A DNA stretch of 60,430 bases from Minisyncoccota bacterium. GTDB taxonomy: Bacteria > Patescibacteriota > Minisyncoccia > Phycocordibacterales > UBA9973. Under the pieces are notes generated by a model that was not told the DNA's origin, did not search any database, and was given only the letters and a program-made list of their open reading frames with translations. Positions within the stretch are counted from its first letter, which is position 1. The number at the start of each line of letters is the position of its first letter. Positions 1-60,430 of the stretch are shown here, one piece after another. The position numbers and the translations under genes are program-made. The stretch is from contig JBAYKP010000005.1 of assembly GCA_041664465.1 (NCBI GenBank), positions 1 through 60,430 on the forward strand, read 5' to 3'.

Positions 1-47
1 AGTAGAATCAAGTAACATTGACGCCGTGCTCGAAAGTGGCATGGTAG

Positions 48-773
48 ATGAATTTATTGAAGCGGAGCGTGATTTGTGATAAAATTAAAACATTGATGAT
101 TTACTTTGATAACGTTACAAAAAAATACAAAAATAATTCTTCTCTAGAAGAAGTGACTCTTTCTATCGCTGCCGGCGAGTTCGTTTCTATCGTTGGGCAT
201 TCAGGCGCAGGCAAGACGACCTTGACCAAGCTCATCCTCGCTGAGGAAGCTCCGACTTCTGGTGCTGTCTTCTTTGAGTCTACAGATATTCACAAGCTTT
301 CTAAGAAAGACCTGATGAATTTCCGTCGCAAGGTAGGTATTGTCTTCCAAGATTTTCGTCTTTTACCGGGGCGTACGGCTTATGAGAATATAGCATTTGC
401 GATGGAAGCGACGGGTAAGAGTGATGAAGATATTATGGAAGATGTTCCTCACGTCCTTGAGCTTGTGGATCTTACCAATAGAGCTTTCCACTTCCCTCAT
501 CAGCTCTCAGGTGGAGAGAAGCAACGTCTAGCTATCGCTCGGGCTATTATTACTCAGCCCGATTTAATCATTGCCGACGAGCCGACTGGGAATCTAGACC
601 CTATGAATGCTATTGAAGTTATAAATATTTTGAAAAAGATTAATGACTTGGGCACGACGGTCATTCTGACCACTCACAATAAAGGATTAGTGGATGGTAT
701 CAAGAAGCGAGTTATCACTCTTGAGAATGGGCGTGTCATAAGGGATGATAAAGAGGGTAAGTATATGTTATAA
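48..773 (+). CDS. ftsE: Cell-division ABC transporter ATP-binding protein FtsE
   Basis: Walker A GHSGAGKTT, ABC signature LSGGEKQR, Walker B IIADEPT. An FtsX-type permease follows directly. The probable true start is the in-frame ATG at 96 (MIYFDNV). Confidence 0.9.
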   Translation: MNLLKRSVICDKIKTLMIYFDNVTKKYKNNSSLEEVTLSIAAGEFVSIVGHSGAGKTTLTKLILAEEAPTSGAVFFESTDIHKLSKKDLMNFRRKVGIVFQDFRLLPGRTAYENIAFAMEATGKSDEDIMEDVPHVLELVDLTNRAFHFPHQLSGGEKQRLAIARAIITQPDLIIADEPTGNLDPMNAIEVINILKKINDLGTTVILTTHNKGLVDGIKKRVITLENGRVIRDDKEGKYML

Positions 774-782
774 TCAAATTAT

Positions 783-1703
783 ATGATAATCCATTTCAAA
801 AGAATTGTAAGGTCAGGTTGGAATAGCTTCATACGTAGTGGCTTTACTTCCATTGCCAGTATTCTCATTATGACTATCACTCTTTTTGTGATTACTTCTC
901 TTATCTTTGTTCAAGCTGCACTTAATGCTTCACTTACTGATATTAAAAACAAAGTAGATGTCACCGTTTACTTTATTCCCGGAGCAGAAGAAGCTTCTAT
1001 TAAGAAAGTTGAAGATTCATTATCTAAATTACCAGAAGTTAAGAGTATTACTTATACGACAGCCGAGGAAGCACTTTCAAATTTCAAAGATAAGCATGGG
1101 AATGATTATCTGACTCTTCAGGCCCTAGATGAGCTTTCTAGTAATCCGCTCGGAGCCTCACTTAATGTCAAAGCCAACGACCCTTCTCAATACGAAAGCA
1201 TTGCGAAGTATTTCGAAAGTGACAACTCTATATCCAAAGGAGCTCTGACTATCGTAGACAAGATAGATTATCACCAGAATAAATTAATTATAGATAGACT
1301 GACTTCCATTATAAATGGAGCCAAGAGTCTAGGTTTCATCATCTCATTCGTTCTTATTATCATTTCTATTATTATTACTTTCAATACTATCCGTCTTATC
1401 ATTTATATGTCTCGCGACGAGATTAGTGTGATGAAGTTAGTCGGAGCGGGGAGTAAATACGTGAAGGGTCCATTTATTGTCTCTGGTATTTTGGTAGGTA
1501 TTTGTTCTGCACTTCTATCTATTATTATTTTCATCCCGATTTCTATTTGGCTGGGGAATCATATGACGGACTTTATTGGCATCAACTTATATCAATACTA
1601 CAAATCCAATTTCTTGCAATTATTTGTGATAATGCTTCTCTCGGGAGTAATCCTTGGAAGTATTTCTAGTTTCTTTGCCATTAATCGCTATTTAAGAAAA
1701 TAA
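783..1703 (+). CDS. ftsX: Cell-division permease FtsX
   Basis: TM1, a large extracytoplasmic loop, then three C-terminal TM helices. Sits immediately downstream of ftsE. Confidence 0.85.
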   Translation: MIIHFKRIVRSGWNSFIRSGFTSIASILIMTITLFVITSLIFVQAALNASLTDIKNKVDVTVYFIPGAEEASIKKVEDSLSKLPEVKSITYTTAEEALSNFKDKHGNDYLTLQALDELSSNPLGASLNVKANDPSQYESIAKYFESDNSISKGALTIVDKIDYHQNKLIIDRLTSIINGAKSLGFIISFVLIIISIIITFNTIRLIIYMSRDEISVMKLVGAGSKYVKGPFIVSGILVGICSALLSIIIFIPISIWLGNHMTDFIGINLYQYYKSNFLQLFVIMLLSGVILGSISSFFAINRYLRK

Positions 1704-1709
1704 AATATT

Positions 1710-3452
1710 ATGGGAAAAGAAATTGAAAAGCTAGAAAATCAATCATCTAACTCCAAGTATATCTTTGTAGTTGGTGGAGTTATTTCAGGAGTGGGGAAGG
1801 GAGTCGCAGCTTCATCTATGGGTCTTCTGATGCAATCTCGTGGTCACAAGGTGACTTCTATAAAGATTGATCCATATATAAATATTGACGCGGGGACGAT
1901 GAATCCGACAGAGCATGGAGAAGTCTTCGTCTTAGATGATGGAGATGAATGCGATCAGGATATGGGCAACTATGAGCGTTTCTTGGGAGTAGATTTGAGT
2001 CGTACCAATTATATGACGACGGGGCGCGTCTACCAAGAAGTTATCCGTAAAGAACGCAACCTAGAATACAAAGGCAAGAATGTAGAAGTCGTCCCTGATG
2101 TTCCTTTTGAAATTATCCGCCGAATCAAAGAAGCTACCAAGGTAACTGATTCAGATATTACTATTATTGAGATCGGAGGGACTGTCGGAGAGTATCAGAA
2201 TGTCCTCTTCCTTGAAGCAGCACGTATGCTCAAGTCCAAGCACCCAGCCGATGTTGCTTTCGTCTTGGTTTCTTACTTACCTGTACCTTCCAACCTAGGT
2301 GAGATGAAGACGAAGCCCACTCAATATGCTTCGAGAACTCTGAACTCTGCCGGAGTCCAAGCCGATATTATAATTGCTCGTGGAGTCCAAGCTCTCGATC
2401 AGAAACGCAAAGAGAAGATTGCCCTATTCTGTAATGTCCCTGAAGAGAACGTTATCTCTGCACCAGATGTGAAAAGTATTTATGATATCCCACTAAACTT
2501 TGAGAAAGATAAAATGGGCGAAACATTAGAGCGAGTCCTTAGCTTGCCGAAGCGTACTGCTGATCTAGCTAAATGGAAAAATTTTGTCTCAAAGACCAAG
2601 AATGGCAAAGAGAAGATAAAGATTGCCGTGGTGGGTAAGTATTTTGATTCAGGTGACTTTGTCCTTTCAGATGTATATATCTCAATTCTCGAAGCATTGA
2701 AGTTCTCATCATATGAGTCAGGTGTAGGGATTGAGATTGCTTGCGTTAATTCTAAGGATTTTGAATCCAAGAAGATTCCAGTATCAATGTTGAAGAAGTA
2801 TGATGGGATTCTTGTCCCTGGTGGCTTCGGAGAGAGTGGAATTGAAGGAATAATTTTGGCGATTAATTATGCGAGAACTCACAATATTCCATATTTTGGA
2901 TTATGTTATGGAATGCAACTTATGGTCATAGAGTATGCTCGCAATGTTTTAGGGCTTAAAGATGCCAACACTCGTGAGATTAATCCAGATTCCCAGAATC
3001 TAGTTATTGACGTGATGGAGGATCAGAAAGAAAAAATAGCGAATAAAAAGATGGGGGGCAGTATGCGCTTAGGGGCTTATCCGGCAGTACTTAAGAAGGG
3101 GACAGTCGCAGAAAAGGCATACTTCGGCTCGCCGAAGTCTAAGACGAAGGAGGCTTTCGGCTCGCCGAAGTCTAAGACGAAGGCGACTAAAACATCTCAA
3201 ATAGTAGAACGTCATAGACACCGCTACGAGGTCAATAACGCTTACAGAGAGGCCTTGGAGCACGCTGGGCTCGTGTTCTCGGGGGTATCTCCCGACGGCA
3301 CGCTTTGCGAGATTGCCGAGCTCCCTACGAGCTCGCACCCATTCTTCCTCGGCACCCAATTCCACCCAGAATTCAAAGCCCGCCCCCTTTCCCCACACCC
3401 ACTTTTCACCGCATTCATAAAGGCGTGTGTGAAATTAGCTTCTAGTAAATAG
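1710..3452 (+). CDS. pyrG: CTP synthase
   Basis: Synthetase N-domain (YIFVVGGVISGVGKG) and glutaminase domain (GLCYGMQ, ERHRHRYEVN, FLGTQFHPEF). Contains an in-frame 33-nt tandem duplication and a GC-rich 3' end (see findings). Confidence 0.95.
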   Translation: MGKEIEKLENQSSNSKYIFVVGGVISGVGKGVAASSMGLLMQSRGHKVTSIKIDPYINIDAGTMNPTEHGEVFVLDDGDECDQDMGNYERFLGVDLSRTNYMTTGRVYQEVIRKERNLEYKGKNVEVVPDVPFEIIRRIKEATKVTDSDITIIEIGGTVGEYQNVLFLEAARMLKSKHPADVAFVLVSYLPVPSNLGEMKTKPTQYASRTLNSAGVQADIIIARGVQALDQKRKEKIALFCNVPEENVISAPDVKSIYDIPLNFEKDKMGETLERVLSLPKRTADLAKWKNFVSKTKNGKEKIKIAVVGKYFDSGDFVLSDVYISILEALKFSSYESGVGIEIACVNSKDFESKKIPVSMLKKYDGILVPGGFGESGIEGIILAINYARTHNIPYFGLCYGMQLMVIEYARNVLGLKDANTREINPDSQNLVIDVMEDQKEKIANKKMGGSMRLGAYPAVLKKGTVAEKAYFGSPKSKTKEAFGSPKSKTKATKTSQIVERHRHRYEVNNAYREALEHAGLVFSGVSPDGTLCEIAELPTSSHPFFLGTQFHPEFKARPLSPHPLFTAFIKACVKLASSK

Positions 3453-3512
3453 TTTCTAGTGATTAGTAATTAGTAAAAATTACTAAAATAAAAACCAAAA
3501 CAATAGCAAATA

Positions 3513-3553
3513 TGCGTTGGGCTTCGCCCAACGCATATTTGCTACTTTTTAAT
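3513..3553. terminator. Bidirectional hairpin terminator between convergent pyrG and the DMT transporter gene
   Basis: Perfect 18-bp inverted repeat tagcaaatatgcgttggg / cccaacgcatatttgcta around a 5-nt loop, flanked by A/T runs. Confidence 0.7.
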
Positions 3554-3560
3554 TATTGTT

Positions 3561-3622
3561 AAAAATCCTAAGTGGGGGATTAGGGTAATATTGAACTGCT
3601 ATTTGATAGATAATAAGGATTA
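3561..3622 (+). repeat. 62-nt intergenic repeat, copy A
   Basis: 53/62 identical and co-oriented with 5182-5243. Shared core is gtgggggatt..ctatttgatagataata.ggatta. Confidence 0.8.
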
Positions 3623-3644
3623 TGTAATAGAAATAACTTACTTT

Positions 3645-4520
3645 TTATCCTGCTAAATATTTTAACAATACAAGCCCAGCGAACATAATGATACTTCCTA
3701 TTATGGTTTCTGTTTTAGGTCGATCTTTGAAGAAGATATAGCTAAACAAAAGGACAAAGAATACTTGAGTACGGAATACAGAAGTTACTAGCCCTGCCTC
3801 TCCGTTTCCCAAAGCCCAAAAAGCCAAAAAAGTGGATGCCGCCATTAAAAATCCAACTAAGATAAATGTCTTTGTATTAGATATTATCTGTGGTAGCACC
3901 ATTTTCTTTTTTGCAATTACCCAAGGAAGGAAACATATGATAATAATAATATTTTCAGTAAGGATTGCGAATGATTCACTTTGCGGAAATGTATTATTAA
4001 TTGCTAATTTATCAAATACACTAACAATTCCGATCAATGCTACTGAAATAATCATCCAAAACGAAATTTTATTTTTGAAAAGTAGTTTAAATGGTTCAAG
4101 TAATCCCTTTTTTACAGAACTGATATTTAAAACATATGCTCCGAGTAATGTAATAGTCATAGCCAAGAATTCTCCTAAAGAATATCTTTCAGATAAAATA
4201 AACATAGAGAAGATTAAAGCAAAAACAGGACTAAGGCTAATGATAGGATAAACATCGGAGAGGCTATTTTTTTGAATGATTTTATTAAAAATAATTTTTG
4301 AAACTGTATAAAAAATTACTGAAGCAATTACTCCAATGAAAAATTTATAATTTAATGCTGGAATTCCTTCTTTTATGACTAAAGGTAATATAAATGGAGT
4401 AGAAAAAAGTATCGCAGCCCAATAAAAGACTATAGGGTCGATTTTTTTAAGAGCATGTTTACTAAGGATAGTATAAATCCCAGAAATAAATGCCATTGAA
4501 AGCGCAGCATAAAACCACAT
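3645..4520 (-). CDS. EamA/DMT-family transporter
   Basis: About 10 hydrophobic helices in two similar halves, as in drug/metabolite transporter (EamA) proteins. Confidence 0.7.
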   Translation of the reverse strand: MWFYAALSMAFISGIYTILSKHALKKIDPIVFYWAAILFSTPFILPLVIKEGIPALNYKFFIGVIASVIFYTVSKIIFNKIIQKNSLSDVYPIISLSPVFALIFSMFILSERYSLGEFLAMTITLLGAYVLNISSVKKGLLEPFKLLFKNKISFWMIISVALIGIVSVFDKLAINNTFPQSESFAILTENIIIIICFLPWVIAKKKMVLPQIISNTKTFILVGFLMAASTFLAFWALGNGEAGLVTSVFRTQVFFVLLFSYIFFKDRPKTETIIGSIIMFAGLVLLKYLAG

Positions 4521-4588
4521 TTTTAAATTATCTCATAGTTGTATGTTTTATCAAAATTTTGGCTGTTTATAGTAACTAGTAAAAATTA

Positions 4589-5155
4589 CTAAAACAAATC
4601 AAGAGCAGTTTTAATTGTCTCTTCTAATGAATAACAAATAGGAACTTCTGGTATTTCAGTTTCAATTTCAAATTTAATCGTTGACCATTCTGGGAATTCT
4701 CCATCAGTTCCAATAACAAGATTTATGTTAGGATTTGCTTTACGTCTAGCTATCCATTCTCCTAATTCCATCATAGTGATATGTCCATATACTTTATTAG
4801 AGTCTTCTTTTTCTGCTTCTTTTGGGAGATAAAAGATTATACATCCATTTTTAGAGGCAAAATACAAATAATATTGTTCCCAAGCTCTTTGCCTTTCAAA
4901 GGTTTGATAATTTGAGGGGTTATCTTGTTCGATAAATTTAATTAGGTCCGGATTTATTTCTCTTCTTGGAGAAGCAATAAAGAGTTCTTTGTTTTCTTCA
5001 ATAAAAATTTTTATTGCCTTATCTTGCCATTTAGGAGCATTACGAATTGGACCAGCAAGAAATATAACAGGTAAATTTGGTTTTATTTTTACATTATTTC
5101 TAATCTTGTCTTCAAAATAAGAAATGGGTGAATGAATTTTGGTTTTATTTATCAC
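4589..5155 (-). CDS. Nucleoside 2-deoxyribosyltransferase-like protein
   Basis: VIFLAGPIRN near the N-terminus and a later MELGEW acidic motif resemble the NDT/Rcl-like Rossmannoid fold. The family call is tentative. Confidence 0.45.
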   Translation of the reverse strand: MINKTKIHSPISYFEDKIRNNVKIKPNLPVIFLAGPIRNAPKWQDKAIKIFIEENKELFIASPRREINPDLIKFIEQDNPSNYQTFERQRAWEQYYLYFASKNGCIIFYLPKEAEKEDSNKVYGHITMMELGEWIARRKANPNINLVIGTDGEFPEWSTIKFEIETEIPEVPICYSLEETIKTALDLF

Positions 5156-5181
5156 AATTTTATTATACCAAAATAATAGCC

Positions 5182-5243
5182 AAAAACCCTAGGTGGGGGA
5201 TTGGGGTGATGTTGAGAGGCTATTTGATAGATAATAGGGATTA
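5182..5243 (+). repeat. 62-nt intergenic repeat, copy B
   Basis: 53/62 identical to 3561-3622. Its last 3 nt are the stop codon (complement) of the S51 peptidase gene. Confidence 0.8.
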
Positions 5244-5804
5244 ATATGAAAAAACTTTTGTTTCATATTCATGCAATAATATAGTCTCTAAATTGGGCTC
5301 TACCTCTTCTAATGGATTACCCATATCTTCTGTATAATGTACAATGATTTTAAAGGGTAAAATGCCAAGTCCTTGGTTGATTTCTTTTGTTTTTCTACTA
5401 TAAAAAGAATGACCCAGTGCATTTGCTCCAGCGGAGTCACCGGCTATTATTTTATCTTTAAATATCTGACTTAGATTTTGAAACTTTTTTAAACTCTCTA
5501 AAAGGTTTACAGTTCGGCCTCCACTTAGGAATATAACATCAGCCCACTCACAGCCTTCCAGAAAGTTTTCCTCGGAAGCTATTTTGAATTCTAAATTTTT
5601 TGAGCCTTTATTTTTATTAAACTGTCCTTTACATTGTTCAATTCTAAGTTCTAAATATTCTTCAAATTCTGCAAAGAAGACTAAAAATATTTTTACATCC
5701 GCTGATGTATCTTTAAGTGTTTCTTGAAAAAACTCATCTCTTATATATTCTATATTTTTATCAAACCCTCCATGTAAAATAAATTTTGTCATAATTTTTT
5801 TCAA
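5241..5804 (-). CDS. Peptidase S51 family protein (dipeptidase E-like)
   Basis: GGRTVNLL ... IIAGDSAGANALG resembles the nucleophile-elbow region of S51 peptidases. Confidence 0.6.
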   Translation of the reverse strand: MKKIMTKFILHGGFDKNIEYIRDEFFQETLKDTSADVKIFLVFFAEFEEYLELRIEQCKGQFNKNKGSKNLEFKIASEENFLEGCEWADVIFLSGGRTVNLLESLKKFQNLSQIFKDKIIAGDSAGANALGHSFYSRKTKEINQGLGILPFKIIVHYTEDMGNPLEEVEPNLETILLHEYETKVFSY

Positions 5805-5836
5805 ATGTATAGCAAGAACCGTTCTTGCTACACCAA

Positions 5837-6286
5837 TTATTTTTTAGTTTTATTAAATAAATTAGATGCTATTTCTTCATTGGGCCATATTGTTATATTT
5901 TGGGGATCAAAATTATCTTTTTGAATACATAATATTAATTTCCTCATTTCTCCTATAATAACCCTAAAATTTTTAGCATCAGGAGCATTTTGTAATAGAA
6001 GCATAATATCACTTAATAATTTATAATCTTTTATACAAAACGATACTTCAAAGGACATTTGATTTAATCCTTCATAATAATCTATAAGTTCATCTTGATT
6101 TAAATAATCCCTTTCTTTCCCCCTATACTTTATCCACCTAGAAAACAATTTAGCAACAGCTTCCGCTTTTTGTTTTTGTGCTTGTAAGAATTTATAATCT
6201 TCTGTTTTTTTAGAAAAATAATATGTTGTAACTCCACCTATTAATACACTTACAATAACTATTATGATTGTTTCAATATTATTCAT
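5837..6286 (-). CDS. Hypothetical N-terminally membrane-anchored protein
   Basis: Single N-terminal TM helix (IIIVIVSVLIGGVTTYYF). No recognisable motif. Confidence 0.5.
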   Translation of the reverse strand: MNNIETIIIVIVSVLIGGVTTYYFSKKTEDYKFLQAQKQKAEAVAKLFSRWIKYRGKERDYLNQDELIDYYEGLNQMSFEVSFCIKDYKLLSDIMLLLQNAPDAKNFRVIIGEMRKLILCIQKDNFDPQNITIWPNEEIASNLFNKTKK

Positions 6287-6422
6287 TGTTTTATTTTAAA
6301 TAATAATTTCATATTTCTCATACTATCACGACTTGGTTGCCGAACAGGGAACGTGAGTACACTTTTCTCGACTACCGAATGTTTCCTCCAGAGGGCCTAT
6401 TGTCTATCCTTATTTTCAAAGC

Positions 6423-6493
6423 TGCCAGACCTGGACTCGAACCAAGATAACCTCCTCCAGAGGGAGGTGTCCTACCATTAGACGATCTGGCAG
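6423..6493 (-). tRNA. tRNA-Gln (anticodon CUG)
   Basis: Manual cloverleaf on the minus strand:
- acceptor TGCCAGA/TCTGGCA (U1-A72)
- D arm GTCT-AATGGTA-GGAC
- anticodon arm CCTCC-CTCTGGA-GGAGG
- T arm CTTGG-TTCGAGT-CCAGG
- discriminator G, no encoded CCA. Confidence 0.9.
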
Positions 6494-6769
6494 CTTTGCA
6501 AACAAGGATAACGACAATTTCTTAAAGAACCGGATGAAAAGTGAAGCAGTTCACTTTTCATTGCCGCCGCTACCCATTCGGCAATCTCTGACTTCCACAT
6601 ATTACCACAAAATGCTAAAAAATACAGGGTTGGAAAGGAGAGAGTTTTAGGGTATCATAAGGATATGAATCCCGTACGAAGTTTAAGTTATGCTTAAATA
6701 CGGGAAAAAATTTTACATTATTAGTTTAATTAAAGTAAAAATAAAAAATACTCTTTTACTTTGTACGGG

Positions 6770-7492
6770 ATGAATACAGAAATAAAATATGAGCCGAAGC
6801 ATATAACAGTAGAGGATCTTAAAAATGGGTGTCTAACTTTGACGGGGGATGGAGAAGAGAAAAAGTTGTGCATGATTCAAGAAGAATTCCGCGAAGGTCT
6901 AGATGCCGTGAAAGATCTGGGCCCTTCTGTCACTTTCTATGGCTCAGCAAGATTGAAGCCAGATCATCCTGAGTACATCAAGGCTTATAACTTAGCCAAT
7001 AGAATTGCCAAAGAATTAGGCTACGTAATAATTTCAGGTGGAGGAGCAGGAATAATGGAGGCTGTAAGCAAAGGAGCGAAAGATGCCGGTGTAGAAGCCA
7101 TAGGTATGACGATAAGGCTTCCTCACGAACAAGCCACCAATCCCTATGTGACCAAAGATATTCCTTTTCATTTCTTCTTTGCTCGCCAAGTCTCAATGCA
7201 GTACACGACCGAAGCCTGCGTCTACTGTGCAGGAGGTACTGGGACGATGTATGAATTCTTTGAAATGCTTACTCATTTGCAAACTGGCAAGATAGGCCCC
7301 ATACCTATAATTTTATTTGGGGTAGAATTCTGGACCCCAGTCAAGAAATTACTTGAAGAACAATTCGTAGAAAAATATAAGACTATTTCCGCTTCTGACC
7401 TAGAAAGATTCATTGTCACTGATGATGTAGATCAAATAATAGAAGTGATAAGGGTAAGTAAAATGCGAACAGGAGAGGATGAATTGAATTAA
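6770..7492 (+). CDS. LOG-family (TIGR00730) nucleotide phosphoribohydrolase
   Basis: GGGAGIMEA and CAGGTGTMYEFFE match the LOG PGGxGTxxE family. The ATG at 6770 is preferred over the TTG at 6761 given in the track. Confidence 0.8.
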   Translation: MNTEIKYEPKHITVEDLKNGCLTLTGDGEEKKLCMIQEEFREGLDAVKDLGPSVTFYGSARLKPDHPEYIKAYNLANRIAKELGYVIISGGGAGIMEAVSKGAKDAGVEAIGMTIRLPHEQATNPYVTKDIPFHFFFARQVSMQYTTEACVYCAGGTGTMYEFFEMLTHLQTGKIGPIPIILFGVEFWTPVKKLLEEQFVEKYKTISASDLERFIVTDDVDQIIEVIRVSKMRTGEDELN

Positions 7493-7515
7493 AAAAATAG
7501 TAGTATAATGCAACT

Positions 7516-7935
7516 ATGGAAAATATAGATACAAATAAAAAGGGGACATGGCATGAGAAGCATAAGGCGAGTCTTACTATTGGTCAAAAGATTGCTGACA
7601 AGGTAGCTACGGGGATGGGTTCTTGGAGATTCATTATTATTCAGACGATTATAGTTGTAGTGTGGATGATTCTAAATATTATAGGGATCATCTCTCATTG
7701 GGATCCATACCCATTCATATTGCTCAACTTATTATTCTCTACTCAAGCTGCGTATGCTGCTCCGATAATTATGATGGCACAAAATAGACAGAATGATAGA
7801 GACCGCATTCAAGCATTAGAGGATTTCAGGACGAACGTAGAAGCCAAGAAAGAGATAGAAGAACTTCAAATTCGCTTGAAGAATATTGAAATAGAAAAAC
7901 TTGATAAAATTCTAGAAATTTTAAAGAAACAATAA
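7516..7935 (+). CDS. DUF1003 membrane protein
   Basis: GSWRFIIIQT ... DPYPFILLNLLFSTQAAYAAPIIMMAQNRQ matches the conserved DUF1003 core. C-terminal coiled coil. Confidence 0.75.
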   Translation: MENIDTNKKGTWHEKHKASLTIGQKIADKVATGMGSWRFIIIQTIIVVVWMILNIIGIISHWDPYPFILLNLLFSTQAAYAAPIIMMAQNRQNDRDRIQALEDFRTNVEAKKEIEELQIRLKNIEIEKLDKILEILKKQ

Positions 7936-8037
7936 GCTTAGCAAGAACCGACCTAGCAAGAACCGTTCTTGCTAGGTATGTCAATTATCTGACTAGTATT
8001 GCTTGCTTTTTTTATAAAGTTTCTATATAATTAAAAT

Positions 8038-8730
8038 ATGATTAATTATATAGAAAAAGTTAAAAGTCTCAGAATAGAAAAGAATTTAAGCCAAGAACAA
8101 ATTGCTAAGGCTATAGGGGTCTCTCGCCCGACTTATGGAGCGATTGAGTCTGGCAAGCAAGAACTTAGCTTAGAAGAAGCCAAGAAGCTTTCAGCACTCT
8201 TTGGTATAGGGGTGGATGAGCTATCTTCTGGAAATATTTCTAATATGCCAAAGTATAAACATATGATACTTTCATTTCTCCGTATGAATATTTCAAAGGA
8301 TGGGAAAATTCCCAAGACCAAGCTTGCGAAGATGCTTTACTTAGCAGACTTTGCGTGGTTCTATGATAATTTTGAAAGTATGAGTGGTATGCAATACAGG
8401 AAGATTACTTATGGTCCTGTGCCGGATACTTTTTTCCGTGCATTAGATGAGCTTGTAGAAGATGGCAAGATTGTCATTGATTCTAAATGTGATGATGGTA
8501 AAGATATGTTTCTCATTAGTGAGTCAGATAGCAATAAGAATGAAAAGATCAATACTATCTCTATGAAAGAAAATAAACTAATGAAAGACATAGCGAATAA
8601 ATGGAAAAATAAAAAGACTCAAGATATAGTGAACTTCACTCATAATCAACTGCCATATACTCTCTGTCGAGAAAATGAGCTAATACCCTATGAACTTATT
8701 ACTCAAGAAGACCCTGATTTAGTATATTAA
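8038..8730 (+). CDS. HTH-XRE / Panacea (DUF4065, SocA-like) antitoxin
   Basis: N-terminal XRE helix-turn-helix (LSQEQIAKAIGVSRPTYGAIESG) fused to KTKLAKMLYLADF...YGPVP, which is typical of DUF4065/Panacea. Confidence 0.75.
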   Translation: MINYIEKVKSLRIEKNLSQEQIAKAIGVSRPTYGAIESGKQELSLEEAKKLSALFGIGVDELSSGNISNMPKYKHMILSFLRMNISKDGKIPKTKLAKMLYLADFAWFYDNFESMSGMQYRKITYGPVPDTFFRALDELVEDGKIVIDSKCDDGKDMFLISESDSNKNEKINTISMKENKLMKDIANKWKNKKTQDIVNFTHNQLPYTLCRENELIPYELITQEDPDLVY

Positions 8731-8736
8731 TATTTT

Positions 8737-9132
8737 ATGGAGAGTAATTATTCTGTACAGATTGAAGAATATGCCAAGAGGCACTTCATAAAAAGTTTCG
8801 AGAAGAAATATAACTCTCAATGGAGTGTTACCTTAAAGTCTATAATATTTGAGCTTGAACGTGTAGATAATTTCCTAAAAACGGATAGAGCAGAAATTAT
8901 ATGTGATAGTGTTGATATAAAAATATTAAAAACTAAGTTTAGAATAGCTAGATCTAAGGAATCAGCAAAATCCTCTGGGAACAGATGTATAGTAGCTTGG
9001 CATACCAAAGATAGATTCGTGTCTATGTTGTTGGTATATGGCAAGACAGATTTGTCTAGCAAAAACAAGGAAACAGATGAATGGAAAAGAATAATAAAAG
9101 ATAATTATCCAAAATATAAGCATTTGTTTTAG
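8737..9132 (+). CDS. RelE/ParE-superfamily-like toxin (PanT candidate)
   Basis: 131 aa, starting 7 nt after the Panacea gene. KFRIARS..SSGNRCIVAW....MLLVYGKTDLS resembles the RelE/HigB-like pattern (K.R.A..GKSGGYR.I....LL.iY.K.d). Confidence 0.55.
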   Translation: MESNYSVQIEEYAKRHFIKSFEKKYNSQWSVTLKSIIFELERVDNFLKTDRAEIICDSVDIKILKTKFRIARSKESAKSSGNRCIVAWHTKDRFVSMLLVYGKTDLSSKNKETDEWKRIIKDNYPKYKHLF

Positions 9133-9176
9133 AAAGAAAAGTTTCAACTTTCTTCATAAAATGATAAGATTACTTT

Positions 9177-9764
9177 ATGCTTCCTGAACAAATAGTATAT
9201 ATCGGAGTTCTGATAAGTCTTACACTAACTTTTTTCTATATAAGGACCATTCTATATGGCAAGACGAGACCGAATCTGATTTCTTGGTCTATTTGGGCAT
9301 TAGCACCTCTTGTCGCTGTCTTCTTACAGATAAAAGCTGGGGCAGGTCTTTCGTTTGTTTCTTCTTTTATGTCTGGCTTTGGTCCGCTACTTGTAGTTAT
9401 TGTTGCATTAGTATATAAAAAAGGATTTTGGAAAGTAACTAAACTTGATATTGTTTGTGGAATATTGGCCTTATTGGCTTTAATTATTTATGTAATGACT
9501 AGCAAGCTTGGGATATCTATAATCTTTGCAATATTAAGTGATGGATTAGCTGCTATCCCGACAGTGAGGAAATCTTGGCAATTCCCAGAATCTGAATCAG
9601 CTATAACTTATATGGCTGGAATAATCAGCAACATTTTAGCTCTTTTAGTTGTTAAAAATTGGTCATTCTCTATTTATTCTTTTAGTGCTTATTTAATAAC
9701 AATGAATATAATAATAATCTTTTCTATATATCATAAAAAGATATTTAATTTAATTAAAAAATAG
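9177..9764 (+). CDS. Multi-pass membrane protein, unknown function
   Basis: Six or seven hydrophobic helices. No diagnostic motif. Confidence 0.55.
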   Translation: MLPEQIVYIGVLISLTLTFFYIRTILYGKTRPNLISWSIWALAPLVAVFLQIKAGAGLSFVSSFMSGFGPLLVVIVALVYKKGFWKVTKLDIVCGILALLALIIYVMTSKLGISIIFAILSDGLAAIPTVRKSWQFPESESAITYMAGIISNILALLVVKNWSFSIYSFSAYLITMNIIIIFSIYHKKIFNLIKK

Positions 9765-9779
9765 TAGTATAATAAGCTT

Positions 9780-10187
9780 ATGGAAAACGAAAATGTAAGA
9801 GTAATAGTTGTAGCAGGTGTTGCTATTAAAGACGGTAACAAGTATCTTTTAGTTCAAGATAAAAAGCCTAAATTTTATGGTCTTTGGAATTTCCCAGCAG
9901 GGAAAGTAGATGTAGGTGAATCAATAGAGCAAGCTGCTATTCGAGAGACAAAAGAAGAATGCGGATATGATGTTGAATTGATAAGAAAAATAGATATTTT
10001 CCAAAAGGAATCTACTGAAGATGTGAAGCATTCTTTCGAAGCGAAAATTATAGGAGGAGATTTGAATTTTCCAGAAGAGAAATTTTTAGATGCCAAATGG
10101 TTTACATTTGATGAAATAAAACAAATAAAGGACAAACTCAGAGATGAATGGGTATTAGATTCAATATCTATTTTAGAAAACCAATAA
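9780..10187 (+). CDS. NUDIX hydrolase
   Basis: Nudix box GKVDVGESIEQAAIRETKEECGY. Confidence 0.85.
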   Translation: MENENVRVIVVAGVAIKDGNKYLLVQDKKPKFYGLWNFPAGKVDVGESIEQAAIRETKEECGYDVELIRKIDIFQKESTEDVKHSFEAKIIGGDLNFPEEKFLDAKWFTFDEIKQIKDKLRDEWVLDSISILENQ

Positions 10188-10194
10188 TGTATCT

Positions 10195-10515
10195 ATGAAA
10201 AAAGATACCTCATTTCACGATTATATTATCTATGATCTTATGAATAGACTTTTCAATATTTCTTCCAGACCTATGATGAGTGGCTGGTGCATTTATTCAG
10301 ACAAAGTGCCTTTTGTCGCAATCATTGGCAATCAGCTGTACTTAAAAGCTAAAGGAGAAATGGCTACGAAGCTTGCCTCTCTCGGCTGGACTAAATTTAA
10401 TTATAAAAAGTCAGATGATAAAGTCGTTTCTATGAATTACTGGCTGGTACCTGATGAATTGATTGATGACCCTGAATCATTTGAAGAAATAGCCAAAGAG
10501 GTGTTGATGTATTAA
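10195..10515 (+). CDS. TfoX N-terminal domain protein
   Basis: MMSGWCIYSDKVPFVAIIGNQLYLKA matches the TfoX_N pattern (MFGG.g.y..g..Fa.i.d..LylK). Confidence 0.6.
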   Translation: MKKDTSFHDYIIYDLMNRLFNISSRPMMSGWCIYSDKVPFVAIIGNQLYLKAKGEMATKLASLGWTKFNYKKSDDKVVSMNYWLVPDELIDDPESFEEIAKEVLMY

Positions 10516-10617
10516 AGAAAGTGTTAAATCAGCTTTATATTAAATGTTAATTCGTATAATTTACCACTGTGGATAAATCATTGTAAAATAACCGTTTTAT
10601 GTATATAATGTTAAATC

Positions 10618-11817
10618 ATGAGTAAAGACAATGTAAATAATCAAATATTTAAAAATATTCCTTTAAAGCTATATCAGCCAAAGTGGGATTCTAGTTTAGC
10701 AAAAACTATTGTAGAACTTGAAAGGTTACGAGAAAAGCGTCTTGGTGGACCAGTCCCACCATATATTTTTTTTCAATTAAAAAATATATTTCAAATAATG
10801 GAAAGTCTAGGGTCAGCAAGAATTGAAGGCAATCATACTACACTTATGGAATTGGTTGAAAAGATTATTGAAAAAGTTCCCAAAAATACAAAAGAAGAAA
10901 AAGATAGAGAAATTTTTAATATTGATCGTGCTATTTCTTTTATTGAAGAAAATATTACAGAAGGATCAAGAATTACTAGAGCTCATATTTCTGAGATACA
11001 TAAAATTATTGTTGATGGATTAACTCCACCACCTAGTGGTGAGGGTTCTCGTTATCCAGGTGAATTAAGACCAATCAATGTTAGTATTCAAGAATCATTA
11101 CATATTCCACCTGAAAAAATTAAAGTTCCAGAATATTTTGAAAAACTTATAGAATTTATAAATTCTCCAGTTGATCTTCACAATGATCTTTTAATTACTG
11201 CACTTTCACATCATAGAATGGCTTGGATTCACCCTTTTGATAATGGCAATGGACGTTTGATTCGTATGTTTACTTATGCACTTTTAATTAAACAAGGTTT
11301 CCAAGTTAAGACAGGTAGGATTTTAAATCCAACAGCAATTTTTTGTATGGATCGTAATAAATATTACGATATGCTTGGTCTTGCTGATACTGGTGAAGAA
11401 GAAAAAGTACTTATATGGTGTGAGTATGTTCTTTCAGGATTAAAAAATGAAATAGAAAAAATCGATCGTTTACTCGATTTAAAATATATGACAAATACTT
11501 TTTTACTCCCAGCATTATCTTATTCTCTTGAAAGAGAACATATAACTAAACGTGAATACGAGATTTTGAGTATAGTTGTAAAAAGTAAAGATATGACAAT
11601 AAAATCATCTGATTTAGAAGCAATTATTGGGAAAGAATCTTCAGTGCAACGTTCAAGGATTCTTAAAAGATTGAAAGATAAAGAAATGCTCCGTCCAATT
11701 CCAGAAAAAAGTAGAGTATATACCATTGGTTTTGCGAATAATTATCTTCTAAGAGGTGTTTTTTATGTTCTTGAAAAAAATGGTTTTGTCCCACCATCTT
11801 TAAACAAGAAAAATTAA
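10618..11817 (+). CDS. Fic-family protein (class II, N-terminal inhibitory motif) with C-terminal wHTH
   Basis: Fic motif HPFDNGNGRLIR. An upstream SARIEG fits the (S/T)xxxE(G/N) auto-inhibition motif. Confidence 0.85.
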   Translation: MSKDNVNNQIFKNIPLKLYQPKWDSSLAKTIVELERLREKRLGGPVPPYIFFQLKNIFQIMESLGSARIEGNHTTLMELVEKIIEKVPKNTKEEKDREIFNIDRAISFIEENITEGSRITRAHISEIHKIIVDGLTPPPSGEGSRYPGELRPINVSIQESLHIPPEKIKVPEYFEKLIEFINSPVDLHNDLLITALSHHRMAWIHPFDNGNGRLIRMFTYALLIKQGFQVKTGRILNPTAIFCMDRNKYYDMLGLADTGEEEKVLIWCEYVLSGLKNEIEKIDRLLDLKYMTNTFLLPALSYSLEREHITKREYEILSIVVKSKDMTIKSSDLEAIIGKESSVQRSRILKRLKDKEMLRPIPEKSRVYTIGFANNYLLRGVFYVLEKNGFVPPSLNKKN

Positions 11818-11836
11818 TAGTTTAAATAAAATAATT

Positions 11837-12025
11837 ATGGAAAAAGAAAAATGTAAAAAATGTGGAAGTGAGAATATTATAATGGTTGAATATGATGGAA
11901 TGCATCCGGATCATTATGATGGGATATCTGAGATAGACTGTCAAGATTGCAAAGCTCGTTTTGGTCGTTGGTCAGGGAAAGAGCTTTCTCTTGATGAAAC
12001 TGAAAAGATATATGGTAGAAAATAA
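11837..12025 (+). CDS. Small zinc-ribbon protein
   Basis: 62 aa with CKKC ... CQDC pairs. Confidence 0.5.
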   Translation: MEKEKCKKCGSENIIMVEYDGMHPDHYDGISEIDCQDCKARFGRWSGKELSLDETEKIYGRK

Positions 12026-12030
12026 TAATT

Positions 12031-12621
12031 ATGAAGTTACAACGTCCAAAATCTAAACAGCCGATTCCCGACCATGCCAAGAAGGTATTTAAGGGTGCAC
12101 TTTTTGATGTATACCAATGGGAGCAAGAAATGTTTGATGGCACCAAAGCAACATTTGAGAAATTAAAGCGTCCTGATACAGTTGTCGTCTTTCCGGTTTT
12201 AAATGACGGAAGAATAATTTTAACGAAACAGGAACAGCCAGGCAAGAAGCCTTTTATCGGAGCGACTGGTGGTAGAGTAGATGAAGGAGAGGATATACTT
12301 GAAGCAGCCAAACGAGAGCTTCTAGAAGAGAGTGGATATGAAGCCGAGGAATTTATCCTCTGGGATGCGAGGCATCCGGTAGGTAAGGTTGATTGGGTGG
12401 TATATACATTTGTCGCAAAGGGATTGAAAAAAGTTGCCCCACTTAATCTTGATGCTGGCGAGAAAATTAAATTGATTAAAGTAACGCTTGATAAACTAAT
12501 AGATATATCTCTGGATAAAAAGTTTGAAGAGAAAGAAATAGTTTTTAAATTCCTCGAGGCTAAATTTGATAAAAAGAAGAAAAAGGAATTAAAAGAATTA
12601 TTTAAACCTTTGAATAAATAA
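12031..12621 (+). CDS. NUDIX hydrolase (ADP-ribose pyrophosphatase-like)
   Basis: Nudix box GGRVDEGEDILEAAKRELLEESGY. Confidence 0.8.
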   Translation: MKLQRPKSKQPIPDHAKKVFKGALFDVYQWEQEMFDGTKATFEKLKRPDTVVVFPVLNDGRIILTKQEQPGKKPFIGATGGRVDEGEDILEAAKRELLEESGYEAEEFILWDARHPVGKVDWVVYTFVAKGLKKVAPLNLDAGEKIKLIKVTLDKLIDISLDKKFEEKEIVFKFLEAKFDKKKKKELKELFKPLNK

Positions 12622-12635
12622 TTACAATAATTTTT

Positions 12636-13136
12636 ATGAAAAATAATAAAATTTGGCTTAGAAAAAAATTATATGATCTAGGGTGGTACCCATTAGCTCG
12701 GAAACACAGTAAAAGAGTAGTAATACGAATTCGTGGGATTATTTTGAATGATGATAAAATGCTCATCGTTAAAATGCCTCATAATAATTTCTATTGTTTA
12801 CCTGGGGGTAAGCTTGACTATGGAGAAGATATAAAAGAGTGTTTAGAAAGAGAAATTATTGAAGAACTTGGAATTAAGCCAGAGATAGGCCGGCTTTTAT
12901 TTTCGAATACTTTTATAGAGAAAAATAAGAATCAATCCCTTGAATTCATTTTTGAAATTACTAATGGCAAAGATTATCTAAATTTGGATAAAGTAGAGAG
13001 GACTCATGCACATGAATTGGAGGATATATGTTGGATAAAGAGAGATGGGGATATTCACATATTGCCAAACTCCATAGATAAATATTTTAGAGATGGAGAA
13101 ATTTTATCAGATGTAACTAGATATATTAAAGATTAA
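12636..13136 (+). CDS. NUDIX hydrolase
   Basis: Nudix box GGKLDYGEDIKECLEREIIEELGI. The N-terminal 20 aa duplicate the start of the next gene. Confidence 0.8.
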   Translation: MKNNKIWLRKKLYDLGWYPLARKHSKRVVIRIRGIILNDDKMLIVKMPHNNFYCLPGGKLDYGEDIKECLEREIIEELGIKPEIGRLLFSNTFIEKNKNQSLEFIFEITNGKDYLNLDKVERTHAHELEDICWIKRDGDIHILPNSIDKYFRDGEILSDVTRYIKD

Positions 13137-13140
13137 TTGT

Positions 13141-13383
13141 ATGAAAAATAATAAACTTTGGTTTAGAAGAAAGTTATATGGATGGGGATGGACGCCTACT
13201 ACTTGGGAAGGGTGGGCTGTTGTATTTGTCTGGGCAGTAATTTTTATCTCTATAATGTCTAAAATGGATCACGAAGGATTGAAGAATATCTTCTTTGCGA
13301 TTGTATCTGTAGCTCTCTTAATTTTTATTTGCTATAAAAAAGGTGAGAAGCCAAGATGGCAATGGGGGAAAAGAATAGAATAA
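13141..13383 (+). CDS. Small two-TM membrane protein
   Basis: 80 aa: MKNNKLWFRRKLYGWGWTP followed by two hydrophobic helices. Confidence 0.55.
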   Translation: MKNNKLWFRRKLYGWGWTPTTWEGWAVVFVWAVIFISIMSKMDHEGLKNIFFAIVSVALLIFICYKKGEKPRWQWGKRIE

Positions 13384-13388
13384 TTTTT

Positions 13389-13913
13389 ATGAATAACTTA
13401 GAAGAAATATTAGAATTTGGAATTAAGAGAGAAGGGGAGGAAAGGCGGGATGGCGGATGTGCCATTGTTTTTCATCCGGAGACGCAGAGATATGCTGTAT
13501 TTCGTGATTTAAAAAATGGACTAATGGGTCTTTTTGGTGGAGGCTTTAATGAAGGAGAAAATGAACAAGATGGAGTGATTAGAGAATTAATTGAAGAAAG
13601 TGGATTAATTGATTTTTTATATGTTGAAAGAATTGAAAAAATAAAAACACACTATTTTAATAGTAATAAAAAAATTAATAGGGTAGCTCTTGCTACTTGT
13701 TTTTTGGTTATATTAAAAAGCACAAATTCACAGTTACCTAAGCTTGAAGAACATGAAAAGATAGAATTAGTATGGACTACTCCATCAGAAATTTTATCTC
13801 ATTGGAAATCTAGGAATCACAATAAGGATTATGATCATTGGATATATTTATTAGGCAAAGGAGTCTCTCGTTTAAAAGAATTGGGTCATGACAGGGAAAG
13901 TATTTTAGAATAA
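13389..13913 (+). CDS. NUDIX hydrolase
   Basis: Nudix box GGGFNEGENEQDGVIRELIEESGL. The ATG at 13389 avoids the overlap with the preceding gene implied by the track start at 13356. Confidence 0.75.
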   Translation: MNNLEEILEFGIKREGEERRDGGCAIVFHPETQRYAVFRDLKNGLMGLFGGGFNEGENEQDGVIRELIEESGLIDFLYVERIEKIKTHYFNSNKKINRVALATCFLVILKSTNSQLPKLEEHEKIELVWTTPSEILSHWKSRNHNKDYDHWIYLLGKGVSRLKELGHDRESILE

Positions 13914-13916
13914 CAG

Positions 13917-13947
13917 ATAAAGAGCCGCCCGTAGGGCGGCTCTTTAT
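13917..13947. terminator. Bidirectional GC hairpin terminator
   Basis: aaagagccgccc-gta-gggcggctcttt lies between convergent genes. Confidence 0.7.
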
Positions 13948-13988
13948 TGTATTGGCTTTGTCTGGCTCGTTTACTTTTTGCTAATAAT

Positions 13989-14819
13989 CTAGTTTGTTCT
14001 AAATGAAAGTTCACTAGAAGTACTTACATTGTTTGAAGCATCAACAGACTTTAATATAAAGTGATAGAGAGTGTTTGATGTTAAATTTGGGATACTTAAT
14101 GAATGCTCTTTTGTAAGAGTATTATCTACTGCTTTTGTTAGACTGGCTGTTGTTGTATCAACAGGAGTAGTTTTAGAGTAGAAAATAGTAGAGGATGTAG
14201 CTTCATTTGTTTTCCATGATATTGCTACATTTGATCCACTCACCGTTGTTTCTATGTTACTTATTACAGGAGCAGTTGTATCTACAACTGGAGGAGTAAC
14301 TACTGGTGTTATTATTATTGCAGGAGTTGTAAATGATATTTCAGCTGATTTTGTTATGCCAATATTATTTGCAGATCCTACAACTACATAATACTTTGTA
14401 TTAGGTAATAATTTCTTTAATTCAATTTTATGATTTAAAGTTCTGTTGTTACGCTTCATTGTTGTTATACCTTCTACTGAAGTATCAACGGGCGTTGTTG
14501 TACTATACCAAACTATACTATTTGCTTTGACGTCGGTTGTCCAACTTATCTTGGCCTTTTTTATATTGTTTGATAATGTGGTAATTGGGTTACTTATAAC
14601 AGGTGCAGTTGTGTCTTTAGCATTGTGACTATTGAACCAACTTGACCCAAACCAAGACTTTTCTTTTTTATCTTTATTTTCTTTTACTTTATTTAATTGT
14701 TCTATTTTATTTTCATTACCGTTTTTATTCTTGTTATTATCTGCGAAACTTATAACAGGGGTAGCGATGATAAGAGCTAATAAAAGAGAACTTGTAATTA
14801 ACGATTTATATTTTTTCAT
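13989..14819 (-). CDS. Secreted protein with two Fn3/PAP-N-like beta-sandwich repeats
   Basis: Signal-like N-terminus. An internal duplication (TTAPVISN...I.W.T...A.S.V/I.YS.TTPVDT) occurs twice. Confidence 0.6.
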   Translation of the reverse strand: MKKYKSLITSSLLLALIIATPVISFADNNKNKNGNENKIEQLNKVKENKDKKEKSWFGSSWFNSHNAKDTTAPVISNPITTLSNNIKKAKISWTTDVKANSIVWYSTTTPVDTSVEGITTMKRNNRTLNHKIELKKLLPNTKYYVVVGSANNIGITKSAEISFTTPAIIITPVVTPPVVDTTAPVISNIETTVSGSNVAISWKTNEATSSTIFYSKTTPVDTTTASLTKAVDNTLTKEHSLSIPNLTSNTLYHFILKSVDASNNVSTSSELSFRTN

Positions 14820-15003
14820 AATTAATTTAATTAATAATTAATAATATATGACTAAGTAGTTTGTATATACTTGATCATACGACCTCACAATAGGGTAGAC
14901 GAGCTTAAGAGTAGTTTTCTTACATAGACAAAGTTTGTTATTTGTTGTACTTTTAAGTATGTATAAGCTATGTAAGAAACGAGCAGTTTATACGTCATAA
15001 TAT

Positions 15004-15531
15004 ATGAAAGATATACAAAGTACCTTTGAAGCAATATATAAAAAAGAATCGGATGTCATATTCCGATTCTGCTTGCTTCGTGTATCTAATAGAGAGCAAG
15101 CTTTAGACATAACCCAAGAAACCTTTTTGCGTTTATGGCAACAAATGCAAAAAGATGAAGATATTCTAAACGAGAGGGCATTACTGTTTACAATGGCCAG
15201 GCACCTTATCATAGACTACTATCGTAAGAAGAAGAGTTCATCTTTAGATCAAATGTCATTTAATGGGATTGGAGAGAATGAAGAAGGGTTTGATGTATTA
15301 GATGAAAGTACCACAGGAGCTGAGTTAGAGCTTGGAGCTGAAGGTAGATATCTCATAGAGAAAATAAATGAGCTTACAGAATCATATAGGGAACCTTTAT
15401 ATTTACGTTTTGTTGAAGATTTGTCACCTTCTGAAATAAGTAAAATCTTGGGAATTTCAGTTAATGCTACATCGGTGAGGATTAATCGTGGATTAGAAGA
15501 GTTAAGAAAAATATCAGGATATGAAAAATAA
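15004..15531 (+). CDS. ECF (sigma-70 family) RNA polymerase sigma factor
   Basis: Region 2 (FRFCLLRVSNREQALDITQETFLRLW) and region 4 (LSPSEISKILGISVNATSVRINRGLEEL). Confidence 0.85.
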   Translation: MKDIQSTFEAIYKKESDVIFRFCLLRVSNREQALDITQETFLRLWQQMQKDEDILNERALLFTMARHLIIDYYRKKKSSSLDQMSFNGIGENEEGFDVLDESTTGAELELGAEGRYLIEKINELTESYREPLYLRFVEDLSPSEISKILGISVNATSVRINRGLEELRKISGYEK

Positions 15532-16261
15532 TAAATTACAAAAAGGAATAAACGAGATAAGGAATATCAAGATGACTAATTCAGAAAAGGAATTAATATT
15601 TTCAAATATCTTAAAATCTTCCTCTAAAATAATAAAACCAATAAAAAGTCCTTGGCTTAGTTTCTCTTTTATAATGATGCTCAAAAGAAAACAATTAGTT
15701 TATTATATTATTATTCCTCTCCTTATAATTCTTTCTAGTGGGGGAGTAGTTTTCGCATCAGTTGATAGTTTGCCAGATAGTATTTTATATCCATTGAAGG
15801 TAAATATTGTGGAACCTATCCGGGGGGCTCTTACTTTTTCTCATAAGAATAAAGCTAAATATGAAGTCAATCTAGCAACAGAACGCTTAATTGAAGCTGA
15901 AACTTTAGCTAGCCAAGGTAAATTAACGAAAACCAACGAAAAGAGGTTAAATGATCTTCTGGAAAGTCATACGAAATCTTTAGATAAAGCTCTTGATGTA
16001 GTTAAAAAAACAGAACCAAAAGAGCAAACAGATGAGATTATTAAAGATTTTAGTTCCGAAATGAACGTACATGCAGAAGTTTTAAATATTATTAAAAATA
16101 AAAAAGATAATAATAATGAAGAGAATCAAATATCCAAAAATGCTAAAATAAATGCTGAACATATTAGTGATAGATCAAAAAATAAAGAAAATCATACTTT
16201 TAATGAGAAAGATTTAAAATTTGAAAGTAAAAATAATAAAGAGAAAGATAATAATCAATAG
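15521..16261 (+). CDS. Putative anti-sigma / single-pass membrane protein
   Basis: Overlaps the sigma gene stop by 11 nt. One TM helix followed by a helical, Lys/Asn-rich extracytoplasmic part. Confidence 0.5.
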   Translation: MKNNKLQKGINEIRNIKMTNSEKELIFSNILKSSSKIIKPIKSPWLSFSFIMMLKRKQLVYYIIIPLLIILSSGGVVFASVDSLPDSILYPLKVNIVEPIRGALTFSHKNKAKYEVNLATERLIEAETLASQGKLTKTNEKRLNDLLESHTKSLDKALDVVKKTEPKEQTDEIIKDFSSEMNVHAEVLNIIKNKKDNNNEENQISKNAKINAEHISDRSKNKENHTFNEKDLKFESKNNKEKDNNQ

Positions 16262-16274
16262 GAATTACTATTTT

Positions 16275-16544
16275 CTAATCATCTTCTCTCTCATTATCTT
16301 CATATTTTATTTTGGTTGGAGATTGTTGAATTATATTGTTTGATGGAGTTACATCATTGGGAAGAATTATTGTTGGTGCATCTACACTAGGAGTAGTATT
16401 GATATCACTTGCCGTACTTGCATCTGAAATAGCAGATGTATTTGGATCTGGATTTTGACTTATAGTTTTATTGGTTTCTATTGTGGCGTAAGTTACGAAT
16501 CCAATAAAGCCAGATATTAAAATAACGTAAATAAAATATTTCAT
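16275..16544 (-). CDS. Small secreted/anchored hypothetical protein
   Basis: N-terminal hydrophobic helix and a low-complexity S/T/P tail. Confidence 0.45.
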   Translation of the reverse strand: MKYFIYVILISGFIGFVTYATIETNKTISQNPDPNTSAISDASTASDINTTPSVDAPTIILPNDVTPSNNIIQQSPTKIKYEDNEREDD

Positions 16545-16547
16545 ATG

Positions 16548-16874
16548 TTAACTTGCTCTTGATTGGCGACTAGGAGGAGTGGTAATTACTGGGGTTGGCG
16601 TTTGAATCTGCTGGACCGGTGTTTGAGTTTGTACTTGGATTGGAGCTTTTACTTGAGCTAATGCTTGGACTGGTTGCGGTTTTTTTAATTGTGTTTGTAC
16701 GCTGTTTTGTACTTTTGATACCTTAGTTTTTTGAGCTTGTTCTTGTTTAACTGCTAAGATATATTCATTATGAATTTTCTTTTGGTACATCAAAGATCCT
16801 TGCAAGAAGACAAGGGCGACTAATCCAAAAGTTATAACTACTGTTTTTAAATCTTCCATCATAATATTTAGCAA
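16548..16874 (-). CDS. Hypothetical single-pass membrane protein, Q/P/V-rich tail
   Basis: TM helix VVITFGLVALVFL followed by QxQ/PV repeats. Confidence 0.45.
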   Translation of the reverse strand: MLNIMMEDLKTVVITFGLVALVFLQGSLMYQKKIHNEYILAVKQEQAQKTKVSKVQNSVQTQLKKPQPVQALAQVKAPIQVQTQTPVQQIQTPTPVITTPPSRQSRAS

Positions 16875-16890
16875 AATTATTTACCAATTT

Positions 16891-17061
16891 TTAACCTATT
16901 TTCTGCCACATATGAACGTCACTTTTTCTGACGCTACATTCGGCGCACTTGAAATCCATAGGAAGACTTTCCCATTTGGTACCTGGAGGATATCCTCTTG
17001 TGGGATCTCCCTTAGCTTCATCATATATCCATCCACATTCTAAACAAACGTATTGTGCCAT
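16891..17061 (-). CDS. Rubredoxin (56 aa, below the ORF-track cutoff)
   Basis: Manual translation gives MAQYVCLECGWIYDEAKGDPTRGYPPGTKWESLPMDFKCAECSVRKSDVHMWQKIG. CxxCG..YD..GDP...PGT.WE.LP.D..CxxC is the rubredoxin signature. Confidence 0.85.
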   Translation of the reverse strand: MAQYVCLECGWIYDEAKGDPTRGYPPGTKWESLPMDFKCAECSVRKSDVHMWQKIG

Positions 17062-17143
17062 AATTTTAATTTATTTATTATTAATAATCCTTACTATTAT
17101 ACTATATAGTAAGATTATGAAAATTAGATGAAGAAGAAAAGTA

Positions 17144-18175
17144 TTATAGAGAAGGGAATATAACGATAAAAGTAGTACCTTTATTTACATTGCTATAGAC
17201 TTCTATTGTTCCTTTATGTTCATCAGCAATTTCTTTCACTATGGAGAGTCCGAGTCCTGCACTTGAAGAATTTTGAGTTCGGGAATTATCTGCCTTGTAG
17301 AATCTCTCAAATATTTGAGCTAAATCTTCCTTTTTAATACCGATACCGCTATCTTCTATAGATAAGGCAATTTTATTATTTCTTTTTCTAAGAGTTACCT
17401 TTACTTCGCCCCCTTTTTTATTATAATCAATAGCATTTTTCAAAAGGTTTATAACTAGACGGACCAAATCTTCTCTATTGCCAAGTATTTCTAGTCTATC
17501 ATCTACGAAATCTTCAATAGTAATATTCTTTATGCTTGCATAAATTCGCATAGTCTCTATTTGCTTTTTGCATATAAGAGAGAGGGAGACTTTAGATGTT
17601 AGATTTATCTTTTTGTTATTATTATGAGCAAGGAAAAGCAAGTCATTTGAAAGGGTGGTCAACCTTTCCACTTCTTCCAAGCATTCTTTCACGAATTTCT
17701 CATATTCATCGATTGTTCTATTATTTCTTAATATGACTTCTGCTCCAGCTTTCATTACTGCAAGTGGAGTCCGAAGTTCATGAGCAGCATCAGCTACGAA
17801 TCTCGTCTGCCTCTTATAAGATTCTTCCAAAGGAGCGAGAGTTTTCTTCGAAGAGATATAAGCCACGATTAAAGTTAAGAGTAAAATTATCGCATCAGAG
17901 ATAAGGAGAATATTGAAGAGATTATCTTGTATTTCTTGCATCCTATTCTCTTCTTCTTCATTCAGATAATTTTCTGACAAAGATACTTCTTTATTTTCAT
18001 GTTCTTTTATTTGGAGGCTATTTACAAATAGACCATAGACCATAATATTGAAAATAGTTAAAACGACGAAAACTCCCAATGTATAATACGTCGTTAAAAG
18101 TAGAACGGCCTTTTTAAAATTATTTTGATTTGAAGGTGTAGCCGACACCCCTAATTGTTTTAATATATTTTTCAT
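17144..18175 (-). CDS. Sensor histidine kinase
   Basis: H-box AAHELRTPL, N/G boxes (NLLKNAIDY, DSGIGI, GLGLSIV), two N-terminal TM helices. Confidence 0.9.
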   Translation of the reverse strand: MKNILKQLGVSATPSNQNNFKKAVLLLTTYYTLGVFVVLTIFNIMVYGLFVNSLQIKEHENKEVSLSENYLNEEEENRMQEIQDNLFNILLISDAIILLLTLIVAYISSKKTLAPLEESYKRQTRFVADAAHELRTPLAVMKAGAEVILRNNRTIDEYEKFVKECLEEVERLTTLSNDLLFLAHNNNKKINLTSKVSLSLICKKQIETMRIYASIKNITIEDFVDDRLEILGNREDLVRLVINLLKNAIDYNKKGGEVKVTLRKRNNKIALSIEDSGIGIKKEDLAQIFERFYKADNSRTQNSSSAGLGLSIVKEIADEHKGTIEVYSNVNKGTTFIVIFPSL

Positions 18176-18788
18176 TTGTATCTTTTAATTTTTTCCTTAA
18201 TTGTTTTATATAAACATCTGTTATGTTACTAAATGCACTATATGCGAAATCCCAACAATGTAGAAGTAGTTGCTCTCTAGTGATGACATTATCAGCGTTT
18301 CTCATCAAGTATTCTAAAATAGCATATTCTTTGAGAGTTAAAGATATTAGTACTCCCTTTTTTGTCGCAATATGTTTACTATCATCAAGTATAATATCTT
18401 GAATCTTTAATTGTGTGATTACTTTTTCTTGAGGCCTTCGAAGTAGAGCTCGTACTCTGGCTAGTAGCTCCTTCATCTCAAATGGTTTGACCAAGTAATC
18501 ATCCGCTCCACTATCAAGACCTAGAATCTTATCATCTAGCTCTCCCTTAGATGTCATCATAATTATCGGTAAATTTACGTTATCATCTCTTAAACTTTTA
18601 CAAATAGAGATACCATCTTTCTTTGGTAGCATTACATCAAGGATTATCAAGTCATGATTCAAAGAGCGGGCTTGCCTTTCGCCAGTCTCTCCGTCGGAAG
18701 CCACATCTACCGCATAGCCCTCTTCTTCGAGCATTTGCTTGGTATACTTGGCTAATTTTTCATTGTCTTCTGTTATTAGTATTCTCAT
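18120..18788 (-). CDS. OmpR-family response regulator
   Basis: Receiver domain (DLIILDVMLPKKDG) plus a winged-helix output domain (TIRGVGYTF). Confidence 0.9.
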   Translation of the reverse strand: MRILITEDNEKLAKYTKQMLEEEGYAVDVASDGETGERQARSLNHDLIILDVMLPKKDGISICKSLRDDNVNLPIIMMTSKGELDDKILGLDSGADDYLVKPFEMKELLARVRALLRRPQEKVITQLKIQDIILDDSKHIATKKGVLISLTLKEYAILEYLMRNADNVITREQLLLHCWDFAYSAFSNITDVYIKQLRKKLKDTNEKYIKTIRGVGYTFKSK

Positions 18789-18844
18789 AATTGATATAAT
18801 AATTTATTCATCTTTTATTCATCTTATTATTGTACTATATAAAT

Positions 18845-19744
18845 ATGATAGAAGAATTTGAGTATAATGGCAAGGCGATGGGGACGAGCTATTCCATAGC
18901 GATAGTTTGCAGTAGTGAAGCACTTGCTGATAGTTTATATGAAATTGCCAAGGATGACATCATCTCATATGAGGCTTGTTTTTCTAGATTTTTAACTACA
19001 AGCGAGCTTTCAATATTGAATAAAGAGAAAAATAAAATTGTCTCAGAGATTTTCCTAGAAGTGACCTTAAAAGCTTATCAACTCTTCAATAAAACACGGG
19101 GGATATTCAATCCGTTGGTCTCAGTTTCAAGATTGGGGTACAACAAGAACTTCGTTGACTTAGAGGATGATAGAAATATAAATGATGAAAGTTTTTATGA
19201 TATTGATTTTTCAGAAGTTATTATTGATAAAAAAGAATCCAAGATTATACTAAACGATGGTCAGAATCTTGATTATGGAGGATTCCTCAAGGGCTACTTG
19301 GCAGAAATAATTGCTGACAAAATAAGATCACATTCACCTGATATTAAAGGTGTAATTGTGAATCTGGGTGGAGATATTCACACTAAAGGATTAGATAAAA
19401 ATGGCTATAAATTTATCTTCAATATTTATAATCCTGTTTCAAAAGATAAAGATGTTACTGTGGTCGTTTACAATCAAAGTCTGGCAACCAGCGGTACTTA
19501 TAAAAGATCCTGGCACAATTTAGGAGAAAAGATTCATCATATTCTAGATATAACAGGTAGGAAAAATCCCGATAATGATATAATATCAGTTAGTATCATT
19601 TGCAATGATGGTGGGGAGTCAGAAGCTTACACGAAAGTTTTCCTTTCTATGGATCCTGACAAAGCCATTAAATTATTGGGGGAAAATAATCTTTCATTTA
19701 TAATTATAAAAAATAATGGAGAAGTGATAAAGAATATAATATGA
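18845..19744 (+). CDS. apbE: ApbE-family FAD:protein FMN transferase
   Basis: NLGGDIHTKG and LATSGTYKRSW match conserved ApbE motifs. No obvious signal peptide or lipobox. Confidence 0.8.
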   Translation: MIEEFEYNGKAMGTSYSIAIVCSSEALADSLYEIAKDDIISYEACFSRFLTTSELSILNKEKNKIVSEIFLEVTLKAYQLFNKTRGIFNPLVSVSRLGYNKNFVDLEDDRNINDESFYDIDFSEVIIDKKESKIILNDGQNLDYGGFLKGYLAEIIADKIRSHSPDIKGVIVNLGGDIHTKGLDKNGYKFIFNIYNPVSKDKDVTVVVYNQSLATSGTYKRSWHNLGEKIHHILDITGRKNPDNDIISVSIICNDGGESEAYTKVFLSMDPDKAIKLLGENNLSFIIIKNNGEVIKNII

Positions 19745-20352
19745 AAACATATTTCACTGTAATTAAATATACTCAAGAAGCATTGTTAGGTATTTCTATC
19801 TTTCTACTAATGTACCTACCCTTAATGATTGTTTTTCGTCCGGATGTGATTTCGGGAGGTGTTACAACGAATCTTTATTTGGTTGCACACATATTTTTAT
19901 TTTTTGTGATGATTATAAGACCATTGGCGGATATTTTCACGAAAACTATTTGGTTAAGACCTCTAGTCATATTAAGAAAGGGCACAGGCGTTTTCTCGGC
20001 TTCTATTATAGTCTCTTTTATTTTTGCTAAATTGATGATTGATCCATCAGGATATTTAGCTAGCTTCAGCACTCTCAAATATTGGTCTATGGTCAATTAT
20101 GCTGTCCTAGCTCATCTCGCTGATATCTCCGCTGTTATTCTCATCATAACTTCCAATAATTTTTCTAAGAAAATACTTGGTGATTGGTGGAAAAAGATTC
20201 AACAGCTCTCATATGTGTACTTTTATGGTAGTGTATTATATGTGTATCTCTCATATGGGAATAGTTATCTGTTATATGCTCTTATCATTATAACTTTGTT
20301 GACATACTTGGCTTATCTTAAAAATAAAAGAAAATTAATATTAAATATATGA
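19741..20352 (+). CDS. Ferric-reductase-like (MsrQ/FRD-type) transmembrane protein
   Basis: Six hydrophobic helices with His in VAHIFLF and LAHLADI. ATGA overlaps with both neighbours. Confidence 0.5.
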   Translation: MKTYFTVIKYTQEALLGISIFLLMYLPLMIVFRPDVISGGVTTNLYLVAHIFLFFVMIIRPLADIFTKTIWLRPLVILRKGTGVFSASIIVSFIFAKLMIDPSGYLASFSTLKYWSMVNYAVLAHLADISAVILIITSNNFSKKILGDWWKKIQQLSYVYFYGSVLYVYLSYGNSYLLYALIIITLLTYLAYLKNKRKLILNI

Positions 20353-21050
20353 ACATAAAAAAGTTTACAGGAGAAATAACACAAATAATAGATTTATCTA
20401 AAACAGCCAAAGAAGTTTCTATAAAATTAAATGAGTCCATAGAATTTCTATCGGGGAGTTTTATGAACATCTTTATAGACGTTAATGGCGAAAAGGTAAG
20501 GAGAGCTTACTCTATCTCATCTTCTATAAACGATCATAATAATATTACTTTAAGTATTAGATTAAGTCCTTCTGGCACTGTCACGCCGATATTTTGGAGT
20601 AAAGATATGATAGGTTCTACTCTAGAATTGATGGGGCCAATGGGGCTTAATACTGTAGATAAAATGCATCACGATAAAGTATATCTATTCGCTTTTGGCA
20701 TTGGTGTCGGTGTTGTAAAATCAATCACTGATTATTTTGCCAATATTAAAAAAGTAGAACATCTAACTATTTATACGGGCAGTAGAAGTGAAGATGAAAT
20801 TATTTATAAAGATTATTTTGATAATTTATCAAAAAGTCACGATAACGTATCTGTAAAATATATTGTCTCTCTTCCAAGTGATGGCTCTCGTTTCCCCAAA
20901 GGATATATCCAAGATTTTATAGGGGATCTTGATTTCAATAACTCCGATGTTTACGTTTGTGGGCAAGAGAAAGCCTGTAGCGACTTAGTGGGGAAGGTAA
21001 ACAGTATGAATCCATCAGATTGCAGTTTCTTTATTGAGAGTTTCCACTAA
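20349..21050 (+). CDS. FNR-like FAD/NAD(P)H oxidoreductase
   Basis: RRAYSISS (RxYS flavin motif), GPMG, LFAFGIGVGV (nucleotide-binding), VYVCGQ. Confidence 0.75.
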   Translation: MNIKKFTGEITQIIDLSKTAKEVSIKLNESIEFLSGSFMNIFIDVNGEKVRRAYSISSSINDHNNITLSIRLSPSGTVTPIFWSKDMIGSTLELMGPMGLNTVDKMHHDKVYLFAFGIGVGVVKSITDYFANIKKVEHLTIYTGSRSEDEIIYKDYFDNLSKSHDNVSVKYIVSLPSDGSRFPKGYIQDFIGDLDFNNSDVYVCGQEKACSDLVGKVNSMNPSDCSFFIESFH

Positions 21051-21062
21051 TAAATAATAATT

Positions 21063-21701
21063 TTATTCACCAAACATTTCTCTATCTTTTTTGAATAGAT
21101 ATAAAGCCATATGGAAGATAGTATAAGTGATGAAGAAAGCAGAGAGAACATCAATAGAATAATGATAATGCCCTAAAAGCACAATTATTCCCATAAAAAT
21201 TGAATAAGCCAAGAGGAAATATCTTAAGGTTCTATTTTGCCAAAAAATTAGAGCCAATAAAAAGGGAATTCCTGTATGCCCTGAGAAGAATAAATCTCCA
21301 CCGAAAGTGAATTTATTAACGAAGATGTTACTATTATTCATCATAGCTTGAGTAGGAAATGGTCCAATATGAGTCAGACTAATAAAAACAGAACGAATAA
21401 TTATAAAAAGAGATAAACTATTTGTCACAAAAGGTATTTTCCTAGGGTTAGAAAGACAGAGCATTAACATAAAAATAAAAAGGAAAATTGGAGCATAAAC
21501 GAAAAAGCCATCTACATCAAAAGGTCTAATATTACTAAGAATAATATCTGTTACTGGGAGGCTAGCACTTTTTGCAGCATAAGTACCAGCGTAAAAATTA
21601 ATGAGTACAGCTACAAAAAGAAAAATGATAGAAGAAATAAAAGAGATTATGAATTCTTTTTTTGAAAAGTAATGCTTATATTTTGTTTTTATTTTCTCCA
21701 T
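21063..21701 (-). CDS. PAP2_C / sphingomyelin-synthase-like membrane phosphotransferase
   Basis: FFSGHTG ... GHYHYSIDV matches the SGH / HYxxDV motifs of the PAP2_C family. Confidence 0.65.
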   Translation of the reverse strand: MEKIKTKYKHYFSKKEFIISFISSIIFLFVAVLINFYAGTYAAKSASLPVTDIILSNIRPFDVDGFFVYAPIFLFIFMLMLCLSNPRKIPFVTNSLSLFIIIRSVFISLTHIGPFPTQAMMNNSNIFVNKFTFGGDLFFSGHTGIPFLLALIFWQNRTLRYFLLAYSIFMGIIVLLGHYHYSIDVLSAFFITYTIFHMALYLFKKDREMFGE

Positions 21702-21719
21702 TTTTTATTAGTTTATTTT

Positions 21720-22727
21720 TTAATTAATTTCTATATCCACATACATAATCTCGGGGAATTTATCTTTTATTCTTTTTTCTATTTCATCTATTCGTGTTCC
21801 TACAAGACGCGGAATTCTATCGGTAGTCTTGAACATTAGCTTGGCGAATTCTTGAAAATTATTCTTAATATCGTCAAATTCTTCTTTCAAATCTCCAGCT
21901 TCATATATTTCTTCATAAAGAGGGGAGCCGTTCCACTCTACCGTCGTGTAGATTCTATATTTGTTGATATCTATTGCGACAGATTTGAATTCAGAGACGT
22001 TCTCTATACAAGGATCTTCCAATAATAATTCTATTATTTCCTCTGTTATTTCTTCATTTAAAGGTTTACCAATAATATAATTATGATTTTTAATTATGAG
22101 AATGATTGCCAAGAATCCAAGGATAAGTCCGACTATAATACCACCTATTGAGTCATAAGTGCTATTACCTGTCATATACATTAATCCTTGTGCAAGGAGG
22201 GCGACCAAGACCCCGAGTACTGCCGCACTATCCTCATATACGACGGCAAGAGTCACAGGATCTGCATCTGTAAAGATTTTTTTAGAAAGTTTTTCTTTCC
22301 CTTTTAATTCTTTTATTGCAATATACAAAGTGACGCCTTCAACTACAAAAGCAATACATAAAACTACAATAGTAAAATAATTAAAATGATTGAGAGAATT
22401 TGTACTTGTATCAAGTAAAGAATCAATAGAGTGGTAAATGGTGACCCCCGCTCCGATAAATAGAATTCCGCAAGCAGATATGAGAGACCAGAAGAACCTT
22501 TCAATGCCGTAACCATATCCGTGGATATCATCGGCGGGTCTCTTGGATCTTTTTAATCCTATTAGAAGGAGAGATTGGTTCAAAGTATCGGCGAAACTAT
22601 GCACACTTTCAGCAAACATACTGGCCGAGCCAGAAAAGATAGCGACAATACTCTTGATAATAGTGACGAAAGTATTACCTATAAGGGCAGCAGTCACAGA
22701 CTTATTGCCTTGTGTTTTATGAGACAT
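21720..22727 (-). CDS. Cation diffusion facilitator (CDF) transporter
   Basis: TM2 HSFADTLNQ motif, six TM helices, cytoplasmic C-terminal domain. Confidence 0.8.
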   Translation of the reverse strand: MSHKTQGNKSVTAALIGNTFVTIIKSIVAIFSGSASMFAESVHSFADTLNQSLLLIGLKRSKRPADDIHGYGYGIERFFWSLISACGILFIGAGVTIYHSIDSLLDTSTNSLNHFNYFTIVVLCIAFVVEGVTLYIAIKELKGKEKLSKKIFTDADPVTLAVVYEDSAAVLGVLVALLAQGLMYMTGNSTYDSIGGIIVGLILGFLAIILIIKNHNYIIGKPLNEEITEEIIELLLEDPCIENVSEFKSVAIDINKYRIYTTVEWNGSPLYEEIYEAGDLKEEFDDIKNNFQEFAKLMFKTTDRIPRLVGTRIDEIEKRIKDKFPEIMYVDIEIN

Positions 22728-22760
22728 AAGGTAAATTATAGCACAAAAAGTCTTTTCTAA

Positions 22761-23588
22761 TTATTGAAATATTTGAGGTCCACAACGACGGCAGCCATTG
22801 TCATCTGTAACAATTTCTTTGAAACCTTTGGCAACTTTTCTAAGATCATCACTGATTCCTTCTAATAGATATTTAAAATTACTTTTATGCTCAGAGTCCA
22901 ATTGTATTTCATTTTTTAGTGGTGGCCCAAATGTCTCTTTATTTTTATTCTGTTGAATATATTGTACATTTTTTACATCTCCTTGATTAAGATTTGTGAG
23001 AGCTATCGTTGTCGGAATTTGATCTGGAGATATAGGAGCATTAGAATCAGCCATAGAAGCTAGGTTTTGAGTTTCTTGGAATAATTCTTTTATTTTATCA
23101 AAAATATTTTTGTATTCCATCAATAATTTATTGAGTTCGCGTAGGCTTTGGAATTCTTTACTTGGGTTATCATTAAAAATTTCTAATAAACCACTGTTTT
23201 CTATATCTGTAATCTTTGATAAATATTCATTAGTTGCATCTATATTGTAGAACTTTAAAACTATAAGGTCTTTTAATTTTTGATCATTAAGATTAAAAGG
23301 ATTGTCTATTTTATTTTTAATCTGGAGTGCTATCTTGTGGACTTCTCCTGCCTTTTTATCCAAGGAATTTTTCAATTCTATTATTTTTTCATTCCTTTGG
23401 TATATTTTATCTACATAAATTTCCTGATAGTTTATACTTTTTTCTGTTGTTGGTTTGACTGTATCTAAAGTAGGGGAATTAGGAGCATCTTTTGTGTCTG
23501 CCAATGCACCCATTGCTGTGCCTGCTAAAACCGAAGTAGTTACAACGGCATCATGTTTGAATTTATTAAATATATTTTCTAATCCCAT
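22761..23588 (-). CDS. Hypothetical protein
   Basis: 275-aa ORF with coding-like composition. No motif recognised. Confidence 0.5.
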   Translation of the reverse strand: MGLENIFNKFKHDAVVTTSVLAGTAMGALADTKDAPNSPTLDTVKPTTEKSINYQEIYVDKIYQRNEKIIELKNSLDKKAGEVHKIALQIKNKIDNPFNLNDQKLKDLIVLKFYNIDATNEYLSKITDIENSGLLEIFNDNPSKEFQSLRELNKLLMEYKNIFDKIKELFQETQNLASMADSNAPISPDQIPTTIALTNLNQGDVKNVQYIQQNKNKETFGPPLKNEIQLDSEHKSNFKYLLEGISDDLRKVAKGFKEIVTDDNGCRRCGPQIFQ

Positions 23589-23596
23589 ATATTTTT

Positions 23597-23791
23597 TTAC
23601 TCTATTTTTAGACCTGCCTTTTCTGCAAGATTTAAAAGTTTTTTAATTTCTGGATTTCCCTCATTTCCTTTTAGCATATCTTTCAATTGCTCTGCCATTT
23701 CAAGAAGTTTTTTAGATTCAGGGGTGGCTATTTGTGCATCTGGGGTTATTGCAGGAGTACTTTCATTTGTAAAACTAAGTTTTTCAGTCAT
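23597..23791 (-). CDS. Small helical hypothetical protein
   Basis: 64 aa, 8 nt upstream of the preceding gene on the same strand. Confidence 0.4.
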   Translation of the reverse strand: MTEKLSFTNESTPAITPDAQIATPESKKLLEMAEQLKDMLKGNEGNPEIKKLLNLAEKAGLKIE

Positions 23792-23817
23792 AATTTTTTA
23801 AAAAATTAATTAATAAT

Positions 23818-23952
23818 TTATTCTGTCTTTAAATCCTCCTTTATTTCCTCAAGAAGTTTTGTAAATTCTTTTGTGAAAGCTGTCACTTCCTCTTTGGTTG
23901 CAGTTTTGTTTTTTATTTTTGCTGCGATTTCTAACATTGTTTTTTCGTCCAT
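23818..23952 (-). CDS. Possible 44-aa helical protein
   Basis: Manual translation gives MDEKTMLEIAAKIKNKTATKEEVTAFTKEFTKLLEEIKEDLKTE. It is co-oriented with two downstream genes. Confidence 0.3.
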   Translation of the reverse strand: MDEKTMLEIAAKIKNKTATKEEVTAFTKEFTKLLEEIKEDLKTE

Positions 23953-24193
23953 ATTTTTAAATAATTTATGTTTTTAAAGCGACCGTAGTATTATATTTGA
24001 TATTATAACCTATTTTTACCTTAAAAAATACAATATTCTTAATATATGAGTATTATACAGTATTAAGAAGATTTAGTCAATGGTTGGGGAGGTGTTTGAG
24101 AGGGAATTTGCGATAAATTTTCTTTATTTTAAGTATTAAGGTTATAATACAAATATTACTAATAACAAAACATAAGAAATATAGGTCAGACCT

Positions 24194-24874
24194 ATGGGAC
24201 AAACAAAATATATGAGTTTAAATATAAAAACAACAAAAGATTTAGAAGAGGTGGCAGAATTTACTGCCAATTCTATAAATAAACAGTTAGAACTTAGCAA
24301 GAGGGTTCTATGGTTTGTGACCGGCGGTTCTTCTATAAAAGTAGAATCCCAAATAGCTCCCAAGATAAATACAAACTTTCCCGGTAGACTTGTCATTACA
24401 TTGACAGATGAAAGATTCGGCGATGAGAACCATCCAGATTCAAATTGGTATCAGTTAAAACAATTAGGTTTCGAAATAGAGAAAGTAAAGATTATTAATT
24501 TTCTTGAAGGTGAAAGCTTCGCAGATACCGTTAAAAGACTCAGGATTGTTTTGAAAGAAGAATTAGCTAAAGCAGATTATAAAATAGGTAACTTTGGTAT
24601 AGGTATAGATGGGCATACGGCAGGAATCTTGCCTCATACTGATGCTGTAAATTCTCCGGAATTAGTTTGCGCTTATGATACACCACAGTTTGATCGAATT
24701 ACCATTACGCCGAAAGTAATTAGAGAATTAGATGAAGCAGTCGTCTTTGCAATGGGAGAAAATAAATGGCCAATACTTGAAAAATTAGGAAAAGAATTCC
24801 CACTAGAAGAAGATCCTTCTCAAATATTGAAAAGTATTCCTTTATTAACAATCTTTACAGATAAAAAAGTATAA
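24194..24874 (+). CDS. pgl: 6-phosphogluconolactonase
   Basis: VTGGSS, LTDERF and GIDGHTAGI motifs of the SOL/DevB family. Confidence 0.85.
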   Translation: MGQTKYMSLNIKTTKDLEEVAEFTANSINKQLELSKRVLWFVTGGSSIKVESQIAPKINTNFPGRLVITLTDERFGDENHPDSNWYQLKQLGFEIEKVKIINFLEGESFADTVKRLRIVLKEELAKADYKIGNFGIGIDGHTAGILPHTDAVNSPELVCAYDTPQFDRITITPKVIRELDEAVVFAMGENKWPILEKLGKEFPLEEDPSQILKSIPLLTIFTDKKV

Positions 24875-24878
24875 TAAG

Positions 24879-24919
24879 ACCACATGTCAGACTTGTGGAT
24901 TCCACAAGTCTGACATGTG
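24879..24919. repeat. REPIN-like palindrome doublet
   Basis: ccacatgtcagacttgtgg-att-ccacaagtctgacatgtgg, with 19-bp perfect arms. Confidence 0.85.
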
Positions 24920-24932
24920 GACAAAGAAATAT

Positions 24933-25838
24933 ATGAAAATTGCAATTTATGGTTTAGGTAAAATGGGTAGTCAGATTGCTCGTAAACTCTACGAGGGAGG
25001 GCATACCGTGATAGCCTCAAATAGAAGTAGCGGGCTTGTAGATGAGATGAAAAGTTTAGGTATGACAGGAGCTTATTCTCATGAAGAGGTTGTTATTTCG
25101 TTCGGTGGTGATCAAGTAATCATTTGGATTATGGTGCCGTCAGATGTCGTAGATACTGAAATAGATACTTGGCTTTCTCTCGTACCTAAGGGAAGTATTT
25201 TAATAGATGGAGGGAATTCTAAATGGAGTGATACGAAAAAGAGAGCAGAAAAAGTAAAAGAAGCTGGTTCTACTCTTATTGATATTGGTACTTCTGGCGG
25301 AGTTTGGGGTTATCAGAATGGCTTTTCTATGATGATAGGTGGAGATAAAGATGGAGTAGAGATGATCAAACCCATGTTAGAAACTTTAAAAGAACCGACA
25401 GGGCATTATGAATATTTTGGGGAAAATGGAGCTGGGCATTTCGTGAAGATGGTCCATAATGCCATAGAATATGGAATGATGGAAAGTTTAGCCGAAGGAT
25501 ATAGAATCCTCAAAGAAGGTCCATACAAAAATTTGGATTTATACAAAGCCGGTGTCGTCTGGCAAAAGAGGAGTGTTATAACTTCTTGGCTTAATGAGCT
25601 TACAAGAGATATAATGAAAGATAATCCAAATCAAAATGGAGTAGAAGGAGTAGTTGCTGAATCAGGAGAAGCACGTTGGGCACTTGAAGTGGCTAAAGAA
25701 TTCAATATAGAAGCTCCATCTATACAAGCATCTTTTGACGTCAGATTAGAATCACAAAATGGCTCTGTGAATTTTGCCACCAAGTTACTGGCATCAATGC
25801 GTAATGCTTTCGGTGGACATAAAATAAATAATAAATAA
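24933..25838 (+). CDS. gnd: 6-phosphogluconate dehydrogenase (short, decarboxylating type)
   Basis: MKIAIYGLGKMG (NAD(P) fold) and GAGHFVKMVHNAIEYGMM. The ATG at 24933 is preferred, because the track start at 24915 lies inside the palindrome. Confidence 0.85.
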   Translation: MKIAIYGLGKMGSQIARKLYEGGHTVIASNRSSGLVDEMKSLGMTGAYSHEEVVISFGGDQVIIWIMVPSDVVDTEIDTWLSLVPKGSILIDGGNSKWSDTKKRAEKVKEAGSTLIDIGTSGGVWGYQNGFSMMIGGDKDGVEMIKPMLETLKEPTGHYEYFGENGAGHFVKMVHNAIEYGMMESLAEGYRILKEGPYKNLDLYKAGVVWQKRSVITSWLNELTRDIMKDNPNQNGVEGVVAESGEARWALEVAKEFNIEAPSIQASFDVRLESQNGSVNFATKLLASMRNAFGGHKINNK

Positions 25839-25843
25839 TTAAG

Positions 25844-27178
25844 ATGAAAAATAGTAAACCAACCATTTTAATCATAGTGGGGATTACAGGTGACCTTTCG
25901 AAAAGGAAGCTTCTTCCGGCTATTGGGCAAATAGCGATGACTGGTATGATACCCGAGCAGTTCAAAATATTGGGAGTGACTCGTCAGAGTGATATCGTCT
26001 TAGAAAGTTTACTTGGAAGTACTTCCAATAAAGAATATTTGAAAGAAAAGACAGAATTATTTCAAATGAATTTAGATGAAGTAGAAGATTATAAAAATTT
26101 AGAAAATAAATTAAAAGAGATAGAGAAAGAGTTCGGAGAAAAAGCTCAATATTTATTTTATCTTTCTGTGCCACCAGTAACATCTAAATCCATTATAAAG
26201 TTGATAGGAGAATCTGGACTTTCTAAAAGAGATGGCACGAAGCTTTTACTCGAGAAGCCTTTCGGGACTGATCTAGAAAGTGCCAAAGATTTGAGCTCTC
26301 ATATAGATAAGTATTTTAGAGTAGATCAAATTTATCGCATTGACCATTATATGGCGAAGGAGACAGCTCAGAATATAATAGTTTTCAGAGAAGGGAATTC
26401 TCTTTTTAAGAGGACTTGGAATAAAGATTTCATAAGTAGGATAGAAGTCACGGTTAGCGAAGAAATAGGAATAGAGGGCAGAGCAAACTTTTATGAACAG
26501 ACAGGAGCCCTACGTGACTTGATTCAAAGCCATCTTCTTCAATTACTCGCTTTAACTTTGATGGAAATACCTGAAGAAGAAGAAATGGGTGAAGTACCTA
26601 GATTGCGTTATGAAGCACTAAGTAAACTTCACATTAAAGAAGGAGGATCTTTGTCTTCAAATACTAAGAGGGGGCAATATAAAGGTTATAGAGAAGAGGT
26701 AGGGAACCAGATGAGTATGGTGGAGACTTTCGCCTCTATTGATCTAGAATCTAGTGACGTGAAATGGCAAGGAGTAGAGATCAATCTAACGACAGGTAAG
26801 GCCCTCAAAGATAAATTTACAGAAATTAAAATTTTATATAAAAAGGGACACGATCATGAGTCCAATGAATTGCTTTTGCGTCTTCAGCCAGATGAGGGGA
26901 TATCTTTCTCCGTCTGGGCGAAACGTCCAGGATATGAGCATCAAGTAAGCAAGCACGCTTTGAATTTTTCTTTTAAAGATCACTATACAGCTTTACCCGA
27001 AGCTTATGAACAAGTACTTTTCAATGCAATGAATGGGGATCATAGTCTCTTCTCATCTAGTGAAGAAGTAATAGAGACGTGGCGTATATTAGACGAATTA
27101 CAGAAAGCATGGGCTACTTCAACCTATGATTTAATCATTTACAAGAAAGGTAGTATAATTAGTGAGATTATTAGTTAA
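25844..27178 (+). CDS. zwf: Glucose-6-phosphate 1-dehydrogenase
   Basis: GITGDLSKRKLLPA, EKPFGTDLESA, RIDHYMAKE. Confidence 0.9.
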   Translation: MKNSKPTILIIVGITGDLSKRKLLPAIGQIAMTGMIPEQFKILGVTRQSDIVLESLLGSTSNKEYLKEKTELFQMNLDEVEDYKNLENKLKEIEKEFGEKAQYLFYLSVPPVTSKSIIKLIGESGLSKRDGTKLLLEKPFGTDLESAKDLSSHIDKYFRVDQIYRIDHYMAKETAQNIIVFREGNSLFKRTWNKDFISRIEVTVSEEIGIEGRANFYEQTGALRDLIQSHLLQLLALTLMEIPEEEEMGEVPRLRYEALSKLHIKEGGSLSSNTKRGQYKGYREEVGNQMSMVETFASIDLESSDVKWQGVEINLTTGKALKDKFTEIKILYKKGHDHESNELLLRLQPDEGISFSVWAKRPGYEHQVSKHALNFSFKDHYTALPEAYEQVLFNAMNGDHSLFSSSEEVIETWRILDELQKAWATSTYDLIIYKKGSIISEIIS

Positions 27179-27188
27179 CTATAAATTT

Positions 27189-27584
27189 ATGAAAAAAGGA
27201 TACAAAGAGAATATAGAAAGTTTAACAGTAGGGAATACTAATTTCCGTAAAGTGCTTTATACAGGAGCACATTGTCAGCTTGTGCTTATGAGTTTATTAC
27301 CAAATGAAGAAATAGGTATGGAAGTGCATGGAGACAATGATCAGTTTTTCCGATTTGAGAGTGGTACGGGTAAGGTAATAATAAATGAGACAGAATATGA
27401 AGTTAAAGATGGCGATGCGGTCATCGTGCCTAGTGGGGCCAATCACAATGTAGTAGCAGGAGACCAAGGACTTAAAATGTATACTATTTATAGTCCTGCT
27501 CATCATAAAGATGGTATTGTACGCGAGACTAAAGCTATAGCAGAAGCAAATGAAGCAGAGTTTGAAGGAGTAACAACAGAATAA
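27189..27584 (+). CDS. Cupin-domain protein
   Basis: HGDNDQFFRFESG...GDAVIVPSGANHN is a two-motif cupin core. The ATG at 27189 is preferred. Confidence 0.65.
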   Translation: MKKGYKENIESLTVGNTNFRKVLYTGAHCQLVLMSLLPNEEIGMEVHGDNDQFFRFESGTGKVIINETEYEVKDGDAVIVPSGANHNVVAGDQGLKMYTIYSPAHHKDGIVRETKAIAEANEAEFEGVTTE

Positions 27585-27588
27585 TAAA

Positions 27589-28746
27589 ATGATAGGACTT
27601 ATTTATAGAAAAATTATTAAGCCCATACTGTTTAAATTTCCGGCGGATGATGTCCACAACTTTTTCTTAAAGTCTGGAAATTATTTAGGGCGCAAGAAAT
27701 TCATGAAGAATTTTCTACGTTCTATTTTTGTATATGAAAATGCGAGTTTAGAGCAGAAAGTTTTGAGTTTACCGAAGCAAGGCTTCGGTGGAATTTCATT
27801 TAAGAATCCTGTTGGATTGGCAGCTGGCTTTGATTATGATGCTGATCTTATAAATGTACTCCCTTCAGTTTCGTTCGGATTTCACACTATTGGATCTGTT
27901 ACTTACTTACCTTATGCTGGCAATCCGGCTCCTATGCTTGGTAGGCTTCCTAAATCAAAGTCGCTATTAGTGAATAAAGGTTTCAAAAGTATGGGAATGG
28001 AATCTGTTTTAAATAAAATTAGTGAGTCGCTTCGAGAGCGACCCGCCGAGGAGGCGGGTATTCCTCTTGGCATAAGCATTGGTTCTACTAATCAACAATA
28101 CAAGAAGATAGAAGATATGGCAGATGATGTATGTGCCTCTTTTGCCCTTGCTCTAGAGACTTCTTACTTTGACTATTTTGAATTGAACATTTCTTGCCCC
28201 AATCTTATAAATGTAGAGAATTTAAAAGAGAAGTTTGATGACCATATTGGCTTCTCAATACTTTTAAATAAATTATCATACTTGAATATCAATAAGCCAT
28301 TGTTTATAAAAATGCACGCAGAGAAAAGTGTAGAGGAAACATTAGCTTTGCTTGAAATTGCCAAGAATTATAAATGGGTCTCTGGGGTTACAATGTCTAA
28401 TCTTGTGAAGAATAGAGCAAATCCTAATTTAGATAAAGAAGAAGTAAGGCTAGCAGGTAAGGGTAACTTTAGTGGTAAGCCTACAGAAGAGCTTGCCAAT
28501 AATCTCATAAGTGCTGTGTATGAAAAGTATAAAGATAGATTTATAATTATCGGCTGTGGAGGAATATTTACAGGGGCGGATGCTTATGAAAAGATTAAAA
28601 GGGGAGCGACTCTTGTGCAGATGATTACGGGGATGATATATGAAGGTCCGAGCGTGATAGGGAAGATAAATAAAGATTTAGTTAAACTTCTCAAAAAAGA
28701 TGGATATAAAAATATAAGTGAAGCTATTGGTGCGTATCATAAATAG
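27589..28746 (+). CDS. pyrD: Dihydroorotate dehydrogenase (class-2-like N-terminus)
   Basis: NPVGLAAGFD, ELNISCPN, IIGCGGI motifs. Contains a GC-rich in-frame hairpin segment (see findings). Confidence 0.85.
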   Translation: MIGLIYRKIIKPILFKFPADDVHNFFLKSGNYLGRKKFMKNFLRSIFVYENASLEQKVLSLPKQGFGGISFKNPVGLAAGFDYDADLINVLPSVSFGFHTIGSVTYLPYAGNPAPMLGRLPKSKSLLVNKGFKSMGMESVLNKISESLRERPAEEAGIPLGISIGSTNQQYKKIEDMADDVCASFALALETSYFDYFELNISCPNLINVENLKEKFDDHIGFSILLNKLSYLNINKPLFIKMHAEKSVEETLALLEIAKNYKWVSGVTMSNLVKNRANPNLDKEEVRLAGKGNFSGKPTEELANNLISAVYEKYKDRFIIIGCGGIFTGADAYEKIKRGATLVQMITGMIYEGPSVIGKINKDLVKLLKKDGYKNISEAIGAYHK

Positions 28747-28787
28747 ATAAAAAGAAAGAGCCGTTTTACGTGCTCAATCCAATTTTT

Positions 28788-29093
28788 TTAGACAAGTGTT
28801 GTAGAAAATGTTACTTTTTCGGCTTCTATTTTCTCAGAGATACGATTTATAATTTTCTGAGTTTTAATAATTGGTATTTCTTTCTGGAAAATTACATGCA
28901 TTTTTTCTTCCTTTTCCTCTTTAAGAATTCTGGCAAGAGTTAGAATCTTGCTCTGGAATTTGCAATGAAAGAATCTTACGCGATACTCAGTTAGACTTAA
29001 ATTTTCTTTTAGGTCATTTTCTTTTGTGGCATAAGAAACATTATTTTCTACACAACCGAAATTTGTAATAATCAACACTAATTCTTTTTTCAT
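28788..29093 (-). CDS. Hypothetical protein
   Basis: 101-aa ORF with no recognisable motif. Confidence 0.4.
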   Translation of the reverse strand: MKKELVLIITNFGCVENNVSYATKENDLKENLSLTEYRVRFFHCKFQSKILTLARILKEEKEEKMHVIFQKEIPIIKTQKIINRISEKIEAEKVTFSTTLV

Positions 29094-29204
29094 AATTTTC
29101 TTTTTATTAAGAAATTAAACATTTATTTTTCACTTATATTATAAGCATTTTTGGGGGAAAAGTCAATAGTTGGGGATAAAAGGCTATATTGATATAATAT
29201 TCCT

Positions 29205-29819
29205 ATGGTAGTAAACCAAAAAGCAAAAACCAAAAAGCAAAGACCTACTCTATATACTGGCCGAGGGGATAGTGGCACGACGACGCTTTTTCATTGCGAC
29301 CAAGGGAGGATTTCCAAAAGTGCTGATATTATAGAAGCCTTAGGCAGTCTCGATGAACTCAATGCTTATATAGGCATTGTTAAAGTTTACGCCAATATAG
29401 AGCAGATGAAGTTAGTAGTGAATTCTCGAAAGAGAATTTTATACAGTGATATTTTAGATGGTATACAGCAGACTCTTTTCATTATTCAAGCTGAATTAGC
29501 TGGCTCAGATATGACAGTGGGGAAGAAAGATTTGGACAATATAGAAGGCATCATAAAATATATTAGTGATTTACTTCCGCCTATTACTTCCTTTACTGTT
29601 TCGGGGGGAAGTGTGTTGAGTGCCGAGCTTGATTATACTCGAACTCTTGCCAGGAGATGCGAGAGAAGAATCATAGCAGTTGTAGATGGAGGAGAAAAGA
29701 AAATGGGGAAAGTCACTATCGCATATCTCAATCGCTTATCATCTATTCTTTTCGCAATGTCTCGCTATGCGAACCACGCCCTCTCTATACAAGAAGAGCA
29801 TCCGAAATACAATAAATAA
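29205..29819 (+). CDS. PduO-type ATP:cob(I)alamin adenosyltransferase
   Basis: YTGRGDSGTTTLF N-terminal motif and a helical-bundle remainder. Confidence 0.8.
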   Translation: MVVNQKAKTKKQRPTLYTGRGDSGTTTLFHCDQGRISKSADIIEALGSLDELNAYIGIVKVYANIEQMKLVVNSRKRILYSDILDGIQQTLFIIQAELAGSDMTVGKKDLDNIEGIIKYISDLLPPITSFTVSGGSVLSAELDYTRTLARRCERRIIAVVDGGEKKMGKVTIAYLNRLSSILFAMSRYANHALSIQEEHPKYNK

Positions 29820-29832
29820 ATTTGAATTTACC

Positions 29833-29917
29833 CTCTCTCCTTTGCAAGGAGAGAGTTGGAGAGAGGTTCCTGATTAATTAAGAACCTCTCCTCGGTCCTC
29901 TCCTTAGTAAGGAGAGG
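29833..29917. repeat. Array of three consecutive hairpins built on a CTCTCC/GGAGAG core
   Basis: ctctctcct-ttgca-aggagagag, gagaggttc-(12 nt)-gaacctctc, and cctctcctt-agt-aaggagagg. Confidence 0.85.
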
Positions 29918-29958
29918 AGGAATTCGTGCCTAATTTAATTCCGTAGTATATTAGAGGG

Positions 29959-30504
29959 ATGGATGAAGATCAGATTCTGATACAAAGATACTTAGACGGC
30001 GATGAAAATTCTCTGAAAATGCTTATAGATAAGTATACTTCTTCTGTATATAACTTCACTTCACGTTTTGTGAAAGATACAGAAAGGGAAGATATAGTTC
30101 AAGAAGTTTTCATTAAAGTTTGGAAGAAACTGGATAGTTTTGATAAAGAAAAATCTCAATTTAAAACTTGGCTTTTTATTATTGCACGAAATACAATGAC
30201 CGATTACTTGAGAAAGAGGAAAATTATACTTTTCTCCTCTCTTGATAATGAAGAGGAAAGTTTCGCCGAGAATATAGAAGACGAAATAATTTTGCCAGAT
30301 CAAGCACTACAAAAATTACAAGACAAAGAATTACTAGATAAAATTCTTTCTGAACTTAGAGATGAATACAAGACGGTCCTAATGCTTCATTATCAAGAAG
30401 ATATGAGCTTCAAAGAAATAGGAGAAGTTCTCGGTAAGCCTATGAATACTGTGAAAAGCTATCATCAGAGAGCTCTTAAAATTTTGCACCAAAAGTTACA
30501 ATAG
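29959..30504 (+). CDS. ECF sigma factor
   Basis: Regions 2 and 4 are recognisable (DIVQEVFIKVWKKL; MSFKEIGEVLGKPMNTVKSYHQRALKIL). Confidence 0.85.
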   Translation: MDEDQILIQRYLDGDENSLKMLIDKYTSSVYNFTSRFVKDTEREDIVQEVFIKVWKKLDSFDKEKSQFKTWLFIIARNTMTDYLRKRKIILFSSLDNEEESFAENIEDEIILPDQALQKLQDKELLDKILSELRDEYKTVLMLHYQEDMSFKEIGEVLGKPMNTVKSYHQRALKILHQKLQ

Positions 30505-30522
30505 CTTCGTATATATAAATGT

Positions 30523-30921
30523 ATGGATGAAAATCTATCAAAATTATTAAAACAAGCTAAGAATTATCCGAAAACAGGGCTTCCGGATGATGTTTGGCGT
30601 GCCATCCAAATTAAGCAAACAAAAAGCTTGAAGAGAGAATCCTTTATATATAGTATTGTGGGGATTTTGTCTTTAGGTGGTTTTGTCTTTGTATCGTTAT
30701 CTTTGAAAAAGCAATTTAGTACCTCTGGATTTTTCCAGTATGTATCTTTGATTTTCTCAGACGGCAATCTCTTGGCAACTTATTGGAAGGAGTATTTACT
30801 TACTCTTACTGATTCACTTCCAGTGGCAAGTCTGGGAGCGTTCACTTTCTTATTAGTGTCTATGCTCATCTCTCTTAAAAAAGTTATTCATCAGTATAAG
30901 TACAAATTATCAATAAATTAA
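30523..30921 (+). CDS. Putative anti-sigma membrane protein
   Basis: Follows the ECF sigma gene. Short cytoplasmic N-terminus and several TM helices. Confidence 0.45.
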   Translation: MDENLSKLLKQAKNYPKTGLPDDVWRAIQIKQTKSLKRESFIYSIVGILSLGGFVFVSLSLKKQFSTSGFFQYVSLIFSDGNLLATYWKEYLLTLTDSLPVASLGAFTFLLVSMLISLKKVIHQYKYKLSIN

Positions 30922-30926
30922 TAAAT

Positions 30927-31448
30927 ATGAAAATAAATCAAATAAAAGAAAAATTAAATAAAATTGTAGAATCTAAGAATTTTATAAAAATAATTTATAT
31001 ACTAGGGGCTGTCTTTATATTTGCCCTTATATTCCAAGCTGGAATGATGGTTGGATTTAGGAAAGCTTCTTTTAGTCGTGACTGGGGTAATAATTATGAA
31101 AGGAACTTTGGCCCTAATCGTGAGATTCCTCGTTTCCTAAGAGATGGAATGAGAGATATCCCCAATGCCAATGGAGCAATAGGCCAAATAATAAAAGTAG
31201 AATTTCCAAATATTACAGTACTAGATAAAGACCAGACGGAGAAAGTTGTGATTATAAAAGATGATACTAATATTTTAGAAAGGAAAGATATTGTCAGTAA
31301 GGAGAATTTAAAAGTTGATCAATTTATTATAGTTATAGGTAGTCCAAATGGAAATGGGCAGATAGAAGCAAAACTTATAAGAATAATGCCAAATCCAGAA
31401 GAAATGATAAAGCTCAATATGAATGGATTTAATAGCAAGAATATATAA
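30927..31448 (+). CDS. Hypothetical single-pass membrane protein
   Basis: One TM helix (IIYILGAVFIFALIF). Confidence 0.45.
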   Translation: MKINQIKEKLNKIVESKNFIKIIYILGAVFIFALIFQAGMMVGFRKASFSRDWGNNYERNFGPNREIPRFLRDGMRDIPNANGAIGQIIKVEFPNITVLDKDQTEKVVIIKDDTNILERKDIVSKENLKVDQFIIVIGSPNGNGQIEAKLIRIMPNPEEMIKLNMNGFNSKNI

Positions 31449-31450
31449 TT

Positions 31451-33055
31451 ATGAATAATCAAACATTTCTACAAAAAATCAAATCTTTTATTTCCAATCA
31501 TAAAATTTGGAGCATTATTATACTTATCGTTCTTGTATATGCTTCTTATTATTTTGTATTTAAAGCGAAAGCTAGTACAGAGATAAGGTATATGACGAGC
31601 ACAGTTAGCAAGGGCAATATAATAGTCTCTGTTTCGGGTAGTGGCCAGATAGAATCAAGCGACACGGTAACTATAAATGCTAAAACAACAGGGGATGTCG
31701 TGTCTGTTCCTGTAAAAGTTGGACAAATTGTAAGTAAAGGAACATTAATTGCAAGTATTGATTCTACGGATGCAAGAATTGCTCTTGAAACAGCACAACT
31801 CTCTTTGGATAAATTAAAAAAGCCGAACACTCTAACTGTTCTTCAAAAAGAAAATTCTTTAAAAAAGATTTATGATGATTCTTGGAATAATATGTCTTCT
31901 TTTATTTCTGATATGAATACTGTTATTACAGGACTTGAAAGTTTAAATAATGGATATTTAGGTTATCAAAATAGATATCAACTTGGTAATATAGGCAAAG
32001 ACAAATTAGATATTTCAGAAAATGCGTATTGGAATGCCAAGAAAAGTTATGATGCAACTGTAGTCTATTATAAAAGTTTAGATAGATCAGTATCAAATGA
32101 AGATATAGATAAATTAATGAATCAAGCTTTAAATACAGCAAAAGTTATCTCAAATACAGTGAAGCTTACTCAAGCAAGTTTTGATTTTACTTATAATTAT
32201 TTAGATCAGAGTGGCACAAATACAGTCACAAGTAACCAGACGAATTTAACTGCGTGGGCAAATACGACGAATGGGTATGTGAATAGTATTATTTCAAGCT
32301 TAAATACAAATGCAGAAACTCTCCAATCACTCAAGGAAGCTTTATCTCCTGCAGATGAACTTGATATCCGTCAAGCGGAATTAAATGTTGAAACAAAACA
32401 AAATACATTGAATGATTGTTTTATTCGTGCTCCTTTCGATGGTATCATTGCGACTCTTACTGCAAAAGTTGGGCAAACTGCAAGTGGAAGTATTGGAACT
32501 TTAATTGCGAAACAAAAAATAGTAAAAATAGCACTTAATGAAGTAGATATAGCAAAAATAAAATTAGGACAAAAAGCAACACTGACTTTTGACGCAATAG
32601 AAGGACTTACTATTACTGGTTCTGTGGATGGTATAGATTCAGTGGGAACTGTTTCTTCGGGTGTAGTTACTTACAATGTGACTATTGTGCTTGACGTTGA
32701 TGATGCTCGAGTGAAGCCTGGTATGAGTGTCTCTGCAAGTATTATAACTAATACAGCGGGGGATGTATTAATTGTACCAAGTAGTGCTATCAAGACTCAA
32801 AATGGGGTAAGCTATATAGAAGTATTTAGTATTTCACTTGTACCTGCTACCCAAGGGGTTTCAGGTTCTACTTCAGCCACTTTGCCTAATAAAGTAGAAG
32901 TTACTGTTGGACTAGTTGATGATACAAACTCAGAAATTCTAGGAGGATTAAAAGTCGGAGATATTATAGTAACGAAAACAATTACGGCGACAGCAACGAA
33001 GGCTACAACAGCTCCAAGTATTTTAGGTTCAGTTGGAGGAAATAGAAAATTTTAA
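31451..33055 (+). CDS. HlyD/MacA-family periplasmic adaptor
   Basis: N-terminal anchor, lipoyl-like halves flanking a long coiled coil, and a beta-barrel (IRAPFDGIIA). Upstream of a MacB-type ABC pair. Confidence 0.75.
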   Translation: MNNQTFLQKIKSFISNHKIWSIIILIVLVYASYYFVFKAKASTEIRYMTSTVSKGNIIVSVSGSGQIESSDTVTINAKTTGDVVSVPVKVGQIVSKGTLIASIDSTDARIALETAQLSLDKLKKPNTLTVLQKENSLKKIYDDSWNNMSSFISDMNTVITGLESLNNGYLGYQNRYQLGNIGKDKLDISENAYWNAKKSYDATVVYYKSLDRSVSNEDIDKLMNQALNTAKVISNTVKLTQASFDFTYNYLDQSGTNTVTSNQTNLTAWANTTNGYVNSIISSLNTNAETLQSLKEALSPADELDIRQAELNVETKQNTLNDCFIRAPFDGIIATLTAKVGQTASGSIGTLIAKQKIVKIALNEVDIAKIKLGQKATLTFDAIEGLTITGSVDGIDSVGTVSSGVVTYNVTIVLDVDDARVKPGMSVSASIITNTAGDVLIVPSSAIKTQNGVSYIEVFSISLVPATQGVSGSTSATLPNKVEVTVGLVDDTNSEILGGLKVGDIIVTKTITATATKATTAPSILGSVGGNRKF

Positions 33056-33058
33056 TTT

Positions 33059-33763
33059 ATGATTGAGATAAAAAATATAAAAAAAGCGTATCAAACAGAA
33101 GGGGAACCCTTTGAAGCTTTGAAAGGAGTAAGCTTCTCAATCAATGATGGCGAATTTGTAGCTATTATGGGCCCATCGGGATCGGGCAAGTCTACTCTTA
33201 TGCATATCTTAGGAGCCCTAGATAGCCCGACGGGAGGTACTTATTTACTAGATGGCAAAGATGTCTCTACTTTATCAGATGACGAATTAGCTGATATAAG
33301 AAAAGATAAAATTGGCTTCGTTTTTCAATCTTTCAATTTATTACCTCGCACTACAGTTCTTCGTAATGTCGTCTTACCACTTATTTATGAAGGAGTTGCA
33401 GGAGTAGAGAGAATAGAACGCGCCAAGAAAGCACTTCTAGATAGTGGTCTTGAAGAAACTCACTTTACGCATTTATCCAATCAGCTCTCAGGTGGCCAGA
33501 TACAACGTGTCGCAATTGCTCGGGCACTTGTGAATAATCCAACTTTGATTCTTGCTGATGAACCAACAGGAAACTTGGATACAAGAACAGGGGAGATAGT
33601 TCTTGGAACTTTTCAAAGATTAAACAAAGAACAAGGACGTACAATCATCTTGATTACTCATGAGCATGATGTTGCCTTACACGCTGATCGTATTATAACT
33701 GTTCGTGACGGACTCATTATTAGTGATGATAAAATGCATACGAAGAAAATAATTAAATTATAA
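33059..33763 (+). CDS. MacB/LolD-type ABC transporter ATP-binding protein
   Basis: [35 protein letters not shown]. Confidence 0.9.
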
Positions 33764-33767
33764 TTAT

Positions 33768-34988
33768 ATGAAAACAAAAGATATTTTAGAAGAAACATTT
33801 ATGGCACTTTCAAGTAATAAGATTCGCTCAGGATTGACGATGCTTGGAATTATTATCGGTATCGCTTCAGTCATCGCAATGACGGCTATCGGTACAGGGG
33901 CAGAGAATTCTATCTCGGCTTCCATACAATCTATTGGTTCCAATCTTATTATTGTTTCTCCGGGAGCTCCACGTGGCGTAGGGCAACAGGTGAGTCAAGG
34001 CCGTGGCGGAGCCAAGACTCTAACACTAGCAGATGTGGAATCTTTAAAATCTATTAATGGAGTGAAGGCAGTTACTGCTGAAGTATCTAGTCGTTTACAA
34101 GTGACAGCCAAGGGGATGAATACCAATACTACTGTAGATGGAGTGACTCCTGACTATACTCTCGTTCGTAATTTGGAAGTGGATACAGGGACTTTTATTA
34201 CAGACCAGAATAATCAAAGTGGAGCAAAAGTTGCCGTGGTGGGGCCGACTGTTGTCACGGATCTTTTCGGAGATGGAGCCACGGATGTCATAGGACAGAC
34301 AATAAAAATTAAAAATAATCAATTTAAAATAATTGGGGTAACGAAAGCAAAGGGTGGTACTGGTTTTCAAAATCCGGATGATATGATTTATATACCACTT
34401 ACTACGGCACAGCGTTACTTCTCAGGGGATCAATATGTAAATTCTATAAGCGTTGCTGCTACTGGGTCTGATATGACGACAGCAGTCCAAGCGGAGATAA
34501 CTTCGATTCTTTTAACTCGTCATAATAAGGATGAAAGTTCTGCTGACTTCTCAACTATGAATCAAGCAGATATTATAGCCACGGCTTCTTCTATTACAGG
34601 TACATTTACAATGTTGCTTTCTGCTATTGCTGGGATTTCTCTATTGGTTGGTGGAATTGGGATTATGAATATGATGCTGACTTCCGTTACAGAGAGAACA
34701 CGTGAGATAGGCTTAAGGAAAGCGATAGGAGCGAAAAGAAGAGATGTGAATATACAATTCTTAGTAGAAGCAGTGATGCTTACATTTATTGGTGGAGTTA
34801 TAGGTGTGATCTTGGGGTGGGGAGTATCGTTTGGTATAACGAAACTTGGGATACTAGAAGCACAAGTATCTATATCGTCAGTATTATTAGCGTTTGGTGT
34901 TTCGGCTTTTATTGGAATTGTTTTCGGTTATTATCCAGCACAACGTGCTTCAAAATTAAATCCAATTGAAGCACTCCGATACGAGTAA
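33768..34988 (+). CDS. MacB-type ABC permease (FtsX-like fold)
   Basis: TM1, a large periplasmic domain, then three C-terminal TM helices (GGIGIMNMML, REIGLRKAIGA). Confidence 0.85.
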   Translation: MKTKDILEETFMALSSNKIRSGLTMLGIIIGIASVIAMTAIGTGAENSISASIQSIGSNLIIVSPGAPRGVGQQVSQGRGGAKTLTLADVESLKSINGVKAVTAEVSSRLQVTAKGMNTNTTVDGVTPDYTLVRNLEVDTGTFITDQNNQSGAKVAVVGPTVVTDLFGDGATDVIGQTIKIKNNQFKIIGVTKAKGGTGFQNPDDMIYIPLTTAQRYFSGDQYVNSISVAATGSDMTTAVQAEITSILLTRHNKDESSADFSTMNQADIIATASSITGTFTMLLSAIAGISLLVGGIGIMNMMLTSVTERTREIGLRKAIGAKRRDVNIQFLVEAVMLTFIGGVIGVILGWGVSFGITKLGILEAQVSISSVLLAFGVSAFIGIVFGYYPAQRASKLNPIEALRYE

Positions 34989-35105
34989 AGTAATTAAGAA
35001 TTACGAATTAAATAAAAATTACTGAATATAAGAACCCCCCCCTTAATTAATAAGATTTATTAGTATTTGGAATTTATATTCAATTATGATATCCTTTATA
35101 TAGGT

Positions 35106-35321
35106 ATGAAAATTATCTTTACTGATCATGCAAAAGAAAGAGTAAAAGAAAGGGGAATTCTAGTTTCAGATATAAAAAAAGCAGTTAAATTACCCACATC
35201 TCATCTTTGGTCATACTTTCCAACTATAAAAATTCAGAAGATTATTAATGGGAAAACATTAGAAATTATTTATGAACAAAAAGGTCAAATTATTATCATA
35301 ATCACAGCATATTATTTATGA
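35106..35321 (+). CDS. DUF4258-family protein (toxin-like)
   Basis: MKIIFTDHAKERVKERGI is the typical DUF4258 start. It overlaps the next gene by 4 nt. Confidence 0.6.
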   Translation: MKIIFTDHAKERVKERGILVSDIKKAVKLPTSHLWSYFPTIKIQKIINGKTLEIIYEQKGQIIIIITAYYL

Positions 35322-35539
35322 ATACAAAATACGATAAAATAGCAGATGCATTATATATGCGTTTTAATAAAGGTAAAATTGCCAAGACTCTTCGTCTTGA
35401 TGATAGATTGATAGTTGATTTAGATAGTAAATCAAATGTTTTAGGAGTTGAACTTTTAAATGCAAAATCTCAACTTGCTCCAACTCTCACAAAACAATTT
35501 ATAAAAACTCCAAAAAGTGATTCATTAGTTTTTGCATAA
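35318..35539 (+). CDS. DUF2283-family protein (antitoxin-like)
   Basis: YDKIADALYMRF...VDLDSKSNVLGVELLNA is the typical DUF2283 pattern. Confidence 0.6.
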   Translation: MNTKYDKIADALYMRFNKGKIAKTLRLDDRLIVDLDSKSNVLGVELLNAKSQLAPTLTKQFIKTPKSDSLVFA

Positions 35540-35594
35540 AGTAAAATAATAAAAATACAAGAAAATCCCCTTAATTAAGAGGATTTTCTTGTTA

Positions 35595-35624
35595 TTGACA
35601 GAATAGGCTTATTCGTGATATAAT
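35595..35624 (+). promoter_or_regulatory. Consensus sigma-70 promoter upstream of the DGR target gene
   Basis: TTGACA (35595-35600), an 18-nt spacer ending in TGa, then TATAAT (35619-35624). Confidence 0.55.
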
Positions 35625-35692
35625 ATAAACAAGGTAAAGGTCTAGCCTAATAAATAGACTTTTTTGTTTTTTTTAATTTTAAAATAAACGTT

Positions 35693-36349
35693 ATGCAAAC
35701 TGAAAAAAGTTTTAAGCACGTTACCAACAGACAGGGCGTGCAGTTGGCTCATAGAGCTAATGAAAATGGGGTTTCAAGAGAAGACTGGGTAAAGTTTACC
35801 AATGACTCAGTAAAACTTGCTAAGTTTTTTGATGAGATGAAAAACGGCGACAACTGGTTTGAAAAGCTTCAGGTTGAAGCTCAAAAAATCGGTGCTCGTG
35901 TATCCCTTCTTAAACTCAAAGTTGACTACACCAAGTCACACAATGAGTCTGCAATGGCAGGTGGGCCACAAACGGATTCAAGCTATAATGTTCTCAAAGT
36001 GGGAGATAAATATCAACCATCAGAAAACAAAGTAGTTGAGGAAGTTATTGTTTTATTAAACTATCCTCAGGGCGGGGGGAACTACCAGAAAACTGTTGAG
36101 TGGGGAATCTCAAATGGTCTCTCAAAGACCACTCCTCACGTTCCGTTTGCAATTGGCGAACAATTTTCAAAGCTTAACTATACACTTGGACCTAATCCAA
36201 TGTATGTTGTTGAAACGACAGGATGTTCGTTCGGTGGCAGTGCGCGCGCTTGCTTTGTGTACTGGTACGATGCTGAGCGCTGGTCCGACTTGTCTTGGCA
36301 GGGCATTTTTGGTAATGACGATGACTGGTTTGCTTTCCGCAAGAAATAG
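35693..36349 (+). CDS. DGR variable (target) protein with C-terminal CLec/FGE-like variable region
   Basis: The C-terminal 40 aa are encoded by the VR and end with the invariant ...DDDWFAFRKK. Confidence 0.85.
   Translation: MQTEKSFKHVTNRQGVQLAHRANENGVSREDWVKFTNDSVKLAKFFDEMKNGDNWFEKLQVEAQKIGARVSLLKLKVDYTKSHNESAMAGGPQTDSSYNVLKVGDKYQPSENKVVEEVIVLLNYPQGGGNYQKTVEWGISNGLSKTTPHVPFAIGEQFSKLNYTLGPNPMYVVETTGCSFGGSARACFVYWYDAERWSDLSWQGIFGNDDDWFAFRKK
36226..36339 (+). repeat. DGR variable repeat (VR)
   Basis: 114 nt aligned without gaps to 36704-36817, with 16 mismatches, every one opposite an A in the TR. Confidence 0.92.
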
Positions 36350-36703
36350 ATCTTTGTGTTTAGAAATTTATTTTTTTTAAATACTTTGATTTTTGCTCTC
36401 GCACGATAAAACTTTGGAGATAGTCTAAACTCCACCCTCATATATTTATTTATACGGGGGTATTTTTTATGTTAGACTAAATATGGCATTAGGTGAATAT
36501 GCGGGAGATTATGATTTCTCGCTACCGAAACCAGTATCCATATATTGAGAATATTTGAGATTAAGATTTCAAGTAGTGTGGTATATGTAGAAACTTCAAA
36601 AAATGAAGATACTTGGTATAGGGTGCTTTGTGATTATAATCACAAATAATATACAACCCTAAGATAGTTCAAGGGGTGGTGGGATAGATGGCACTCTATA
36701 TAT

Positions 36704-36817
36704 TTCGTTCAATGGCAATGCGAACGCTTGCTATGTGTACTGGAACGATGCTAAGCGCAAGTCCAACTTGAATTGGCAGAGCAATTTTGGTAATGACAAT
36801 GACTGGTTTGCTTTCCG
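36704..36817 (+). repeat. DGR template repeat (TR)
   Basis: Non-coding copy of the VR, rich in AAY codons in the VR frame (N.N.N...N....N.N..N..N.N). Confidence 0.92.
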
Positions 36818-36841
36818 AAAATCTTTTCATTTCTCTTCTGT

Positions 36842-37186
36842 CTATATGGCAGGAGAGTTTTGTTTTGTAAGTTGCCCATTCCATCCACCAAGCATTCTTC
36901 CTACTTCATCTAAGGGAACAGAAAGAATAATATATTTTTTATTATCAATAGATTTTGTTTCCCATAAAATCATTAATAAAATTTTTAGCGTATCAACTTT
37001 TCTAATTGATAATCTTACATATAACTGTTTTTCTCCCTTAGGAAGAAATCCAGCTAAAGAAATAGCTTCCATTATTTCTATGAATAAAGTATCAATTCTA
37101 ACTCCAAGTGAGTAGCGATGTTCTTTGGGAATTATTTGATAGTAGCCATACCATAAGATATACACAGTTTTGAGCCTCTGGAGCAC
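36842..37186 (-). CDS. avd: Avd-like four-helix-bundle accessory variability determinant
   Basis: IPKEHRYSLGVRIDTLF and EVGRMLGGW parallel BPP-1 Avd IPRKHGVAREMFL and EVGRILGSW. GTG start. Lies on the strand opposite TR and RT. Confidence 0.75.
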   Translation of the reverse strand: MLQRLKTVYILWYGYYQIIPKEHRYSLGVRIDTLFIEIMEAISLAGFLPKGEKQLYVRLSIRKVDTLKILLMILWETKSIDNKKYIILSVPLDEVGRMLGGWNGQLTKQNSPAI

Positions 37187-37223
37187 TGGTAAAAGTGTCG
37201 GGGGGGGGGGTAGTATTCATAGT

Positions 37224-38246
37224 ATGATTCGGACTTTGTTTATTCATACATATAAAGATATCATTTCTGTTGAAAATATTCTAGTTGCATGGCGGGAATT
37301 TTTAAAAGGCAAAAAACAAAGAAAGGATGTTTTAGTTTTTGAACAAAATTTGATGACTAACATAATAGACTTGCACAATGATTTAAAAAATAAAACATAC
37401 AAACATAGCGAATACAAAGCATTTAAAATAAATGACCCCAAACCAAGAGACATACATAAGGCAAGTGTAAGAGATAGACTTCTCCATCATGCTATTTATC
37501 GTGTTCTATATCCATATTTTGATACAAAATTCATATATGATTCATATTCTTGTCGACTAGAAAAAGGGGCTCATAGAGCCTTAGATAGATTCAAATATTT
37601 TGGAAATAAAATTTCAAAGAATAATACAAAAACTTGCTATATATTAAAATGTGATATCAGAAAGTTTTTCGCAAATATTGACCATCAGATTTTAAAAAGT
37701 ATTTTAGCGAAATATATAGAAGATGAAGATATCATATGGTTATTAAATCAAATTATTGATAGTTTTCAAACAAATATGGATACAAACTCTGCCATGGCAG
37801 AGTTTGTATCCATAAAAGAGAAAGGTTTACCCCTTGGCAATTTAACCAGTCAGCTACTTGTGAATATTTATATGAATGAATTTGATCAGTTTGTGAAGAG
37901 AGAATTGAAAGTAAAATACTATGAGAGATATGCTGATGATTTTGTAATTTTTTCAGAAGATAAAGAATATTTAGAAGATATTTTAATAAAGATGGAAGAA
38001 TTTTTAGGGAATAAACTAAAACTACAAATGCATCCAGATAAAGTATTTATTAAGACTCTTTCTTCTGGTATTGATTTCTTGGGTTGGATAAACTTTCCAA
38101 AACATAGAGTGTTAAGGACAGCCACGAAGAAAAGAATGTTTAGGAATTTAAAAGGGAATGATAATAAAAAAGAGAGTGTCAATTCCTATTTAGGGATGCT
38201 TTCGCACGGGAGTGGTTATAAATTGGAAATTAAAATTAAAAAATAA
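37224..38246 (+). CDS. DGR reverse transcriptase
   Basis: SYSCRLEKGAH, CDIRKFFANIDH, GLPLGNLTSQLLVNIYM (DGR-type LGxxxSQ) and YADDFVIF (YxDD). The ATG at 37224 is preferred over the TTG at 37170 in the track. Confidence 0.9.
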   Translation: MIRTLFIHTYKDIISVENILVAWREFLKGKKQRKDVLVFEQNLMTNIIDLHNDLKNKTYKHSEYKAFKINDPKPRDIHKASVRDRLLHHAIYRVLYPYFDTKFIYDSYSCRLEKGAHRALDRFKYFGNKISKNNTKTCYILKCDIRKFFANIDHQILKSILAKYIEDEDIIWLLNQIIDSFQTNMDTNSAMAEFVSIKEKGLPLGNLTSQLLVNIYMNEFDQFVKRELKVKYYERYADDFVIFSEDKEYLEDILIKMEEFLGNKLKLQMHPDKVFIKTLSSGIDFLGWINFPKHRVLRTATKKRMFRNLKGNDNKKESVNSYLGMLSHGSGYKLEIKIKK

Positions 38247-38364
38247 ATTTTCTAATTAAGCTTTGAACATCGTGAGGCAAGACCTAACGATTTTTACAAT
38301 TAAGAAACGGCCGTTCTTTAAATGTAATTACCTAATTATTTCGGTCGGAAAAGTTAGGTAATTT

Positions 38365-40011
38365 TTAATTTGTGCATTCTTTGTCGGCGGGGATTTTGAT
38401 TAGTCCGAAGAGGCGGAGGCAGAGGTCGCTGATATTTTTCTTTTCTTTGAAGACGTGATTTTCTTTTTTGTAAGTTACTAGGTTTACATTCTTTCCTGCC
38501 TCTTTTAATTTATTGTAAAGTAAGCTGGCTTGCCAAAGGGGGATGGTATCATCTGCTTCTCCTTGGATTATTTCTATTCTTTGATTCCCCAAGTTATTTA
38601 TCTTATTTATAATAGAGGCTTGGTCATATAATTTCCTATTGGAAGCATTGGGTAATCCATCAAATGGTGTATTGAATATAGATGTTTTCATTTTTACTAA
38701 TAGACTTTCCCAGTCGGTCACGCCGTTTATAGAGAAGATACCCCTGAAAGATTCTGGATGCTCTACAAGAGCTCTAAGTGACATATAGCCTCCATAGCTA
38801 TTACCAGATAAATACGCATCACTTATATGATATTGATTTTTCATATATTTGAGAGCTTCCATTACATCATCTATATCTCCGCTACCCACAGAGCCTTTTA
38901 TTTCATCTGAATAGAGACGACCATTGCCGAAACTTCCTCGATAGTCTAGCTTTAGAATTATCACATTATTCTTTTGTAATAATTTAAGTATAGAGTCATA
39001 TATGCCATAGCTATGGTACGGATGATAGCCTAGGCTTGTCTGTCTGAGGGGTCCGCCGTGAAGCCAGATGAGAAGAGGGTAAGTCTTTCTCGCGTCGTAA
39101 GCTAGCGGAGTCATCACGACAGCATTTGAATTCCCAACTTTTATATACTCTTCATTTTGAATATTTATTTTAGTATTTATTTTAGGTATTTTGAATTGAG
39201 CAACTTTTTTAGTTTTGATATTATAAATTTCTGGGCCGTAGCCTTTTTCTTGTAGACGATTGAATATAAGAGTAGAGCCGATCTTTATTATTGGATCAGT
39301 ATAGGATACGTATGACTCCACTATCTCTTCTTTGTTTGTTTTTAAATCTAAATGATACAATGACCATTTGTATGGATTCTCTTTACTGTTTCCAATATAA
39401 TAAATATTGAGTGGATTATCATAAATAAAATAATTGATATTATAAGAGAGCGTGTTTATTTTTACACTTTCTATCTTACTATTATTGAGTGAATTTAAAT
39501 CTACTTTATACAAAGACATAAACCCATCCTTATCATCAAGATACAAGAGAGTCTTCTCGTCAGGAGAAAATTCAAAAACCTTTTTTTGTTCATCTACTAG
39601 ATCCCAATAATCTACCTTACTTGATATTGTGTAATTATTATTATTTTTAATATTTTTTATTATATAAGTTCTAGTGCTCCCTCCGTCTTCCTTTGAGATA
39701 TAATAAGCTAGCCAATTATTCTTTTTTGAAAGTGTTACGTGATTTGCTTTCTTATCTTCGATTTCTTTCTTGATTGAATTTTTCAATGATAATGTATTTG
39801 ATTTACCTAAAATGGTCTTTTTCGTCGAGGAGCATTTATAATTTAAAATATTACAGATATAATCACTTTTTTTACCTATGCTGTAATATTCTATCAAGAT
39901 GTCATTTCCTTTGTATCCATTGATACTTCCATATTGTATATCAAGAGCCTCTATGTATGGCACAGAGGTGAAAAATATTATTAAAATAAATAGGTATTTG
40001 AGTTTAGACAC
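38365..40011 (-). CDS. S9 prolyl-oligopeptidase-family serine peptidase
   Basis: N-terminal propeller-like region. Catalytic GNSYGGY, EADDTIP, ENHVF. Confidence 0.8.
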   Translation of the reverse strand: MSKLKYLFILIIFFTSVPYIEALDIQYGSINGYKGNDILIEYYSIGKKSDYICNILNYKCSSTKKTILGKSNTLSLKNSIKKEIEDKKANHVTLSKKNNWLAYYISKEDGGSTRTYIIKNIKNNNNYTISSKVDYWDLVDEQKKVFEFSPDEKTLLYLDDKDGFMSLYKVDLNSLNNSKIESVKINTLSYNINYFIYDNPLNIYYIGNSKENPYKWSLYHLDLKTNKEEIVESYVSYTDPIIKIGSTLIFNRLQEKGYGPEIYNIKTKKVAQFKIPKINTKINIQNEEYIKVGNSNAVVMTPLAYDARKTYPLLIWLHGGPLRQTSLGYHPYHSYGIYDSILKLLQKNNVIILKLDYRGSFGNGRLYSDEIKGSVGSGDIDDVMEALKYMKNQYHISDAYLSGNSYGGYMSLRALVEHPESFRGIFSINGVTDWESLLVKMKTSIFNTPFDGLPNASNRKLYDQASIINKINNLGNQRIEIIQGEADDTIPLWQASLLYNKLKEAGKNVNLVTYKKENHVFKEKKNISDLCLRLFGLIKIPADKECTN

Positions 40012-40033
40012 ATCTATATAGTATAATAAAACT

Positions 40034-40648
40034 ATGGATAATACAAAAAGGGAAAAAGAGCTAGTCTGGGTTCAGATACTATATTTGTATATTATTCCGG
40101 TATTACTTTTATATTTCAAAATTTTACCAGGGAATTTTCGCTTCTTAATGCTTTTTGGTATTGCTATCTTACTCTATGGGATTGTGAAGCACGATCATTG
40201 GACTTATTCAGATTTAGGTATAAAGCGAGATTTTATGAAGGATATAATTCCCTATGCTCTTTTTACTGCAGGAGGAGTTTTCTTCCTTGTATGGCTTGCG
40301 CAAGTGGTACCCCATGATCCATTTTTGAAATGGGATGATAATGCCAAATTTTTACTTTTATTTGTTCCTATAAGTATTTTACAAGAGGTTATATTTCGTG
40401 GAATTCTGATGAATATGCTTCGTCGCGCTTTTAAAAGCCCCATATTCATTATTGTCTTGAATGCCTCTGTCTTTGCTTTCCTGCACGTTATTTATCTCAA
40501 TTCTATTTTTGTCTTGCCGATGACTTTCATCGCAGGGGTTGGCTTTGCTTGGATTTACTATCAATATGAGAATTTACCTCTTATATCTCTTGCCCATACG
40601 ATTCTTAATTTCACTGCTATGGTTCTAGGTTTCTTTATTATTAGATAG
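40034..40648 (+). CDS. CPBP-family intramembrane metalloprotease
   Basis: EEVIFRG and FAFLH motifs in a multi-TM protein. Confidence 0.8.
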   Translation: MDNTKREKELVWVQILYLYIIPVLLLYFKILPGNFRFLMLFGIAILLYGIVKHDHWTYSDLGIKRDFMKDIIPYALFTAGGVFFLVWLAQVVPHDPFLKWDDNAKFLLLFVPISILQEVIFRGILMNMLRRAFKSPIFIIVLNASVFAFLHVIYLNSIFVLPMTFIAGVGFAWIYYQYENLPLISLAHTILNFTAMVLGFFIIR

Positions 40649-40649
40649 A

Positions 40650-40707
40650 CCATAGGTCAGACCTAGGGACAAAAACTTTTAAATAAGACCCTAGGTCTGA
40701 CCTATGG
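40650..40707. repeat. REPIN-like inverted doublet
   Basis: ccataggtcagacctaggg-(20 nt)-ccctaggtctgacctatgg. A single unit recurs at 24181-24203. Confidence 0.85.
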
Positions 40708-40719
40708 AACAAATAAAGT

Positions 40720-41988
40720 ATGAAATATTTTAATATTTTTAAAAAAATTAAAAGTGTTTTTGTTTCTCCAATTATAAAAATATTTATTATAAGTTTCTTG
40801 ACGATGCTCATTACTACTCTTATCTTATTAGCAGTTGTTTGGCATTATAGAGCCAGAGTTTTTAGCTTCATTGCAAGTAATTATGTTTTACAATCGAAAG
40901 TTTCCAATGTAGATAGGGTATTGATTGAGAAAGTGACAGAGGCTCCGGCGACAGTTGCAACGAAAGAAGAAAATAAAGTAGAAGGCACAGTCATTACAGC
41001 CGTAAAGAAAGCTCGCCCTGCTGTCGTTTCTATCATTATAAGCAAACAAGTTCCTAAATATACAGTTACATATAAAGAAGAAGGTATTGTATATACTCCA
41101 AATGGTACCGAAAAGAAACAGCTTGGTAGCGGGTCTGGCTTCCTTATATCGTCCAGTGGGATGATAGTGACGAATCGTCACGTCGTAGAGCAGACGGACG
41201 TAGATTACACAGTTCTCTTAAATAATGGCAAGGAATATTCTGCTACAGTTCTGGCTCGGGATAGTGTCTTAGATGTGGCTTTGATTAAAATCGGAGCGAC
41301 AAATCTTCCTTACTTAGAGCTTGCAGATTCAGACAAACTTGAAGTGGGGCAAAGTGTTGTTGCTATTGGTAATGCTCTCGGTGAATTTAAGAATACTGTC
41401 TCCTCAGGTGTTGTCTCAGGGCTTTCTCGTAGTCTCACTGCTACAGGTAGTGGAGGATATCAAGAATTTCTTTATAAAGTTATACAGACAGACGCCGCTA
41501 TCAATCCAGGGAATTCTGGTGGGCCACTGCTTAATCTTTCTGGAGAAGTTGTAGGTATCAATGTAGCACTTGCACAAGGGTCATCCAATATTGGATTTTC
41601 TCTTCCGATAAATAGTGTGAAGAGTGTAATAGATCAAGTGGAGAAGACGGGCAAGATTTCTCGTCCATATGTGGGGGTCAGGTATGTAAATGTTACAGGG
41701 GATTTAAAAGCTAAATTAAATTTATCAGTTGATTATGGGATTCTAGTAGCCAAAGGAGCAAATGAAAGTGATGTGGCTGTTGTCCCCGGGTCTCCTGCAG
41801 ATAAGGCTGGGATTAAAGAAGGGGACATTATTCTCTCTATTGGTGGCGTGGTCTTGAATCAAGATAATGATTTTATGTCTATTATACGTAATAAGAAAAT
41901 AGGAGAAAGCTTAAAGTTTCGCATTCTTTCAAATGGTATAGAGAAGACAGTCACGATTAAGCTAGAAGAAGCCACTGCCGGTTTGTAG
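40720..41988 (+). CDS. HtrA/DegP-family serine protease with PDZ domain
   Basis: TNRHVV, DVALIK and GNSGGPL catalytic triad context. C-terminal PDZ (GSPADKAGIKEGDIIL). Confidence 0.9.
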   Translation: MKYFNIFKKIKSVFVSPIIKIFIISFLTMLITTLILLAVVWHYRARVFSFIASNYVLQSKVSNVDRVLIEKVTEAPATVATKEENKVEGTVITAVKKARPAVVSIIISKQVPKYTVTYKEEGIVYTPNGTEKKQLGSGSGFLISSSGMIVTNRHVVEQTDVDYTVLLNNGKEYSATVLARDSVLDVALIKIGATNLPYLELADSDKLEVGQSVVAIGNALGEFKNTVSSGVVSGLSRSLTATGSGGYQEFLYKVIQTDAAINPGNSGGPLLNLSGEVVGINVALAQGSSNIGFSLPINSVKSVIDQVEKTGKISRPYVGVRYVNVTGDLKAKLNLSVDYGILVAKGANESDVAVVPGSPADKAGIKEGDIILSIGGVVLNQDNDFMSIIRNKKIGESLKFRILSNGIEKTVTIKLEEATAGL

Positions 41989-42023
41989 TAGCTTATTTTT
42001 AATAAATATAATACAATAAAAAA

Positions 42024-42353
42024 ATGGTAGATTTAAAAGAATTACAAAAGGAGGTAATGCAAAATAAAATAGATCACGGTTTCAACATCACTGATGTCGC
42101 TTTGGAATTTTGTCATGCCCATGAAGAACTTTCAGAAGCATTTCATAAATTTAGCAAAAGAGAAGAAGGTGTGGCTGAAGAGTTTGCCGATGTCGCGATT
42201 TTCCTATTAGGTATCTGCGAAATCCTTGGTTATGATTTAGAGAAAGAATTAATAGAAAAAATAAAGAAAAATAAAAATAGAAAGTACATCAAGTCCAAAT
42301 CTCCAGATGGCAAAGATATATTCATCAGAGTTAAAACAGAAGTAGATCCATAA
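42024..42353 (+). CDS. MazG-like all-alpha nucleoside-triphosphate pyrophosphohydrolase
   Basis: HEELSEA ... EEFADVAIFLL acidic motifs of the MazG/DCTPP1-like fold. Confidence 0.65.
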   Translation: MVDLKELQKEVMQNKIDHGFNITDVALEFCHAHEELSEAFHKFSKREEGVAEEFADVAIFLLGICEILGYDLEKELIEKIKKNKNRKYIKSKSPDGKDIFIRVKTEVDP

Positions 42354-42359
42354 ACAAAT

Positions 42360-42394
42360 AAAATCTCCGCTAGGCCTTGCCTAGCGGAGATTTT
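42360..42394. terminator. Bidirectional hairpin terminator
   Basis: aaaatctccgctagg-ccttg-cctagcggagatttt lies between the convergent MazG-like gene and folA. Confidence 0.75.
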
Positions 42395-42403
42395 ATTTTC
42401 CCT

Positions 42404-42928
42404 TTATTTTCTTTCATAGATTACAAAATTAGTATCATATATATTCTTATCGTCTTTTGTATGCTTATCTTCTTTCACAATTTGCCACTTATTCATATCT
42501 ATCATAGGGAAGAGAGTATCAGCATCAGGGAACTCTGCATTCACATGGGTGATGTAAAGTTTGTCGGCTTTGTCTATGAAGAGCTTATATATCTGTCCTC
42601 CACCTATTACAAATAATTCCTCATCTTCTTTTGTTGTATTTTTCAAAAGTTCATCTAATTCTTCCATTCCATATACAACTTCTGCATCGTCTCTTTTGAA
42701 TTCTTTATCGAGAGTAAGTATTATGTTGCGTCTGTTAGGGAGTGGCTTACCGGGTTTGCCATTGGGTCCAATACCTAATGACTCGAAAGTTCTCTGGCCC
42801 ATTATGACAGGGTGTCCGCTGGTAGTTTCTCTGAAATGCTTCATATCTATCGGTAAATCCCATAGAAGCTCATTCTTCCTTCCGATTTCATTGTTATTTG
42901 CAATGGCAGAGATTATAGATAAGATCAT
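42404..42928 (-). CDS. folA: Dihydrofolate reductase
   Basis: IGRKNELLWDLPIDMKHFRETT, VIMGQRTFES, VIGGGQIY. Confidence 0.9.
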   Translation of the reverse strand: MILSIISAIANNNEIGRKNELLWDLPIDMKHFRETTSGHPVIMGQRTFESLGIGPNGKPGKPLPNRRNIILTLDKEFKRDDAEVVYGMEELDELLKNTTKEDEELFVIGGGQIYKLFIDKADKLYITHVNAEFPDADTLFPMIDMNKWQIVKEDKHTKDDKNIYDTNFVIYERK

Positions 42929-42929
42929 A

Positions 42930-43778
42930 TTATTTCACTATATCGAGTCCTGTTATCGGCTCATTTGGTTTATAAAACGGTGCAAATGATTCATATATTT
43001 CATTTACCAATGTCTCATCTTTATTATAAGCACGGTCATAAATGTTGTCAGGAAAAATAGGGAAAATATTCGGATGATCATTTTCTCTTTTAATTAACTC
43101 CAATGCTCCTTCATAATGATTATCATATATGTGTGCATTAGAAATAGTATGGGTATAAATTCCTGGTTTCACTCCAAGCTTCTGAGCAAGGGCACACATA
43201 AGTAACGAGAATCCAAAAGTATCAAAAGGGCACCCAAGCATCATATCATTGGAACGGACTATATTATGAAGATGAAGTCTACCACCTATAATATTTACAG
43301 TAAATGCAAATGGGCAAGGAGCATTCTTCTTATAAGTGGCCTTGAGTCCTTTCCCGTAGAGTCCATCATCAGCAGGGTCCCAAGTAATGACTACTCCTTG
43401 TCGTGAGTGAGGTTCTTCTTGCAAATGTTTAACAAGTTGGTCAAGCTGATCTCTTCCAAAATGATGTCGCCATCTATAACCATAAGCAGAAGTTATCGTG
43501 CCATCTTCTTCTATAAATTCATCCCACATCTTTGTATATTTTCTTAAGAATTCTGTATCGTTATCTCCTGTGATGAACCACACCTGCTCGGCAATAGGAG
43601 ACTTGATAGGATTCTTACGAAGAGTTAAAACAGGAAATCCATCTTTTTCAATATCAATTTGAAAAGTAAGCCCTGGTAAAATTTTTATCTTATGGCCTGT
43701 TCTTTCATTTAATTCTTCAATACCTTCCTCCATTATTTTCTTTATTAAACTTTTATAGACTTTATCAAATGTTGTCAT
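42930..43778 (-). CDS. ThyA-family pyrimidine-nucleotide C5 methylene-transferase, with Asp at the Asn177-equivalent position
   Basis: Ungapped alignment to the E. coli ThyA core: APCPFAF (Cys nucleophile), VRSNDMMLGCPFD versus QRSCDVFLGLPFN, NAHIY versus DTHLY. Codon 186 is GAT (43221-43223). Confidence 0.8.
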   Translation of the reverse strand: MTTFDKVYKSLIKKIMEEGIEELNERTGHKIKILPGLTFQIDIEKDGFPVLTLRKNPIKSPIAEQVWFITGDNDTEFLRKYTKMWDEFIEEDGTITSAYGYRWRHHFGRDQLDQLVKHLQEEPHSRQGVVITWDPADDGLYGKGLKATYKKNAPCPFAFTVNIIGGRLHLHNIVRSNDMMLGCPFDTFGFSLLMCALAQKLGVKPGIYTHTISNAHIYDNHYEGALELIKRENDHPNIFPIFPDNIYDRAYNKDETLVNEIYESFAPFYKPNEPITGLDIVK

Positions 43779-43807
43779 AGTTTGTATTATATTATATTAT
43801 TAGCAAT

Positions 43808-44356
43808 ATGGAAACAAATAACAAAAATGAGACGAATAAGAAGATAGAGTATCCTTATTTACCAGAAGGGAGGACTATATTATATGTGCCAAAAGATAAT
43901 CAGTTTATGCAAGAAGCAAAAGAAGTAGCGCGTACAGAATCCACAGAAAAGCGATTTTCTACGGGTGCTGTAATCGTTCGGGTTCGAGATAGTATTGTTG
44001 TTTCTCAGGGTGCAAACAAAGCGTCTCTAACTAGTGAAAGTTTAATTAATTTACACAAGAAGTATTGCATTAGAAGAATTTTAGGAGTTCCGTCTGGCAA
44101 AAAATATTGGCTATGTCCTGGATGTGCAGCAGGGGATCATCATGCTGAATATAGGGCTTCTAAGAGATTAATTAAACAAGGTTTTGATAAGTCTGATCAG
44201 TTTGACTTGTATTTATGGGGTCATTGGTGGGCGTGTAAAGACTGTTGGGGTAAAATGCTTGAAATTCCAATTCGTAATGTTTATTTAATGGAAGGAAGTG
44301 AAGTTGTCTTTAACGAGAAAAACCCCAATAATATAATAGGACATCAATTTGATTAA
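43808..44356 (+). CDS. dCMP/cytidine deaminase-family protein
   Basis: HHAE zinc/catalytic motif and ACKDC (PCxxC equivalent). An extra CPGC pair suggests a second metal site. Confidence 0.7.
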   Translation: METNNKNETNKKIEYPYLPEGRTILYVPKDNQFMQEAKEVARTESTEKRFSTGAVIVRVRDSIVVSQGANKASLTSESLINLHKKYCIRRILGVPSGKKYWLCPGCAAGDHHAEYRASKRLIKQGFDKSDQFDLYLWGHWWACKDCWGKMLEIPIRNVYLMEGSEVVFNEKNPNNIIGHQFD

Positions 44357-44366
44357 TTTATTTATC

Positions 44367-44394
44367 AAAAAGCGAGCCTTCGGGCTCGCTTTTT
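44367..44394 (+). terminator. Intrinsic terminator
   Basis: aaaagcgagcc-ttcg-ggctcgcttttt followed by a T-run. Confidence 0.75.
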
Positions 44395-44454
44395 GTTTTT
44401 TGGCAGATTGTGCTAAAATCAGAATATTACAAATCTAATTTATTACCATAATAT

Positions 44455-45630
44455 ATGAAAGATAAACAAGTAGAAAAACTTATCAAAGAAGAAGAGAAGA
44501 GACAGAAGAGTGTTGTGAACTTAATAGCTTCAGAGAACATTGTATCAGATGATGTACTTAAAGCTCTAGGCTCTAAGCTTACCAATAAATATGCCGAAGG
44601 TTACCCAGGGAAGAGATATTATGGTGGTAATCAAGTGATAGATAAAGTAGAGAATTTGGCGATTGCTCGTGCCTTGAAACTTTTTAAACTTAAACCCGAA
44701 AATTGGCACGTGAACGTCCAGCTTCTTTCAGGTAGTCCTGCGAACTTTGCACTTTACTCTGCGCTCGTTCCACTCGGTGGCAAAATAATGGGGATGAAGC
44801 TTTCTTCAGGAGGACATCTTACTCACGGGTACCCTGGTTCTATGACGGGCAAGCTTTGGAAGTCGGTGCAATTTGAACTTGATAAGAAAACAGAAGTTAT
44901 AGATTATGAAGCTCTTAAGCAATTAGCAATAGCTGAAAAGCCAAATATTATAGTTTGTGGTTTTACTGCATATCCACGCGTTGTAGATTTCAAAAAGTTC
45001 AGAGAAATTGCAGATGCAAGTGGAGCTCTTCTTCACGTAGATATGTCGCACTTTGCAGGGCTTGTAGCGGGGGAAGCTTATCCTTCACCATTTCCTTATG
45101 CTGATTCTGTGATGACTACTACGCACAAGTCACTTCGTGGTCCAAGACATGCAATACTATTTGTAAAGAAAGATGCACGTGAGTTCGATAAGAAATTAGA
45201 CAAGATGATTATCCCAGGACTCTTCGGTGGACCTCACGAGAATACTATTGCTGCGGCTGCCGTTGCTTTCCTTGAAGCTTCTAGTCCTTCATTTAAAAAG
45301 TATGCCAAGCAAGTTGTGAAGAATGCGAGAGTCTTGGCCAAAGAATTACAAAAGCTTGGTTGGCACATCATATCAGGTGGTACAGACTCACACCTTATTC
45401 TTATGGATACATGGATGGATGGCAAGGGTATACCTGGCAAGGATGCAAGTGCTAAGCTTGAGAAAGCAGGTATAATAGTGAATATGAATACAATCCCCGG
45501 CGACCCACGTGGGCCTATGGATCCTTCAGGCATCCGCCTAGGCACTTGTGCAGAAACTTCTCGTGGAAAGAAAGAGTCAGATATGGTGAAATTAGCAGTA
45601 AGAATGGATAAGATATTGAGAGGAAAGTAA
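44455..45630 (+). CDS. glyA: Serine hydroxymethyltransferase
   Basis: NLIASEN, YAEGYPGKRYYGG, TTTHKSLRGPR (PLP lysine). Confidence 0.92.
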   Translation: MKDKQVEKLIKEEEKRQKSVVNLIASENIVSDDVLKALGSKLTNKYAEGYPGKRYYGGNQVIDKVENLAIARALKLFKLKPENWHVNVQLLSGSPANFALYSALVPLGGKIMGMKLSSGGHLTHGYPGSMTGKLWKSVQFELDKKTEVIDYEALKQLAIAEKPNIIVCGFTAYPRVVDFKKFREIADASGALLHVDMSHFAGLVAGEAYPSPFPYADSVMTTTHKSLRGPRHAILFVKKDAREFDKKLDKMIIPGLFGGPHENTIAAAAVAFLEASSPSFKKYAKQVVKNARVLAKELQKLGWHIISGGTDSHLILMDTWMDGKGIPGKDASAKLEKAGIIVNMNTIPGDPRGPMDPSGIRLGTCAETSRGKKESDMVKLAVRMDKILRGK

Positions 45631-45631
45631 A

Positions 45632-46039
45632 ATGAAAATATATTTTGGAGGAGCTATAAGAGGAGGAAGAGAAGATGTCCACATATATGAACTAATCATT
45701 AAAGAATTAGGTAATTTTGGAGAAGTTCTTACAGAGCATATAGGGGATAAGAACTTATCAATTATAGGAGAAGATAAACTTCCTCAATATATTTACGAGA
45801 GAGATACAAACTTTATTAAAGAAGCAGATATTTTTATAGCAGATGTCACTACTCCATCACTTGGGGTTGGCTATGAGATTGCTTACGCAGAAAAATTAAA
45901 TAAAAAGGTTTTCTGTCTTTATAACAATACAGGAAATAAGTTAGTATCATTTATGATTATGGGGAATCAAAATTGTAAGGTTTTCCCTTATAAAAATAAA
46001 GAAGAAATTTCTGAAATAATAAAAAGTATTTTTAAATAA
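45632..46039 (+). CDS. DNPH1/Rcl-like 2'-deoxynucleoside 5'-phosphate N-hydrolase
   Basis: MKIYFGGAIRGGRED ... LTEH ... TPSLGVGYEIAYAE closely parallels the Rcl/DNPH1 motifs (IYFCGSIRGGRED, PSLGVGYE). Confidence 0.75.
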   Translation: MKIYFGGAIRGGREDVHIYELIIKELGNFGEVLTEHIGDKNLSIIGEDKLPQYIYERDTNFIKEADIFIADVTTPSLGVGYEIAYAEKLNKKVFCLYNNTGNKLVSFMIMGNQNCKVFPYKNKEEISEIIKSIFK

Positions 46040-46041
46040 TT

Positions 46042-46473
46042 ATGATTGAAAAACAAAGAGAAAAATTAAAACCATGTGTTGGTGTGATGATTTGGAAAGA
46101 AGGAAAGGTTCTTCTTGGTAAGAGAAAAGGATCTCATGGCGCAGGGGAGTATGCATTTCCTGGAGGACATTTAGAGTTTGATGAATCATTCCAAGATTGT
46201 ACGAAAAGAGAGGTTTTAGAAGAAACTGGTGTTAAAATCAAAAATTTACGATTTATGTCATTAGCAAATTTTATATTGAACGAAAATAGACAGGACATTC
46301 TAGTTTCATTTATTGCTGATTGGGAAAGTGGTGAAGCTAAAATATTAGAACTAGAAAAAAGTGATGGTTGGGAATGGTACTCACTTGATAATCTACCCTT
46401 ACCATTATTTCGTCCAACACAAATCACAGTAGATTCATTTATAACAGGCAAAAACTTTTATGATAAAGAATAA
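46042..46473 (+). CDS. NUDIX hydrolase
   Basis: Nudix box GGHLEFDESFQDCTKREVLEETGV. Confidence 0.8.
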   Translation: MIEKQREKLKPCVGVMIWKEGKVLLGKRKGSHGAGEYAFPGGHLEFDESFQDCTKREVLEETGVKIKNLRFMSLANFILNENRQDILVSFIADWESGEAKILELEKSDGWEWYSLDNLPLPLFRPTQITVDSFITGKNFYDKE

Positions 46474-47173
46474 AAAACAAAAAACAAAAGGCAAATTGAT
46501 AGTAATAGATGGGACGGATGGAAGTGGGAAGACTACGCAGTTTAATTTACTTGTTGCACATTTAAAAAAGGATGGATATAAAGTAAAGACTGTTGATTTC
46601 CCTGTGTATTATAAGAATTTTTTTGGAAAGTTTATAGGGCACTGTCTATCAGAGCAATATTACAATTGGCTCAACGTTCATCCCAAGATTGCTTCTATGG
46701 CATATGCTGCTGATAGATGGGAGTCGAGTAAAGAAATGAAAGAATGGTTAGCTAAAGGATATATTATTATTGCAAACCGCTATGTCTCAGCCAATCAGAT
46801 TCATCAAGGTGGGAAAATTAAAGATTCCAGAAAGAGAAATAATTTTATTAAATGGCTTGATCAGATGGAGCATGAAGTTTTTGGAATACCAAGACCAGAT
46901 TTAACTTTTTATTTAAACTTACCAATAAAGATAGTTTTAGAACTTATAAAAAAGCGTGATAGTAGTAAAATGCATAGAAAGTATTTAAAGAATAAAAAAG
47001 ATCTTGCCGAAAATGATGTAGACTATCAAGAGAATTCTATAAAAAGTGCCATTTGGCTTTCTAAGAATATTAAGAATTTTGTTAAAGTAGAATGTTATAA
47101 AAATAACGAAATTTTGTCTCGTGAAAATATTCACGAGATGGTTTATAAAGAAGTTAAAAAAGTATTAGGATGA
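46460..47173 (+). CDS. tmk: Thymidylate (dNMP) kinase
   Basis: P-loop IVIDGTDGSGKTTQ and ANRYVSANQIHQG. Confidence 0.8.
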   Translation: MIKNKKQKTKGKLIVIDGTDGSGKTTQFNLLVAHLKKDGYKVKTVDFPVYYKNFFGKFIGHCLSEQYYNWLNVHPKIASMAYAADRWESSKEMKEWLAKGYIIIANRYVSANQIHQGGKIKDSRKRNNFIKWLDQMEHEVFGIPRPDLTFYLNLPIKIVLELIKKRDSSKMHRKYLKNKKDLAENDVDYQENSIKSAIWLSKNIKNFVKVECYKNNEILSRENIHEMVYKEVKKVLG

Positions 47174-47592
47174 AAATCAAAATTAAAAAATTAAAAGATG
47201 AGGCGAAGTTTCCTAGCTATGCTCATCCGGGGGATGTCGGGATGGATCTATATGCTATGGAGACTGTGACTATCAAGCCCATGGAGCATTATAGATTCTT
47301 CCATGGTTTTGCAATGGAGTTCCCCGAAGGGAATGCGGGAATTATAATGGATAAGTCTAGTATTTCAAAAGCAGGGCTTATTCATATGGGGGGAGTTTTT
47401 GATGCTGGGTATAGAGGGGAATACAATACGCACCTGGTGAATCTGTCCGATAAGTCTTATACTGTAGAAGAGGGGGATAAAGTATCTCAATTAGTAATAG
47501 TGCCAGTTGCTATTGTGGAAATTGAAGAAACTGATACATTGAGTGAATCCTCTAGAGGAATGGGGGCATTTGGTTCAACAGGAAAGAAATAA
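47170..47592 (+). CDS. dut: dUTP diphosphatase
   Basis: GDVGMDLYA, GVFDAGYRGE, C-terminal RGMGAFGSTG (motif V). Confidence 0.9.
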   Translation: MKIKIKKLKDEAKFPSYAHPGDVGMDLYAMETVTIKPMEHYRFFHGFAMEFPEGNAGIIMDKSSISKAGLIHMGGVFDAGYRGEYNTHLVNLSDKSYTVEEGDKVSQLVIVPVAIVEIEETDTLSESSRGMGAFGSTGKK

Positions 47593-49307
47593 TGAAAGGA
47601 CAAATAGAAAAAATAATAAAAGAAGTTTTAAAAAGTCTTAATATAGAAGATGTGAATTTTTCTATTGAACACCCTGAGGATTTTAAGAATGGAGATTATT
47701 CTACAAACGTAGCGATGATTTGTGCCAAGCAGCTTAAAACTAATCCAAGGGAATTGGCTGAAAAAATAGTTGTTGAATTGAGGAATTTAATTTCTCCCCC
47801 TGCGAAGGGGGAGGTAGGAGGGGGTCTGATAGAAAAAGTAGAAACTGCTGGTCCGGGATTTATAAATTTCTATTTATCAAGAGAATTTTTCACTGAAAGT
47901 GTGGGTAGTATTTTGAGTAAAGGGGAAGATTGGGGGAAGAATGATAATGGTGGTAATAAAAAAGTTATTGTAGAGTATTCATCTCCGAACATTGCCAAGC
48001 CTTTCACTGTAGGGCATTTGCGTTCTACTATTATAGGGGATTCAATTGCTAGGGTTTTAACTTTTTCTGGATTTGATGTAGTGAGGGACAATCACTTAGG
48101 TGATTGGGGTACTCAGTTTGGGAAACTTATTATTGCTATAAATAAATGGGGGAATTTAGATGAAATAGAAAAAAGTGAGACCCCAATAAAATTATTGGTG
48201 GATTTGTATGTGAAGTTTCATGATGAAGCAGAGAAAGATGGAGCTCTTGAAGATGAAGCTCGCGCTGCTTTTGCTAAGCTTGAGAAGAAAGATAAAGAGG
48301 CTATAGATATTTGGAAGAGATGTATTGAAATATCAAAAAAAGAATTTGATAGGATTTATAAAAAGTTGCAGATTACTCCTTTCGATACGATGTATGGGGA
48401 AAGTTTCTTTGAAGATAAAATGGCAGTTGTGATAGATGATGTGAAAGAAAAGAATATTGGGAAAGAAAGTGAGGGTGCATTTATTGTGGAATTTGCGGAA
48501 GAGAAAAATCTTTCACCACTTTTGCTTCTCAAAAAAGATGGGTCATCTTTATATGCACTTCGTGATTTAGCTGCAGATAAATGGAGAAAGAAAGAATATG
48601 GTGATAATATAAAAATAATCAATGAAGTAGGAGCAGAGCAGACGGAATATTTTAGGCAAATTTTTGAAACAGAGGCTATGCTTGGATATTTTAAAAAGGG
48701 GGACAGGGTACATATCGCCCACGGTCTTTATCGTTTTGCAGAGGGGAAAATGAGTACCAGGAAAGGGAACGTTATTTGGCTTGAAGATATTATAAATGAA
48801 GCAGAAAAGAGAGCGGGAGATATAAATGAAGAGACGAAAGAAGTGGTGGCTATTGGCGCACTTAAATTTAATGACTTAAAGCGTGATAGTTTAAGAGATA
48901 TACTTTTCAATTGGGAAGAAATTTTGAATATAAAAGGAGATTCTGGTACATATTTACAATATACTGCTGTTCGTGCGAATTCGATTTTAAATAAAGCAAA
49001 AGATTTTAGATTAGAAACTATAAACTCTAAACTAGAACCTATCCCAGCAGAAGTTACAGATTTGGAAAAATATCTATATCAATTCCCTGAAGTCGTAGAA
49101 TATTCTTACGAGAGTTTGCAACCTCATCACATAGCTACATATCTTACAAAGCTTGCAAGTGAATTCAATACTTTCTATGGTAATACTCAGATATTAAAAG
49201 ATGAAAACAAATATATGTCATATCATTTAGATTTAATAAAAGCCTTTACCCAAACAATGAAGAACGGCCTCTGGCTCTTGGGGATTGAAATCCCAGAGAG
49301 GATGTAG
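47592..49307 (+). CDS. argS: Arginine--tRNA ligase
   Basis: SSPNIAKPFTVGHLRS (HIGH region), MSTRKG (KMSKS-like), C-terminal anticodon-binding domain. Confidence 0.92.
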   Translation: MKGQIEKIIKEVLKSLNIEDVNFSIEHPEDFKNGDYSTNVAMICAKQLKTNPRELAEKIVVELRNLISPPAKGEVGGGLIEKVETAGPGFINFYLSREFFTESVGSILSKGEDWGKNDNGGNKKVIVEYSSPNIAKPFTVGHLRSTIIGDSIARVLTFSGFDVVRDNHLGDWGTQFGKLIIAINKWGNLDEIEKSETPIKLLVDLYVKFHDEAEKDGALEDEARAAFAKLEKKDKEAIDIWKRCIEISKKEFDRIYKKLQITPFDTMYGESFFEDKMAVVIDDVKEKNIGKESEGAFIVEFAEEKNLSPLLLLKKDGSSLYALRDLAADKWRKKEYGDNIKIINEVGAEQTEYFRQIFETEAMLGYFKKGDRVHIAHGLYRFAEGKMSTRKGNVIWLEDIINEAEKRAGDINEETKEVVAIGALKFNDLKRDSLRDILFNWEEILNIKGDSGTYLQYTAVRANSILNKAKDFRLETINSKLEPIPAEVTDLEKYLYQFPEVVEYSYESLQPHHIATYLTKLASEFNTFYGNTQILKDENKYMSYHLDLIKAFTQTMKNGLWLLGIEIPERM

Positions 49308-49435
49308 TATTAATTAAGAATTAATAATTACGAATTAATAATGAAAAACAAAATAAAAATACTTGCCCCATACTAATTTTTCGATTAAGTAATTTAATAA
49401 TATAAATATATTTACATAAAACAAGTAGATAAAAT

Positions 49436-51175
49436 ATGGACAAAGAATATAAAAATTTAGTACTGGGGTGTCAGAATTGTAAAAAAGATTTCACAATAGA
49501 ATCTGATGATTTTGGGTTTTATGAAAAGATGAAAGTTCCAGCTCCAACTTTTTGTCCGGAGTGTCGTTTACAAAGACGTTTAGCTTGGCGTAATGAAAGA
49601 GGTCTTCATAGTAATGAATGTGGTTTATGCAAAAAAAATATAATTTCTATTTATGATAAAGACTCAAATGTTCATCCTTATTGTGATAAATGTTGGTGGA
49701 GTGATAAATGGGATGCGATAGATTATGGAGTAGATATAGATTTATCTAAGCCATTTTTGACCCAGTTTTTTGATCTTTTCCACAGAGTTCCAGCTCCTAA
49801 TCTTTTTGCTTTTGGAACTACAATGGTTAATTCTCCTTACTGTAATATGGCTAATGACATGAAAAATTGTTATTTACTTCATGATGGAACTTTTGATGAA
49901 AATGTATTCTATGGAAGTGGGGCTTTTTTCTCGAAAGATTCACTCGATATCACTATGGTTAGAAAAGGAGAGCTTTGCTATGAATTAGTAACAGCTATAA
50001 ATTGTTATAAAACTATTTTTTCTCAGAACTGTGAAGATTGTATAGAAGTATCTTTCTCTCATGGTCTTAGGGGGTGTAATAATTGTTTTGGTTGTGTGAA
50101 TCTTCATAAAAAAAGTTATCATATTTGGAATGAACCATATTCCAAGGAGGCATATGAAGAAAAATTAAAATCTTTTAATCTAGATTCATACGAGAATATT
50201 ATTTTAATTAAGAATAAAGCAAAAGAATTTTGGAAAAAATTTCCTAAAAAATATTATTTTGGTGTTCAAAATTTGAATGTGACAGGTGATTATTTGGAAC
50301 ATTCTAAAAACTCTAAATCATGTTTTGGAGCAGCTAATTTAGAAGATTCTAAGTTTTGTTCTTTTGTTTCAAATGGACCTGTAAAAAATACTTATGATTT
50401 TACTCATTATGGTGACAATATAGAACTTATAAATGAATGCTTACAATCTGGGGATGGTATTTCTAATATTAAATGTGGTTGGGGAGTTTGGAGCAATTCT
50501 AATAATTTAAATTATTGCATTACAGTTCCTGGATTGTCATATAGTTTTGGTTGTGTTGGATTAAAGAAGAAGAAATATTGTATTTTGAATAAGCAATATA
50601 CAAAAGAAGAATACGAAGAATTATTAACCAAAATTATAGAACATATGAATAAGGTGCCTTATATTGATAGTAAGGGAATAGAATATAGATATGGAGAATT
50701 TTTCCCTATAGAATTTTCACCATTTGGATATAATGAAACTACCGCACAAGAATATTTTACTTTAACAAAAGATCAAACTATTAATCAGGGTTATAAATGG
50801 GAAGATAGAACAGAAAGAGGGTATAAGATAGATATAATGAATAAAGATATACCAGATAGTATTAAAAGTGTAGACGAATCTATCATTGGCAAGATCATAG
50901 AATGTGAACATCAAGGTGGATGTAATGAACAATGTACCGAGGCCTTTAAAATAATTCTAGACGAATTACAATTTTACAAAAGGATGAATTTGCCTATTCC
51001 TCATCTCTGTCCTAATTGTAGACATTATCAAAGATTAAAACAAAGAAATCCTTTAAAGCTTTGGCACAGGACGTGTATGAAAGAAGGATGTACTAATAAA
51101 TTTGAGACTTCATATGCACCAGATAGACCAGAGATAGTATATTGTGAGAAGTGTTATCAGAATGAAGTAATATAA
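49436..51175 (+). CDS. Cys-rich protein with duplicated terminal zinc-ribbon modules
   Basis: N-terminal FYEKMKVPAPTFCPECRLQRRL and C-terminal FYKRMNLPIPHLCPNCRHYQRL modules flank a central region with periodic Cys. Confidence 0.6.
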   Translation: MDKEYKNLVLGCQNCKKDFTIESDDFGFYEKMKVPAPTFCPECRLQRRLAWRNERGLHSNECGLCKKNIISIYDKDSNVHPYCDKCWWSDKWDAIDYGVDIDLSKPFLTQFFDLFHRVPAPNLFAFGTTMVNSPYCNMANDMKNCYLLHDGTFDENVFYGSGAFFSKDSLDITMVRKGELCYELVTAINCYKTIFSQNCEDCIEVSFSHGLRGCNNCFGCVNLHKKSYHIWNEPYSKEAYEEKLKSFNLDSYENIILIKNKAKEFWKKFPKKYYFGVQNLNVTGDYLEHSKNSKSCFGAANLEDSKFCSFVSNGPVKNTYDFTHYGDNIELINECLQSGDGISNIKCGWGVWSNSNNLNYCITVPGLSYSFGCVGLKKKKYCILNKQYTKEEYEELLTKIIEHMNKVPYIDSKGIEYRYGEFFPIEFSPFGYNETTAQEYFTLTKDQTINQGYKWEDRTERGYKIDIMNKDIPDSIKSVDESIIGKIIECEHQGGCNEQCTEAFKIILDELQFYKRMNLPIPHLCPNCRHYQRLKQRNPLKLWHRTCMKEGCTNKFETSYAPDRPEIVYCEKCYQNEVI

Positions 51176-51182
51176 AAATAAA

Positions 51183-51502
51183 AGAACCCTGCTGCTCGTT
51201 AGAACAGACAGGGTCTTTTCACTTTGATTGGGATACTTCTTGGCCACTCGGTCTAGCTTTCGCTATATGTTTCCCTTTCAAAGCTAGAATTGCTGAATCT
51301 AAATTAGGCATACGTATAACCGCGTCTGCTTGCACGTATTTCCTGACTCTTCAGTCTGACACCTAACCACCTTGGCACACCAATGTTCTCCGATCGCTCG
51401 TTATGGCTGTGTTATCCAACATGTGATTCCTTTTACTAACCTTTCAGATTTTCTAGAAAAATCTTGGCTGTAACGTCCGATTAGCGTTGACGCATAAAGT
51501 GC
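51183..51502 (-). ncRNA. Candidate structured ncRNA (unclassified, with some RNase P RNA-like strings)
   Basis: 390-nt ORF-free gap that is visibly GC-richer than its surroundings.
- TATAAT lies on the minus strand (51514-51509).
- 5' CACUUU can pair with 3' AAAGUG.
- Several local hairpins are present.
- The 3' end has a hairpin plus U-run. Confidence 0.4.
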
Positions 51503-51565
51503 AATTCAATTATATCTTAATCATTTCTAGCAAAAATACAAGCTTTTTGATAAGATTAGATTTAT

Positions 51566-51817
51566 ATGGAAACAGTAGAAGAAAGATTAAATAAAATAGA
51601 AGAAAGGAACAAAAGGGTAGAACTAGATAAGGCTTGGGAAACTAGCTTTGTCCGAATTTTATTTATAAGTATTATTACTTATATTGCAGCTATTTTTGTT
51701 CTATATAGTATTGGTGTATCTAAGCCATACTTAAGTGCCTTAATACCAGTACTTGGGTTTATTCTATCTACCCAATCAATACCTATTGTAAAAAAGTATT
51801 GGATTAAAAATAAATAA
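51566..51817 (+). CDS. Small two-TM membrane protein
   Basis: 83 aa: a charged N-terminal helix followed by two hydrophobic helices. Confidence 0.5.
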   Translation: METVEERLNKIEERNKRVELDKAWETSFVRILFISIITYIAAIFVLYSIGVSKPYLSALIPVLGFILSTQSIPIVKKYWIKNK

Positions 51818-51861
51818 ATTTTCTTGCAATTTTGTGATTTTCTAGGTATTCTTATATATAT

Positions 51862-52050
51862 GCAGTGAAGAGGTTATCGCCTCGGAGCATTGGGAAGAAA
51901 CATCGTGAGGCAAGACCTCACGACGAAGTAGAACCCTTTAAATGAGAAGTCCCGCGCAATTCGGTGGGTAAAAAACGAGGTGGTACCACGAGAAGAGAAA
52001 CTCGTCCTTGTATAGCAATTATTATAATTGTTGTATAAGGACGAGTTTTT
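51862..52050 (+). promoter_or_regulatory. T-box riboswitch leader of ileS (Ile specifier AUC candidate), transcription-termination type
   Basis: T-box core GGUGGUACC lies at 51978-51986 (wider motif 51977-51992).
- Antiterminator: CGAGG [UGGUACC bulge] ACGAG-AAGAGAAA-CUCGU-CCUUG.
- A competing long terminator (aaactcgtcctt..aaggacgagttt) is followed by TTTTT. Confidence 0.8.
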
Positions 52051-52086
52051 ATTTTACTTTTATTAATTAAAATTGTTTAAACATTT

Positions 52087-55000
52087 ATGAATGAAGAAAT
52101 AAAAAAATCACAATCGGCATTACGGGAAGAAGAAGTTTTAAAATTCTGGAAGGAGAATGAAATTTTCAAAAAGAGTGTGGAGAAAGATGCACCGAAGGGA
52201 AAGTATGTATTTTATGATGGACCACCTTTTGCATCAGGACTTCCTCACTATGGGCATATTCTTGGTAGTACAGTAAAGGACGTCATAGGTAGATATAAGA
52301 CTATGAGTGGATACAATGTGCCGAGACGTTGGGGTTGGGATTGTCATGGATTACCAATTGAAAATATTGTAGAGAAGGATTTAGGAATTTCTGGTAAGAA
52401 AGCTATTGAGGCACTTGGTATTGATAAATTTACCGAGCATGCTCGTAGCAAAGTCCTCACATATGTAAATGAATGGAAGAAGACAGTTGATCGTATGGGT
52501 CGCTGGGTTGATTTTGATAACTCATACAAGACGATGGATAATACTTTCATCGAAAGTGTATGGTGGGCATTAGGAGAGATGAATAAAAAGGAATTACTTT
52601 ATGAAGGAGTACGAGTTCTTGCTTATTGTCCACGATGTGAGACGCCAATAGCCAATTCTGAAATAGCTATGGATAATAGTTATAAAGATATTACTGATAT
52701 TTCCGTTTATGTTAAATTTAAAATTTTAGATGAAAAATACAAAGATACTTATCTACTTGCTTGGACGACAACTCCTTGGACATTACCAGGGAATACCGCG
52801 ATTGCTATCAATAAAGAATTGATTTATGTTTTAGTAAAAAATATTACAGAGAAAGGTGAAGAGGTATATATAGTAGCTAAAGATTTGTATGAAAATTTAC
52901 AGAGCAAATTTAATAATGGAGAAATAATAAAAGAAATAAAAGGAGAAGATTTAGTAGGTCTTTCTTATGAGCCAGTATTCCCATATTATAAAGATGAAGA
53001 AGTAGCTAGAAATCCTAATATCTGGAAAGTTTGGCATGCAGATTTTGTGACAGTAGATAAAGGGACGGGGATTGCTCACGAAGCACCAGCTTTCGGAGAG
53101 GATGATATGAACTTGGCAAAGGAGTATAATATCCCATTTATTCGTCACGTGGAACCCAATGGAGATTTCTCAAAAGAAGTGGTTGATTTTCCAAATGTAA
53201 AAGTGAAGCCCAAAGAAGATTCACAGTCTACAGATGTCTTAATCATCAAGTATTTGGCACACACTGGGGCTCTCTTTGCAAAAGAGAAAATCATTCACTC
53301 ATATCCTCACTGTTATCGTTGCGAGACGCCACTACTTTACTATGCTCTGCCATCTTGGTTTATAAATATACAAAAAGTTAAAAAAGATTTATTGAAAAAA
53401 GGTGAAGATATGAATTGGATTCCTGAGCACTTAAAAGAAGGACGTTTCAAGAATACTATGGAATCAGCTCCGGACTGGACTATATCACGCAATCGTTATT
53501 GGGCTAGTCCCTTACCTATTTGGAAGTCAGAAAGTGGTAAAATAATGGTGATAAATTCTCTTGAAGATTTAAAATCAAAAACAAAAAAGTCTGGAAATAA
53601 GTATTTTATAATGCGACATGGAGAAGCAGAAAATAATGTGCTTCGAGTTTTAAATTCTGATTTAAAAAAGGAATTTCATTTAACAGATAATGGTAAAAAA
53701 CAAGTAAAAAAAACAGCTGAAGTTTTTAATAAAGAAAAATTTGACTATATTTTTACTTCACCATTAATTCGTGCCATAGAAACCACCAATGTTTATAAAG
53801 AGGAGTCAAAGTCATCTGCGAAAATTATTGTAGATGATAGACTTAGAGAAATGGGAATGGGCAATTTTGAAGGTAAAAATGTATCTCAATATAGGTCCAT
53901 GTTCAAAAGCAGGGCAGAGGAATTAAAAGAAAGACCAGAGGGTGTTGAAAATTTTGAAAATGTGAAAAGTCGAATGATGAATTTTTTGTGTGAAATAGAA
54001 TCTAATTATACAAATAAAAATATATTAATTATCACGCATGGAGATCCGGTTGTTGCTGTAAATTCAATTATTAATAATTTTTCTATAAAACAGACTGTTG
54101 AGTTCCTAGAAAGTAATTATCCCAAAAATGCTGAAATAAGAGAAATAAATTTCACACCATTACCTCATAATCATAATTATGAACTCGATTTGCATCGCCC
54201 ATATATTGACTCTATTGTGCTTGTAGATGAAAAGGGCGAGGAATATAAAAGAATTCCAGAAGTTATTGACTGTTGGTTTGAGTCAGGGTCAATGCCTTTT
54301 GCACAAGACCACTATCCATTTGAGAATCCAGATTGGCAGGAAGACAATTTCCCAGCAGGATTTGTAGCAGAATATATAGCTCAGACGAGGACTTGGTTCT
54401 ACTATACTCACACTATATCTACTATATTATTTGGGAAGGCTCCATTTGAAAATGTAGTAACCACAGGGACGGTCCTAGCCGAAGATGGAAGTAAGATGTC
54501 AAAGTCTAAAAATAATTTCCCAGATCCTTGGCTTTTGTTCGATAAATACGGAGTTGATGCTCTCAGGTTCTATCTGATGGCTAGTACTTTGATGAAAGGG
54601 GAAGATGTAAATTTCTCTGAAAAATTAGTGCAAGAAGTCGCCAGCAAGATAATTAGTCGTTTTGACAACGTTGTAACTTTTTATGAACTATATCGTGATT
54701 CTTCACTAGAAACTAGAACCTATAAACCAGAAACTAATTTAAATGTATTAGATCAATGGATATTATCTCGTCTGCATCAATTTACTCTTGAAGTTAAAAA
54801 TGGAATGGAAATTTACGATTTATCTCTTGCTACGAAACCCTATGAATTATTCATTGAAGATCTCTCTACTTGGTATCTACGTCGTTCAAGAGACAGAATA
54901 AAGAATGGAGATATAGAAGCAAAACAAACTTTGTATTATGTTTTGAAGATGACACTTAGTCTCTTTGCTCCATTTATGCCGTTCATAGCTGAAGATATTT

Positions 55001-55566
55001 GGCAGAAATTAAGATTGGATGGAGACCAAATCAGTGTTCATCTGACAGATTTTTTCTCCAATCTTGAAATACAGAAAATAAATAATGAAATTATCAAAGA
55101 GATGGGGGAAGTTCGCGAAGTGGTGACTCTTGGATTGCAGGCCAGACAGAAAGCAGGGATTCCTGTGAGACAGCCTCTTTGTCAATTACTAATTACTAAT
55201 TACCAATTACCAAAAGAATATGAAGAGATAGTTAAAGATGAATTGAATGTAAAAGAGATTAAAATAAATAAAGGAGAAGAGAAAAAGGTAGAACTCGATA
55301 CAAATATTACAGAAGAACTTAAACAAGAAGGGAATTACAGAGAGCTTGTAAGAGCGATTCAAGATATGAGAAAGAAAGAAGGATTAAACCCAAATGATAT
55401 AATTAGTCTTGAAATTGATGCTTCGGATAAAGGTGAAGAATTTATAAATAAATGGCAAAATGAACTTCTGAAAGCAGTTGGGGCTAAGAACATACAGATT
55501 AAGGATATTTCAGGCGACAAAATAAAAATTGATAATTTAGAGTTTGCTATAAATGTGGTAAAATAG
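52087..55566 (+). CDS. ileS: Isoleucine--tRNA ligase (type 2) with an inserted histidine-phosphatase domain
   Basis: PHYGH (HIGH), WTISRNRYW, DCWFESGSMP, KMSKS. An RHG-family domain lies at about aa 500-690. Confidence 0.93.
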   Translation: MNEEIKKSQSALREEEVLKFWKENEIFKKSVEKDAPKGKYVFYDGPPFASGLPHYGHILGSTVKDVIGRYKTMSGYNVPRRWGWDCHGLPIENIVEKDLGISGKKAIEALGIDKFTEHARSKVLTYVNEWKKTVDRMGRWVDFDNSYKTMDNTFIESVWWALGEMNKKELLYEGVRVLAYCPRCETPIANSEIAMDNSYKDITDISVYVKFKILDEKYKDTYLLAWTTTPWTLPGNTAIAINKELIYVLVKNITEKGEEVYIVAKDLYENLQSKFNNGEIIKEIKGEDLVGLSYEPVFPYYKDEEVARNPNIWKVWHADFVTVDKGTGIAHEAPAFGEDDMNLAKEYNIPFIRHVEPNGDFSKEVVDFPNVKVKPKEDSQSTDVLIIKYLAHTGALFAKEKIIHSYPHCYRCETPLLYYALPSWFINIQKVKKDLLKKGEDMNWIPEHLKEGRFKNTMESAPDWTISRNRYWASPLPIWKSESGKIMVINSLEDLKSKTKKSGNKYFIMRHGEAENNVLRVLNSDLKKEFHLTDNGKKQVKKTAEVFNKEKFDYIFTSPLIRAIETTNVYKEESKSSAKIIVDDRLREMGMGNFEGKNVSQYRSMFKSRAEELKERPEGVENFENVKSRMMNFLCEIESNYTNKNILIITHGDPVVAVNSIINNFSIKQTVEFLESNYPKNAEIREINFTPLPHNHNYELDLHRPYIDSIVLVDEKGEEYKRIPEVIDCWFESGSMPFAQDHYPFENPDWQEDNFPAGFVAEYIAQTRTWFYYTHTISTILFGKAPFENVVTTGTVLAEDGSKMSKSKNNFPDPWLLFDKYGVDALRFYLMASTLMKGEDVNFSEKLVQEVASKIISRFDNVVTFYELYRDSSLETRTYKPETNLNVLDQWILSRLHQFTLEVKNGMEIYDLSLATKPYELFIEDLSTWYLRRSRDRIKNGDIEAKQTLYYVLKMTLSLFAPFMPFIAEDIWQKLRLDGDQISVHLTDFFSNLEIQKINNEIIKEMGEVREVVTLGLQARQKAGIPVRQPLCQLLITNYQLPKEYEEIVKDELNVKEIKINKGEEKKVELDTNITEELKQEGNYRELVRAIQDMRKKEGLNPNDIISLEIDASDKGEEFINKWQNELLKAVGAKNIQIKDISGDKIKIDNLEFAINVVK

Positions 55567-55573
55567 AGAGGTA

Positions 55574-56158
55574 ATGCATCATATTTATCACACCAATGGG
55601 TTTATATTAGGCTCGACAAATAAAGGCGAAGCGAATAAGATGCTCACGATATATACTCGTGAGATGGGGCTTGTGCGGGCGATGGTGCAGGGGATCAGGC
55701 TTCATAAATCAAAGCTTCGTTTTGCCCTACAAGATCTTTCATATTCAAATATTGATCTAGTTCGGGGGAAAGATATCTGGCGTGTGACTTCCGCCAAGAA
55801 TATTACTACTTTCCCTTATGCTCGTTCATCACGTCCTTCACTTCTTATAATTGCTCGCGTCAGTAAACTTATTGAGCGACTTTGTGACGGGGAAGAATCT
55901 AATGAAAAAATATTTGATGATTTTATTCAGAGTCTATATTTACTTGATGTAGAAGAAGTGTTGAGTTCTTCTCGTGAAGCACTCGAGCTTCATCTTGTAT
56001 TGCGAATAATGGATCAGCTTGGCTATATAGGAGAATTAGATATGCTTAAAGAATATCTAGGAGGAGATATTGATTTGGATAAGACGGAGCTTTTATTGAA
56101 AGAAAAACGTTCTATAATATCGCATATAAATAAAGCCTTAAATGAGAGCCAACTTTAA
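55574..56158 (+). CDS. recO: DNA repair protein RecO (short form)
   Basis: N-terminal OB fold pattern (GFILGSTNKGEANKMLTIYTREMGLVRAMVQG). No zinc-finger segment. Confidence 0.7.
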   Translation: MHHIYHTNGFILGSTNKGEANKMLTIYTREMGLVRAMVQGIRLHKSKLRFALQDLSYSNIDLVRGKDIWRVTSAKNITTFPYARSSRPSLLIIARVSKLIERLCDGEESNEKIFDDFIQSLYLLDVEEVLSSSREALELHLVLRIMDQLGYIGELDMLKEYLGGDIDLDKTELLLKEKRSIISHINKALNESQL

Positions 56159-56182
56159 AATAAATATGCTATAATATTAAGT

Positions 56183-58045
56183 ATGCCAGAAAGTGAGAAC
56201 AAAATAGAAGATATTAAGCGTCGTCTTTATGAACCAGAAGATCATGTAACCCACCGGACCCACGAAGGGACTCTTCATGTTATAAATCACAAAGTCGAGC
56301 CAGAATGGAAACACGAAGAAGAACCTATAAATAATATGAAAAAGCCAAGACCTTCAATTTTCAAAAAGTTTTTTATCCTCTCCATTATTTTTTTCATTAT
56401 CGCTATGGTTTTCGCTTTTTATAAATTCTCGACCAATAATTCTTCTGTCTCAAGCGACAATATAGATATCACAGTAATAGGTAACGCTTTCACTAAGGGG
56501 GGAGAAGAATTACCACTTCAAATAGAAATTGCCAATCACAATAAGGCTAGTCTAGAACTTGCCAATGTAGTCGTCTCATATCCTAATGGAGCGAGTGATA
56601 ACTTGGCGGATTATATTCGTCTACCACGTATAACCATTGGCACAATTAAACCCGGGGAAACAATCACAGAGAATATCAAAGTCACTCTTTTTGGTGATGA
56701 GAGGTCTAACCGCAGTGTAAGAATTGATTTGGAATATCATCCCCAAGGTTCAAATGCTATCTTTACGAAGAGCAAAGACTATGTAGTCAATATCAGCTCA
56801 GCTCCTCTTTCCTTGTTGGTAGATGCACCAGATACTGTGACCTCCGATCAGCCTGTGACTTTCACTGTCAAAGCGATTCTCAATACTTCACTCAAAGAAG
56901 GCAATACTGTAATGCAACTCACATATCCCAATAATTTTATTTATGAGAGTGCTGTTCCCGCACCTTCTTTCGGGAATTCTATGTGGAGTCTCGATGCTCT
57001 TAGTCTGACGAATCCTATTTCCGTTGTAGTTAAGGGGAGAATTGTAGGGCAAGACCAAGATCAACAAGTCTTTCACGTCTACGCTGGGACTACTAAACCT
57101 TCCGATAAATCTACTCTTGATATTGTATACAATTCATTACTGCACACTATTACTATTACGAAGCCTTTCATCGAAGCAACTATCATCGCCAACGATACAG
57201 CAAGTTCTGGAGATGATATAAATGTCAAAATTGATTGGTCCAACAATTTACCGAATAGGATTACAGATGGAGAAATCATTGTGAATATGGGGGGCAATGC
57301 TTTTGATCGTTCATCGGTGAATCCATCTCAAGGATTTTTTGATTCTTTGAATAATCGTATTATCTGGGACAAGAATTCTATCCCCGAATTAGCAGATATT
57401 GAGCCAGGAGGGCATGGGGAAGTTTCTTTCAGTGTGAAGTCTATCTCTCTAGTCGGTCCACAAAGTTCTGTTAGAGATCCACAAGTAACTTTTGATGTCA
57501 GTATTAAAGGCAAGCAACCATCCTTGGGCTCAACATATGCTGATGTAAATAATTTTTCAAAAAAGGTAGTAAAAATTTTATCAGATTTTCAAATTGCATC
57601 TTCTGCTTCTTATAAATCCGGGGCTCTTCCTCCTAAGGCTGAGACAGAGACTAGCTACAATGTCACTTGGACAATTTCCAACGGGACTAACTCTATCTCA
57701 GACGCTATTGCTCGAGCTGCACTTCCTATCTATGTCAAATGGGTGGGTCCTGTTTCTCAAAGAGAAAATATAACTTACAATGAGGGAACCCGAGAAGTTA
57801 TTTGGAATATAGGATCAGTCCGTGCTAATACTGGTGGGAATTATAATCGTGAAGCAGTTTTCACTATCACCCTAGCTCCTTCTCTCTCACAAGTCGGAAG
57901 CGTTCCTCAGCTTATGAAAGATTTGTTCCTTTCAGGGACGGATGTTTTCACTGGCACACTTGTTCAAAATAGAAGTGGATCTATCAATACGATGCTTTCA
58001 GGAGACCCAAACTTTCAATCTGGCTTTGAACGTGTTATAAAGTAA
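56183..58045 (+). CDS. Large membrane-anchored extracytoplasmic protein (beta-sandwich rich)
   Basis: One TM helix near aa 65-85, then about 530 aa of beta-rich sequence. Confidence 0.55.
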   Translation: MPESENKIEDIKRRLYEPEDHVTHRTHEGTLHVINHKVEPEWKHEEEPINNMKKPRPSIFKKFFILSIIFFIIAMVFAFYKFSTNNSSVSSDNIDITVIGNAFTKGGEELPLQIEIANHNKASLELANVVVSYPNGASDNLADYIRLPRITIGTIKPGETITENIKVTLFGDERSNRSVRIDLEYHPQGSNAIFTKSKDYVVNISSAPLSLLVDAPDTVTSDQPVTFTVKAILNTSLKEGNTVMQLTYPNNFIYESAVPAPSFGNSMWSLDALSLTNPISVVVKGRIVGQDQDQQVFHVYAGTTKPSDKSTLDIVYNSLLHTITITKPFIEATIIANDTASSGDDINVKIDWSNNLPNRITDGEIIVNMGGNAFDRSSVNPSQGFFDSLNNRIIWDKNSIPELADIEPGGHGEVSFSVKSISLVGPQSSVRDPQVTFDVSIKGKQPSLGSTYADVNNFSKKVVKILSDFQIASSASYKSGALPPKAETETSYNVTWTISNGTNSISDAIARAALPIYVKWVGPVSQRENITYNEGTREVIWNIGSVRANTGGNYNREAVFTITLAPSLSQVGSVPQLMKDLFLSGTDVFTGTLVQNRSGSINTMLSGDPNFQSGFERVIK

Positions 58046-58047
58046 TT

Positions 58048-59364
58048 ATGGAAAAAGATGAAAAATTAATGGAAAAGATTGTATCACTTTGTAAGAGAAG
58101 GGGTTTTATTTATCCTGGGAGTGAGATATATGGAGGGCTCGCTGGGACGTTTGACTACGGGCCATTAGGCTCCCTATTAAAAAGAAATATTGAGAAATCT
58201 TGGATAGAATATTTTGTGGAATTTAAGGAGAATATATATCTCATAGATACTCCTATATTGATGCACCCAAAAGTCTGGGAAGCGTCTGGACATGTAGCAA
58301 ATTTCGTTGACCCAGTTTCAAAATGTAAGAAATGTGGACATAGTTTTCGAACTGATCAAATTGAAGATAAAGAAGTTTGCAGAGATTGCGGAGGGAAACT
58401 TACTAGCCCTAATAATTTTAATTTAATGCTTGAAACCAAGATGGGTGCATCAGAAGAGACAGCTATTAGCACATATCTTCGCCCGGAAGAGGCTCAAAGT
58501 ATGTTCATAAATTTCAAAAATGTTTTACAATCTTTATCTCCTAAAATCCCTTTTGGTATTGCGCAAATAGGTAAAGCATTTAGAAATGAGATTACTCCTC
58601 GTGATTTCATTTATAGATTGCGTGAATTTGAAATAATGGAATTTGAATATTTTATTCATCCATCTTCTCCGTGGGAAGCTTATTTTGATAATTTCTTGTT
58701 GGAACAAAAAGAATGGCTTTCTAAAATTGGAGTTGATACTTCCAAACTTCATCCTCTTGAACATGGAGAACAAGCTAGGGCTCATTATAGTCGGAAGACA
58801 GTGGATTTGGAATTTGAATATCCATTTGGTATCAAGGAACTCACAGGTCTTTCTCATAGAGGGGATTTTGATTTGAAAAGGCATCAAGAATTCTCAGGTG
58901 AAGCAATGTGGGTATTAGATGAGGCTACAGGAGAGAAATTTATTCCTCATGTTATAGAACCTACTGTAAGTGTAGATAGAGCTATCTTGGCGACATTATG
59001 CTCTTGTTATAGAGAAGAGGGGGAGGGGGATAATGTTCGTGTTTATTTGAAATTACCTCCCGCAGTTGCTCCTTACAAAGCTTGCGTGTCTCCTTTGTTA
59101 AAGAATAAACCAGAGCTTATTACTTATGCCAAGAATGTATACGGAGAATTAAAAAAAGAATTTGGTTGGGTTGTTTGGGATGACAATGGCAACATCGGCA
59201 AACGTTATAGAAGGCAAGATGAGATAGGTACGCCTTGGTGTATAGTTATTGACTTTGATACTTTGGCTGACGACTCTGTTACCATCCGTGATCGTGATAC
59301 TGGCAAGCAAGAGAGAATCAAAAAAGAAGATATTGTGGATTATATAAAAGAGAGGATGAATTAA
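58048..59364 (+). CDS. glyQS: Glycine--tRNA ligase (alpha2 type)
   Basis: Class II motifs (FRNEITPR, GLSHRGDFDL), the CKKCGH..CRDCGG zinc-ribbon insertion, and the C-terminal anticodon-binding domain. Confidence 0.92.
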   Translation: MEKDEKLMEKIVSLCKRRGFIYPGSEIYGGLAGTFDYGPLGSLLKRNIEKSWIEYFVEFKENIYLIDTPILMHPKVWEASGHVANFVDPVSKCKKCGHSFRTDQIEDKEVCRDCGGKLTSPNNFNLMLETKMGASEETAISTYLRPEEAQSMFINFKNVLQSLSPKIPFGIAQIGKAFRNEITPRDFIYRLREFEIMEFEYFIHPSSPWEAYFDNFLLEQKEWLSKIGVDTSKLHPLEHGEQARAHYSRKTVDLEFEYPFGIKELTGLSHRGDFDLKRHQEFSGEAMWVLDEATGEKFIPHVIEPTVSVDRAILATLCSCYREEGEGDNVRVYLKLPPAVAPYKACVSPLLKNKPELITYAKNVYGELKKEFGWVVWDDNGNIGKRYRRQDEIGTPWCIVIDFDTLADDSVTIRDRDTGKQERIKKEDIVDYIKERMN

Positions 59365-59367
59365 AAT

Positions 59368-60033
59368 ATGGAAAACGAAAAAATGAAATTCAATATAGTT
59401 CCCAAAAATATGGATGAAAGTGCAGGGAAATTTCATGAAGAACAAATATTTAAAATATTTTATTTAAAAGGAAAAAGAATTCCTTTTATGCGACAAAAAA
59501 CTTTGGCAAATTGTGGTCCATTATCTATCGTAAATGGAAGCTTGGCGTTAAAAGAAATAAATAAAAAATTTAATTTGCCCTCTAATTTTCCACAGATACC
59601 ACAGAAAATAAGAAAATTTTTATCAGAAAATCAAAATCTACGAGAAACTCCATTTGGGATTGCTTCTAGTATAGAAATAGGAAAGAATGATTATGCTTTG
59701 GAAGGAGGGCATATAGTAAATTTAATTAAAAAAACTTTGGCCGAATCTAATATTGTAATTACCGGAGATCGGTTTTCTGGTTCAGTCCCTGTTCGTGATT
59801 TAGAAATTGGAGAAAAAATTAAAAACTCAGATTGGTTGATATGCAATAAAGATTTTCACTATATTAGTTTGATTAAATTAGATGACAACGATTATGTATT
59901 TTCAGATTCTATGAGTGATCAACCTCGTGTTGTAAATCAAAAATTTATTGAAGATAATTTTTTTCAAAAAGGGAACATGAATCCTTTTATCTCCATGAAA
60001 GTAAAAGATAAGATTGTTATAATAAAAAAATAG
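59368..60033 (+). CDS. Hypothetical protein, possible papain/C39-like cysteine peptidase
   Basis: LANCGPLS (candidate Cys nucleophile) and a later FHYISLI (candidate His). The call is weak. Confidence 0.35.
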   Translation: MENEKMKFNIVPKNMDESAGKFHEEQIFKIFYLKGKRIPFMRQKTLANCGPLSIVNGSLALKEINKKFNLPSNFPQIPQKIRKFLSENQNLRETPFGIASSIEIGKNDYALEGGHIVNLIKKTLAESNIVITGDRFSGSVPVRDLEIGEKIKNSDWLICNKDFHYISLIKLDDNDYVFSDSMSDQPRVVNQKFIEDNFFQKGNMNPFISMKVKDKIVIIKK

Positions 60034-60094
60034 TTTAATAAATATAGTTTGTTTTTTACAAACAAGAAGGTCTTTATAAAAGGATATAAAATAT

Positions 60095-60313
60095 ATGAAA
60101 AAGAAAACAAAATTTAATAATGGTTGGTGTTTTGCCATTGTGAATAATCGTCTAGCCGAAATACATTTTGAGAAGGGTTCTGGTATTTGGGCTCATTGTT
60201 ATGTGGATAGAAGTGAATTTTCTAAAAGGGAGCAAAAAATAATTGATGCAGATATAAAAAAGTATATATTTTCTTATAGAAAAGGTTTTTATAATAATAA
60301 AATATTTATCTAA
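60095..60313 (+). CDS. Hypothetical protein
   Basis: 72-aa ORF with no motif. Confidence 0.35.
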   Translation: MKKKTKFNNGWCFAIVNNRLAEIHFEKGSGIWAHCYVDRSEFSKREQKIIDADIKKYIFSYRKGFYNNKIFI

Positions 60314-60360
60314 GGAAGTCCGACTTCCTTAATTTTGCATCATATGATAATATATAGAAT

Positions 60361-60430
60361 ATGTCCATAAGAAAAGACAATCTAGTTTCTGGAGAAATTT
60401 ATCATATCTATAATAGGGGAGTAGATAAGC
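60361..60430 (+). mobile_element. 5' end of an IS200/Y1-transposase-like (RAYT-like) gene, truncated by the window edge
   Basis: MSIRKDNLVSGEIYHIYNRGVDK: the YH(I/V)xNRG start is typical of IS200-like/REP-associated tyrosine transposases. Confidence 0.5.

Follow-up and report, generated by a model that had tools for sequence, protein, structure and literature searches.

An Asp-type thymidylate synthase homologue in a conserved Patescibacteria gene module, predicted to methylate dCMP

The stretch of DNA analysed here, the window, comprises 60,430 nucleotides of contig JBAYKP010000005.1 from an ultra-small Minisyncoccota bacterium (Patescibacteria). Four linked functions lie within positions 42024-44356, namely an NTP pyrophosphatase, a thymidylate synthase (TS) homologue with Asp in place of a diagnostic Asn, a zinc deaminase and a dihydrofolate reductase (DHFR), and they are conserved in 56 to 73 of 80 genome loci. 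The TS homologue, which we call thyD, is encoded on the minus strand (42930..43778) and is predicted to be a dCMP C5-methyltransferase from its match to PF00303, its active-site residues, its place in an Asp-type clade and its AF2 model. The dihydrofolate reductase gene folA follows on the same strand (42404..42928; PF00186 at 1.2e-53, full length), starting 1 nt past the thyD stop in an arrangement of translational coupling, so that the two genes share an operon; folA is found in 71 of the 80 loci, mostly directly downstream of thyD. Convergent with this pair is a gene on the plus strand (42024..42353) for a MazG-like all-alpha NTP pyrophosphohydrolase of 109 residues, which matches PF12643 (4.2e-6), the pyrophosphatase PHROG 3301 (1.5e-12) and the pyrophosphatase structure 4qgp (5.6e-4), and which is present in 56 of the 80 loci with a mean identity of 75% across them. 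We predict that it supplies dCMP from dCTP, sanitises 5-methyl-dCTP, or both. The hairpin between the convergent genes (42356..42398), with a stem of 20 bp, is likely to be a bidirectional terminator. On the other side of thyD, a divergent intergenic region of only 29 bp (43779..43807) separates it from the deaminase gene on the plus strand (43808..44356), and overlapping sigma-70-like promoter matches, which are consensus matches only, are found on both strands at 43762-43824. The deaminase gene is adjacent to thyD in 73 of the 80 loci, and it is followed by an intrinsic-terminator-like hairpin on the plus strand, with a 13-bp stem and a T run (44366..44395). The preliminary description of this DNA had placed folA and a gene of the dCMP deaminase family on either side of the TS homologue, and both are where it put them.

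The module is part of a housekeeping chromosomal cluster that continues on the plus strand with five further genes. The first is glyA (44455..45630), encoding serine hydroxymethyltransferase, which regenerates 5,10-methylene-THF (PF00464 at 2.1e-151; 31 of 80 loci). It is followed by a homologue of the 2'-deoxynucleoside 5'-phosphate N-hydrolase DNPH1/Rcl (45632..46039; DNPH1/Rcl structures in the PDB at E values of 1.7e-28 to 1e-25, PF05014 at 6.8e-12; 19 of 80 loci), for which the disposal of dUMP or 5hm-dUMP by-products is a possible role, and by a NUDIX hydrolase of the NUDX1/NUDT15/MutT type, a dNTP sanitiser (46042..46473; PF00293 at 4e-19, with PDB matches to NUDX1 at 6.7e-27 and NUDT15 at 1.1e-21). 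Next comes a divergent dTMP kinase gene, tmk (46460..47173), present in 20 of the 80 loci; its product matches PF02223 (2.1e-20), scores 80.4 bits against TIGR00041, just under the cut-off of 83.25, and also matches the deoxynucleoside-kinase family. Last is dut (47170..47592), for a trimeric dUTPase (PF00692 at 4.1e-26; 20 of 80 loci). Next to the module lies argS, or fusA-rpsG-rpsL in a relative; on these grounds, together with conservation across 80 species genomes, a prophage or phage island was rejected. A regular-expression search of the window and the loci for C5 DNA-methyltransferase motifs found none, a result with no bearing on DNA modification either way.

The thyD product is a member of the ThyA family of 282 residues, matching the PF00303 profile over residues 7-238 (E 1.5e-55; 188.7 bits against a cut-off of 24.3). 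Its AF2 model has a pLDDT of 85 and aligns to E. coli TS with Foldseek TM-scores of 0.78-0.84 over about 290 columns. The hallmarks of the superfamily are present, including the Pro-Cys motif with Cys155, the phosphate-binding arginines (Arg26, Arg126) and the RS-D motif (Arg175-Ser176-x-Asp178), as is the catalytic set made up of R26, E64, W85, Y99, R126, C155, R175, D178, H216 and Y218. Cys155 lies in an A-P-C motif (codon 43314-43316) with Pro156 right after it and Asn152 (codon 43323-43325) just before; downstream are R175-S-N-D178 and L181-G-C-P-F-D186, where Asp186 is encoded by GAT at 43221-43223. When the protein is aligned to E. coli ThyA, Cys155 falls on C146, Pro156 on H147, R175, S176 and D178 on R166, S167 and D169, and Asp186 on N177. 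The motifs, their E. coli equivalents and the replacement of His147 by Pro are thus as the preliminary description gave them. Its statement that the core aligns without gaps holds from Cys155 to Tyr218, where the constant offset of +9 makes the catalytic core gap-free, but not N-terminal to the Cys, where there are indels that include a 9-residue insertion before Cys155. The C-terminal tail is of ThyA length, with 64 residues past Tyr218 compared to 55 in E. coli ThyA and 28 in T4 gp42. What the protein lacks of the canonical residues is the Asn at E. coli position 177 (Ec177), where it has Asp186, and the His at Ec147, where it has Pro156; the changes H147P, L143N, W83F and R127Q relative to E. 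coli ThyA co-vary with the Asp.

The Asn at position 177 of E. coli ThyA hydrogen-bonds O4 and N3-H of uracil. Published work gives a specificity code around this position. Asp accompanies cytosine substrates (T4 gp42, MilA, BcmA, XP12) and Asn accompanies uracil (PMC5175136, PMC8670742, PMC13326640), and, according to two studies as they are cited in PMC8670742, the N-to-D swap alone turns the preference of ThyA to dCMP (Liu & Santi 1992; Hardy & Nalivaika 1992). Asp at Ec177 and the loss of His147 are the best separators of TS homologues of phages with cytosine-modified DNA from those of phages with unmodified DNA, Asp177 being tied to a dCMP substrate and a residue other than His at Ec147 to cytosine-modified DNA (PMC8670742). 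Asp or Glu at Ec143 marks hydroxymethylases and Asn at Ec169 marks 5-hydroxy-dCMP synthases (PMC13326640), while Ser at Ec167 and Arg at Ec126 mark the deoxyribose type, with Ala and Lys in MilA and BcmA (PMC5175136). At Ec177/143/169/147 ThyD reads D/N/D/P, the same as the enzyme of phage XP12, and it has the deoxyribose-type residues Ser176 (Ec167) and Arg126 (Ec126). Asp186 is invariant in all 120-121 close sequences and in 79 of 80 GTDB Patescibacteria loci, the remaining open reading frame being unreadable by the motif search; it is thus neither chance nor a sequencing error, the latter at the GAT codon being ruled out by an Asp invariant in more than 200 homologues. Among representatives of clusters at 50% identity, 120 of 121 with Asp have a residue other than His at Ec147 and 20 of 21 with Asn have His (Fisher p = 4e-22). 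The preliminary description had named as a counter-case that Asp might be common in bona fide thymidylate synthases of this lineage; Asp is indeed universal in the lineage, but nothing marks these proteins as dUMP enzymes.

Within the family, ThyD is 38% identical to the XP12 enzyme (E 3e-63), about 30% to E. coli ThyA (1e-32) and 23% to T4 gp42 (1e-6), and the best phage matches are XP12 and its relatives (37-41% identity, E 1e-52 to 1e-55). Asp is found in 123 of 150 cluster representatives (50% identity) and Asn in 22; the nearest relatives are all Asp-type, and Asn-type matches appear only below E ~1e-35. The tree and active-site alignment that had been proposed place thyD with its D/N/D/P pattern in a single Asp-type clade that includes XP12 and lies apart from Asn-type ThyA (a neighbour-joining tree, without bootstrap values). 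The statements made earlier about T4 gp42, that it shares the RSND string (at 168-171) and has Asp179, are correct, and its nucleophile is Cys148; nevertheless, from the sequence comparisons the right comparator is the XP12 enzyme, gp42 being distant. The module occurs in at least 165 GTDB genomes, with a mean identity of 73% for ThyD across loci compared to 40% for ArgS, and members of the thyD and deaminase families are also seen on phage-like IMG/VR contigs. Among the carriers are Ca. Nomurabacteria GW2011_GWD2_36_14, with a ThyD 91% identical to this one on the 704-kb contig LBRL01000001.1, and JGI contigs of 377-460 kb.

The deaminase has the dCMP/cytidine deaminase fold (PF00383 at 3e-8), with catalytic residues His112-Ala-Glu114, Cys143 and Cys146 that are invariant in an alignment of homologues and a second metal site formed by His83, Cys87, Cys103 and Cys106. 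It has 406 homologues, and those among them that bear an organism name come from Patescibacteria. The AF2 model (pLDDT 82) gives weak matches to deaminase folds, both dCMP and dCMP/dCTP deaminases, at TM-scores of 0.4-0.57, the best including the PBCV-1 dCMP/dCTP deaminase 7FH4. BLASTP against the XP12 deaminase detected no similarity, a PDB sequence search returned nothing at E <= 1, and a search of PHROG gave no match. We predict that the enzyme converts a 5-methyl-dC nucleotide to the corresponding dT nucleotide.

Taken together, the active-site signature and closest relatives, both XP12-like, suggest that this lineage may make thymidine via 5-methyl-dCMP, or put 5mC into its DNA. For the enzyme itself, residues and relatives indicate that thyD is probably a deoxycytidylate C5-methyltransferase of the phage XP12 type (EC 2.1.1.54 chemistry), converting dCMP to 5-methyl-dCMP. 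The preliminary description had suggested a cytosine substrate, and Asp at Ec177, the loss of His147, the Asp-type relatives and the shared clade with XP12 all point the same way. It had also argued from folA for a methylating, DHF-producing reaction, and methylation over hydroxymethylation is indirectly supported by the linkage to folA, the ThyA-like C-terminal tail and Asn at Ec143 as in XP12, while ThyD has neither the acidic Ec143 of the T4 type (it has Asn152) nor its shortened C-terminus and open folate site (the tail has 64 residues). Its suggestion that a deaminase could complete a route to dTMP gains from the neighbouring position of that gene at most loci and from the same pairing in XP12-type phages. 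In an in vivo assay with T4 gp1, production of 5mdC has been reported for the enzyme of XP12 and for 5 of 7 relatives, and it has been proposed that an Asp-type TS paired with a deaminase allows such phages to turn 5-methyl-dC nucleotides into thymidine nucleotides (bioRxiv 10.1101/2024.12.05.627091). On balance we lean towards the whole pathway, in which dCMP is methylated and the product deaminated to thymidylate. The stronger version, that these bacteria have no dUMP-dependent TS and draw all of their thymidylate from dCMP via 5-methyl-dCMP and dTMP, is more tentative, with chances slightly short of even.

The substrate and product of ThyD, the substrate of the deaminase and the fate of the 5-methyl-dC nucleotides, as we infer them with catalytic steps drawn from ThyA-family chemistry, would be as follows. 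Cys155 would add to C6 of dCMP, with the cytosine held through its N3 and 4-amino group by pairing to Asp186, C5 would then attack 5,10-methylene-THF, Tyr99 and Glu64 would remove the C5 proton, and a hydride from THF would yield 5-methyl-dCMP and dihydrofolate, which the co-translated FolA could reduce for GlyA to reload with a one-carbon unit. The zinc deaminase would convert 5-methyl-dCMP to dTMP, or, after phosphorylation, 5-methyl-dCTP to dTTP, and Tmk would carry dTMP onward. The MazG-like pyrophosphatase may supply dCMP from dCTP, destroy 5-methyl-dCTP, or do both, with the dUTPase, the NUDIX hydrolase and the DNPH1 homologue cleaning the pool. The net result would be a thymidylate route of "methylate first, deaminate second" in a cellular lineage (Paceibacteria / Nomurabacteria). 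Some observations sit less easily with this reading. The set of genes in the cluster (dut, tmk, glyA and a dCMP-deaminase-family gene) is that of the ordinary dUMP route, and dut makes dUMP; the deaminase resembles neither the XP12 deaminase nor any solved structure in sequence; the only phage deaminase known in detail works on the triphosphate (bioRxiv 10.1101/2024.12.05.627091), which would bring 5-methyl-dCTP into the pool; and at Ec143, where a bulky hydrophobic residue is believed to promote methyl products, ThyD has Asn, whose tie to methylation comes from XP12 only.

The same neighbours would be expected if thyD were an ordinary dUMP thymidylate synthase, in which Asp186 and Pro156 are lineage-specific and compensated elsewhere in the active site, and in which the deaminase and dUTPase provide the dUMP; with folA, they are the textbook complement of that route. 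The protein passes the NCBIfam equivalog TIGR03284 (121.4 against 108.35 bits) and is named thymidylate synthase in databases, its high conservation and chromosomal location are as expected of a housekeeping enzyme, and no second TS was found in the window or within +-10 kb of the 80 loci by a search for the RHRxxS motif of ThyX and by phmmer with E. coli ThyA. However, it falls under the five other NCBIfam ThyA equivalog cut-offs for bacterial enzymes (NF002497, NF002495, NF002496, NF002499 and NF002498; in one case 153.5 against 327 bits), no Asn-type enzyme is as close to it as that of XP12, and the Asp is accompanied by the co-varying H147P, L143N, W83F and R127Q. It would also depart from the pairing of Asp with cytosine and Asn with uracil seen in the enzymes of PMC5175136, PMC8670742 and PMC13326640, and from the shift to dCMP that the swap alone causes in ThyA (the 1992 studies, via PMC8670742). 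We consider a dUMP enzyme unlikely.

Two further possibilities keep the cytosine substrate. The chemistry could be as we propose and the purpose that of XP12, such that 5-methyl-dCTP is incorporated and chromosomal cytosine is largely or wholly 5mC before replication, with the deaminase sending some of the pool towards dTTP while the MazG-like enzyme removes dCTP. No cellular organism is known to replace a base pre-replicatively, this being known so far from viruses only. The four-function module is nonetheless that of XP12-type phages, the DNA of which is fully 5mC, and the one deaminase from a phage that has been studied in detail uses the triphosphate and not the monophosphate as its substrate, which implies a pool of 5-methyl-dCTP (bioRxiv 10.1101/2024.12.05.627091). 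A divergent tmk that also resembles deoxynucleoside kinases, and the phage-like contigs with both families, fit as well. Against this, the sanitisers (NUDIX, MazG-like and DNPH1-like) fit exclusion of the base from DNA at least as well and the adjoining tmk fits a dTMP intermediate, which leaves cytosine replacement distinctly improbable. Alternatively the product could be another C5-modified cytosine nucleotide, whether 5-hydroxymethyl-dCMP (as for T4 gp42), 5-hydroxy-dCMP (RB69 gp48) or 5-hydroxymethyl-CMP (MilA/BcmA), serving either DNA hypermodification or the making of a nucleoside-type secondary metabolite, with the DNPH1-like protein as a MilB-like N-glycosidase. The shared Asp186 and RSND of T4 gp42, a polar Asn rather than Leu at Ec143, and a hydrolase of the nucleoside-deoxyribosyltransferase fold in the cluster, as MilB stands beside MilA, would agree with this. 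We regard it as very improbable, since the match to gp42 is distant (23% identity, E 1e-6), Ec143 is not Asp or Glu and Ec169 is Asp and not Asn (the code of PMC13326640), the C-terminal tail is complete, and no glycosyltransferase or kinase genes are found nearby. Hydroxymethylases release THF (PMC5175136), so the tight coupling to folA would make no sense for them. We rejected a 5-hydroxy-dCMP synthase on the retained Asp178, and a MilA/MilB-like nucleoside-antibiotic pair on Ser176 and Arg126, deoxy-type residues where MilA and BcmA have Ala and Lys (PMC5175136), and on the DNPH1-like neighbour, whose match is at 1e-28 to DNPH1 but no better than 0.14 to the CMP N-glycosidase MilB.

In the textbook account, cellular thymidylate synthesis proceeds by the methylation of dUMP by ThyA or ThyX. 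If the methylate-then-deaminate reading is true, bacteria of a large and widespread lineage start from dCMP, which they methylate before deaminating the product. This would be a third cellular route to thymidine, through a chemistry and a module otherwise known only in phages whose C is replaced by 5mC. The searched literature contains no description of a cellular or CPR version of a dCMP-methylating TS homologue, and in papers on Patescibacteria thyA is taken for a standard thymidylate synthase gene (PMC12455944, PMC11974145). Under the proposed reading, the annotation in hundreds of Patescibacteria genomes, and metabolic reconstructions derived from it, would have to be corrected. It would also have to be asked whether the 5mC module of phages came from their hosts or passed in the opposite direction, and pre-replicatively modified cytosine in a cell would be directly testable. 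For methylome sequencing, the lineage-specific deaminase family is, additionally, a new candidate group in which to look for 5mC-selective enzymes.

Compared to canonical ThyA (E. coli, L. casei; EC 2.1.1.45), ThyD shares the fold, the catalytic Cys, the core of the Arg quartet, equivalents of Glu58, Tyr94, Asp169, His207 and Tyr209, the C-terminal tail and the operon with folA, and differs by N177D and K48R as well as the co-varying changes described above. The T4 gp42 dCMP hydroxymethylase (EC 2.1.2.8) has in common with it the Asp at the base-discriminating site, RSND and the catalytic Cys, Glu and Tyr, but lacks the C-terminal tail, has Asp at Ec143 and needs no DHFR (PMC5175136, PMC13326640). 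The 5-hydroxy-dCMP synthases RB69 gp48 and DLP3 gp80 likewise have the ThyA fold and Asp at Ec177, but carry the diagnostic D169N and L143E where ThyD has Asp178 and Asn152 (PMC13326640). The CMP hydroxymethylases MilA and BcmA have Asp at the aligned site (Asp186 in MilA too) and a hydrolase of the nucleoside-deoxyribosyltransferase fold nearby; ThyD is without their ribo-specific Ala and Lys and their extra C-terminal helical domain (PMC5175136), and its neighbour is a DNPH1 orthologue rather than MilB-like.

The phage 5mC-selective deaminases, mSCD-B5 and relatives, are zinc deaminases of the dCMP deaminase family directly beside an Asp-type TS, as here, and 7FH4, reported as the nearest solved structure to mSCD-B5 (bioRxiv 10.1101/2024.12.05.627091), is also among the weak best matches of our deaminase, which differs by its extra His/Cys3 metal site and the lack of sequence similarity to the XP12 deaminase. 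The nearest parallel is XP12 itself. The two enzymes share the ThyA fold, the Asp-type clade, the D/N/D/P pattern and the motifs YGYRWR-HFGRDQL and WDPA-DG...KN-PCP, and in both XP12 and Pseudomonas phage ZQG1 the same four functions are encoded consecutively, a PRA-PH/MazG-type pyrophosphatase, an Asp-type TS, a deaminase and a DHFR. In contrast to the phage module, that of the Patescibacteria is chromosomal and lies in a housekeeping cluster in at least 165 genomes, with a different gene order and orientation, an unrelated-looking lineage-specific deaminase subfamily, a MazG-like pyrophosphatase of 109 residues in place of the phage PRA-PH protein of about 255, and with glyA, tmk, dut and the NUDIX and DNPH1-like genes attached.

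The Asp-type ThyA homologue, here ThyD (42930-43778, minus strand; 282 residues; PF00303, E 1.5e-55), carries every residue named in the preliminary description: Cys155 within A-P-C, Pro156 directly after it, R175-S-N-D178 and L-G-C-P-F-D186. When aligned by HMMER with ThyA proteins of solved structure and by MAFFT with E. coli ThyA, ThyD has Cys155, Pro156 and Asp186 opposite C146, H147 and N177 of the E. coli enzyme (whose numbering is marked Ec below), and Arg175, Ser176 and Asp178 opposite R166, S167 and D169. The gap-free alignment to E. coli ThyA proposed earlier holds for the catalytic core, where the offset is a constant +9 from Cys155 to Tyr218, but not N-terminal of Cys155, where there are indels; the details quoted for T4 gp42 (RSND at 168-171, Asp179) were right. 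Though the Asp186 codon, GAT, is one base away from Asn, an error is excluded because all 120 close relatives share this Asp, as do 79 of the 80 genome loci; the motif search could not read the last ORF. Superposition of the AF2 model of ThyD (pLDDT 85) onto E. coli TS gives TM values of 0.78-0.84.

An exhaustive HMMER search over 50%-identity cluster representatives gave, among the best 150 matches, 123 with Asp at Ec177 and 22 with Asn, the latter appearing solely at about E 1e-35 and weaker. The organism belongs to the Paceibacteria / Nomurabacteria group of Patescibacteria (CPR): close homologues (66-93% identity) bear Paceibacteria or Nomurabacteria names, and the top genome match is Ca. 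Nomurabacteria GW2011_GWD2_36_14 (91%). Among 50,697 phage genomes searched by tblastn, Xanthomonas phage XP12 and its relatives match best (37-41% identity, E 1e-52 to 1e-55). Pairwise, ThyD is 38% identical to the XP12 enzyme (E 3e-63), 30% to E. coli ThyA (E 1e-32) and 23% to T4 gp42 (E 1e-6). A neighbour-joining tree, distance-based and without support values, places the Asp-type proteins, including ThyD and XP12, in one clade and Asn-type ThyA in another, with T4 gp42 as an outlier. At 121.4 bits ThyD exceeds the cut-off of 108.35 set for TIGR03284, a 'thymidylate synthase' equivalog model, which is probably why the whole clade is publicly annotated as plain thymidylate synthase; it scores below the cut-offs of five NCBIfam ThyA models covering bacterial enzymes.

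Changes that co-vary in the Asp-type clade, relative to Asn-type proteins, are N177D, H147P, L143N, W83F, R127Q/H and K48R, with H147P in 99 and L143N in 107 of 121 proteins; His147 is kept in one of 121 Asp-type and 20 of 21 Asn-type proteins (Fisher p = 4e-22). R21, E58, W80, Y94, R126, C146, R166, S167, D169, H207 and Y209 are retained in the clade. Ec177 and Ec147 are the best discriminators between TS homologues of cytosine-modified and unmodified phage contigs (PMC8670742). Hydroxymethylases are marked by Asp or Glu at Ec143 and 5-hydroxy-dCMP synthases by Asn at Ec169 (PMC13326640), while MilA and BcmA, which are specific for ribonucleotides, are marked by Ala and Lys at Ec167 and Ec126, respectively (PMC5175136). 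The ThyD code reads Asp186/Pro156/Asn152/Asp178/Ser176/Arg126, and the XP12 enzyme, identical to it at the four specificity positions Ec177, Ec143, Ec169 and Ec147, makes 5mdC in vivo, as do five of seven related metagenomic enzymes (bioRxiv 10.1101/2024.12.05.627091). By analogy with XP12, the single case that ties the two, Asn at Ec143 may go with a methyl product. ThyD has 64 residues after the conserved Tyr, against 55 in E. coli, 61 in XP12 and 28 in T4 gp42, and this region is ThyA-like in length; its conserved Y-x-P...I-x-G-L-x-I tail aligns to E. coli Y-D-P-H-P-G-I-K-A-P-V-A-I. In ThyA the C-terminal tail closes over the folate (PMC5175136).

ThyD lies in a four-gene module (42024-44356) with a MazG-like pyrophosphatase, a zinc deaminase and FolA. 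A single nucleotide lies between the thyD stop and the folA start, in the same operon, and a perfect hairpin with a 20-bp stem at 42356-42398, between folA and the convergent mazG-like gene, is likely a bidirectional terminator. A 29-bp gap separates thyD from the upstream deaminase gene, which lies on the opposite strand, has its own predicted terminator and is followed by glyA, a DNPH1/Rcl homologue, a NUDIX gene, tmk, dut and argS. The DNPH1/Rcl homologue (45632-46039, plus strand; E 1.7e-28 to solved DNPH1 structures) is a bacterial relative, inside a thymidylate cluster, of the animal 5-hydroxymethyl-dUMP / deoxynucleoside 5'-phosphate N-hydrolase, and could dispose of dUMP or 5hm-dUMP from methylase or deaminase side products. 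The NUDIX protein (46042-46473, plus strand) is closest to plant NUDX1 (E 7e-27) and human NUDT15 (E 1e-21), both dNTP-pool sanitisers; 5-methyl-dCTP is one possible substrate. Far from this cluster, ORF 4589-5155 (minus strand) gives a second, weak nucleoside 2-deoxyribosyltransferase-like match (PF15891, 1.9e-5, under cut-off). The window also holds a diversity-generating retroelement (35693-38246), with a 117-nt variable repeat (36226-36342) at the 3' end of ORF 35693-36349, a template repeat (36704-36820) 85% identical to it, with mismatches nearly all at template A positions, and a reverse transcriptase gene (37170-38246; PF00078, 3.3e-24).

Scanning the GTDB species genomes turned up at least 165 thyD relatives, and 80 loci were kept, all from Patescibacteria. 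Within ±10 kb of thyD, the deaminase occurs at 73 of the 80, folA at 71, the MazG-like gene at 56, glyA at 31, tmk and dut at 20 each, the DNPH1-like gene at 19 and NUDIX at 15; in one relative the module adjoins fusA-rpsG-rpsL and a ribosomal protein operon. Mean identity to the window proteins is 75% for MazG-like, 74% for GlyA, 73% for ThyD, 51% for FolA, 49% for the deaminase and 40% for ArgS (47592-49307), which is essential, encoded nearby and far less conserved than ThyD. From this conservation and the chromosomal loci we infer that thyD is a strongly constrained chromosomal housekeeping gene; the same two observations rule out a mobile island.

ThyD is probably a dCMP methylase, which would transfer carbon to C5 from 5,10-methylene-THF and release DHF, with FolA and GlyA closing the folate cycle. 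The deaminase would convert the 5-methyl-dC nucleotide to a dT nucleotide and Tmk would pass dTMP onward; the MazG-like enzyme would supply dCMP from dCTP or remove 5-methyl-dCTP, and dUTPase, NUDIX and the DNPH1 homologue would clean the pool. For this route as a whole we consider the case slightly better than even. The family, clade, residue pattern, linkage and conservation are direct results; the substrates of ThyD and of the deaminase, the ThyD product and its fate are deduced. An ordinary dUMP-dependent TS is unlikely: the surrounding gene set is the one expected for that route, with dut as a source of dUMP, and the TIGR03284 model is passed, but use of a uracil nucleotide is reported for no Asp-type enzyme discussed in the cited papers. 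We think it quite unlikely that the bacterial DNA has 5mC in place of C as in XP12, a reading favoured by the shared module and by the action of the characterised phage deaminase on a triphosphate. That ThyD is a hydroxymethylase, hydroxylase or MilA-like enzyme is very improbable, being contradicted by Ec143, Ec169, Ec167 and Ec126, by its C-terminal tail and by the coupling to folA. A search for a second TS across the 60-kb window, and across the 80 loci with 10 kb on either side, turned up none; if these genomes did encode ThyX or an Asn-type ThyA elsewhere, the finding would still be out of the ordinary, as a conserved dCMP methylase would need another purpose.

Earlier publications cover the enzyme class, the Asp177/His147 signature and the phage route that combines TS and deaminase. 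Published work on Patescibacteria regards this thyA as a conventional thymidylate synthase (PMC12455944, PMC11974145), and the literature searched yielded no account of such a system conserved on the chromosomes of a cellular lineage. Of the deaminase genes on cytosine-modified phage contigs, 70% have a TS gene no more than 3 kb away, versus 6% of those on unmodified ones; one such enzyme, mSCD-B5, is 5mC-selective and acts on 5-methyl-dCTP, and the TS-deaminase pair was proposed as a source of thymidine nucleotides from 5-methyl-dC nucleotides (bioRxiv 10.1101/2024.12.05.627091). Five phage-like IMG/VR contigs (L086-L090; low GC, numerous short ORFs in one orientation, one ORF of terminase size and a large one of tail size) carry dut and an Asp/Pro-type thyD 45-63% identical to ours, with the window's deaminase family on L087, L089 and L090, a MazG-like gene on L086 and L088, and folA on none; they are possibly Patescibacteria phages sharing the host module. 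XP12 and Pseudomonas phage ZQG1 encode, in a row, a PRA-PH/MazG-superfamily pyrophosphatase, an Asp-type TS homologue, a dCMP-deaminase-family protein and a DHFR. From these same four functions, as read from sequence, we take the window module to be the cellular counterpart of the XP12-type module, with two differences in the deaminase. The window deaminase, whose AF2 model (pLDDT 82) gives weak matches to dCMP and dCMP/dCTP deaminases, shows no detectable similarity to the XP12 deaminase or to solved structures. It comes from a family of 406 proteins with an intact H-x-E / C-x-x-C site and an extra His/Cys3 site, whose organism-named members are all Patescibacteria.

Follow-up and report, generated by a model that had tools for sequence, protein, structure and literature searches.

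The window, i.e. the whole stretch of 60,430 nucleotides that was analysed, carries an isoleucyl-tRNA synthetase (IleRS) gene, ileS, with a leader upstream of it. We assigned the following features to the leader and to the synthetase parts of the gene:

51856..52055, + strand: T-box leader of ileS with K-turn/GA motif (Rfam RF00230 and direct reading of the sequence)
52087..55566, + strand: ileS, a 1159-aa type-2 IleRS with nested phosphatase domain (ORF; TIGR00392; match to 8c8v)
52246..52257, + strand: HIGH signature, HYGH, aa 54-57 (H54, Y55 and G56 invariant in 74 homologues)
52678..53310, + strand: CP1 editing domain, aa ~198-408, including the WTTTPWTLP and GTGIAHEAPAFGEDD motifs (match to 1wk8 and 1wny)
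53515..53589, + strand: CP3, N-terminal half, aa 477-501, PIWKSESGKIMVINSLEDLKSKTKK (aligned to 'WECEGCQ' of 8c8v)
54160..54267, + strand: CP3, C-terminal half, aa 692-727, PLPHNHNYELDLHRPYID...EEYKRIPEVI (alignment to 8c8v)
54493..54507, + strand: KMSKS signature, aa 803-807 (string present; invariant in homologues)
54751..55563, + strand: Anticodon_1 (aa 889-1031) and C-terminal DUF5915 tRNA-binding region (aa 1067-1159) (Pfam)

In the profile search the ileS product scored 846.6 bits against TIGR00392 (ileS; cutoff 621.4), with the insert dividing the match into two. Its best solved relative was Priestia megaterium IleRS2 (8c8v, 741 bits), followed by the yeast and Candida IleRSs (666-681 bits) and Thermus 1ile (647), compared to only ~300 bits for the IleRS1 structures (S. 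aureus 1ffy 304, Priestia IleRS1 296). As 8c8v and the eukaryotic enzymes score higher than IleRS1, the protein belongs to type 2 (IleRS2 or eukaryote-like). The isolated editing-domain structures 1wk8 and 1wny align to aa 198-408, and CP1 is bordered by the kept CP-core zinc cysteines C181/C184 and C409/C412. The first-pass annotation, which had been made from the sequence alone, described HIGH, the CP1 editing region and KMSKS as intact, and this holds in our analysis. Mupirocin-resistance IleRS was rejected as an identity: MupA (NF000257) gave 673 bits and MupB (NF000258) 713 bits, both below the cutoff of 1900. The gene is the cell's housekeeping type-2 IleRS. Judged by its intact motifs and its Ile-specific T-box leader, the host of the phosphatase domain is still a genuine IleRS and is predicted to charge tRNAIle.

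The leader matched RF00230 with 39.2 bits (E = 2e-7) and did not reach the gathering score of 93, because 76 Stem I model positions are replaced by 6 nt. The resulting Stem I is ultrashort (GAGG-UUAUCG-CCUC, 51870-51883), with AUC, an Ile codon, in the terminal loop. Further downstream come the T-box sequence AACGAGGUGGUACCACGAGA (51974-51993) and an intrinsic terminator with a 20-bp stem (52000-52046), which is followed by a U-run and overlaps the 3' half of the antiterminator. The leader has a fold z-score of -8.5. In 23 related loci ileS is preceded by the same leader, with AUC(A) in the loop and covarying stem positions. As read from its letters, the element is a T-box, with a matching specifier codon, a T-box sequence with UGGN bulge and mutually exclusive antiterminator and terminator.

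The synthetase is interrupted in frame by a further domain, for which we noted the following features:

53590..54159, + strand: inserted histidine phosphatase (His_Phos_1 / PGAM-like) domain, aa 502-691 (Pfam, AF2, Foldseek)
53614..53619, + strand: R510-H511 of the RHG motif, H511 being the predicted phospho-accepting nucleophile (invariant in 120/120 homologues and in 39 diverse inserts)
53770..53772, + strand: R562, second phosphate-pocket arginine, motif SPLxR (invariant in 120/120 homologues)
53848..53850, + strand: E588, predicted general acid, aligned to E89 of E. coli dPGM (invariant in 120/120 homologues)
54037..54039, + strand: H651, second catalytic histidine, motif THG (invariant in 120/120 homologues)

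The insertion had initially been placed at 53585-54155, which is within a few bases of these borders but one base out of frame. In the alignment to 8c8v, query residue 488 corresponds to chain residue 466 and query residue 694 to chain residue 480, so that ~205 query residues stand where the reference has ~13. With the native 'LKxxxK...PLP' flanks allowed for, the net insert is aa ~502-691, and the earlier figure of about 190 extra residues in the 1159-aa protein is thus correct. The strings quoted for the domain and its surroundings were all found, namely PIWKSESGKIMVINSLEDL (aa 477-495), FIMRHGEAENN (507-517), LTDNGKKQ (532-539), TSPLIRAIETT (557-567), DDRLREMGMGNFEGK (583-597), IITHGD (648-653), DLHRPYID (701-708) and DCWFESGSMP (728-737). 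The site had been called a short linker in the Rossmann fold. It is not just a linker: the insertion site is CP3, between the halves of the Cys4 zinc knuckle of Thermus and Priestia IleRS2. CP3, which has been defined as a subdomain and has a variable topology among known IleRSs (PMC7191050, PMC7955072), is a peripheral element, and the first and last beta-strands of the insert run straight on from the two CP3 strands. In the window IleRS S481 and G484 take the place of the first pair of knuckle cysteines and D714 and K716 that of the second. None of the 120 close homologues has a Cys at these columns; the cysteines are kept in many distant IleRSs. The GC content of the insert (0.29-0.32) is similar to that of its flanks, and the direct or inverted repeats at its boundaries do not exceed what AT-rich DNA gives by chance. 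Conservation is higher at the N-terminal junction (K-x-K-x-KKSGNKY) than in the phosphatase domain itself. This suggests that the domain is fixed in its orientation and not loosely tethered, and counts against reading it as autonomous.

The Pfam scan proposed earlier matched PF00300 (His_Phos_1) to aa 507-670 (nt 53605-54096). The E value was 8e-32 and the score 110.9 bits, or 116 bits when the insert was searched by itself, which is far beyond chance (cutoff 21.7); the match spanned profile positions 2-166 of 194. Modelled alone with AF2, the insert reached a pLDDT of 90 and a pTM of 0.88, and Foldseek aligned this model to PspA 4ij6 and PhoE 1h2e with a TM of 0.77 (E ~1e-13). In the full-length AF2 model the insert had a pLDDT of 84-95; the overall pTM was 0.54 and the Rossmann core was poor (pLDDT <50 around HIGH and KMSKS). 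Foldseek with the full-length model returned ordinary IleRS, LeuRS and ValRS structures only, none of them with the insert. The core set of the superfamily (R510, H511, R562, E588, H651) is complete. The assignment of a PGAM-like domain is therefore confirmed, and the insert is a complete branch-1 histidine phosphatase domain with its alpha/beta fold.

Identity among the homologues is 0.40 for the insert versus 0.79 and 0.67 for the flanking synthetase body. All five core residues are conserved in 120/120 homologues and are under purifying selection, and the possibility of a degenerate spacer, raised in the first-pass annotation, is not borne out. From five residues that stayed invariant while the rest diverged to ~40% identity we infer, with good support from this conservation, that the insert is a working phosphomonoesterase. 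H511 would attack the phosphate ester, the intermediate being a phospho-histidine; the phosphate would be bound by R510, R562 and H651, with E588 as the general acid.

The best neighbours of the insert in sequence and structure are small-molecule phosphatases of ~200 aa (PspA, PhoE, TIGAR, GpgP, HFP, CobC). In the homologue alignments no conserved residues were found in the substrate-lid region outside the phosphate pocket, and no NCBIfam equivalog cutoff was reached by the insert or by its free-standing relatives. We tried and rejected the following identities: CobC (TIGR03162, 73-78 bits, cutoff 163), PspA (NF045917, 58-63 bits, cutoff 350), SixA (TIGR00249, 35-39 bits, cutoff 74.5), GpmB (NF002901, 41-46 bits, cutoff 261) and canonical dPGM (NF038349 dPGM_arch, 105.8-109.9 bits, cutoff 225; TIGR01258 pgm_1, 38.6 bits, cutoff 81.7). 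The dPGM residues are also absent. In E. coli GpmA the substrate-binding residues R90, Y92, K100, R116, R117 and N186 contact the second phosphate and the carboxylate. In a profile alignment to GpmA, M589, M591 and V599 occupy positions 90, 92 and 100, and the segment with R116/R117 is deleted in the insert. Position 653, which corresponds to N186, varies across the family (G, I, D, S, A).

A survey of related IleRS genes, which had also been suggested, showed that the insert is widespread. All 120 closest homologues (62-80% identity, Paceibacteria/Parcubacteria MAGs from NCBI, JGI, ENA and Logan) carry the PF00300 insert. Among the best 150 representatives of 50%-identity clusters ~90 are IleRSs with the insert, with a synthetase body that is only 40-55% identical; the top match of that search (P0121, 2848 aa) is an artefact, a tandem-repeat protein without RHG. 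A scan of GTDB genomes with an alignment of 13 closer sequences as query detected insert-bearing IleRS in at least 522 species representatives. Among the carriers are Nomura-, Zambryskii-, Taylor- and Campbellbacteria, as well as RAAC4_OD1_1 (locus L011), whose genome is nearly complete. Uninterrupted ORFs of 1100-1250 aa were present at 68 of 80 related loci. The insert is thus old, vertically inherited and fixed in Paceibacteria/Parcubacteria, and related phosphatase inserts occur elsewhere in the candidate phyla radiation (CPR). An assembly chimera, which the first-pass annotation had named as a possible refutation, or a mobile-element insertion disrupting ileS has next to no probability. 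The reading frame is open across both junctions, hundreds of assemblies that were made independently and drawn from four data sources show the same architecture, and the absence of flanking repeats and the composition of the insert speak against both. Misassembly in particular is ruled out by the homologues, the GTDB representatives and the intact ORFs.

The histidine phosphatase (HP) domain is not confined to CP3. It occurs at three different IleRS sites (CP3 and two others) and at two ValRS sites, and it also forms arrays of 2-4 copies in which RHG is kept in every copy. With site and copy number varying, the domain has no conserved geometry towards the synthetic site. In ValRS the domain is patchy among close relatives, with other enzyme domains at comparable positions. 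Companion inserts in related synthetases are a P-loop AAA_18/33 kinase-like domain, GNAT and a serine hydrolase, and HP and GNAT occur together in one relative (P0145). A neighbour-joining tree of 166 HP domains was star-like, so the number of insertion events cannot be read from it beyond the distinct sites. The median pI was 6.2 for inserted and 6.1 for free-standing HP domains and their net charge was alike; the inserted domains are therefore no more basic and show no RNA-binding signature. The repeated entry of one family into two paralogous class Ia synthetases, at several sites around the catalytic core, is not what one would obviously expect of a hitch-hiker that inserts at random; it suggests some selected association with these enzymes and counts against autonomy.

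There are several possible roles for such a domain. Our results single out none of those suggested in the first-pass annotation, namely hydrolysis of Ap4A-type products or aminoacyl-adenylate analogues, inhibitor detoxification and a regulatory moonlighting activity. One that we consider possible, though rather unlikely, is that the phosphatase acts in cis on something that IleRS binds or makes, so that the synthetase repairs or protects its own reaction. Candidate substrates would be a tRNAIle whose 3' end is blocked by a 2'/3'-phosphate or pyrophosphate on A76, a synthetase residue that has been phosphorylated, a nucleotide product or a phosphate-bearing inhibitor. What points in this direction is that IleRS and ValRS have repeatedly gained HP domains on the flanks of the W-F-x-S-G strand and of the KMSKS region, and that the N-terminal junction is conserved and apparently rigid. 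The companion inserts are also nucleotide- or acyl-modifying (nudix, AAA_18/33 kinase-like, GNAT, serine hydrolase), and the missing conserved specificity pocket would be sensible if tethering gives specificity. The HD domain of the E. coli CCA-adding enzyme, a phosphatase attached to a tRNA 3'-end enzyme, serves as a precedent. In yeast IleRS the tRNA CCA pocket is lined by the CP2-CP3 linker, just upstream of the site (PMC7955072). However, site and copy number vary without a single conserved geometry, the HP domains are not basic and the nearest structures are all small-molecule enzymes. In Paceibacteria the domain is also fixed and stable, which is not typical of conflict-driven functions, while in ValRS it is patchy. 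Furthermore, we know of no enzyme of the histidine phosphatase family that acts on RNA ends. The narrower proposal of a repair or protection module that removes a blocking phosphate from A76, from a synthetase modified by a kinase toxin or from a phosphorylated inhibitor is slightly more doubtful still. If it were true, it would point to a family of CPR class Ia synthetases with their own 'maintenance' enzymes (HP, nudix, kinase-like, GNAT, hydrolase) around the active site.

A domain without turnover is improbable. Such a domain could modulate IleRS as a sensor of phospho-ligands or as a structural prop; charging might, for instance, be coupled to a glycolytic phospho-metabolite. Binding of a phosphate ligand would need the invariant pocket residues just as much, the junction is conserved, and CP3, a structurally variable element, no longer has its zinc knuckle in this lineage. 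But binding alone would require neither the general acid E588 nor the nucleophile H511, both of which are invariant, and RHG is kept throughout the multi-copy arrays. As the zinc knuckle is kept in many distant insert-bearing IleRSs, the domain is no structural replacement for it. Even less probable is that the cell's phosphoglycerate mutase is housed in IleRS, the insert being a short dPGM that closes the glycolytic PGM gap of some Parcubacteria. In favour of this, NF038349, a model of short archaeal-type dPGM, is the NCBIfam family with the highest score (110 bits), and the structural neighbours include 1fzt, a short monomeric PGM from S. pombe. Jaffe et al. can be counted in favour, with a PGM gap reported in some Parcubacteria; a second HP or PGM gene was not found within the 60-kb window, a stretch too short to show that the genome lacks one, and class-wide fixation fits a housekeeping metabolic step. 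Nevertheless, the scores against NF038349 and TIGR01258 are far under their cutoffs and the equivalents of the GpmA substrate-binding residues are absent or unconserved. The tandem arrays and the ValRS copies are hard to square with this role, and RAAC4 OD1, itself an insert carrier, is described with an EMP pathway through to pyruvate.

The reading that we favour, with a confidence somewhat short of even, is an autonomous, active and loosely specific small-molecule phosphomonoesterase lodged in a permissive surface loop of IleRS. The small-molecule phosphatase neighbours, the missing equivalog match and the unconserved lid favour a loosely specific small-molecule enzyme, and the multiple sites, the arrays, the patchiness in ValRS and the non-basic domains favour its autonomy. 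The phosphatase would be a second active site with a soluble phosphomonoester as substrate, similar to PhoE, PspA or CobC-type enzymes. In IleRS it would have a host that is large, essential and constitutively needed. The link between the two would be co-expression, here via the tRNAIle-sensing T-box, and stoichiometry, and not substrate channelling into the aminoacylation site. The protein would then be a bifunctional IleRS-phosphatase in the sense of RnhC, the mycobacterial fusion of RNase H and a CobC-like acid phosphatase.

Aminoacyl-tRNA synthetases are among the most conserved enzymes and new catalytic domains within their catalytic body are rare; CP1, INS and N2 proved central to fidelity once they were understood. 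If the phosphatase is a hitch-hiking metabolic enzyme, it shows how ultra-small CPR genomes pack functions into essential proteins. It would then also be a caution for metabolic reconstructions of CPR bacteria, in which a gene called as 'PGM' may be part of ileS. If the phosphatase and the synthetase are coupled, tRNA charging would have an accessory activity of a new kind.

Several known systems resemble parts of this locus. Actinobacterial ileS T-box riboswitches are said, in work of Sherwood et al. from 2015, to have an ultrashort Stem I. The window leader shares the very short Stem I, the AUC specifier in the loop and the canonical T-box, but it uses a transcription terminator in a CPR host where the actinobacterial leaders use a Shine-Dalgarno sequestrator. 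CP1 of the class Ia synthetases is the classical hydrolytic domain inserted in the Rossmann fold; its role in the synthetase reaction is demonstrated, whereas any such role of the HP domain is putative. NF040702 (ileS_w_GNAT, 'isoleucine--tRNA ligase, N-acetyltransferase domain-containing') also describes an IleRS with an extra enzymatic domain, but the window IleRS lacks GNAT and reaches 342 bits where the cutoff is 1999. The small free-standing phosphatases PspA/iPSP1 (4ij5/4ij6), PhoE/YhfR (1h2e/1ebb), TIGAR (3dcy/3e9c), GpgP (Rv2419c, 4pz9) and CobC (6e4b) have the fold of ~200 residues (TM 0.73-0.77) and the catalytic set R-H-G...R...E...H-G in common with the insert. They are only 21-23% identical to it, however, and stand alone with identified small-molecule substrates, whereas the insert is nested in an enzyme. 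In RnhC (Rv2228c, MSMEG_4305; NF005567) an HP-family domain is likewise covalently joined to a nucleic-acid enzyme, and each domain is reported to function in vivo independently of the other (PMC7466739). NF005567 ranks among the best of the families matched by the insert and by its free-standing relatives (66-98 bits; insert 66, cutoff 326). The difference is that RnhC is an end-to-end fusion with another partner enzyme and the window protein a nested insertion.

The closest precedent is the SR1 IleRS, which was described as 'split' by two phosphoglycerate-mutase domains and a nudix domain (Kantor et al. 2013, mBio, PMC3812714). The first-pass annotation, whose author was not aware of any synthetase with an embedded phosphatase, therefore overstated the novelty: phosphatase-bearing IleRS is not unprecedented, and besides this passing mention it is abundant in public databases. 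In our literature search on IleRS or tRNA synthetases and histidine phosphatase or PGM we found nothing beyond that one sentence, which gives no sites, conservation analysis or function and does not mention the insert in the authors' own OD1 genome (RAAC4), where our genome scan detected it. The two-copy variants P0151, P0174 and P0180 probably correspond to the SR1 type. Like the SR1 enzyme, the window protein is a CPR IleRS interrupted in frame by the PGM family (His_Phos_1); it differs in carrying a single copy, at the CP3 site and without nudix, on the Paceibacteria/Parcubacteria side of the radiation.

The 1159-aa product of ileS was identified as an isoleucine–tRNA ligase (NCBIfam TIGR00392, 846.6 bits against a cutoff of 621.4), with the match split into two stretches. 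Inside it Pfam places a histidine phosphatase (HP) domain (His_Phos_1, PF00300) at aa 507-670 with E = 8e-32. A phosphatase domain within the IleRS had been proposed in the first-pass annotation; all of its peptide strings were found (aa 477-495, 507-517, 532-539, 557-567, 583-597, 648-653, 701-708 and 728-737), and both the observation and its structural interpretation are correct. When aligned to the closest solved structure, IleRS2 of Priestia megaterium (8c8v), residue 488 corresponds to 466 and residue 694 to 480, so that ~205 residues stand in place of ~13. Since 'LKxxxKK' and 'PLP...HRPY' belong to native IleRS2, we set the net insert at aa 502-691, in agreement to within a few bases with the ~190 extra residues and the coordinates reported earlier.

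52087-55566, forward strand: ileS open reading frame, 3480 nt, 1159 aa
aa 54-57 of the IleRS: HIGH signature, present as HYGH
aa 481-484 and 714-716 (nt 53527-53538 and 54226-54234): positions of the lost CP3 Cys4 knuckle, S481, G484, D714 and K716
53590-54159, forward strand: net insert, aa 502-691, bounded by native IleRS2 sequence
aa 803-807 of the IleRS: KMSKS

The base composition shows no sharp shift at the insert borders, and no boundary repeats were found there. The HIGH and KMSKS signatures, the CP1 editing motifs and the CP-core zinc site (C181/C184/C409/C412) are all retained and conserved, as are the anticodon-binding and C-terminal domains. To judge from its sequence, the insert-bearing protein is still the cell's working IleRS.

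The insert is real and old. PF00300 occurs in all of the 120 best database homologues of the IleRS (62-80% identity), which were drawn from NCBI, JGI, ENA and Logan assemblies and whose named sources are Paceibacterota, Nomurabacteria or Parcubacteria. We also ran the insert alone against the full set of 50%-identity cluster representatives. Of the best 150 matches, ~90 were IleRSs, or fragments of such enzymes, in which the domain occupies the same position; their synthetase bodies share 40-55% identity with that of the window. When one genome was scanned for each GTDB species, the insert was detected in at least 522 species, among them Nomura-, Zambryskii-, Taylor- and Campbellbacteria as well as RAAC4_OD1_1, a near-complete genome. 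Unbroken reading frames of roughly 1100-1250 aa were observed in 68 of 80 fetched loci. Together with the 120 homologues and the spread across species, these intact frames rule out a misassembly of ileS. Many insert-bearing genomes (L001, L005-L007, L012 and others) are titled 'uncultured Candidatus Saccharibacteria bacterium'. Their IleRS inserts group by similarity with those of Paceibacteria and Nomurabacteria, and those submissions may carry the title as a taxonomic label set by default or in error.

The site of insertion is the CP3 subdomain, which follows the '...SRNRYWG' linker (residues 459-526 in yeast IleRS, 473-534 in Candida), bridges CP2 and the Rossmann fold's second half, and differs in topology among the Thermus (zinc motif), Candida and S. 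aureus enzymes (PMC7191050, PMC7955072). The insert sits between the two halves of the Cys4 knuckle of the Priestia and Thermus IleRS. The four corresponding columns are free of cysteine in all 120 close homologues; the window's lineage has lost the CP3 zinc knuckle. Many distant insert-bearing IleRSs keep both Cys pairs (CxxC...CxC) around the phosphatase; therefore the HP domain entered the knuckle loop and is no substitute for the knuckle. At the junctions, the peptides K-x-K-x-KKSGNKY (upstream) and F-x-PLPHN (downstream) show higher conservation than the HP domain itself, and in the predicted structure the phosphatase's first and last strands directly continue them, which suggests a fairly rigid mounting.

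Residues R510, H511, R562, E588 and H651 are invariant across the 120 homologues, as are G536 and S558, at a mean identity to the window protein of 0.40 for the insert, 0.79 for the N-terminal synthetase part and 0.67 for the C-terminal part. These residues are also invariant or nearly so in 39 far more diverse inserts. This conservation rules out that the insert is a degenerate spacer. AlphaFold2 predicted the insert alone with a pLDDT of 90 and a pTM of 0.88; in the full-length model, whose Rossmann core is poorly predicted (pTM 0.54), it is the best-predicted part (pLDDT 84-95). Its Foldseek neighbours are small-molecule phosphatases of ~200 residues (TM 0.73-0.77), namely PspA (4ij6), PhoE (1h2e), TIGAR, mycobacterial hydrolases, the riboflavin-pathway HFP, GpgP and CobC, and a PDB sequence search returned the same set. 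The nearest free-standing relatives share 32-40% identity over ~190-210 aa. Neither they nor the insert reach any NCBIfam equivalog cutoff, the substrate-lid region outside the phosphate pocket varies in both sequence and length, and the residues specific to cofactor-dependent phosphoglycerate mutase (dPGM) are missing, with the segment carrying R116/R117 deleted. We thus classify the insert as a generic histidine phosphatase, probably of loose specificity, rather than a mutase. It would act as an active phosphomonoesterase with H511 as the nucleophile.

HP domains also occur at two further sites in related IleRSs (B and C; the window's own site is A) and at the equivalents of A and B in ValRSs, and other enzyme domains are found as well.

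Site B in IleRS: directly after the W-F-x-S-G motif (P0151, P0180)
Site C in IleRS: loop from the stem-contact helix to the anticodon domain (P0151, P0180, P0137)
Equivalent of site A in ValRS: HP domain (P0234, P0271)
Equivalent of site B in ValRS: HP domain (P0246, P0273)
IleRS P0204: HP domain, then a P-loop AAA_18/AAA_33 kinase-like domain at aa 746-869
IleRS P0145: IS200-like Y1 transposase domain at aa 340-461, histidine phosphatase at aa 680-854, GNAT acetyltransferase at aa 935-1063
ValRS P0313 and P0390: alpha/beta or serine hydrolase domain instead of the HP domain

Some IleRSs contain arrays of two to four HP copies, with RHG kept in every copy. The proteins with several copies or additional sites are P0151, P0180, P0137, P0174 and P0153, one of which is encoded on a 1.06-Mb contig. 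Named hosts of ValRSs with an HP domain are Falkow-, Komeili- and Peregrinibacteria, and the domain is missing from close relatives of these ValRSs in Magasanik- and Buchananbacteria. IleRS in the candidate phyla radiation (CPR) looks like a hot spot for the insertion of enzyme domains; NCBI holds an exception model, 'ileS_w_GNAT'.

Upstream of ileS we identified a candidate T-box leader, placed seventy-five bases before the ATG. The ileS region comprises:

44455-49307, forward strand: nucleotide-salvage and translation genes upstream of ileS
49436-51175, forward strand: 579-aa reading frame flanking ileS, CxxC pairs abundant at both ends, without Pfam match
51856-52055, forward strand: predicted Ile-specific T-box leader (Rfam 39.2 bits, E = 2e-7, gathering threshold 93)
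51870-51883, forward strand: ultrashort Stem I, Ile codon AUC in the terminal loop
51974-51993, forward strand: canonical T-box sequence
52000-52046, forward strand: 20-bp terminator, then a U-run
55574-56158: RecO, after ileS
56183-58045, forward strand: 620-aa reading frame flanking ileS, N-terminal hydrophobic segment, without Pfam match
58048-59364: class II synthetase, 438 aa

The leader scores below the gathering threshold because its Stem I is ultrashort, and at 39 versus 93 bits it would escape standard annotation. In 23 of 80 related Paceibacteria loci, ileS is likewise preceded by this leader, which there has AUC(A) and shows compensatory Stem I changes. These Ile-specific features indicate that expression of the fused protein would be tied to tRNAIle charging via the predicted T-box. 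A non-coding stretch further upstream (51174-51433) has a GC content of ~0.43 compared to ~0.30 for the genome and matches positions 3731-3994 of locus L028 at 90% identity over 267 nt, in the same place upstream of the ileS leader there. Its folding signal was weak (z -1.3 and -1.6), and it had no Rfam, tRNA or tmRNA match; its first ~40 nt resemble a terminator belonging to the reading frame upstream. The upstream run encodes SHMT, nucleoside 2-deoxyribosyltransferase, a NUDIX hydrolase, thymidylate kinase, dUTPase and ArgRS. Both the ArgRS (571 aa) and the class II synthetase are ordinary in length and domain content, and hence the insertion habit does not reach them in this window.

For a domain of established identity, position, antiquity and catalytic-set conservation, the evidence on its role pulls two ways, autonomous versus coupled. 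We lean tentatively towards an autonomous second enzyme: the neighbours of the HP domain act on small molecules, its specificity pocket is not conserved, and site and copy number vary. Furthermore its occurrence in ValRS is patchy with other domains at comparable positions, and it has no basic surface (median pI 6.2 for inserted and 6.1 for free-standing domains). The RnhC fusion, whose domains act independently, may serve as a precedent (PMC7466739). A cis-acting role, with the phosphatase coupled to the synthetase, is possible though rather unlikely; it would fit the repeated entry of the same family near the catalytic core of two paralogous class Ia enzymes, the conserved junction and the nucleotide- or acyl-modifying character of the companion inserts. 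It is improbable that the domain serves as a non-catalytic sensor or scaffold. That it supplies a missing PGM, an idea motivated by Jaffe et al. 2020, is contradicted by the absence of the dPGM-specific residues and appears highly improbable. As a warning, what is annotated as 'PGM' in CPR genomes may lie within ileS.

We found no study of an IleRS or other tRNA synthetase combined with a histidine phosphatase or PGM in the literature, CPR terms included. The architecture, of which the first-pass annotation was not aware in any aaRS, is nevertheless not unprecedented: it is visible in databases and Kantor et al. 2013 (PMC3812714) mention it. It is thus known in the thinnest sense and was never analysed. 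The insert-bearing IleRS, a member of this barely described kind, makes a target both sound and interesting for one straightforward biochemical study. The paper of Kantor et al. devotes one sentence to an SR1 IleRS split by two PGM domains and a nudix domain, proposes no function and is silent on its own OD1 genome (L011), which carries the insert in a single copy.
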